Position numbers and translations under genes: made by a program. Positions 1-31,682 of a stretch of 31,682 nucleotides of DNA are shown here, piece after piece. The stretch is from a virus (Duplodnaviria; Caudoviricetes), in the IMG/VR virus record IMGVR_UViG_3300020594_000010, positions 1 to 31,682 of that record; one strand, written 5' to 3'. The notes beneath the pieces were generated by a model, which searched no databases, was not told where the DNA came from, and saw nothing but the letters and a program-made list of their open reading frames with translations. Position 1 is the stretch's first letter, and each line of letters opens with the position of its first letter.

Positions 1-1629
1 ACGTCGTTCAAACGCTTCGCCGGCGGCTTCGACCAGATCGTGACTGCCTCTTCTTCAAAGGGGCTCCAGATGATCTCGGTTCGCTACCTCATCATGGAAG
101 AGGTCAGCGAATATCCGCTCGACACCGACGGCCGCGGATCGCCGATCGACCAGGCGCGCGCCCGGCAGAAGTCCTACGGCGACCTTGCCAAGGAATTCAT
201 CCCGTCGACACCGGGCGTTGCCGGCGAATGCCGCATCTCGGAAATGTACGAAGACGGCGACCGCCGCCGCTTCTATGTGCCGTGCCCGCACTGCGAAACC
301 TTTCAGGTTCTGCAGTTCAAGAACATGATGCCGCCTTGCGAGGCAACCAATCACCGGCCGACGTTCGGCTGCGACGATTGCGGATCGGTCATCGACCAGA
401 TCCACATGAACGCCATGCGTTCGAAAGGCCGCTGGGTTCCAACCCGCGTGCTCGATTGCGATTCACCGGTCCCGGCGCTGATCAAGCCCGACGAGATCGA
501 GCTCTATGCGGTGCCACCCTGCGAAGGTCGGGTGCGCGCCTGGCAGCCGTCCTATGCGATCTGGTCGGCCTATTCGCCGTTCGAAAGCTGGGTCGACATC
601 TGGCAGCGCTGGACCGAGGCCAAGGGCAACCCGACGAAGGAAAAGACCTTCACCCAGCAGGATCTGGGCGAGGCCTATGATCCCGCCGGCGATGCGCCCG
701 ACTGGGAAAAGCTGCTCGAAGCCCGCAAGGCATGGCAGCGCGGCGTCGTGCCTTATCCGGGCTGCGTCCTGACGGGCATGATCGACGTGCAAGGCAACCG
801 CTTCGAGTGGGCCTTGTGGGCGTGGGGGCCGGGATTTCAGGGCTGGCTCGTCGATCGTGGCGTCATCGCCGAAAACTATCTGTCCGATGCGGGTTGGCAG
901 CAGATCGACCAGCTCACGGCGCGGCGCTGGCCGACGGAATCGGGCCGCGAGATCGACGTGATGCAATGGGGCATCGATACCGGCGCATTCACGCAAACGC
1001 TTTACGATCGCGTCTCTGGCCGCCACGCGCTGCTCGCGACCAAAGGCGATAACCGGCCGAATGCTGCGCCTTACAAGAAATCGCGCGCCGACCTGCGCGA
1101 CCCGCGGTCAGGTCGCCCGATCGTCGGCCGCCAGATCGACCTCGCGCTGATCGGTGGCTTCGATCTGAAACTCGCCGTCTACAGCGGCCTGGCCTCTCTC
1201 GTCGCCGGGCCGGATGACAGGGGCCTTTATCAGGCGGGCACGCTGCATCTGCCCGACTGGATCGGCGAAGACGAATTGAAGCAGCTGACGGCGGAAACGT
1301 TGTTCGATCCGTCGACCGAGGCGGTGGGCAATTCGAAACGGCAACGCATGGTGCGGCCGGTCGATCGCCGCGAATGGCGCAAGAAGCCGCATCAGCCGAA
1401 CGAAGCGCTCGACCTTGTTGTCGGCGCCAAGTCGCTGGCCTGGGGCGAGGGTGCCGGCCAGATCGGCGGCAAGCGCTGGCAGGAACTGGTCGCCGAGGCG
1501 CACGGTCCGGCGGACGAGCAGGAAAAGGATTTGTTCTCGACGTCGCGCCTCGATGAGACGCCGGCGGTGGAGGTGACGGAAATCGACATGTGGTCGCGTC
1601 TCGCGGCCATCAACAGCGGTGGAGATTGA
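1..1629 (+). CDS. Phage terminase large subunit, lambda gpA family (5'-truncated by window edge)
   Basis: Frame is open from base 1. Walker-B-like YLIMEE, STP motif (PSTPG), GDRRRFYVPCPHC zinc motif, nuclease-domain motifs (IDVQGNRFE, IDTG, NEALD). Followed by gpW and portal. Confidence 0.95.
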   Translation, partial: TSFKRFAGGFDQIVTASSSKGLQMISVRYLIMEEVSEYPLDTDGRGSPIDQARARQKSYGDLAKEFIPSTPGVAGECRISEMYEDGDRRRFYVPCPHCETFQVLQFKNMMPPCEATNHRPTFGCDDCGSVIDQIHMNAMRSKGRWVPTRVLDCDSPVPALIKPDEIELYAVPPCEGRVRAWQPSYAIWSAYSPFESWVDIWQRWTEAKGNPTKEKTFTQQDLGEAYDPAGDAPDWEKLLEARKAWQRGVVPYPGCVLTGMIDVQGNRFEWALWAWGPGFQGWLVDRGVIAENYLSDAGWQQIDQLTARRWPTESGREIDVMQWGIDTGAFTQTLYDRVSGRHALLATKGDNRPNAAPYKKSRADLRDPRSGRPIVGRQIDLALIGGFDLKLAVYSGLASLVAGPDDRGLYQAGTLHLPDWIGEDELKQLTAETLFDPSTEAVGNSKRQRMVRPVDRREWRKKPHQPNEALDLVVGAKSLAWGEGAGQIGGKRWQELVAEAHGPADEQEKDLFSTSRLDETPAVEVTEIDMWSRLAAINSGGD

Positions 1630-1634
1630 GTTTT

Positions 1635-1862
1635 ATGGCGGTGACGGACGTTTCGCAGGATGTATTGCTGGCGCACCTTGCCGAGGCTCGCCAAGCTTTG
1701 CATGCGCTTGAGATCGGTCGCCGCTCGATCAAGGTCATGGTCGACGGGTATATGGTCGAATATTCCCGCGCCAATCTCGATCAGTTGCGCGCCTATGAAA
1801 AGCGCCTCATCGCCCTGATCAACGGCCGCCCGGTCGGCGGTGCCATCAACGTGATCTTCTGA
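1635..1862 (+). CDS. Head-tail joining protein, gpW-like
   Basis: 75 aa from ATG 1635 (GGAG upstream). LAEARQALHALEIG...VEYSRANLDQLRAY matches the gpW pattern. Lies between terminase and portal. Confidence 0.85.
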   Translation: MAVTDVSQDVLLAHLAEARQALHALEIGRRSIKVMVDGYMVEYSRANLDQLRAYEKRLIALINGRPVGGAINVIF

Positions 1863-3532
1863 TGAGCGTTCCGGCTCTTCTCGATGCGCACGGCCAGGCG
1901 ATCCCGGCGGCGGTGATTGAGGCCGCGCGGTCGTCCGCCATGATGGAGGCCGCAGCCGCCTTTCCCGGCTCGCAGGAACCCGGCCTCTCCAGTTCGCCGG
2001 CCTATGCGTCGGGATGGTTCGACCAGCCCGACACTGCGAGCTGGTGGCCGTCGCAGGGCTCCGCCGATGGTTCGGTGCTGCCGCATCGCGATCTTACCCT
2101 GGCGCGCGTCCGCGATATCGTCCGCAATGACGAGACCGCCGGCACCGCCGTCGAGCGCCTTGTCGATCTGGTCGTCGGTCACGGCCTGCACCTGCGCTCG
2201 CGGCCCGATGCGGTCGCGCTCGGCATCAGTCCGGATGCGGCGAATGAATTGAGCCGCAAGATCCAGGCCGAATGGCGTCTGTTCGGCCACGATCCGCGCC
2301 GCCTTTGCGACGCCCAGCGCAAACTGTCGATCAACGGCCTGTTCCGGCTCTTCGCCCGCACGTCGATCATCGCCGGCGAGGCGACGGGCCTCAACACCTG
2401 GCGTGAGACGCCCGGCGCGCGCTATTCGACCTGCGTGCTGGCGGTCGATCCCGACCGGGTTTCTAACCCGTCGATGCAGATCGACACCAACGAGCTGCGC
2501 GGCGGCGTCGAGATGGATTCCTTCGGCGCGCCGGTCGCCTATCACGTCCGCAACGCCCATGCCGGCGACTGGTGGGCTTACGGCAAGCAATGGACGTGGA
2601 CGCGGGTGCCGCGCGCCACCGAATGGGGCCGGCCGGTCTTCTTCCACAGCTTCGAGCCGGAGCGGGAAGGGCAGACGCGCGCCATTTCGCCGTTTGCCTC
2701 GCTCGTGCGCGGCCTGCGCATGGTCAACAAGTTTTCGTCGAACGAACTGGCGAGCGCCGCGGCGAACGCGCTGTTCGCGGCCTTCGTGGAATCGGATCTG
2801 CCCGTTGACGAGGTGACGCAGAAGCTGCAGCCACAGGCGTCGACCTATGCCGACAAGATGATCACGCATTTCGCCAATAACCCGGCGAAGCTGAATGGCG
2901 TGCGCATACCGGTGATGCCGCCCGGCAGCAAGATCACCATCAACGGCTCGCCGCGGCAGACGACGGCGTTTCCGGCCTTCCAGGCGGCCTTCCTGCAGAA
3001 GATCGCGGCTCGGCTCGGCATCTCTTACGAACAACTGACCATGGACTGGACGAAGACGAACTATTCGTCCGCGCGTGCGGCGCTGTCGGAAGTCTGGCGT
3101 CACATCCAGCGCCTGCGCGCCACCTTCACCGAACAGACCGTGACGCCGATCTTCTATGCCTTCCTCGAGGAAGCGTTCGACCGCGGCTATATCAAGGCGC
3201 CCGCCGGCGCGCCGGACTTCTGGGACATGCCGGGCGCCTATCTGCGCGCCATCTGGATCGGACCGGGCCGCGGCTACATCGATCCGGTCAAGGAAGCCGA
3301 GGCGAGCGCCATCCGCATGGACTCGCTCACCTCGACCTTGGAAATCGAATGCGCCGAGCAGGGCCTCGACTACGAGGATGTGCTCGATCAGCGCGAGCGC
3401 GAGGAACAGGATCTGAAAACCCGCAAACTCGTGCGTCCGTCGCTGGAAAAAATCTTCGCCCAGATGTCGGAACAGAACGGCGACGACGGCGATGAGCCTG
3501 CTGCGCCGGCCAGGGAAAAGGAAACCGCATGA
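1862..3532 (+). CDS. Portal protein, lambda gpB family
   Basis: 556 aa. ARVRDIVRND, GVEMDSFGAPVAYH, GQTRAISPFA, NYSSARAAL and GRGYIDPVKEA are lambda-portal motifs. TGATG coupling to gpW. Confidence 0.95.
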   Translation: MSVPALLDAHGQAIPAAVIEAARSSAMMEAAAAFPGSQEPGLSSSPAYASGWFDQPDTASWWPSQGSADGSVLPHRDLTLARVRDIVRNDETAGTAVERLVDLVVGHGLHLRSRPDAVALGISPDAANELSRKIQAEWRLFGHDPRRLCDAQRKLSINGLFRLFARTSIIAGEATGLNTWRETPGARYSTCVLAVDPDRVSNPSMQIDTNELRGGVEMDSFGAPVAYHVRNAHAGDWWAYGKQWTWTRVPRATEWGRPVFFHSFEPEREGQTRAISPFASLVRGLRMVNKFSSNELASAAANALFAAFVESDLPVDEVTQKLQPQASTYADKMITHFANNPAKLNGVRIPVMPPGSKITINGSPRQTTAFPAFQAAFLQKIAARLGISYEQLTMDWTKTNYSSARAALSEVWRHIQRLRATFTEQTVTPIFYAFLEEAFDRGYIKAPAGAPDFWDMPGAYLRAIWIGPGRGYIDPVKEAEASAIRMDSLTSTLEIECAEQGLDYEDVLDQREREEQDLKTRKLVRPSLEKIFAQMSEQNGDDGDEPAAPAREKETA

Positions 3533-4842
3533 CGCATGTTCTGCGCATCGCGACGCGTTTCTTCAACACGCCGCTGCTGCTGACGCCGGACGTCGCCAGC
3601 GTCATCTGCGCCGGCCTCGCGGAGCGCTTCGGCGTCGATGGCGGCGACATGGCGGCCGACCTGCCGTCGATCGATGCCTCGCGCTTCCGCGGCGTTCCGA
3701 AGACCGACGCCAACGGCCGCCCGACCAATCTCTATCGCATCGAAGGCGGCATCGCGATCGTGCCGGTGCTGGGCGAGTTGGTCAATCGCGGCGCCTGGAT
3801 CGGCGCGTCGTCGGGCCTCACATCCTATGAAGGGCTCGACGCGCAACTGCGCCTGGCCGCCGCCGATCGGGACGTGCGCGGCATCGTCCTCGACATCAAT
3901 TCGCCTGGCGGCGAGGCATCCGGCGCCATGGAAGCCGGCGCGCTGGTGCGCGAGCTGTCGGCGCAAAAGCCGATCGTCGCTTTCGTCAACGGCATGGCGG
4001 CCTCGGCCGCCTATGCCATCGCCAGCGGTGCCAATCACATCGTCGCATCGCCGTCCGCGATCCTCGGCTCGATCGGTGTCGTGATGGTGCACATCGATCG
4101 TTCGGAAGCGATCACCAAGGGCGGTGTCAAGCCGACCATCATCCACGCCGGCGCGTACAAGGCCGATCTCTCGTCCTATCAGGCGTTGAGCGACGATGCC
4201 CGCGCCCGCATCCAGGGCCATGTCGACGCGGTCTATGACCTTTTCGTCGGCACGGTCGCCGGCCATCGCGGATTGCCTGTCGAGGCCGTCCGCAAAACCG
4301 AGGCAGGCATCTTCCTCGGACCGCAGGCGGTCACCGCCGGGCTCGCCGACGCGGTCGGCACACTTGACGACGCATTCGCCTACATCGGCCGGTCGAATTC
4401 CTCGGCCGGTTTTACATCGCCCACTGGAGGTTCCATGAGCACAAGCAATCCCGCTGCCGGCGGTGAAACCGGCATCACCCAGGCGCAGGTGGACGCCGCC
4501 GTCGCCGCTGCGACGCTCGCCGGCTCGACGGCCGCGACGGCCCGCATCCGATCCATTCTCACCCATGCAGACGCCAAGGGTCGCGCCGATCTGGCGATGA
4601 CGCTGGCACTCGATACCGACATGTCGGTCGACGCCGCCGCGAAAGTGCTGCAGTCGGTTCCGGTCGTCGCGCCGGTCGCTCCGGCCGCGCCTGCCTCCGG
4701 CTCGCATCTCGGCGCCCTGGTGCCGCGGCCTGACGTGCAGCCCGACGCGCCCGCCAATTCCGGCGCGAAATCGCAATACGAGCTCGGTGCCGCCGCTTTC
4801 GCCGCCGCCGTTCCCTCCCACATGCGCACCGGCCAGGCCTGA
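3529..4842 (+). CDS. S49 (SppA/ClpP-like) head maturation protease, lambda gpC-like, with C-terminal scaffold region
   Basis: LDINSPGG, AASAAYAIAS, GSIGV and AGAYKAD motifs of S49 peptidases. ATGA overlap with portal. Confidence 0.93.
   Translation: MTHVLRIATRFFNTPLLLTPDVASVICAGLAERFGVDGGDMAADLPSIDASRFRGVPKTDANGRPTNLYRIEGGIAIVPVLGELVNRGAWIGASSGLTSYEGLDAQLRLAAADRDVRGIVLDINSPGGEASGAMEAGALVRELSAQKPIVAFVNGMAASAAYAIASGANHIVASPSAILGSIGVVMVHIDRSEAITKGGVKPTIIHAGAYKADLSSYQALSDDARARIQGHVDAVYDLFVGTVAGHRGLPVEAVRKTEAGIFLGPQAVTAGLADAVGTLDDAFAYIGRSNSSAGFTSPTGGSMSTSNPAAGGETGITQAQVDAAVAAATLAGSTAATARIRSILTHADAKGRADLAMTLALDTDMSVDAAAKVLQSVPVVAPVAPAAPASGSHLGALVPRPDVQPDAPANSGAKSQYELGAAAFAAAVPSHMRTGQA
4435..4842 (+). 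CDS. Putative nested in-frame scaffold protein (Nu3-like)
   Basis: GGAGG at 4426-4430 precedes in-frame ATG 4435 inside the protease gene. The 135-aa product is Ala-rich (RIRSILTHADAKGRADLAMTLA). Same arrangement as lambda C/Nu3. Confidence 0.65.
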   Translation: MSTSNPAAGGETGITQAQVDAAVAAATLAGSTAATARIRSILTHADAKGRADLAMTLALDTDMSVDAAAKVLQSVPVVAPVAPAAPASGSHLGALVPRPDVQPDAPANSGAKSQYELGAAAFAAAVPSHMRTGQA

Positions 4843-4884
4843 CGGCCCGACCGCGCTTCGCACCCACCTGCATGAGGTGATCCA

Positions 4885-5268
4885 ATGACCGCATATACTG
4901 CCTTCAATCCGACGCCGCTGTTTGCCGACGGCGACGATTTCGACACCCGCAAGGCTATCGTGCTGACCGGGCAGAACGTCTCCGGCACGCCTCTGCCGCG
5001 CGGCACCGTGCTCGGCAAGGTGACGGCCACCGGCAAGTACAAGATTTCCGTCGCAGGCGCGTCGGACGGATCGCAACTGCCGCGCGCCGTCACCGCCGAC
5101 GATCTCGACACCTCCGGCGGTGACGTCACCTGCCGCGTCTACGAGTCCGGCACCTTCGCCTTCGAGGTCTGCAACGTCGATGCGTCGTGGACGATCGACA
5201 CGCTCAACGCGTCGATGTCGGATCAGTCGCGCGACATCTATTTCCGTTCCGTCGGCACCGTCGCCTGA
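4885..5268 (+). CDS. Head decoration protein (lambda gpD / HDPD-like)
   Basis: 127 aa. LPRGTVLGKVTATGKY...DGSQLP motif. GAGG RBS. Sits between protease and capsid genes. Confidence 0.88.
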   Translation: MTAYTAFNPTPLFADGDDFDTRKAIVLTGQNVSGTPLPRGTVLGKVTATGKYKISVAGASDGSQLPRAVTADDLDTSGGDVTCRVYESGTFAFEVCNVDASWTIDTLNASMSDQSRDIYFRSVGTVA

Positions 5269-5335
5269 TCGCGCCGCGCCTCCCAGTCACCCGCGCGGCT
5301 GCGAAGCGGCCGTTTGATTTGCAAGGGTAAAATCC

Positions 5336-6406
5336 ATGAACGACGTTGCAGCCCTGCCGGTCTACGGCACCGAATTCCTGCTTGGCGCCTATGGCGTCAT
5401 CGACGAGCCGCGCCGCTTCCTGCTCGAGCTGTTCTTCAAGCCGACGCAGAATTTCGATACCGAAAAGGTCGCCTTCGATAAGGTCGAGCGCGCGCTGCGC
5501 AAAGCGCCCTTCGTCTCGCCCAACATCGCCGGCAAGCCGCAGCGTCAGCAGGGCTTCCAGACCAAGGATTTCGCGCCGGCCTATGTGAAGCCGAAATTCG
5601 TGGTCGACGCCAACCGTCCGCTGAAGCGCATGCCCGGCGAACGCCTGCTTGGGAGCATGAGCCCGGTCGACCGCTACAATCGGGTGATTGCTGAACTGCT
5701 CGCGGAGGGAGATAAGCAGATCGCTCGCACCGAGGAATGGATGGCGGCGCAGATCCTGCTCAACGGGTCCGTCGTCGTCAGCGGCGAGGACTTCCCGTCG
5801 ATGACGGTCGATTACGGCCGACCTTCCGGTCACACGGTGGTGCTGTCGGGCGGCGCCCGCTGGGGCCAGGCCGGTGTCAAGGCGCTCGCCAGCCTGCGCG
5901 CCTGGGCTTCGACCGTGCAGATCGCGTCGGGCTTCAATCCCAATGTTGTCATCATGGACCCGAAGGCCGCGGACCTGTTCACCGCCGACACCGACGTGCA
6001 GCAGATCCTCAACAACAGGGTGAATACGCCGATCGGCAACGACTTCCGCATCGGCTATGTGCAGCTCGCCGGCCTCGTCACCGGTGCCGTCGGTGAAGAG
6101 GTGAAATACCTCGGCCGCATCGGCGAATTCGACATCTTCGTCTATCAGCAGATCTACAAGGACCCGGACGGCACCCTGCAGCGCATGCTGCCGGACAATA
6201 CCGTTATCATGGGCTCACCCACGGGTGTGCAAGGCACCCGCTGCTATGCGGCCGTCCGCGACGCCAAGGCGGGGTTCCGCGCTCTGGCCCGCTTCCCGAA
6301 GATGTGGACGGAAGAGGATCCCTCGGTGACCTATCTTATGACCCAGTCGGCGCCGCTGCCGGTCGCAGCCTGGCCCGAGGCTTCGCTCTGCGCCACCGTC
6401 AACTGA
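5336..6406 (+). CDS. Major capsid protein, lambda gpE family
   Basis: 356 aa. FLLELFF, APFVSP, FAPAYVKPK, RMPGE, EEWMAAQIL and DPSVTYLMTQSAPLP are gpE-family motifs. Confidence 0.95.
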   Translation: MNDVAALPVYGTEFLLGAYGVIDEPRRFLLELFFKPTQNFDTEKVAFDKVERALRKAPFVSPNIAGKPQRQQGFQTKDFAPAYVKPKFVVDANRPLKRMPGERLLGSMSPVDRYNRVIAELLAEGDKQIARTEEWMAAQILLNGSVVVSGEDFPSMTVDYGRPSGHTVVLSGGARWGQAGVKALASLRAWASTVQIASGFNPNVVIMDPKAADLFTADTDVQQILNNRVNTPIGNDFRIGYVQLAGLVTGAVGEEVKYLGRIGEFDIFVYQQIYKDPDGTLQRMLPDNTVIMGSPTGVQGTRCYAAVRDAKAGFRALARFPKMWTEEDPSVTYLMTQSAPLPVAAWPEASLCATVN

Positions 6407-6439
6407 CGGTCGCAGCGCAGCGTCGTCTTCATTGAACCC

Positions 6440-6463
6440 GCGAAGGGCCTTCGCGCCCTTCGC
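6440..6463 (+). promoter_or_regulatory. Stem-loop after the capsid gene (mRNA stabiliser or attenuator; no U-tract)
   Basis: GCGAAGGGC (6440-6448) pairs with GCCCTTCGC (6455-6463), 6-nt loop. Confidence 0.45.
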
Positions 6464-6479
6464 CAATCGGGAGAGTCCC

Positions 6480-6728
6480 ATGAAACTCTATCTGCCGCAC
6501 GCGTTCACCCTCGATGACGGCAAAGAGGCTGTCCATCACGCTGCCGGCACCATCCGCGATTTCGAAAAGGGAATCGCCGAGATGTTGAAGAAGCGCTTCG
6601 GCGCCGTGCCGGCCTCGGAAGCGCCGCAGGACGATCCGGCAGCGAAGGCGTCGATCACGCCGACACCCGTACCGCCCGCCACGCCGCCTGCGCCGGCTAC
6701 CCAGCCGATCAACCCGCCGACGGCTTGA
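6480..6728 (+). CDS. Small head-module protein (position of lambda gpFI), Pro/Ala-rich tail
   Basis: ATG 6480 after GGGAGAG. 82 aa, immediately downstream of the capsid gene. Confidence 0.6.
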   Translation: MKLYLPHAFTLDDGKEAVHHAAGTIRDFEKGIAEMLKKRFGAVPASEAPQDDPAAKASITPTPVPPATPPAPATQPINPPTA

Positions 6729-6737
6729 TCGTCAGAT

Positions 6738-7151
6738 ATGGGCTCGCCTTTCGCAGACGAGGCACGCCAGGCCATCGGGGAGGTCGTCGCCATCTTCGGC
6801 GACGATCAGGGCTTTCTCTATGAGCCCATGCTGCAGGCGGCCGGCGACCGGCCGATCGCGGATCCGCAGCGTCCCGCACTGCAGATCAAGGGCGCGCTTC
6901 TGGCGCGGCCGCTGACGGTCGAGCCGATCGCGCCGCATCAGCCGCGCGACACGGCGCTTGCCACGTCATCGCAGCGCTTCCGCTTCACCATGCAGGGCGG
7001 CAGCGAGTCCGTGCTTGGTTATCGCGCCAGAGCCGGTGATCGTCTGACGCGCTTGTCCGACCGCGCAGTGTTTCAGGTGCAGAACATTCTCGACGACGAT
7101 ATCGCGCGGCTGTCGTGCGATGTCTTCCGACGTTCTGTAGCGAAGGCCTGA
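6738..7151 (+). CDS. Putative head-closure / head-tail joining protein
   Basis: 137 aa. Synteny between capsid and tail genes. RAGDRLTR..FQVQNILDD pattern resembles stopper proteins. Confidence 0.55.
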   Translation: MGSPFADEARQAIGEVVAIFGDDQGFLYEPMLQAAGDRPIADPQRPALQIKGALLARPLTVEPIAPHQPRDTALATSSQRFRFTMQGGSESVLGYRARAGDRLTRLSDRAVFQVQNILDDDIARLSCDVFRRSVAKA

Positions 7152-7154
7152 AGC

Positions 7155-7919
7155 ATGTCCGGACTGTCCCGTGCCTGCCTGCGCCTTGCCGCCACGGCCG
7201 CCTTGCGCGGCGCGACCATGGCCGGTCCGGCGATCTTCGATTCGCGCATGGACATGGTCGACGGCCTCACGCCGGACGAGGCGAAACCCGTCATCGCCGT
7301 CTATACGGAAACCGATTCCGGCAACGCCCTGTCGCATCAGAACGGTGGGCCGCCGTTCGTGCCGCATGTAGATCTCGTGCTCGAGATGACCATGCAGGTC
7401 GGCGAATACGATGACGCCACAAAGATGATGAACATGGGCGCACCGGCGACCGACAGCGAACTCGAGGCCAGCCTCGATATGCTGGAGACTCAGGCGGAGG
7501 CGGCGCTGTTCTTCAGCTGCGCGCCGCTGTCGCTGCTGTTTCAACGCGTCGCCAAATTGGTGCGGTCGAAGGAGTCCGCGCGCTTCGTCGAAAGCAAGGG
7601 CGCTGCGCGCCTCGCCGTCCGCCTCATCACCTATACGATCGAGATCGACGACAATGGCATCCCGCAGGAGTCCGGACTGACCGGCTTCGACACCTTGCCG
7701 CAGCCGTTCCGCGATATCGCGACAGCCTGGCCCGAAGGGCTGAAGGAAAAACACGTCGCCGCCGTCATGGCGCGCAGCCTCGCCGCGCCGCATCTCTGGC
7801 CCACGTTCAAGGGCATGACGGTCAATGCGCCGCCGTCGCCGCCGCCTGTCGATCCGCCGCCTGCGCCGCAGCCCGGCGATCCGTTCAAGCCGAATTTCGT
7901 CATCGATTTTCCAGAGTAG
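7155..7919 (+). CDS. Putative tail completion/terminator protein
   Basis: 254 aa. IFDSR...PVIAVYTE motif. Located just upstream of DUF2635 and sheath genes. Confidence 0.55.
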   Translation: MSGLSRACLRLAATAALRGATMAGPAIFDSRMDMVDGLTPDEAKPVIAVYTETDSGNALSHQNGGPPFVPHVDLVLEMTMQVGEYDDATKMMNMGAPATDSELEASLDMLETQAEAALFFSCAPLSLLFQRVAKLVRSKESARFVESKGAARLAVRLITYTIEIDDNGIPQESGLTGFDTLPQPFRDIATAWPEGLKEKHVAAVMARSLAAPHLWPTFKGMTVNAPPSPPPVDPPPAPQPGDPFKPNFVIDFPE

Positions 7920-7929
7920 GAAGCCCGCC

Positions 7930-8166
7930 ATGTCAGCCATTCACGTCAAGCCGGTCGGCGATGCGCGCGTGCGCAATCCCGCGCGCGATTTTGCCGTCCT
8001 GCCGCAAGCTGGCGATGTGGTGCCCGACTCGCTGTTCTGGCGTCGCCGCGAGATCGCCGGGGAGATCGTGATCGGCGAACCGTCCGCGGCGCCTGCCGCG
8101 CCGCATGAGCCCGCACCCGTCGCCGAAACCGCTGACGATTCGTCTTCGCAAGACCCGTCTTCGTAA
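7930..8166 (+). CDS. DUF2635 / Mu gp38-like small tail protein
   Basis: ATG 7930 after AGGA. VKP..ARVRNP...LPQAG..VPDSLFWRRREIAGEIV motif. Directly precedes the sheath gene. Confidence 0.8.
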   Translation: MSAIHVKPVGDARVRNPARDFAVLPQAGDVVPDSLFWRRREIAGEIVIGEPSAAPAAPHEPAPVAETADDSSSQDPSS

Positions 8167-8188
8167 GACCCGATCTAAGGAGCCTTCC

Positions 8189-9694
8189 ATGCCTGTTTCA
8201 TTCAACCGCATCCCGGGAAACATCCGCGTTCCGTTCTTCTACGCCGAGGTCAATTCCGGACTGTCCTACTACCAGGGCAACTCGAAACTGCTTCTGATCG
8301 GTCAGATGGTCAGCGGCGGCTCTGCTGCGGCCAATGTGCCCGTGCTGGTGTCGCGTCCCGGTCCCGAGATGTTCGGCGTCGGCTCGATGCTGGCCGAAAT
8401 GGTCTATGCTGCGCGCCTCAATTCGGCGCTGGGCGAAATCTGGGCGCTGCCGATCGCGGATCCCTCCGGCGTCGCCGCGACGAAAACCATCACGGTCGCT
8501 GGCACCATCACCGCGGGCACGCTCGTGTTCTATGTCTGCGGCGAAAAGGTGCAGATCCCGGTTCTGTCGACCGACACGGTCACCACGATCGCCGCCGCCA
8601 TGGCCGCCGCCATCAATGCCGGCTACACCGGCATCGACGGCAAGGGCTATTCTTTCCCCTATACGGCGACGTCCGCTGCCGGCGTCGTCACCGCCACGGC
8701 GCGCAACGTCGGCACGCAGGGCAATTTCCTGTCGATCGACAAGGATCTGATCGGCGACGAAGGTCCGCTCGCCGCACTGCTGACGATCGCCACCGGCGTC
8801 ACCGGCACCGGCGTGCCCGCGCTGACGACCGGCCTTGCCGCGCTCGGCGACACCGAATTCGACATGATCGCCATGCCCTACAGCGACGCAACCTCGCTCA
8901 ACGCCGTGCGGGATTTCCTCGCCGACGGCGGCGGCCGCTGGGATCCGATGTCCCAGCTTTACGGCCATTGCGTCACCGTCTGTTTCGACACCCTGTCGAA
9001 CCTGGCGACGCTTGGCACCGGCCGCAACGATCCGCACGTCTCGATCATGGGCGTCGCCAATTCGCCGTCGCCGCCGCATCGCTGGGCTGCCGCGCTCGGC
9101 GGCCAGGTGCAGGCGCACAAGAACCTCGGCTTCAGTCTCACCGAGGCGGTGGAGATTTCGCGGCCGATGCAGACCTTGATCCTGAAAGGCATCAAGCCGC
9201 CGCGCCTCAAGATCGACCAGTGGGACAGGATCGAGCGCCAGACGCTCTATTACGACGGCATCTCCGCCTTCACCGTCAGCGTCGACGGGCAGGTCGTGCT
9301 CGACCGGCTCATCACCACCTATCGGCTCAACGCCTGGTCGCAGCCTGACACGACTTTCCTCGACATCGAGACCTTGTATCAGACGGCCTACGGCATCCGC
9401 TTCCTGCGCCAGCAGGTCTCGCAGAAGCATGCCCGCGATGCGCTGGCGCCGGACAATCCGCGCGGACTGCAGGGCGTCACCACGCCGGTCGACCTCAAGG
9501 CCGATCTCATTCACGGCTACAGCCAGTTGTGCGATGCCGGCGTGATGAAGAACCTCGCCCTGTTCGCCAGCAGCATCGTCGTCGAACAGTCGAGCGACCC
9601 GAACCGGGCCAACTGTTTCCTGCCGTTCGACGTCATGAACCAGTTGCGGATCTTCGCGGCCAACGTCGAGACGTCGCTCAACCGCGCCGCCTGA
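8189..9694 (+). CDS. Contractile tail sheath protein (Mu gpL-like)
   Basis: AAGGAG RBS then ATG 8189 (MPVSFNRIPGNIRVPFFYAE). FGVGSMLAEM, RWDPMSQLYGH, RLITTYRLNAWSQPD and DPNRAN motifs. Confidence 0.95.
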   Translation: MPVSFNRIPGNIRVPFFYAEVNSGLSYYQGNSKLLLIGQMVSGGSAAANVPVLVSRPGPEMFGVGSMLAEMVYAARLNSALGEIWALPIADPSGVAATKTITVAGTITAGTLVFYVCGEKVQIPVLSTDTVTTIAAAMAAAINAGYTGIDGKGYSFPYTATSAAGVVTATARNVGTQGNFLSIDKDLIGDEGPLAALLTIATGVTGTGVPALTTGLAALGDTEFDMIAMPYSDATSLNAVRDFLADGGGRWDPMSQLYGHCVTVCFDTLSNLATLGTGRNDPHVSIMGVANSPSPPHRWAAALGGQVQAHKNLGFSLTEAVEISRPMQTLILKGIKPPRLKIDQWDRIERQTLYYDGISAFTVSVDGQVVLDRLITTYRLNAWSQPDTTFLDIETLYQTAYGIRFLRQQVSQKHARDALAPDNPRGLQGVTTPVDLKADLIHGYSQLCDAGVMKNLALFASSIVVEQSSDPNRANCFLPFDVMNQLRIFAANVETSLNRAA

Positions 9695-9739
9695 GCCGCC
9701 TTTCACCCTCACTTTTCTCGTTTGTAAAGGACTTCGGCC

Positions 9740-10111
9740 ATGCATCAGGCAGGCGGACGCATCACGCTCGTCTTCGGAGCCACCCGGTTGTCGCCGCGCG
9801 GCAAGGCGACCATCTATCCCGCGCAGATCAAACACGACATCCAGGTCAACCATGATGGCACCGTCAGCCGCACCACGGCGGCAACGGCGGCGCGCATCGA
9901 GATGACCTTCGATAGGGGCGATGGCCGGTTCAAATGGGATTCGACCTTCATGAAAGATTTCGTCGACATGACCCTGCGCGAGACCGACGTCGGCGTGCTG
10001 CACATGGCGACCGGCAGCAGCCTGATCGGTGAGCCGGCGATCGACACCGAAACCGGCGAAGTCTCCGGCCTGTCGATCGCGACCGACAGTTATACGCAGG
10101 TCCGGATCTGA
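9740..10111 (+). CDS. Tail tube protein (Mu gpM-like)
   Basis: 123 aa directly after sheath. AGGRITL N-terminus and DTETGEVSGL C-terminus. Confidence 0.8.
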   Translation: MHQAGGRITLVFGATRLSPRGKATIYPAQIKHDIQVNHDGTVSRTTAATAARIEMTFDRGDGRFKWDSTFMKDFVDMTLRETDVGVLHMATGSSLIGEPAIDTETGEVSGLSIATDSYTQVRI

Positions 10112-10113
10112 CG

Positions 10114-10488
10114 ATGGCGAACAAGCGTGTCATCCTGGCCAAGCCGCTGGAAGGCCACAACAAGACGAAAGTCCTGCATTTCGACTTTCGGGAACCAACG
10201 TTCGACGAGTATTTCCAAAACGGCGATCCTCGCGTACCGATGATCACGCAGGGCGTCCTGTTCCATCAGGAAATCCCCGACGTCATCCGCAAATATGCCG
10301 ACCTGCTTTTGGTCGGCGGCGATCCCAACATTATGGCGGGCGCCGGCCTCGCCGACACGCTGAGAATCAAGGAGTGCATCCTCGGTTTTTTCCAGGCGGC
10401 GGAGACGATCAACGCGACCTCATCGGACGCATTGCCGACGAACTCGTCTTCGCCCTCGACTGGGACGCCGGCGCCGTCGGACGCATGA
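10114..10488 (+). CDS. Tail assembly chaperone
   Basis: 124 aa between tube and tape measure. LAKPL...FREPT motif. Contains slippery heptamer T TTT TTC at 10386-10392. Confidence 0.8.
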   Translation: MANKRVILAKPLEGHNKTKVLHFDFREPTFDEYFQNGDPRVPMITQGVLFHQEIPDVIRKYADLLLVGGDPNIMAGAGLADTLRIKECILGFFQAAETINATSSDALPTNSSSPSTGTPAPSDA

Positions 10489-10553
10489 CGCTGTCAGCAA
10501 TGTTCTACTGGCATCAACGCGCCGTGCTCTGGCAGCAGAAGCAAAAGGGCTGA
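10114..10553 (+). CDS. Frameshift-extended tail chaperone (gpE+E'/gpGT-like, -1 shift at 10386-10392, ~146 aa)
   Basis: The -1 frame after the heptamer reads ...FPGGGDDQRDLIGRIADELVFALDWDAGAVGRMTLSAMFYWHQRA, which resembles P2 gpE'. It stops at 10553, 5 nt before the tape measure ATG. Confidence 0.75.
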
Positions 10554-10558
10554 CCTGA

Positions 10559-12679
10559 ATGGCGTCGACCAAGGTCCTGGAAGCGCGCGCGATCATCACC
10601 GCTCAGGACAGCACCGGCAATACGTTCAACACGATTGCCAACAAGGTGAATGCGATCGGCCGTTCGGCCCAGGCGGTGAACCGCAATGTCGGCGCCGTCA
10701 ATCAGACCTTGCAGACGCAGGCTCGCTTCGGCAAGGCGCTCAGCTCGGCTGCCGGTGTCGCGGCTGTCGTTGCCGCGCACAAGGTCAAGGAAGTCGCCGC
10801 CAAGGTCGTCGAGACGTATCGTGAATTCGACGATCTACGCCGCTATCAGAAAGCCATCCTGCATCTCTCCGACGAGCAGCAGAAACCGCTGATCGACCAA
10901 GCACTGAAACTCGGATCGACGACGAAGTTCAACGATCTGCAGGTGCTGGAGGCGCAGCTCGATCTGGCGCAGCGCGGTATCAAGGAAAACATGATCCGCC
11001 CCATAATCGAGATGGCGGCCAATTACGGGCAGGCGATGAACACGTCGCTGCCCGATGCAGCCAAGACCCTTGAGGGTATCATCTTCTCGACGGGTCAGCA
11101 TATGGAAGATGCCGGCGAGGCATTGGCCAACGCCAACAAGACCGTGAATTTCGCTGTGAAGCTGGCGAAGATCGGTGGCCTCGGCAACGAGGACGTGCAG
11201 CAGTTCTTCAAGTTCGGCGGTGCGTCCGGCCATGTCGCCGGCCTGTCAATGGAGACGATGGGCGCGCTGGCGGCCATCATGCGGCGGTCCAACATCCGCG
11301 GCGATGAGGCGGGCGTCGCGGTGCGCTCGATCGCCGGCGCATTGGTGTCTCCGACGAAGAAGGGCATGGACGCCCTGGCCGCGATGGGCATCAACTATTC
11401 ACAATTCACCAAGATGCCGGGCGCGGCCTCATCTGATTCATTCAATACAATGTTTCAGCAGAACCTGGGCAAGAAGCTCAGCGCCAGGCAGTTGGCGGCG
11501 GTACAGGGTGTGCTCGGCGATGCGGACGTCATGGGTGAGCGCGGCGCCTTCATGTCGGCAATGATGCCGATCATCGGCGAAGGCTTCCAGCGTAACAAAA
11601 AGGGAGAACTGACTGCCGCGTCGCAGGCGCAACTGGGCAAAGTGCTGCAGACCTTTCACAAGATGATCGTGGAGTCCGTCGACACCGAAGGCCTGCTGCG
11701 CGCGATCATCGCCAATAAGCCGTCGGCGGCCCAGTTGAATGCCTTCTTTACCAAGCAGCAGGGCGGTCGCATGGGCACGGTGACCCAGCACGGTGTCAAG
11801 CTGTTCGACGACTATCGCGAGCAGCTGCGTAGGGCGCCGGATGATTTCGCCGCCTCGATCGCCAACGAGCGAATGGGCGGCTTTGCGGGGGCGGCATCGC
11901 GAGCCGAAGGCGCGCTGATGAACCTGTATACGGCGCTTGGCCGCGCCAACGATGGCATGCTGACGTTCGGCGCCAACCTGACGGCCGGCACACTCAACCA
12001 TCTCTCGAAACTCGGTGACACGGCCCTGCAGGCGACCTCGCAGTTGGGTCTGTTCGCGGCGGCGCTGCTGGCCGCCAAAACGGCGGGCGTTCTCGGCGAC
12101 GTCGCCAAGCACGCGCGTGGCATGCCGGTCGGAGCGCCGAGCGGCGCGGTGCCCTTGCTCGGCGTCGCAGGCACGATCGCCATCGGCGGCTACAACCTGT
12201 CGAAATATTCGACGGACACGATTTTCAGCGATCCGGAATCCTTCAAGGGCATCGCGACAAACCCTTTGCTTGGCGCCATGGCGCCCGACATGGCTCTTGG
12301 CGCCGCGGTCGCCAATCTCGACGCCATCAAGGCCGAGCAGGCGCGCGAGGTCGCGGCCTGGAAGGCAAGGCAGGATTTTACGCTTGGGTCGATGGGTGGT
12401 TTTCAGAAGAGTCCCCTCGGCGGCATCGATACTCGCACGCTTGGTTATATGGACAATCTGCAAATCAAACGGCTGAAGAATTCTCCCGTCGGTCGCGAGA
12501 ACATGGTGTCGCTTGATCCCAATTCGAAGGTGGATGTCAAAATCACCTATGAAGTGAAGCCCTCGTCGCAACTGCTCGATATCGTCAACACCGCCAAATC
12601 CGTCTCGTCAGCCGGCAATGCAAACGGCTCGATCGGTGGCGTCGGCACAACCGGCGTCGGCGCCAGCGCAGGTCAATGA
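10559..12679 (+). CDS. Tail tape measure protein
   Basis: 706 aa, Ala/Gly-rich and helical. Tape-measure core motifs (ALKLGSTTKF, GDEAGVAVRS, MDALAAMGI). Canonical position. Confidence 0.93.
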   Translation: MASTKVLEARAIITAQDSTGNTFNTIANKVNAIGRSAQAVNRNVGAVNQTLQTQARFGKALSSAAGVAAVVAAHKVKEVAAKVVETYREFDDLRRYQKAILHLSDEQQKPLIDQALKLGSTTKFNDLQVLEAQLDLAQRGIKENMIRPIIEMAANYGQAMNTSLPDAAKTLEGIIFSTGQHMEDAGEALANANKTVNFAVKLAKIGGLGNEDVQQFFKFGGASGHVAGLSMETMGALAAIMRRSNIRGDEAGVAVRSIAGALVSPTKKGMDALAAMGINYSQFTKMPGAASSDSFNTMFQQNLGKKLSARQLAAVQGVLGDADVMGERGAFMSAMMPIIGEGFQRNKKGELTAASQAQLGKVLQTFHKMIVESVDTEGLLRAIIANKPSAAQLNAFFTKQQGGRMGTVTQHGVKLFDDYREQLRRAPDDFAASIANERMGGFAGAASRAEGALMNLYTALGRANDGMLTFGANLTAGTLNHLSKLGDTALQATSQLGLFAAALLAAKTAGVLGDVAKHARGMPVGAPSGAVPLLGVAGTIAIGGYNLSKYSTDTIFSDPESFKGIATNPLLGAMAPDMALGAAVANLDAIKAEQAREVAAWKARQDFTLGSMGGFQKSPLGGIDTRTLGYMDNLQIKRLKNSPVGRENMVSLDPNSKVDVKITYEVKPSSQLLDIVNTAKSVSSAGNANGSIGGVGTTGVGASAGQ

Positions 12680-12692
12680 AAGGCTTTCAGTA

Positions 12693-13871
12693 ATGGCGCG
12701 CGACTGGCTCTGGCCGAAGGCCTCCTTCAAGGGTGCCGAATTCTACGTCGAACAGCAGCAGCTGCCCGGCGGCAATCGCATCATCAAGCACACCTATCCC
12801 TATTCGAACAAACACGATATCGAGAACCTCGGTCGCAACCCCGATACGTTTCAGGTGAACGCCTATTTCGCCTCGGAAACGGCCGACGCGGATTCGCAGG
12901 CCCTGAAGGCCGCGCTGGAGAACGACGGGCCCGGTCTCCTGATGCTGCCGATGTTCGGCGCGCAATTCGTGCAGGCTGACACCTGGTCCCGGGAGTGGAA
13001 CCAGGCAAAGCTCAATTACGTCGGCTTCTCGATCCTCTTCACGGAAGCCAGCACATCGGACAGTCCCGCTTCGGAAGGCATGGGCGAGCGCGAGCTGGCC
13101 GACATGACGTCGGGCTTCGGCGACGTGCTGTCGGGCGCGGTCGACGCGCTGTTCACGGCCGTCGCGCCGCTGGCCTTCGCCCTGGCCGACGCCGGCGAGG
13201 CGCTGCTCGACTTCGCGGACACTCTGGCGACCGTCGCCGACGGCCTCTCGCTGCCCTCGCAGGTGGCGCAGGTGATTGCCGCCAGCCTCGACGATGGCAC
13301 GCGTGCCCTGCAGTCGGGTGCATTCAGACCGGGGCAGGCGACCGGCAATCTGTGCGACCTGCTCGACCTCGCCGTCACCGAGGCACAGGCCTCGGCGCCG
13401 GCCGACATTCTGTCCACTGCCGCCGCCGCCATGCTCGATCAGGCCAACGCCCTGCAGAGCGGCGCTGTGACGCCGGCCGCCGCCGCCATCCCGGTTGCCG
13501 GCGCCATGGCCTTCATCGCGTCGGCCCTGCGCTGCCTGGCGATCGCCTCCTATACGGATCGTCGCCAGGCGATCGCGGCGCGCGACCGCATGGCGACGCT
13601 GGCCCAGGCTGTGCAGCCGCTCTACGGGCAGCTGGGGCCCGACGCCGTTGCCGCCTTCGATGCGGTGTGGGGCGAGGCCGCCATTCATCTGTCAGGCCGC
13701 ATCGCCAGCCTGGCGCCGGTCGTCGCGGTCGAGATCAACCGCTCGATGCCGTCCACCGTCATCGCCTATACGCTCTATGGCGATCCGTCACGGGCGACCG
13801 ATCTCGTCGCGCGCAACCGCATCGCCGCGCCGCTGCTGATGCCGACGCGCTTCGAGGCCGCTGCAACATGA
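12693..13871 (+). CDS. DNA circularisation protein, Mu gpN-like
   Basis: ATG 12693 (MARDW..KASFKGAEFYVE, HTYPY, ENLG). C-terminal PSTVIAYTLYGDPSRATDLVARNRI motif. Confidence 0.9.
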   Translation: MARDWLWPKASFKGAEFYVEQQQLPGGNRIIKHTYPYSNKHDIENLGRNPDTFQVNAYFASETADADSQALKAALENDGPGLLMLPMFGAQFVQADTWSREWNQAKLNYVGFSILFTEASTSDSPASEGMGERELADMTSGFGDVLSGAVDALFTAVAPLAFALADAGEALLDFADTLATVADGLSLPSQVAQVIAASLDDGTRALQSGAFRPGQATGNLCDLLDLAVTEAQASAPADILSTAAAAMLDQANALQSGAVTPAAAAIPVAGAMAFIASALRCLAIASYTDRRQAIAARDRMATLAQAVQPLYGQLGPDAVAAFDAVWGEAAIHLSGRIASLAPVVAVEINRSMPSTVIAYTLYGDPSRATDLVARNRIAAPLLMPTRFEAAAT

Positions 13872-14956
13872 TCGATGAAAAGGTTGCTGTCGTCGCCGGC
13901 GGGGATAAATATTTCCGCTGGGAGAGTGTCAGTATTCAGGCTGGCGCAGGTCAGGCTGCGCGCTCGTTCGTGATCGTCACCGCAGAGCCGGATCAGATGT
14001 TCGGCGACGACTGGGTGTTCAAACCGGGCACGCCTGTCGAGATTTATGCGACCGACGACCTGCTGCTGAAAGGCTATGTGGACGATTACGAGCCGCAATA
14101 TTCGGACACCCAGCACACGGCCACGATTACCGGTCGGTCAAAGTCGCAGGATATTATTGACTGCTCCGCCATGCATCAGACTGGTGAGTTACGCGATAAG
14201 AACCTGAAGCAGATCGCCGAAGAGTTAGACAAGTTTGGTATCGGATTCGATTCCAATGTCGATCTGAAAAGCATCCCGCTGCATCGCATCGTGCCCGGCG
14301 CCACCGGGTTTGAAGAATTGGACGTGCTGGCGCGATCGCAGGGCTTGTTGCTGATCGGTGAAGGCAATGGGCGGGTGATGATTACGCGGGCCGGAGAATC
14401 CGGGCGCCATGCTGGCGGCTTGATCGGGGGCGTCAACATCAAGGAAGCCTCGGCGAAACTCTCCGCCAAGGGTAAACATTCGAAAGTTATTGCCAAGGGT
14501 CAGAAACCATTCGGCGTCGGCGTCAGTTCCCTGCGTCTCGAACATGAGGCATCCGATGACAGCGTCAATCGATACCGTCCGCTGATCGTGCCAGTCGAGG
14601 GCGACACCGATCAGGGCAGGGTGGCGCAGCGCGCTGAATGGCATGCGGCCCGCTCAGCGGGGTTCAGCACCCAGGCCAGCATCCTGACATCGGGCTGGCG
14701 CGACGAAAAAGGCGCTCTCTGGGATCCGAAGAAACTCGTCTATGTCGAGGATCGACGCTTGAAAATAGCGCAGGATATGGCGATTTCGTCGGTCACTTTC
14801 GAACAGCAGAACCAGACCGGTACGACCTCCCGCTTGGCGGTCGTCGATCCGCGCGCGCTCGGTGGCAAGAATCCGAAGGGCAAGAGCAACGGCGCCTGGT
14901 CGGCTCCGTCGCCGCCGCCGGCTGCGCCGTCCTGGGCGCTTGATCCGGCGACCTGA
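13868..14956 (+). CDS. Baseplate hub protein, Mu gpP/gp44-like
   Basis: ATG 13868 overlaps the gpN stop (ATGA). WESVSI, GRSKSQDIIDCSA, RYRPLIV and GWRDEKGALW motifs. Confidence 0.9.
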   Translation: MIDEKVAVVAGGDKYFRWESVSIQAGAGQAARSFVIVTAEPDQMFGDDWVFKPGTPVEIYATDDLLLKGYVDDYEPQYSDTQHTATITGRSKSQDIIDCSAMHQTGELRDKNLKQIAEELDKFGIGFDSNVDLKSIPLHRIVPGATGFEELDVLARSQGLLLIGEGNGRVMITRAGESGRHAGGLIGGVNIKEASAKLSAKGKHSKVIAKGQKPFGVGVSSLRLEHEASDDSVNRYRPLIVPVEGDTDQGRVAQRAEWHAARSAGFSTQASILTSGWRDEKGALWDPKKLVYVEDRRLKIAQDMAISSVTFEQQNQTGTTSRLAVVDPRALGGKNPKGKSNGAWSAPSPPPAAPSWALDPAT

Positions 14957-15420
14957 TGCGCGGCTATCGCTCCCAGATCACCCGTGCCGAGCTGACGGCG
15001 ACGAACGATGGCGACGGCGAACAGACCGTCGATCTTTATGGCTTCGCCGGAGAGACGTTCACCAAGGTCTACCGCCCGCAGAATTTCGGCATCTCGGCCA
15101 ATCCGCCCGTCGGCGCGACCGGGCTTCTGTTCGCGCCCGGCGGCGAGCGGTCCAAGGCGGTGTTCCTTGGCGGCGAAATGCCCGGCGTGCGGCCGAAGGG
15201 CAATCCGCCGGGAACGGCCGTGCTCTATGACGACAAGGGCAATGTGATCTTCGCCAAGGGCGGCGACGGCATCGAGATCCGCACCACGGACGGAGACGTG
15301 AAGGTCATTCCGATCGCCGGCAAGAAAGTCTTCCTCGGCGGCACCGGTACGGACGGCACCTATGCCGCGGTGTCGACGACGGCGGGCCCATCCATGAATG
15401 TCTTCGCAAAGGTGTCCTGA
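14956..15420 (+). CDS. Baseplate assembly/spike protein, Mu gp45-like
   Basis: QNFGISANPP, GGERS and RPKG..PGTAVLYD motifs. TGATG coupling on both sides. Confidence 0.85.
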   Translation: MRGYRSQITRAELTATNDGDGEQTVDLYGFAGETFTKVYRPQNFGISANPPVGATGLLFAPGGERSKAVFLGGEMPGVRPKGNPPGTAVLYDDKGNVIFAKGGDGIEIRTTDGDVKVIPIAGKKVFLGGTGTDGTYAAVSTTAGPSMNVFAKVS

Positions 15421-15959
15421 TGGTTGCGCTGCGCATTGTCGACGAAGCGATCGCCGCACCGTCGCTGCTGTGGGACACCGTCTGGGATGGCTTCGCCGGC
15501 GACTTCGCGGCGGCGTTGCCGACCGAGCCCGGCAATCGCGGCGGCCTGCGCGCCCGCGCGCCGCTCGAGACGGCGATCCTGCTCTGCCTGATGACCGACG
15601 GCCGGGCCCGTCCGGAAGACGTCATTCCCGACGGCAGCGGCGATCGCCGCGGCTGGGCCGGCGACATGGTCGATCCGACGGCGGCGCCGCTTGGCTCGCG
15701 CCTCTGGCTGCTGCGCCGCCATACGCTTGACGCCGCCACCGCCAGCATGGCCGCGCTGTATGCGCGCGAGGCCCTGCAGACGCTCATCAGCCAGGGCGCC
15801 GTCGCTTCGATCGACGTCACCGGCGAGGCGGTGCTCGAAGAGGGCCGTCTCGCGCTCGCCATCACCTGCTATCGCCGCGACGGCACGCTTGCCGCCGCCA
15901 CAAATTTCGCTTTGTTGTGGGACAAAACCCGTGGCCTTCAATATCCCCTCGATCCCTGA
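15420..15959 (+). CDS. Baseplate protein, Mu gp46-like
   Basis: LETAILLCLMTDGRA, RRGWAGD and LGSRLWLLRR motifs. Confidence 0.9.
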   Translation: MVALRIVDEAIAAPSLLWDTVWDGFAGDFAAALPTEPGNRGGLRARAPLETAILLCLMTDGRARPEDVIPDGSGDRRGWAGDMVDPTAAPLGSRLWLLRRHTLDAATASMAALYAREALQTLISQGAVASIDVTGEAVLEEGRLALAITCYRRDGTLAAATNFALLWDKTRGLQYPLDP

Positions 15960-17019
15960 TCTTGGCTCCCGCATCCGCAATGCCTTCCGCGCCTATCTGC
16001 CGGGCACGGATGCGTTCATTGAGCCGAACAACCTGTCGATTGCCGGCAAGACGTTCACGCTGGTGATGTTCGAGGCCTATCAGCGCCTCGGTTTCCTCTA
16101 CAAGCAGATGTTCGCCTCGACCGCTGACGGCGATCATCTCGAATTCCGCCACGCTGCCGACTATGGCATCGTGCGCAAGCCGGCGACGGCCGCGTCGGGC
16201 CTCGTCACCCTCACGCAGGTGACGCCGGGCGCGCAGACGGTGGCTGCGGGCCTCGTTCTGGTGCGCGACGACGGCACGCTCTACGCGACGCTCGATTCAG
16301 CCGTCATGTCTGCTGGCACAGCGAGCGTCGCTGTGCGCGCGCAGATCGGCGGCGCCGCCACCAATGCGCCGGCTGGGTCGTCGCTCACCATCGACCAGAC
16401 GAGCGGCGTGCCGAACCTGCTGGATGTTGCGATCGTCGGGACGGGCGGTCTCGGCGGCGGCGCGGATGCGGAAGCCGACGAGGAATTGCGCGCGCGCGTG
16501 CTGCTGCGCAAACAGGCGCCGCCGCGCGGTGGCAATGCAGCCGATTATATCCGCTGGGCTCTGGACGTTCCGGGTTGCACCCGCGCCTTCGTCTCGCCCT
16601 TCGTGCCGAACGTCGATGGCGTCACGGTGTTTCCGCTGTTCGACGACACCCGCGTCAACGGCATTCCAAAGTCGGAAGATCTCGATGCGGTGCTGGCCTA
16701 TATTGAACCGCTGCGGCCGATCACCGCCGATGTCTTTGTCGCCGCGGCCACGCCATATCCGATCGACGTTGGCGTCAGCGGCCTCGTGCCCGACAATGCC
16801 CGCGTACGCGGCGCCATCCAGGCGACGTTGAACGCCATCATTCGCGATCGCTGTCCGCTGTCGACGGCGGCCGATCCTTTTGTCCTTCCCCGCGCGTGGA
16901 TCGACGAGGCGGTGTCGCGCGCCACCGGCGAGCAGCGCCACACGCTGACGGCGCCTTTGACCGATCTGACCATCCCGGCCGGCAATCTGCCGGTGCCGGG
17001 CGCGCTGACGTTCAGCTGA
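15931..17019 (+). CDS. Baseplate J-like wedge protein (Mu gp47)
   Basis: Probable GTG start 15931. TADGDHLE, GGADAEADEELRARVL and PRGGNAADYIRWAL motifs. Confidence 0.92.
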   Translation: MAFNIPSIPDLGSRIRNAFRAYLPGTDAFIEPNNLSIAGKTFTLVMFEAYQRLGFLYKQMFASTADGDHLEFRHAADYGIVRKPATAASGLVTLTQVTPGAQTVAAGLVLVRDDGTLYATLDSAVMSAGTASVAVRAQIGGAATNAPAGSSLTIDQTSGVPNLLDVAIVGTGGLGGGADAEADEELRARVLLRKQAPPRGGNAADYIRWALDVPGCTRAFVSPFVPNVDGVTVFPLFDDTRVNGIPKSEDLDAVLAYIEPLRPITADVFVAAATPYPIDVGVSGLVPDNARVRGAIQATLNAIIRDRCPLSTAADPFVLPRAWIDEAVSRATGEQRHTLTAPLTDLTIPAGNLPVPGALTFS

Positions 17020-17032
17020 TCGGGATTGCTGG

Positions 17033-17758
17033 ATGACAGTCTGTCCTGACATCGGCAACCCGATCGGGTTCGCCGAGGATGCGCTGGCGCGGCCGACCGG
17101 CGATGCTTTGCTGGAGCCGACCCTGGCGCAACTGCCACGCGGCGGCGCCTGGCGCACGGATGAAATGGCCGATGCCGATCATTCGTCGTTCCTGCATCGC
17201 TTCTGGCGTGCCGTCTGCGAGCCGCTGGCCGACCTCTACCGCGCCATGTGGGAAACAGCCCTGCAGGGCACCTCGTCGACGGTGACATGGTCTCTCGACG
17301 ACTGGGAAGTCGATTACGGCCTGCCGGAGACCTGCGGCGCCACGACGGACGATCCTACGCTGCGCCTGCGCGAGCTGCGCTGGAAGATCGCCGTGGAGCC
17401 GTCGGCCTCGATCGACCATTTCATCTGCCTCGCCGCCCATTGGGGTTACGACATCTGGATCGAGGAAATTCACTGGTTCGAATTCGGCCGATCGTCCTTC
17501 GACGGCGGAGATCCACCGGGCGGCCTCGTCGATGGTGGCTATCGCCCGGACTCGCTCGGCCCATCGACCTATCCGACGCGGCCGCCGAGGTGGTGGATCG
17601 TCCACATCACTGGCCTGACCGCGCCTGTGCATTTCGAATTCGGCTACTCGGCCTTTGGCCAGCGCCTGCTCGATTTCACCGAGGCCACCGATCTCGAATG
17701 CGCCATCCGCCGCGATGCGCCGGCGCACACGATTCCACTGTTCGATTACGGCTCTTAA
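17033..17758 (+). CDS. Baseplate wedge protein, Mu gp48 / YmfQ (DUF2313)-like
   Basis: LPRGGAW, LDDWEVDYGLPETC and LECAIRRDAPAHT motifs. Confidence 0.88.
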   Translation: MTVCPDIGNPIGFAEDALARPTGDALLEPTLAQLPRGGAWRTDEMADADHSSFLHRFWRAVCEPLADLYRAMWETALQGTSSTVTWSLDDWEVDYGLPETCGATTDDPTLRLRELRWKIAVEPSASIDHFICLAAHWGYDIWIEEIHWFEFGRSSFDGGDPPGGLVDGGYRPDSLGPSTYPTRPPRWWIVHITGLTAPVHFEFGYSAFGQRLLDFTEATDLECAIRRDAPAHTIPLFDYGS

Positions 17759-17776
17759 TTCTCCCGGGAGACCTGC

Positions 17777-18532
17777 ATGCAATATGTTCCGCCGATCGGC
17801 TCGGTCGATCCGAACGCACCCTATGTCGAGGGCAATCCTGGCACTGGCACGCGCGGTTCGTTTCCGCCCGCGCGGGGTTTCGAGGTTGTGCTGCGCGAGA
17901 TCGCCAATGCGATCACAGCGTCCGGCCAGACGCCTGACGATGCCGATCTGACGCAGCTCACGCAGGCCATTCAGCAGATGGCGCAAGCGCGTGGCGCGCC
18001 GGCAGGCTCGATCATGATGTTCGCCGGCGCCGCGGCGCCAGCCGGCTGGCTTCTGTGTTATGGTCAGGCAATCTCGCGCACAGATTATGCCGGCCTTTTC
18101 GCCGCGATCGGCATCACCTTCGGCGGCGGCGACGGCAGCACGACATTCAACCTTCCCGATCTCCGCGGCCGCGTCGGCGCCGGCAAGGATGACATGGGCG
18201 GGGTCGCGGCAAACCGGCTGACCAGCGGCACGATCACGGGCGGCGCCACGACGCTCGGCAAGGTTGGGGGCGAAGAAAAACACCAGCTCACGAAAGCGGA
18301 GCTGCCAAACTATAATCTGACCGTCACCGACCCAGGTCACGTCCATGGCGTTCAGCGCGCCAACATCGCTTCGTCCGGCGCCCAATACAGTCTGTTTGGC
18401 GCGGCGGGCAGCCAGCCGGATAGAAATACAGAGTCCGCGACGACCGGCATTTCTGTTGCCAGCGGCGGCAGCGACACGGCGCACACCAACGTGCAGCCGA
18501 CGATGATCCTCAATTTCATCATCCGCGTCTGA
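17777..18532 (+). CDS. Short tail fibre protein with phage tail-collar domain
   Basis: N-terminal baseplate-anchor motif (EIANAITASG..PD..DLTQL). Collar motif PAGSIMMFAG..APAGWLLCYG...GGDGSTTFNLPDLRGR. C-terminal NVQPTMILNFII. Confidence 0.9.
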   Translation: MQYVPPIGSVDPNAPYVEGNPGTGTRGSFPPARGFEVVLREIANAITASGQTPDDADLTQLTQAIQQMAQARGAPAGSIMMFAGAAAPAGWLLCYGQAISRTDYAGLFAAIGITFGGGDGSTTFNLPDLRGRVGAGKDDMGGVAANRLTSGTITGGATTLGKVGGEEKHQLTKAELPNYNLTVTDPGHVHGVQRANIASSGAQYSLFGAAGSQPDRNTESATTGISVASGGSDTAHTNVQPTMILNFIIRV

Positions 18533-18541
18533 GGCGTCGCT

Positions 18542-18886
18542 ATGGCTCTCCGGATGCTCGACACCGAAGACTGGCTGATCGCCGCGCGCCTTGCCTGGCG
18601 AGATCCAGATACTGGCATTCTCACGCCACTGCCGGTGAACGCAGCCGATCTCGCCATCTCGTTTTCGACGGCAGCGGGCGCGCCTGTCGGCGACGGCACG
18701 ATCGTCATCGCCGATAGCGAGCAGGGCAGGTTGTTCATCGCCGTCAAACGGGATGCCCGGGCACCGCTCGATTTTGGCGATGCGCAAACGCTGAGCGTCT
18801 TCGGCGACCTGATGGCTCGGGAGAGCGCCGTCGTCGATTGGCGGTCGCGCGGCCGCATCTCACTGACTGTTTTCAAGGGGCATTGA
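18542..18886 (+). CDS. Hypothetical tail-associated (adaptor-like) protein
   Basis: 114 aa with GAGG RBS, in the operon between the two fibre genes. Confidence 0.6.
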   Translation: MALRMLDTEDWLIAARLAWRDPDTGILTPLPVNAADLAISFSTAAGAPVGDGTIVIADSEQGRLFIAVKRDARAPLDFGDAQTLSVFGDLMARESAVVDWRSRGRISLTVFKGH

Positions 18887-18888
18887 TA

Positions 18889-21800
18889 ATGTCGATCGTT
18901 CTGGAAGTAAGCTCGCCGGGTCCGGAAGGCCGTGGGCTGAAGCCGGCCGGCGCCTATGACAGCACCAAGTCCTATGTCATGGACTCCCTGGTTCGCGTCG
19001 GAAATGTCCAGTGGCGCGCGCTGAAGGACGTTCCTGCCGGCAATGCGCCGGCAGAGAATTCTTATTGGACGCTGTTCTTCGACGGCGAGGCCGCGCAGGA
19101 TGCCGCCCAGGGGTTCGCGCAAGATGCCGAGGCGGCCCTGACGTCACTCCTGACCCAATACCTCGGCGATTTTGCCGACGATGCATCTGCCGCGGCGTTC
19201 GCCGCGGGGCACGACCCTGTGCTGACCCTTGGCCCGGGCTCGATGTACTTCAACACGGCGCTCGGCAAGCTCCGTATTTACAACGGCTCGGTCTGGGCGA
19301 GCTATGACGCCGCCGCCCAGGCGGTCTTGCTGGCGCTCCTGGCCGTCTATGTCGGCGCCCACGCGACCGATCCGACGGAAGATGCCGCCGGCAATGAGCT
19401 CATCACCGGCGCGCTTTATTTCAACACCCCGACGGGAAAGCTGCGCATCAGGGACGGTGCGCACTGGGTTGCCTATGATGCGGCCGCCCAGGCCGTGCTG
19501 GTCGACCTCGTCAGCCGTTATCTCGGCGCATCGGCGGCGGACCCGACGGTAGATCCCGCCGGCAATCCGCTTGTGCTTGGCGCATTGTATTTCCACAGTG
19601 GCACCGGCAAACTGCGCGTGTGGAACGGTGCGGCCTGGGTCCCTTATGATTTGGACGCGCAAGCTGCAGTTGCGGCTGCGACCGCCCAAGCCAATGCCGC
19701 CGCCGCCGCCGCCGCGTCGGCCTTAGGTTCGATCACGACCATAACTGACCTCCTTAATTCCATTTCTGCATTGGCGCTTCTGGTCGCTGCCTATGCGTCG
19801 GCCGCGCAAGTGTCGGCAGCTTCTGCCGCCGCCGTCAGCCAGACCAGCCTTGCCGGCGTGACGAAGACGACGGCTCTTTCAACCACCATCAATGGCCTGT
19901 ACGTCTACAACCCGCGCCTCGATAGCGACGGCGGCGCGTGGCGGCACAAGATCAAGAAAACGTCCTATTACAACGAGACGTTGAACACGGCGACGCGCGG
20001 CGCGTCCGCCGCTTTCCCGGCCTCGGCGCAGTGGTTCTTCTCGACCGGCCTGCTTTCCTGCAATGACAATTCGAACCCGGCGACCGCGTCGCTTTGGAAG
20101 TCGTGGGACTTTACCGGCTATTCCGTCGCGACGGTGCGGGCGAAGAATGGCTATGTCGTCATCGGATGTACCACGGCAAATGGCACGTTTGAATTTGATC
20201 TAATCCTTGACAAGGTCTTCAATCGCACGAGCGCTGGCTTCTTTGTTGCGGATCAGAACGTTGCCAACTTCAAGCCTAGTACCGCTGTTTGGACAAGCCT
20301 TGGGTCGACGCTCTCGGACGGCGCATTGGCCGGAACGACGAACATTGTCACGTCTATTGCGATCACTATTCAACCGCTCACGCCGCTGAATCCGAACCGC
20401 TGCAATTTGCCGAATCCGAACATCGTCATCGCGACCAATGCGCTCAGCTCTGTGCGGTCTGACAACCGGGTCGTTCAAGGCAATTCCGGCGCGAACGCGG
20501 CGTCTCTCGACTTCATCGAAAGTGGAAGCGAACGCATTCTTATGGCCGTCGGCAGCAGCCATCTTTATGTTTTCGACAATGGCTGTCAGCACTCGAATTT
20601 TGTGGCAACGAACGACTACCTTTCGACCAACGCGTGGTTCCCGCCTGTTGTGAATAGCGGGTGCGCTGGCGGAAAGCTCCTTGTCGCCTGCAATAACGGC
20701 GCGGGGCAGGCCATGCAGGGCATCAAGGTCGTTCAGCGTGACCGTTGGCTGCAGTCCAACAGCATGGCCGCGATCATCGATCATCGAATCAATGCGGGCT
20801 GGGTTCCTTCGACGGCGAAGTTCGCCTTCGCCGAAAGCAGCGCCGATCTGAGCAACATCGTCGGCCCGACGACAAACCTTGCGGTTAATCCTGACTTTGG
20901 CACTGGCGATCTGACGGGCTGGACAACGGTAAGCGGATCGGGTCCTAACGCTCCGTCTGTGAGCGGCAATGTTGCTTACCTGCCAGCGTCGGCCTTCACG
21001 GGGGGTAACTTTGCTGAGATCGGCCAGGCTATCTCAACTGTCATAGGCGCAACCTACCGCGTTACGGCAGACGCAGTAGGCGGCAACGTTAATCTGAGAG
21101 TTGGGACTGCCTCAGGCGGCAATAACGTGCTGCCCAATACGGCGTTGACGGCTGGCGTAGCGCGGGTTGTTCATTTTGTAGCTACAGCGACTACTTCATA
21201 TGTAGATTTCTATCCGGCTGCTCTGCAAGGCGGAACGACTGGTGTCGACAATATCAAGATAGAGCTAGTCATCGCTGACCGCACGAACCTCGGCAACTCC
21301 GCGAACATCGTTGGTACGATCACGCGCTTTGTCGTCGCGACCGGCGCGGAGTTGGCGGCATATGGCGGGTTCACGAACCTCACGAACTACATCGACGTGC
21401 CGTACAGCGCCGCTCTCGACTTCGGCACTGGTGACATGTGCGCCATGGCGTGGGTAAATCGCACTACCACTGCCAGCAATGACTCCGTGTTTTGCTATGG
21501 AACCGGATCTAATGACAACACTGGCGGGTATTCCCTGCGCATCACGGCAACGACGATTGTTTTCTATTACGGGAGCACTTCATTCCCGGTTTCATACGTT
21601 CTTCAGCCAGGCTGGAACCAAGTAGCGTGGATGATCAGATCGGGGTTTGTCGAGATATACGTAAACGGGAAGCGCATTGGTCGCGGTTCCGGTGGAGCGC
21701 CAAGCCTATCTAAGACGAACGCAACTCTTCGTATTGGTTCTGAGTCTAATAGAACGGCTGGCGGCGGCGTCATCGGCAATGGGTTTTTCAATGGAACGAT

Positions 21801-23130
21801 TGCGCTCCCGCGCGTCGCCGCAGCCGCTCCGACCGCAGACCAGATTGCCTACATGTACGACACCGAAAAGGCGATGTTCCAGCCCGGCGCGAAGTGCCTG
21901 CTTGTCGGCAACCCGGCGAACCTCACGACGATCGACATTCGCCAGCCCGACTACGACCCGCAAACGGATCGTTTCGCCTATCCGGTGTTCGGTACGGGCG
22001 TGTCGATCTTCGAGGGGCCACTGATCCGGACGGGGTTCTTTCAGGCGTCTACGGCAAGCGCCAATGTAGTGACTGGTTCTGGCGCGCCCGGGGCTTCGAT
22101 CTGGACTGGCGTGGTGTTCAACGGATCGTCTGGTTCGCTAACGAACCAAAGTAATAGCGGCTGGGGCAACGGTCAGTACATGCCGTTTACCGAAAACGGT
22201 TCGAATGGCGCTCACTACATCAGATCGCAAGCTAACTGGGCGTCTCCGGCTGGCGCGAGCGTTTACGCCCTAGCTATAAAACCGGGATCGCGAGGCGAAG
22301 TATTTGTTGAGTTCAATAATTTGCTCAGCAACATCTATTGCAATTTGAATGACGGCAGCACGCGCCTGCCTGTAAATTGTACGTCTCTTGGAAGCTTCAA
22401 ACTTCCAGATGGGGTATGGGTGTTCCAATTCAGTTTTACATCAAACGGTGTGGCAACTGTGTTGCGTGTGCAAGGATCGAACGGAACCACTATTTCATAC
22501 TTCGGCGACAATGGTGTGTCTGGCCCAGCGTTCTACATGGGCGACGCCGTTCTAATGTCCGGGAGCGCGGCGCTGTCTGGCTTCATCTACGGCCTGACGA
22601 ACAATAATAACGTCAGCCGCGTTTCATTCTCCGATGGCATCCTTGCTATGGGCGATGGGGCTGGAATCAATACGATGTTCCCGTCGCTCGCTCTGCGCGA
22701 TCGGCTTCTGACGCAAATGCCAACGCCGGCCTATGATCCGCTGCACGCTGTTATCTCGATCAGCACAACGAATGCCACGCCGACGAACCTCGTTCTGCCG
22801 GTGCCGGTGCTCGAAGGGCAGTCACGGATGTTCTATGCCACGGTTGGCGCGGTGCAATATGGGCCGACGAAGACCGAAAAGGCGCTCTATGCGCCAATGG
22901 CTCGCATTGATCGTGACGTCGGCGGCAATGCCGTGGCGGTTCCTGCATCGCAGCCTGCGACGGCTACGATCTCTGAAACGACCAGCACTATGGACGTTCA
23001 GATGGCAGCGCTTGGAAGCGGCGATATCGGCGCGATGCCGGTTCTATCCGTGACCGGGAGGGCGGCCACGACGCTGGTCTGGACGGCGCAGATCGAGGTT
23101 GGGGCTGACAACTTCCAGATGGCGGCATAG
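18889..23130 (+). CDS. Large tail fibre / receptor-binding protein (~1413 aa) with repeats, CBM-like and LamG-like domains
   Basis: ATG 18889 after AAGGGG. N-terminal AYD.TKSY....LV....W motif, three repeats, Ala-rich stalk, LDSDGGAWR motif, NLAVNPDFGTGDLTGW (CBM4/9-like) and LDFGTGDMCAMAWV...GWNQVA...IYVNG (LamG-like). Confidence 0.8.
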   Translation: MSIVLEVSSPGPEGRGLKPAGAYDSTKSYVMDSLVRVGNVQWRALKDVPAGNAPAENSYWTLFFDGEAAQDAAQGFAQDAEAALTSLLTQYLGDFADDASAAAFAAGHDPVLTLGPGSMYFNTALGKLRIYNGSVWASYDAAAQAVLLALLAVYVGAHATDPTEDAAGNELITGALYFNTPTGKLRIRDGAHWVAYDAAAQAVLVDLVSRYLGASAADPTVDPAGNPLVLGALYFHSGTGKLRVWNGAAWVPYDLDAQAAVAAATAQANAAAAAAASALGSITTITDLLNSISALALLVAAYASAAQVSAASAAAVSQTSLAGVTKTTALSTTINGLYVYNPRLDSDGGAWRHKIKKTSYYNETLNTATRGASAAFPASAQWFFSTGLLSCNDNSNPATASLWKSWDFTGYSVATVRAKNGYVVIGCTTANGTFEFDLILDKVFNRTSAGFFVADQNVANFKPSTAVWTSLGSTLSDGALAGTTNIVTSIAITIQPLTPLNPNRCNLPNPNIVIATNALSSVRSDNRVVQGNSGANAASLDFIESGSERILMAVGSSHLYVFDNGCQHSNFVATNDYLSTNAWFPPVVNSGCAGGKLLVACNNGAGQAMQGIKVVQRDRWLQSNSMAAIIDHRINAGWVPSTAKFAFAESSADLSNIVGPTTNLAVNPDFGTGDLTGWTTVSGSGPNAPSVSGNVAYLPASAFTGGNFAEIGQAISTVIGATYRVTADAVGGNVNLRVGTASGGNNVLPNTALTAGVARVVHFVATATTSYVDFYPAALQGGTTGVDNIKIELVIADRTNLGNSANIVGTITRFVVATGAELAAYGGFTNLTNYIDVPYSAALDFGTGDMCAMAWVNRTTTASNDSVFCYGTGSNDNTGGYSLRITATTIVFYYGSTSFPVSYVLQPGWNQVAWMIRSGFVEIYVNGKRIGRGSGGAPSLSKTNATLRIGSESNRTAGGGVIGNGFFNGTIALPRVAAAAPTADQIAYMYDTEKAMFQPGAKCLLVGNPANLTTIDIRQPDYDPQTDRFAYPVFGTGVSIFEGPLIRTGFFQASTASANVVTGSGAPGASIWTGVVFNGSSGSLTNQSNSGWGNGQYMPFTENGSNGAHYIRSQANWASPAGASVYALAIKPGSRGEVFVEFNNLLSNIYCNLNDGSTRLPVNCTSLGSFKLPDGVWVFQFSFTSNGVATVLRVQGSNGTTISYFGDNGVSGPAFYMGDAVLMSGSAALSGFIYGLTNNNNVSRVSFSDGILAMGDGAGINTMFPSLALRDRLLTQMPTPAYDPLHAVISISTTNATPTNLVLPVPVLEGQSRMFYATVGAVQYGPTKTEKALYAPMARIDRDVGGNAVAVPASQPATATISETTSTMDVQMAALGSGDIGAMPVLSVTGRAATTLVWTAQIEVGADNFQMAA
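19159..19665 (+). repeat. Three tandem ~57-63-aa repeats in the tail fibre N-terminal region
   Basis: Units start at 19159, 19348 and 19519. Shared pattern Y(L/V)G...G(A/S)(L/M)YF....GKLR(I/V).(N/D)G..W..YD..AQA. Confidence 0.85.
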
Positions 23131-23138
23131 GAGCGATC

Positions 23139-23759
23139 ATGCTTGACGTGCTCTACAAGGACTTCGTTCGTCGCTGGACGCTGGTCGACGGCTTTCCTCA
23201 ATGCATCGAGGACGCGGTGCCCAGTTACTCAACTGTGGCAATGTCGGCGCTTCAGCGCAATGCGGCCATTCAAGCGGCTTTGACCGCTGTCGAGGCATTC
23301 GAGGCGGATCCTGAGAGTGAAGTGTCCGATGCTACCCGGGCGCTGGCGCTCTGGCGCACACCACGGCCCGAAGATGGCTTGGACGAACGACCTACCTGGG
23401 ACGCGGCTCGTGCGACCGTAGAGGCGGCGATCGATACCGCTGCGGCAATCCCACTCTCGGAAGATCCGCGGCCGCTGCCGCAGTCGGTCTCTGTCCGCCA
23501 GTTCGCCCAGGCGGCCGCCCAGCTCGATCTGATCACCCCCGACGAGGCGCTGGCCTGGGCGAAGCGTGAGGCCCTACCGGCCATCATGGAACAGATGCTG
23601 ACGGCCATCCCGGATCAATATCGCTGGGAAGGCCGGATCATGCTGGAGGGCGCGTCAGCCTTCGAGCCGGGCAATGAGTTCGTCACGATGTTCAGCGTCG
23701 TGGCCAATGTGCCAGATGACGTGCAGGGCCAGCTCTGGCGCCTTGCCGCCTCGCTTTGA
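23139..23759 (+). CDS. Putative tail fibre assembly/chaperone protein
   Basis: 206 aa with AGGAG RBS directly after the fibre gene. C-terminal PQSVSVRQFAQA...LWRLAASL pattern typical of fibre-adjacent proteins. Confidence 0.6.
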   Translation: MLDVLYKDFVRRWTLVDGFPQCIEDAVPSYSTVAMSALQRNAAIQAALTAVEAFEADPESEVSDATRALALWRTPRPEDGLDERPTWDAARATVEAAIDTAAAIPLSEDPRPLPQSVSVRQFAQAAAQLDLITPDEALAWAKREALPAIMEQMLTAIPDQYRWEGRIMLEGASAFEPGNEFVTMFSVVANVPDDVQGQLWRLAASL

Positions 23760-23895
23760 GAAGTTTCAGGCGGCGGTGAGGCCACTCTCCGCCGCCCGAA
23801 ACCCTCCCATGTCGCTGGTTCCCCGTGTCTCGCGTGAGAACCGGGGTCGACCGTAGTCCGGCGATCATTGCCGCCCCGTTAATCGAGTCTGATCC

Positions 23896-23918
23896 GCCGC
23901 CTCTGAGGCGGCTTTTTT
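23896..23918 (+). terminator. Rho-independent terminator between tail genes and lysis cassette
   Basis: GCCGCCT-ctg-AGGCGGC followed by TTTTTT. Confidence 0.8.
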
Positions 23919-23941
23919 ATTGCCCGAAAATTGGAGAGCTC

Positions 23942-24172
23942 ATGCGCTTCGAACTGATCGAAGACTGGCGGCGCGTGCTTAAGCGCGCCTGGTCGATCCG
24001 CCTCATCTTGCTCGCCGGCCTGCTGTCCGGGGCAGAAGTCCTCATTCCGATCTTCACCGACGATCCGCCGCTGCCGCGAGGCGTGTTCGGCGCGCTGTCG
24101 TTCTTCGTCACCGCGGGCGCGTTCATCGCCCGCATTCTCGCGCAGAAGGATGAGCCCAATGGCGACCAGTAG
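23942..24172 (+). CDS. Putative holin (two transmembrane segments)
   Basis: GGAGAG RBS, 76 aa. LIEDWRRVLKRAWSIRL N-terminus, two hydrophobic segments. Overlaps the endolysin start. Confidence 0.75.
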   Translation: MRFELIEDWRRVLKRAWSIRLILLAGLLSGAEVLIPIFTDDPPLPRGVFGALSFFVTAGAFIARILAQKDEPNGDQ

Positions 24173-24626
24173 ATTGAAAAAGAGCGCCTATGCAGCCGGC
24201 TTGGCGACGGCGCTCGTGACGAGCGTCGAAGGCGTGCGCCAGGTGGCGTATCCTGATCCAGCGACGCGCGGCGAACCGTGGACGGTCTGCATGGGTCATA
24301 CCGGCGGCGTGAAACCCGGCGACCGCTACAGCCTCGACGAATGCAAGGCGATGCTGGTCCGCGATCTCGAAACCTATGCACTGGGGATCGAGCGTTGCGT
24401 TCGCGTACAGATGCCGGACCCGCGCTATGTGGCGTTGGTATCCTTTGCCTACAACGTCGGCGTCGGCGCTGCCTGCAAATCGAGCGTGGTCCGCCTCATC
24501 AATGCGGGCCAGACGGCGGCCGGCTGCAATGCACTGATGGGCTGGAACAAGGCGGCCGGCATCACTTTTCCCGGTCTGACGCGCCGACGTGAGCGCGAAC
24601 GCGCCATGTGCCTACAGCCGTCGTGA
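24159..24626 (+). CDS. Endolysin, GH24 lysozyme with probable N-terminal SAR segment
   Basis: EG...AYPD.....WTVCMGHT catalytic E/D/T pattern, ALVSFAYNVG and GLTRRRERE. Weakly hydrophobic N-terminus after KK. ATG 24159 follows AAGGA. Confidence 0.92.
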   Translation: MATSRLKKSAYAAGLATALVTSVEGVRQVAYPDPATRGEPWTVCMGHTGGVKPGDRYSLDECKAMLVRDLETYALGIERCVRVQMPDPRYVALVSFAYNVGVGAACKSSVVRLINAGQTAAGCNALMGWNKAAGITFPGLTRRRERERAMCLQPS

Positions 24627-24638
24627 TCGGAAGCGACC

Positions 24639-25079
24639 ATGCTCGACTGGACCCAGTGGTTTCAGAATATTGGCCACATCTTCACCGGCTGGACGATCGG
24701 CGCGCTGCTGATCGCTGGCGGTGCAGCGGCATGGTTTCGCGTGCCGGTCTTCGGCCATTACATCGGTGCGGCCGGCATTGCCGCCGGCGCTGCGCTGATC
24801 TGGGGCGCCGTCCAATACGATGCCGCCGCCGGTAATTGCAAGGAAGCGATCGTCCGCGCGCAGCTCGCCAGCAGCCAGGCGCGGGTCACCGAGCTCGAGC
24901 GCCAGATCGATGATGGCAAAAAGATCCTAGCTGACGCGGCCGACCGCGTGGCGAAACTCGCCGTCGAAACCAACGCCGCCAACAAAAAGGCACAGGACTA
25001 TGAGGATCAGCTTTCCAAGGCCAGCAAGAATGACGATTGCCCTCTCGACGATGATCTGTGGAAGCGCCTGCGCCCCTGA
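24639..25079 (+). CDS. Putative i-spanin (Rz-like)
   Basis: N-terminal hydrophobic segments, coiled-coil middle and C-terminal Cys (DDCPLDD). Follows the endolysin. Confidence 0.75.
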   Translation: MLDWTQWFQNIGHIFTGWTIGALLIAGGAAAWFRVPVFGHYIGAAGIAAGAALIWGAVQYDAAAGNCKEAIVRAQLASSQARVTELERQIDDGKKILADAADRVAKLAVETNAANKKAQDYEDQLSKASKNDDCPLDDDLWKRLRP

Positions 25080-25296
25080 TCCTGAGAAGCTCGATCCCGC
25101 CTCGCCGAAAGAGCAGCGCGTGGCCTTGCCGGCAGCGCCTGCCGACTTCGGCAAGCCGGTGCCGATCCCGGCCCGCACGAAGGATGCCCGCGTCTGGGCC
25201 GTGCGCGCCCGCGGCGCGATCGACACCGCCAATGGCCGACTGAAGAACGATGGCCAGTTCTATCGGGACGTGCAGCGAGATTTCGGCAGGCCGTGA
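25000..25296 (+). CDS. Putative o-spanin lipoprotein (Rz1-like), overlapping the i-spanin 3' end
   Basis: Basic n-region, hydrophobic stretch and lipobox-like GSA-C (Cys24). Pro-rich linker. 80-nt overlap in the +1 frame. Confidence 0.7.
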   Translation: MRISFPRPARMTIALSTMICGSACAPDPEKLDPASPKEQRVALPAAPADFGKPVPIPARTKDARVWAVRARGAIDTANGRLKNDGQFYRDVQRDFGRP

Positions 25297-25325
25297 TGCA
25301 CAGGGCCGGTGGCGGGGAGGGAATA

Positions 25326-25643
25326 GTGCCAAACACCTTGGTTCTGGATCAGGCTGACGTGGAACGAATGATATCGGCTGCGGCCAACCGCGCAGCGAAA
25401 GAGGTTGCCGAACAGGCCCTCGGCCGCGACGACGTCGACGAGATGATTGAGCACGGCATCGGCCGGTTCCTGGAGCGTGTCGGCATCGACGATATCCCCG
25501 AGTTCCGTAAGGACCTAACGGCCATGCGCGCCGCGCGGGAGACCCGCGAAGCGCTCATCAGTCATGGCCTGAGGGCGGTCGTCACCATCCTCGTCGGCGG
25601 CATCGTCACCGCCGTCTGGCTCGCGATCAAGGGGGCAAAATGA
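25326..25643 (+). CDS. Membrane protein with C-terminal TM helix (lysis-module associated)
   Basis: GGGAGG RBS before GTG 25326 (alternative ATG 25293). Helical N-terminus and TM AVVTILVGGIVTAVWLAI. Confidence 0.65.
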   Translation: MPNTLVLDQADVERMISAAANRAAKEVAEQALGRDDVDEMIEHGIGRFLERVGIDDIPEFRKDLTAMRAARETREALISHGLRAVVTILVGGIVTAVWLAIKGAK

Positions 25644-26119
25644 TGCTGTCAGCCAAGAGCGCTGCTGCCGTCTTCGTGTGGTCGATCGCAGGTATCATCG
25701 GCAGCGGCCTGTTCCTCTACGCTACGCCCTGGCTGGAGGGTCGCCTGGCGCCGATCCTGGTCGACCAGAGCGTCGAGATCGAGCCGGGCGATAGGACGCC
25801 GGGCAAGATGTGTTGGACGTGGAAATGGAACAAGGTCCGCTACGGCCGCCCGGTGTCGACATCCTGGTCGATATCGGTTGAAGGTACCTCGATCGCGTTT
25901 CCGGCAATCACGGAGCGCGAGCGCGACGGATCGATCGTCCGCGATACCAAGCCGGCGCCACTGGGGCCGGGGCAGAACGACCTCTGCGCCAGGATCCCGG
26001 CCGATCTCGACAAGACGACCGGACTGACCATTCGCGGCCAGATCAACTACAGCGTGCCGCACGGCCTATGGACGCTCTGGCAGGAACTGCCGGTGGTGAA
26101 GGTGCCGCCGCTTCCGTAG
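25640..26119 (+). CDS. N-terminally anchored hypothetical protein with beta-rich extracytoplasmic domain
   Basis: 159 aa, ATGA-coupled to the previous gene. N-terminal TM and two Cys. Confidence 0.65.
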   Translation: MMLSAKSAAAVFVWSIAGIIGSGLFLYATPWLEGRLAPILVDQSVEIEPGDRTPGKMCWTWKWNKVRYGRPVSTSWSISVEGTSIAFPAITERERDGSIVRDTKPAPLGPGQNDLCARIPADLDKTTGLTIRGQINYSVPHGLWTLWQELPVVKVPPLP

Positions 26120-26260
26120 CCAGGGAACTCTAGAGGCGCCGCTGCATTACCCTGGCTCACGACAGCCCCCACCCTCTTTGCTGTCGTGGCTTTCGCCCAT
26201 CTCTTGGGCGTTCCTTATGACTTGGCCCCGCTACCGGTTTGACCGGGGCGGGGCTTTTTT
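26118..26260 (+). ncRNA. Candidate structured RNA / 3' element: four consecutive hairpins, two with pyrimidine-rich loops
   Basis: Stems 26118-26125/26150-26157, 26158-26166/26180-26188, 26194-26199/26205-26210, and terminator 26225-26254. Confidence 0.4.
26225..26260 (+). terminator. Rho-independent terminator ending the late operon
   Basis: GCCCCGC..CCGGT-ttg-ACCGG.GCGGGGC followed by TTTTTT. Confidence 0.85.
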
Positions 26261-26329
26261 GTCGTACCACGGGGGCGGCAGCTATGTTTGAGGGTATCTC
26301 GCGCCGATCATAAAATGAGTTTCGTAGTG

Positions 26330-26388
26330 GCAATTAATTGCTTAATATCTGTCTATTATCCACAGCTTAACGTATTGTATGTTATACT
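26330..26388 (+). promoter_or_regulatory. AT-rich promoter region of the cargo operon: palindrome, DnaA box, CtrA-like box, extended -10
   Basis: GCAATTAATTGC (26330-26341); TTATCCACA (26356-26364); TTAT-N7-TTAAC (26356-26371); TGtTATACT (26380-26388). Confidence 0.55.
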
Positions 26389-26465
26389 GACGCTGTCTAG
26401 AGTTTAAATATGCTACGGTCGCCAATCACCGATACGAAGCGCTAGCGGCTGTCTGGGGAAGAGTT

Positions 26466-27347
26466 TTGTCCGTTACTTTGAACATAAATCCAATATCCGG
26501 ATTTGACTCCGCATCTACGAAGGTAAAACCATTTTTAAGGTGGGCTGGTAGCAAGAGGAAGTTATTGAATCGGTTGAGCCCATTTTGGTCCGAAAGACAT
26601 ACGGTGTACGTAGAGCCTTTTGCTGGCTCGGCATGCTTGTTCTTTGAACTTGCGCCTGCCGCCGCCGTTCTCGGAGATACCAATTCAGAATTGATTGAAT
26701 TGTTCGAAGTCGTCCGCGACGACCCCTCTAATTTGCACGAGCGCTTATGTCGGCTCGAACGCGATTTGGATACCTACAAACATTGGCGTAGCCTTGATCC
26801 GAGTTCGATGGACCCTAATACTCGAGCTCTGAGGTTTCTATATCTCAATCGGAATTGCTTCAACGGCATATATCGCACAAATGCCAAGGGGCAATTTAAC
26901 GTCCCTATGGGAAGCAAGCTGGCCGCAAATATCCAGCGAGAGGAATTGATACGATGTTCCGAAATGCTCAAGAACGTGAAATTAATTCGCGGCGACTTCA
27001 TGGATACGCTGCAGCATGTGGGCATGAATAATTTTGTCTACCTAGATCCGCCATATGCCGTTAGTTCGCGCCGAATTTTTAAAGAGTACGGCAAGAAGAT
27101 ATTTGACGTCGCAGATATCGAGCGCTTTTCTGCGGGCTTGAATAACATCCATAAAAAGAAGGCAGACTTTCTCGTTTCATATGCGGATTGCAAAGAGGCA
27201 AGGGCGCTCGCGAAAGACTGGAATTCTTTTCGTTTTTCTGTCCGCCGCAATGTTGCGGGCTTCGCGGGAGCGAGGCGGAATGCTTATGAATGGCTGATAA
27301 CAAACTGCCCCATAGATAGACCGGAGCTGTTGTCATGGCCGAATTAA
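26466..27347 (+). CDS. dam: DNA adenine methyltransferase, Dam (D12, alpha-group) family
   Basis: KPFLRWAGSK (motif X), YVEPFAGS (motif I), LYLNRNCFNGIYRTN.KGQFNVP (Dam recognition hairpin), YLDPPY (motif IV). TTG start, exact start uncertain. Confidence 0.92.
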   Translation: MSVTLNINPISGFDSASTKVKPFLRWAGSKRKLLNRLSPFWSERHTVYVEPFAGSACLFFELAPAAAVLGDTNSELIELFEVVRDDPSNLHERLCRLERDLDTYKHWRSLDPSSMDPNTRALRFLYLNRNCFNGIYRTNAKGQFNVPMGSKLAANIQREELIRCSEMLKNVKLIRGDFMDTLQHVGMNNFVYLDPPYAVSSRRIFKEYGKKIFDVADIERFSAGLNNIHKKKADFLVSYADCKEARALAKDWNSFRFSVRRNVAGFAGARRNAYEWLITNCPIDRPELLSWPN

Positions 27348-28372
27348 AGCCCATTCAACATACGCCACCTGTGCCAGCGGGCTCTCTACGCCAACTTGGG
27401 ATTGATGATATCAAACCGAGTGCCAACAATCCGCGGCACTTGTTCGATGAATCTCCCCTTCAAGAGCTGCGAAAGAATATTGCTGAGCATGGAGTGTTGG
27501 TTCCCATCACAGTTTATCGTGCCCCGGGGCAGACTAAGTTCTCAATTCTAGATGGAGAACGTCGATACCGATGCGTCGTAGATCTTACACAGTCAGGTCA
27601 TCTAGGTCCTGACAATTTGCCCCTGTTATTGCCTGCAAATATCGTTGAGCCTCCAACGAAAATTGCTGGGTTGCTATATATGTTTTCGATCCACAACTTT
27701 CGCGAAGGTTGGGAGCTCATGCCAACGGCGCTCAGCCTCAAGAGCGTTATGGAAACTCTAGACGAAACCGATAACAAGGCGCTTTCCAAGCTAACGGGAT
27801 TGAGCGAGCCTCAAATTGAGAGATGCAAGAAACTTATAGATCTTCCTGAGCGCTTTCAGCAGCTTTCCTTAGATCCTGATCCTAGAACGCGAATTCCATC
27901 TAACTTTTGGATCGAATGCTCCCCTGTCTTGGACTTTGCAGTGGCAAGCATACCATCGCTGAGAGAACTGGGGCGTGAAGGGGCGACCGACAAGTTAGTT
28001 GAGAAGTATCGCAACAAGAAAATACGCAGCGTGATTCATTTCCGCCGAATCATGGATGCTTTCGTCTTCAGTGAGGAAGACGCGGATCTGCGAGCAAGAC
28101 TATTGCAGCGCGTCGAGGAATACTTCTTGGATCCGACCTTGGAAACGAGGACTGTCTTCGATGAATTCACAGTGGATGCAAAGCGGACTCGGGATGCGCT
28201 CGAGGAATGCAATGAATTTGTGGCGCGGCTCAATCGGCTCAAATTAAAGTACGTTGCAGATGACGCGGCCCGCGCGAATCTTAGAAGTGCTCTGTCTCAG
28301 GTAGCTGCTCTGTGCGCGTCCATTGACGAAATGCTTAAGGGCAGTGACGATCCAGATATTATTAGTGAATGA
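27335..28372 (+). CDS. ParB/Srx-like N-terminal domain protein with HTH and C-terminal helical region
   Basis: NNPR (box I), IAEHGVLVPITV, LDGERRYR (box II arginine patch), HTH-like NKALSKLTGLSEPQIERC. Overlaps dam by 13 nt. Confidence 0.85.
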   Translation: MAELKPIQHTPPVPAGSLRQLGIDDIKPSANNPRHLFDESPLQELRKNIAEHGVLVPITVYRAPGQTKFSILDGERRYRCVVDLTQSGHLGPDNLPLLLPANIVEPPTKIAGLLYMFSIHNFREGWELMPTALSLKSVMETLDETDNKALSKLTGLSEPQIERCKKLIDLPERFQQLSLDPDPRTRIPSNFWIECSPVLDFAVASIPSLRELGREGATDKLVEKYRNKKIRSVIHFRRIMDAFVFSEEDADLRARLLQRVEEYFLDPTLETRTVFDEFTVDAKRTRDALEECNEFVARLNRLKLKYVADDAARANLRSALSQVAALCASIDEMLKGSDDPDIISE

Positions 28373-29202
28373 AGATGCTTTCATATTTGGATTGCTTCCG
28401 AGCAGCTGCGCGTTTTCCGGGTTATCATCCTCGCCCGGTGACCTTTTGGACATTGGTTAAATGGCTTCGACAATTCGAAAAGAAAGATCGTAAGCGAATT
28501 CTTCGTTTGTTGGACGAGGTTGTCTACTTTCCCGAAGCGCAAGTTAAGCAGTTGCTGATACAACAGAACGCAGCGCTTATGACTATGTTGCATGACGCGG
28601 GACTTCCTCCTGAAAATCTTATATATGTGCAAGTTGATGACGCTGGGAGCAGCAGTCCCGTGATGCTTAACATTCTCCGGGATTCCATGGGCCTTGAGCA
28701 ACGTGGCTGCCATCTCCTCGATGCAAAAGACGTCCTAGGCATAGTGCAGCGGACCAACGCACTCGGACGAGGCGCTGTGATTTACGTCGATGACTTTGTT
28801 GGAAGTGGTTCGCAACTCTGCACCGCGAGAGATTTTGTTGCAAAAAATATAGGCGGAACATTTTCGGAATTCGCGCTAGCTGCAGCAATATGTGAGGAAG
28901 GTCTCGCTCGGTTAGCTACGAGAGGAGTTGAGGCATATTCCGGCCATCTGCACAGCAAGGTGGACCGGCCGCTACATGCGAACTCGCCTCTTTTTGATCG
29001 AGAAACTAAGAGACGTCTTATTGAAATCTGTAATACGATTGATCCAAATCTCGGGCTTGGTTTTCTCGATGGTGCGGTGATGGTTGTATTGTACCGCGGT
29101 CCTCCGGATAACGTACCGATTATCTTTCGAGGAAGTGCCGATCAAATACCATACATAGGCCTCTTCCCGCGCTATGCGGATCTTCCTTTGCCTGAATTGT
29201 AA
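28369..29202 (+). CDS. Phosphoribosyltransferase-like protein (PRTase-CE type)
   Basis: PRPP-binding loop VIYVDDFVGSGSQ. N-terminal WLRQF and C-terminal LGF...PDN...LFPR motifs typical of PRTase-CE-like proteins. ATGA overlap with the ParB gene. Confidence 0.8.
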   Translation: MKMLSYLDCFRAAARFPGYHPRPVTFWTLVKWLRQFEKKDRKRILRLLDEVVYFPEAQVKQLLIQQNAALMTMLHDAGLPPENLIYVQVDDAGSSSPVMLNILRDSMGLEQRGCHLLDAKDVLGIVQRTNALGRGAVIYVDDFVGSGSQLCTARDFVAKNIGGTFSEFALAAAICEEGLARLATRGVEAYSGHLHSKVDRPLHANSPLFDRETKRRLIEICNTIDPNLGLGFLDGAVMVVLYRGPPDNVPIIFRGSADQIPYIGLFPRYADLPLPEL

Positions 29203-29419
29203 CTGCTGGTTAGAGGCGGGCGTTTCGCGATAGCGTGTGTTCGGAAGATGCTGTTCCAGCGCCGCCGTTGCGCTCACTTCCAATTGTATCCATGGACATG
29301 TATGGATCACTTCTTTTCCCGCTGCACCTGCTGAGCCGGCTTATCCTCCCGTAACGCCTCAAACGACGTCTGCCGCAGCACAGCGACGGACTCTCACGCT
29401 TGCCCGTAAAGCCGGCGGC

Positions 29420-30667
29420 TTACTTCCACGGCAGGTAAATCAGATCCGCAGCCAGCGGCATTCCTTCCATCAGCATATCCGCCCATTCGTAGGCGAGCTC
29501 TTTCCGGCGCTGCAGGTGCTCCGCCCGGTTGTAGGCGGCCTGCACCTTGTCTTTCGGCACGTGCGCCAGCATGAAATCGATCACCGGCGCGTCGTGCCGA
29601 TTCTTTTCGTTCATCACGGTCGAGAAGGTGGTGCGCCAACCATGCGGCACGTGGCGGCCCTTGTACTTGGCGCGTTTCAGCGCTCGACCGAGCGCATTTT
29701 CGGTCATCGGCTCGTGCGCGTTCCGATAGTTGGGGAAGCATAGCGGCCCTCGGCCAGTGAGCCCTAGCAGCGCCTCGAGGGTCTCTATGGCCTGAGGCGC
29801 AAGCGGTACCAGGTGGTCGCGCGCTTCATCCTGCTTCTGGCGCACCCGGAGCTTCATCCGAGCGGCCGAAATGTACCAGATCGGATCGTCCTGGCCGATC
29901 AGCTCCCGGACCTCGTGCCATGGCGTCGACGCAAGGGTGCCCGGCCGCACGACCGTCAAGGCGAGCAGCCGCATCGCCAGGCGAGTGACCGGATGCGCCG
30001 GAATATCGTCCATCCTCAGCAGTATCTCGCGGCCTTCTTTCAGGGTCAGCACGGCCGGCTGCTTCCCTTTGACGACGGGTGCCAGGGCCTTCTGCACGAT
30101 CGCGGCCGGATCGTGGGCGCAATAGCTGCTGCCGATGCCGTAGACGAAGACGGCGCTGATGCGCTGGCGCACCCGGTGCCCGGCCTCGATCGCGCCGCGG
30201 GCCTGAATCGGTTTCAGCACATTCAGCACCATGGGTGGGGTGATATCAGGCAGGGGCAGGGAGCCGAGGGTAGGAAATACGTCCTTCTCGAGCGACCTGA
30301 TGACGTCGTCTGCGTGGATCGGGCTCCACGTCGGCACCTGCTTGGCGTGCCATTCCCGCGCCGCGATCTCGAAGGTCATGTCATTCGCCACCTTGCCGGC
30401 GGCCTTCTCCTTCTTGCGCTCAACCGCCGGGTCTCTCCCGACGCGCAGGTGCTGCTTGGCGGCGTCGCGCTCGCTGCGCGCGTCGGCTAGGGACAGGTCC
30501 GGATATTTGCCGAGCGACAGCAGCTTTTCCTTGCCGTCGAATTCGTATCTCATGCGCCAGAGCTTGCCGCCGGCGGGGCTGACAAAGAGGTGCAGCCCTC
30601 CAGCGTCGGTGAGTTTGTAGCCTTTGTCTTTCTTTTTGGCGACGCGCACCTGGGTGTCGGTCAGCAA
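29420..30667 (-). CDS. int: Tyrosine integrase, P4-like, with N-terminal arm-binding domain
   Basis: MLTD..V...K...YKLTDAGGLHL...GGKLWRMRY...LGKYPDLSLADAR N-terminus. Catalytic R (VRPG), HGWR, LAH and AAYNR. Adjacent to the tRNA 3' end. Confidence 0.96.
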   Translation of the reverse strand: MLTDTQVRVAKKKDKGYKLTDAGGLHLFVSPAGGKLWRMRYEFDGKEKLLSLGKYPDLSLADARSERDAAKQHLRVGRDPAVERKKEKAAGKVANDMTFEIAAREWHAKQVPTWSPIHADDVIRSLEKDVFPTLGSLPLPDITPPMVLNVLKPIQARGAIEAGHRVRQRISAVFVYGIGSSYCAHDPAAIVQKALAPVVKGKQPAVLTLKEGREILLRMDDIPAHPVTRLAMRLLALTVVRPGTLASTPWHEVRELIGQDDPIWYISAARMKLRVRQKQDEARDHLVPLAPQAIETLEALLGLTGRGPLCFPNYRNAHEPMTENALGRALKRAKYKGRHVPHGWRTTFSTVMNEKNRHDAPVIDFMLAHVPKDKVQAAYNRAEHLQRRKELAYEWADMLMEGMPLAADLIYLPWK

Positions 30668-30686
30668 TGTTTTCTCCGGTCAAAAA

Positions 30687-30727
30687 TACCCGGTTTCGCC
30701 CAAATCTGTACCCGGAAATATACCCGG
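30687..30727. repeat. Three TACCCGG direct repeats, probable integrase arm-type binding sites
   Basis: Copies at 30687-30693, 30709-30715 and 30721-30727, between the int start and the tRNA. Resemble the GGGTA-type arm repeats seen beside P4-family integrases. Confidence 0.65.
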
Positions 30728-30841
30728 TTCTGGTGCGGCTGCGGGCGAAAGAGGGCGAAGGAACGAGAAAGAACTTTGAGGGAGAAAACCCTGCAACACA
30801 AGGGTTTCGCGCACGTCAGGGAAGGTCAGTGAAAGAATGGA

Positions 30842-30935
30842 TGGCGGAGACGGAGGGATTCGAACCCTCGATAGGGCTTTACAACCCTATAACGGTTTAG
30901 CAAACCGCCGCCTTCAGCCTCTCGGCCACATCTCC
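30842..30935 (-). tRNA. tRNA-Ser (anticodon GCT), CCA encoded; prophage attachment site
   Basis: Reverse complement GGAGATGTGGCCGAGAGGCTGAAGGCGGCGGTTTGCTAAACCGT...GGTTCGAATCCCTCCGTCTCCGCCA. Long variable arm, GTTCGAA T-loop, G73 discriminator. Confidence 0.97.
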
Positions 30936-31002
30936 GGCGTCCGGCGCGAAACAGACAGTTCGGCGCGGAACGGACGGGGTCCGACCCGCCCGATACGGCT
31001 CC

Positions 31003-31031
31003 CATATGCATGACATGGATTTGGTTTGCAA
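31003..31031 (-). promoter_or_regulatory. Putative sigma70 promoter of tRNA-Ser
   Basis: Minus strand cTTGCAA-17 nt-CATATG, about 70 nt upstream of the tRNA 5' end. Confidence 0.4.
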
Positions 31032-31243
31032 GCCGCGCGGTGGCGGGATTCGCAGCGGATTTGCGATGTGGGCCTAAAATTCTGTTCCAAAGCCGGTTTT
31101 GGCGGGCGAGGCGGGGAGTAGCCGGTATATTTCGGTTGGAATCCGAGCCTTGCGCGATAGGATCGTCCGGTGGCGGGATTCATTTGCCCGACTTATGGGC
31201 GCGATATCCGGTGTGGACGTTCGCCGGCAAAGCAGGGGTAAAG

Positions 31244-31682
31244 ATGTCGCAACCGGGCAAATGGTGGATCGGGCTGCTGCCGCTGGCGATCGTCTGGATC
31301 GCCGCCAACTGGTTCAAGACCGAGGCCGTCGAGCGCGATATCGGAAGCAGGGTCGGTGCGGCCCTGGAGCGTAGCGCTGGTGCGGTCGAGACACCGCAAA
31401 TCGCGGTTGCGGGGCGTGACATCACGGTCTCCGGTGTGGTTCTGGACCAGGCGGCGCGGGAGCGTCTGTCCGACACGATCCTGGCGGAAGCCGGGTCGCG
31501 GCTCGTCAATGCCACAGCCGTCAGTTTTCCGCCTGTGGCCCGGCCCTATACGTTCGCGGCGAAGCGCGTCGGCAACGACCTGGTGCTGACCGGCAGCGTT
31601 CCCTCGCCAATGGTGCGGAGCGCTGTTGTCGACGCCGCCAAAGCCGCGGCCGGCGCCGGCAAGGTGATCGACCAATTGACCA
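31244..31682 (+). CDS. Host membrane-anchored BON-domain / OmpA-family protein (3'-truncated)
   Basis: Read manually; absent from the ORF track because it has no stop in the window. MSQPGKWWIGLLPLAIVWIAANW (TM)...VAGRDITVSG...PYTFAAKRVGNDLVLTGSVPS. AGGGG RBS. Confidence 0.7.
   Translation, partial: MSQPGKWWIGLLPLAIVWIAANWFKTEAVERDIGSRVGAALERSAGAVETPQIAVAGRDITVSGVVLDQAARERLSDTILAEAGSRLVNATAVSFPPVARPYTFAAKRVGNDLVLTGSVPSPMVRSAVVDAAKAAAGAGKVIDQLT

Follow-up and report, generated by a model that had tools for sequence, protein, structure and literature searches.

The window analyzed here is the full 31,682-nt stretch of a Caudoviricetes record (IMG/VR IMGVR_UViG_3300020594_000010). It carries a cassette of three genes, encoding a DNA adenine methyltransferase, a ParB-type clamp, and a PRTase-CE protein predicted to be a toxic effector (Table 1). 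An earlier reading of the letters alone, referred to below as the sequence-only reading, had described three overlapping open reading frames that lie past the lysis genes and converge on an integrase, with no adjacent gene for a restriction endonuclease, ParA, or reverse transcriptase. We confirmed this arrangement: dam and parB overlap by 13 nt, parB and the PRTase gene overlap by 4 nt (ATGA), tRNA-Ser(GCT) adjoins the integrase, and none of the three absent gene types lies next to the cassette in the window.

Table 1. Coordinates of the cassette and its flanking features in the window
Feature	Position	Strand	Description	Basis
D12/Dam-class DNA adenine methyltransferase (gene 1)	26466..27347	+	293 aa; TTG start; RWAGSK subfamily; DpnM 2DPM relative	PF02086
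ParB/Noc/KorB-type clamp (gene 2)	27335..28372	+	345 aa; predicted to act as sensor/switch and to bind the gene 3 product	Profiles, fold model
PRTase-CE (gene 3)	28369..29202	+	277 aa; type I PRTase fold; predicted toxic effector	PF24390, PADLOC, motifs
Prophage tyrosine integrase	29420..30667	-	Convergent with the cassette
tRNA-Ser(GCT)	30842..30935	-	Likely integration site, prophage end
Intrinsic terminator	26224..26260	+	Closes the late/lysis operon and insulates the cassette	Hairpin plus U-run
Candidate sigma-70 promoter	26359..26388	+	Extended -10 (TG-n-TATACT)	Motif match

The three cassette genes have a GC content of 0.47-0.49 and a GC3 of 0.45-0.53, compared with a GC3 of 0.75-0.85 in the portal, capsid, sheath, lysin, and integrase genes, which agrees with the low GC noted previously. 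The value of 70-75% GC given for the structural genes was an overestimate; their mean is 0.65, and 28% of their 60-nt lines reach 70%. The proposed insulation by the late-operon terminator also held, with a hairpin energy of -26.3 kcal/mol (z = -3.7) that was equaled in none of 200 shuffles. The claim that the cassette has its own promoter fared less clearly: a candidate extended -10 element is present, but four such sites were found against 3.4 expected, a count not above chance. The -10-like word TATGATGA is enriched across homologous cassettes, where it occurs upstream of 18 of 94 while shuffles reach at most 7-10, and we rejected it as an operator because it is the -10 box. The DnaA-box-like word TTATCCACA, at 26356 in the window, recurs in only one more of the 94 upstream regions and is therefore treated as chance.

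Locus L068 is the window's own DNA, identical to positions 23369-31682, and continues into host genes. Within the fragment itself there is no second att copy, repeats within 26100-31100 are at chance level, and an Rfam scan of the window matched only the tRNA. Five contigs from one RNA library match exactly within dam and parB, one of them crossing the dam-parB junction; this is weak evidence. An RNA-library contig starts at 26420, after the candidate promoter. Contigs of RNA run X7 match positions 1-18000 only by stretches of about 20 nt and give no real cover of the tail and lysis genes, the integrase, or the PRTase gene; as these are strandless contigs of a single run, missing cover was not used as evidence.

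All three family assignments made in the sequence-only reading were borne out by profile searches. Gene 1 matches PF02086 (1e-43) and scores above the cut-off for TIGR00571, its closest solved relative is DpnM (2DPM, 1e-36), and its EPFAGS, FNGIYRTN, NVP, and DPPY motifs are intact. Among 115 methylases, this last motif is DPPY in 43, DPPF in 70, and DPPR in two. The recognition loop resembles that of DpnM and Dam, and the target is probably GATC-like. GATC is not avoided in the cassettes (1719 observed, 1684 expected), no target emerged from palindrome avoidance, and L051 has a DpnI-like gene after the cassette, which would be awkward were GATC methylated.

Gene 2 is a full ParB/Noc/KorB-type clamp with an altered nucleotide pocket. 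Its N-terminal domain (ParB_N, 1e-12) is a nucleotide-binding fold with NPR, DGERR, and MFSIHNFR..W, followed by a helix-turn-helix (HTH) at about residues 147-168, a helical DNA-binding domain, and a C-terminal coiled coil. The fold model has a pLDDT of 87, and its best Foldseek matches are Noc, ParB, and KorB (E = 1e-8 to 1e-6), with nothing to mark it as one of the GmrSD, SspE, and DndB type of modules that the sequence-only reading had mentioned. In ParB and Noc, CTP hydrolysis involves the Gln of QPR, the Glu of GERR, and the Glu of ENLQRE. The GERR Glu is retained as E75, while the QPR Gln is replaced by Asn32 and the ENLQRE Glu by an invariant His120. The HTH part of the earlier label "ParB-like CTPase/HTH" thus stands, but the CTPase part is unproven because two hydrolysis-linked positions are substituted; the clamp may be gated by CTP.

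H120 and W126, which replace canonical ENLQREDL residues, are invariant in 69 of 69 ParBs down to about 25% identity. HTH residues Q160 and R163 are retained in 105 of 107 near-clade ParBs, and L052 is both the only intact deviant and the only locus among these with a methylase of another class. This hint is countered by L162, in which the methylase class also differs and the HTH resembles those of Dam-linked relatives. In the wider ParB family, the HTH helix is variable and the nucleotide pocket invariant, so a small-molecule ligand fits as well as DNA. The upstream regions contained no parS-like site, operator, or common palindrome.

Gene 3 matches PF24390 along the whole profile (1e-28; 101 bits against a cut-off of 27; profile positions 3-253 of 253), and its role as the effector, proposed earlier, appears likely. 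Its PRPP loop reads VIYVDDFVGSGSQ (YVDDFVGSGSQ in the motif check), and G231-x14-PDNVP corresponds to the Gx14PNNxP-type motif of retron III-A PRTases. PADLOC gave a match to PRTase_III-A (8e-17) and a weak one to DS32_1 (1e-5, far below cut-off). The fold matches salvage PRTase enzymes, and we found no solved PRTase-CE structure from which the complex model described below could have been copied. The PRTase of Retron-Eco11 cuts PRPP by about 50% (PMC12746101), and by analogy gene 3 may deplete PRPP.

Homologous loci show that the triad is a conserved, self-contained, and patchily distributed cassette, as expected from the proposal that the three genes belong together. In genome loci anchored on ParB, Dam precedes it in 56 of 57; of the 55 loci that could be tested, the PRTase follows ParB in 53, and 52 have the complete triad in order. 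The reverse search, anchored on the best 80 of 324 PRTase matches, recovered ParB in 70 of 72 loci and Dam in 52 of 54. Excluded from these counts were N-domain-only ParB matches, none of which had Dam or PRTase (L059, L060, L064-L066), duplicates (L001/L062/L063), and the window's own DNA (L068). The 642 open reading frames called in homologous loci include no conserved fourth gene, and neither ParA nor a cognate restriction endonuclease is conserved across these loci.

The triad spans at least twelve bacterial phyla but is rare in each sample, at 7 of 301, 1 of 401, 3 of 401, and 12 of 401 genomes with the center genome included in each count, or about 0.2-3% of sampled genomes. The prophage cargo slot emphasized in the sequence-only reading is real here yet incidental overall, as most copies are chromosomal. 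Cultured phages and 72,556 plasmid records gave no protein match, and a close triad was found on only three other distinct viral contigs; the cassette does not adjoin the terminase. Ordinary phage ParBs made up most of the output of a broad viral scan, and of 21 matches from a degenerate DNA search of viral contigs just one was a true ParB, a copy already known. Cassette GC is below that of the flanks in 76 of 84 loci.

The neighborhood of the cassettes is enriched for defense genes, in line with the suggested proximity to defense islands. Among the nearest 136 of 384 neighboring open reading frames, 24 had PADLOC matches, whereas control regions gave 10 of 126 (P = 0.026). Once generic domains were removed, 17 defense matches remained versus at most 3 in controls (P = 0.002). 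Specific matches occurred in 13 of 58 loci, and most cassettes have no recognized defense gene among their nearest neighbors. An anti-phage defense role is, in our judgment, quite probable.

We modeled the interaction of ParB with the PRTase, following the earlier suggestion to use a structure predictor. The complex scored 0.67, whereas the best of three controls scored 0.00; the mark for this score is reached by 116 of 157 solved pairs and 2 of 215 mismatched pairs. Runs shared at least 56% of contacts with a partner pLDDT of at least 85, in models containing a single ParB chain where a dimer is expected. A run that retained the methylase but substituted ParB gave the PRTase a score of 0.00 and no confident methylase-PRTase contacts, which lends no support to such contacts and is not counter-evidence. 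The ParB contact loop (residues 61-70) is 9 residues long in all 94 near-clade ParBs linked to a PRTase and 7-8 residues long in all 8 linked to a HEPN protein, and identity covariation over 59 triads is higher for ParB-PRTase (0.82) than for ParB-methylase (0.58); both correlations are confounded by common ancestry. The PRTase side of the interface is no better conserved than the whole protein (0.55 versus 0.59). Overall, the modeling supports binding of the PRTase by ParB.

At other loci the same ParB clade has a different partner: downstream of eight distinct ParBs lies a probable REase-fold/HEPN protein instead of a PRTase. RNxxxH is present in 7 of 7 aligned partners of this type, and these proteins are unrelated to the PRTase effectors (hhalign probability 0.1). 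The tight unit is thus ParB plus effector, and the effector can be a HEPN-type protein. In L261 one such pair sits inside a complete DpnII operon, with the nuclease on one side and the second methylase on the other, and other pairs adjoin type I/III restriction-modification and Mrr genes. A single methylase is common to a PRTase-type and a HEPN-type pair in L083, and the methylase is convergent with the rest of the cassette in L139 and L052; together with its place inside the DpnII-type operon of L261, this indicates that the methylase can act at a distance and is movable, shareable, and replaceable. Methylase classes interchange in L052, L162, L238, and L261, and in L269 the methylase shares 62% identity with that of the window but the ParB only 34%. 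Because of the HEPN swaps, the methylase serving both pair types, and the DpnII nesting, we define the family as methylase, ParB sensor, and swappable toxin. The order of the swaps was not fixed by the ParB tree (31 rows, bootstrap unsettled) or the methylase tree (25 rows, quick mode); L083 is mislabeled in both because it has two ParBs.

As a whole, the cassette is best explained, though only tentatively, as an abortive-infection system triggered by unmethylated target DNA. The methylase would likely mark host DNA, and the ParB clamp would carry the PRTase. Unmethylated target sites in phage DNA would then cause clamp closure, the least certain step, and the closed clamp would activate the PRTase; PRPP would then be drained and the infected cell would stall. 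Such logic would resemble restriction-modification in which a nucleotide-gated clamp and an exchangeable toxin stand in for the nuclease. Gene content, conservation, fold classes, intact motifs, effector exchange, and the defense-gene neighborhood are observed and the ParB-PRTase interface is modeled, while the anti-phage role, PRPP depletion, CTP gating, and the trigger are inferred. Points against this explanation are the lack of an upstream parS-like site or operator and of GATC avoidance, the variable HTH beside an invariant pocket in the wider family, the L162 and L269 loci, the unremarkable conservation of the PRTase interface, the DpnI-like gene in L051, and the many cassettes that have no recognized defense gene close by. 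With the same reserve, we suggest that a segregation-type CTP sliding clamp was co-opted by immunity to sense DNA methylation state, telling self from non-self by way of the cassette's methylase; it would have lost its usual hydrolytic reset and would allosterically fire interchangeable PRTase-CE or REase-HEPN suicide effectors.

Other explanations were weighed against the same observations. The methylase might instead seed m6A in host DNA; on degradation of that DNA by a phage, a methylated nucleotide would be released, bind the altered ParB pocket, and activate the toxin, whether PRTase or HEPN. Metis responds to m6dAMP, and for its proposed type III the operons include a dedicated methylase (bioRxiv 10.1101/2025.11.05.686725). 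The invariance of H120 and W126 in an altered pocket and the interchangeable methylase classes fit this idea, as does a Hydrolase/Hydrolase-TM gene abutting the cassette in L023, which we tentatively equate with type II Metis. We nonetheless consider nucleotide sensing rather unlikely, since ParB keeps its complete HTH, which hardly varies within the close clade, as well as the DNA-binding domain and coiled coil, the cassette has no MisB-like detoxifying phosphatase, and the preprint mentions neither ParB nor PRTase. Slightly less likely still is that the ParB-toxin pair guards the methylase or its mark and fires upon phage anti-restriction by a DNA mimic, a SAM-cleaving enzyme, or a methylase inhibitor. 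PARIS and PrrC are precedents for guarding of restriction and methylation, and the DpnII nesting and restriction-modification neighbors noted above agree with it. The description of PD-lambda-5 as a compacted restriction-modification plus Abi system (PMC9519451) does so as well. However, in most cassettes the methylase has no nuclease to guard, ParB covaries less with it than with the PRTase, and it may occupy a separate transcription unit.

That the genes are tightly coupled, spread horizontally, and include a toxin-type third member would also suit selfish addiction, in which methylation or ParB silences the PRTase, cells die once the cassette is lost, and phage defense is secondary or absent. 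ShosTA is a toxin-antitoxin pair with a PRTase (PMC11961720). Addiction seems improbable to us given the lack of plasmid matches and the open or near-complete, perhaps untranscribed, PRTase frames that persist where ParB has been lost or split by deletion (L079), insertion (L086), or IS elements (L237/L239). A combination of partition or nucleoid protein, salvage PRTase, and orphan methylase, or a phage DNA-modification operon, would account for the Noc/ParB-like and salvage-enzyme folds and for the prophage setting. We regard any such non-defense role as very improbable: ParA and a conserved fourth gene are missing, the cassette is rare in sampled genomes, a HEPN-type protein can replace the third gene, the cassette is not next to the terminase, and close triads on other viral contigs are few.

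If the preferred reading of methylation-gated abortive infection is true, the cassette would represent a new multi-phylum class of nuclease-free, restriction-like immunity. ParB/Noc-type clamps have until now been associated with DNA segregation and gene silencing, and a widespread defense family would be added in which such a clamp is the sensor linking DNA methylation to a toxic effector. The family also bears on how phage protection can arise from a methylase that has no nuclease partner, a question shared with PD-lambda-5 and the proposed type III Metis. The effector swap, the shared-methylase locus, and the modeled interface are directly testable handles, and the compact 2.7-kb operon with its candidate native promoter is easily cloned.

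PADLOC gave component-level matches only and no matching named system. The literature searched contained no description of a methylase-ParB-PRTase triad; the paper defining PRTase-CE may list it. Nicastro et al. 2023 (NAR 51:11479), reportedly the source of that name, is reported to be computational only and to include ParB-containing systems. Novelty may also hinge on the supplements of that study and of the Metis preprint.

Compared with the CTP clamps ParB/Spo0J, Noc, and KorB (PDB 6SDK, 7NFU, 8QA9), gene 2 has the same domain layout and an intact GERR box but differs in having NPR for QPR, His for the ENLQRE Glu, and a PRTase as its predicted partner. Unlike parABS, the cassette lacks ParA, a shared upstream palindrome, and any plasmid match, and unlike type II restriction-modification it lacks a cognate restriction endonuclease. 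ShosTA (PMC11961720), PsyrTA, DS-32, and Ophion likewise use a PRTase-fold protein as a toxin or essential component; their partners are the DNA-binding antitoxin ShosA, NADAR, or rSAM plus PHP rather than ParB and a methylase. Type III-A retrons share the effector family, PRPP loop, and Gx14PNNxP-type motif (PMC12746101), whereas the cassette has no reverse transcriptase, ncRNA, or fused wHTH, and its predicted regulator is the ParB clamp. Consistent with this difference, there was no reverse transcriptase among scanned neighbors, no conserved upstream RNA, and no msr-msd match in Rfam.

Type III Metis similarly pairs a methylase with a toxic nucleotide-metabolism effector in a nuclease-free, abortive logic (bioRxiv 10.1101/2025.11.05.686725), but the cassette has no MisA, MisB, or MisC and contains neither a calcineurin-like nor a 3TM protein. 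Among tested systems, PD-lambda-5 comes closest: it is prophage-borne and broadly anti-phage, and it has an adenine methylase but lacks an ordinary restriction endonuclease (Vassallo et al. 2022, PMC9519451). The cassette methylase matches PADLOC PD-Lambda-5_B at 2e-18 but scores far higher with type II/orphan models (MTase_II, 2e-65). The match of the window ParB to PD-Lambda-5_A is weak (E = 0.057) and confined to residues 35-94 of 345, and the HEPN-linked ParB of L162 does not match it. PD-lambda-5 has two genes rather than three, and the effector here is a separate PRTase-CE; the cassette is not a member of that system. Because PD-lambda-5 and type III Metis precede it as tested or proposed combinations of a methylase with a toxic effector, the logic of the cassette is not entirely new.

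The three overlapping genes described in the sequence-only reading were recovered at the same positions, with dam and parB overlapping by 13 nt and parB and the PRTase-CE gene by 4 nt.

Genes of the cassette in the window
Feature	Position	Strand	Basis
DNA methylase, Dam family	26466-27347	+	ORF call + family match
ParB_N protein	27335-28372	+	ORF call + family match
PRTase-CE	28369-29202	+	ORF call + family match

The GC content of the cassette genes is 0.47-0.49, compared with 0.64-0.65 in the structural, lysis, and integrase genes; the low cassette value had been anticipated, but the 70-75% assigned to structural genes was too high. A strong terminator was found upstream of the cassette, as proposed. 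An extended -10 site makes the proposed promoter plausible, but the number of sites in our scan was at chance level. Over the candidate -35 lies TTATCCACA (window:26356-26364), which resembles the DnaA-box consensus and is not conserved in homologues. The virus record (31.7 kb, about 55% complete) encodes terminase, portal, capsid, sheath, endolysin, and integrase and ends at a tRNA-Ser; L068, a locus containing the window's own DNA, continues into host genes. GC content, together with the top matches of the lysin and the integrase, points to a probable alphaproteobacterial host. The distal half of a 1430-aa tail-fibre-like gene (window:18838-23130) is lower in GC (0.52-0.58), which suggests exchange of the receptor-binding region. 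In one RNA library, five exact contigs fall within dam and parB, one across the dam/parB junction, a weak hint that the cassette is transcribed in a lysogen.

At least 1002 relatives of the ParB were detected at E ≤ 1e-10, and the 120 matches listed are 63-100% identical and nearly all full-length. An alignment-seeded ParB scan of species genomes yielded 59 loci, 57 of which matched at subfamily level; their record titles indicate at least twelve phyla. The methylase is upstream in 56/57, the PRTase downstream in 53 of the 55 testable loci, and both are present in 52/55. Conversely, among 79 metagenome loci anchored on the PRTase and ranking best of 324, both ParB (70/72) and the methylase (52/54) lie upstream. 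These counts are not independent events because the loci are related. Intergenic gaps are almost all <50 nt (37 loci measured), cassette GC is below that of the flanks in 76/84 loci, and no flanking gene recurred across homologous loci. The cassette is rare in even genome samples (7/301, 1/401, 3/401, and 12/401, centre genomes included). The plasmids and cultured phages searched gave no match, and only three distinct viral contigs besides the window carry the cassette; the prophage cargo slot thus holds for the window but not as a rule, and is one landing place among many. By sequence comparison, the cassette is real and widespread.

The methylase is closest to the solved structures of DpnM and Dam, retaining their recognition loop and DPPY, and the subfamily motif RWAGSK occurs in 112/115 methylases. 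Its target is likely GATC-like. The ParB model (pLDDT 87) is a complete clamp, with Noc, ParB, and KorB as top structural matches. QPR and the ENLQRE glutamate have catalytic roles in canonical ParB; relative to B. subtilis Spo0J, QPR is replaced by NPR and the glutamate aligns with His120. NPR, G74, R77, H120, and W126 are invariant in 69/69 sequences, down to about 25% identity. We infer that this ParB binds nucleotide with hydrolysis altered or absent, so that the CTPase activity in the earlier label of ParB-like CTPase/HTH is only putative. In the PRTase model (pLDDT 95), the core is of the type I PRTase fold; the protein contains the PRPP loop YVDDFVGSGSQ and G231-x14-PDNVP. The latter matches the Gx14PNNxP motif described in PMC12746101 for retron III-A effectors, whose PRTase halves PRPP once activated.

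A profile search returned many full-length distant ParBs. In genomes, they are flanked by a methylase on one side and by a divergent PRTase-CE (L151, L153) or an unrelated protein on the other; in L229, a ParB-PRTase pair follows an IS. The unrelated protein of 275-290 aa (L155, L162, L227, L233-L236, L083) has an invariant RNxxxH (7/7 aligned). Because its HEPN_Apea match is faint (1/7, E 0.045) and its REase_AHJR/HepT-like look-alikes are at lead level only, its assignment as REase-fold plus HEPN is only probable. At L083:112-5834, a single Dam-type methylase lies between a PRTase-CE pair (+) and a divergent REase/HEPN-like pair (-), the latter followed by an Mrr-N-like gene. At L261:3779-8307, a DpnM-DpnII-second-methylase operon encloses a ParB and REase/HEPN-like pair. 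In L139 and L052, the methylase gene lies downstream in convergent orientation, and that of L052 is of another class. L052 is also the only intact case among 107 near-clade ParBs in which Q160 and R163 of the HTH are lost; the HEPN-linked ParB of L162 lacks this pattern. A third variant (L263:2555-6459) combines an N6/N4-class methylase, a distant same-clade ParB, and a 548-aa protein, possibly another effector, whose N-terminal 318 aa, the part scanned, matched nothing in Pfam or PADLOC.

Several neighbours stand out individually. A fused HAD hydrolase and Hydrolase-TM gene (L023:3517-5040), probably type II Metis-like, lies directly upstream of the methylase in the same orientation and could use one m6A mark with the cassette. 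L051:7845-8748, convergent with the cassette, encodes a DpnI-family nuclease domain and, as a further gene, an HNH protein, which is unexpected if the methylase marks GATC. In two genomes (L005:1857-4909, L032:1496-4544), a calcineurin-like phosphoesterase, bearing a wHTH in L032, and a 620-aa partner are divergent from the cassette.

In a three-chain model, ParB and PRTase scored 0.67, compared with 0.00 for the best of three controls. This mark is reached by 116/157 solved pairs versus 2/215 mismatched pairs, a benchmark only roughly applicable here. Runs share at least 56% of contacts, with partner pLDDT of at least 85. The model supports ParB-PRTase binding, as a prediction. On ParB, the interface is formed by the N-domain and the DNA-binding domain; it is distant from the PRPP loop, as expected of an allosteric contact. 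The central contact loop has 9 residues in 94/94 near-clade PRTase-linked ParBs and 7-8 in 8/8 HEPN-linked ones, a difference confounded by ancestry. The PRTase face showed no unusual conservation. Pairwise-identity covariation was 0.82 for ParB-PRTase versus 0.58 and 0.59 for the methylase with either.

PADLOC matches were enriched in nearest neighbour ORFs (24/136) over control ORFs from arbitrary regions of genomes matched by the same searches (10/126; p 0.026). Without generic kinase, ankyrin, ABC, helicase, and similar domains, a filter reflecting our judgement, the matches were 17 versus at most 3 (p 0.002). Among the neighbours are restriction genes of types II, IIG, III, and IV, AbiEi, HEC-01, DrmD, SoFic, integrases, and a relaxase; most loci have no PADLOC defence gene among their nearest neighbours. 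We consider a defence role, by whatever trigger, quite probable and a housekeeping role very improbable.

Our tentative proposal is a methylation-gated abortive system, in which self DNA would be methylated, the clamp would close on unmethylated target DNA, and the PRTase held by the clamp would drain PRPP. Metis-like sensing of a methylated nucleotide seems unlikely, and guarding of methylation or restriction slightly more so. Derivatives of the cassette bear on addiction. In L079:1-1193 (the same DNA as L081), a deletion begins in the middle of the methylase gene, removes parB entirely, and ends within the region for the PRTase N-terminus; what remains is a methylase remnant 69% identical to the window's and a 255-aa open PRTase frame. 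In L237/L239 (G1169:C41, about 884 kb and 1044 kb), parB is split by IS elements, with halves 160 kb apart and intact methylase and PRTase frames. The PRTase frame is thus open or nearly complete where ParB is lost or split (L079, L086, L237/L239), a weak argument that ParB is an activator and not an antitoxin; we regard addiction as improbable.

A literature search of article texts found no description of a methylase-ParB-PRTase triad. Nicastro et al. 2023 reportedly named PRTase-CE and covered ParB-linked systems, and there is a roughly even chance that they list this neighbourhood. The sections searched of PMC12839542, PMC10853773, and PMC13712802 do not mention the triad. PD-lambda-5 ('compacted RM+Abi') is closest in working mode but does not include the cassette, which also differs from ShosTA, DS-32, and Ophion. 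Type III-A retrons have the same effector family, but the cassette has neither RT nor ncRNA. We regard the cassette as a predicted new variant among methylase-linked abortive defence systems.
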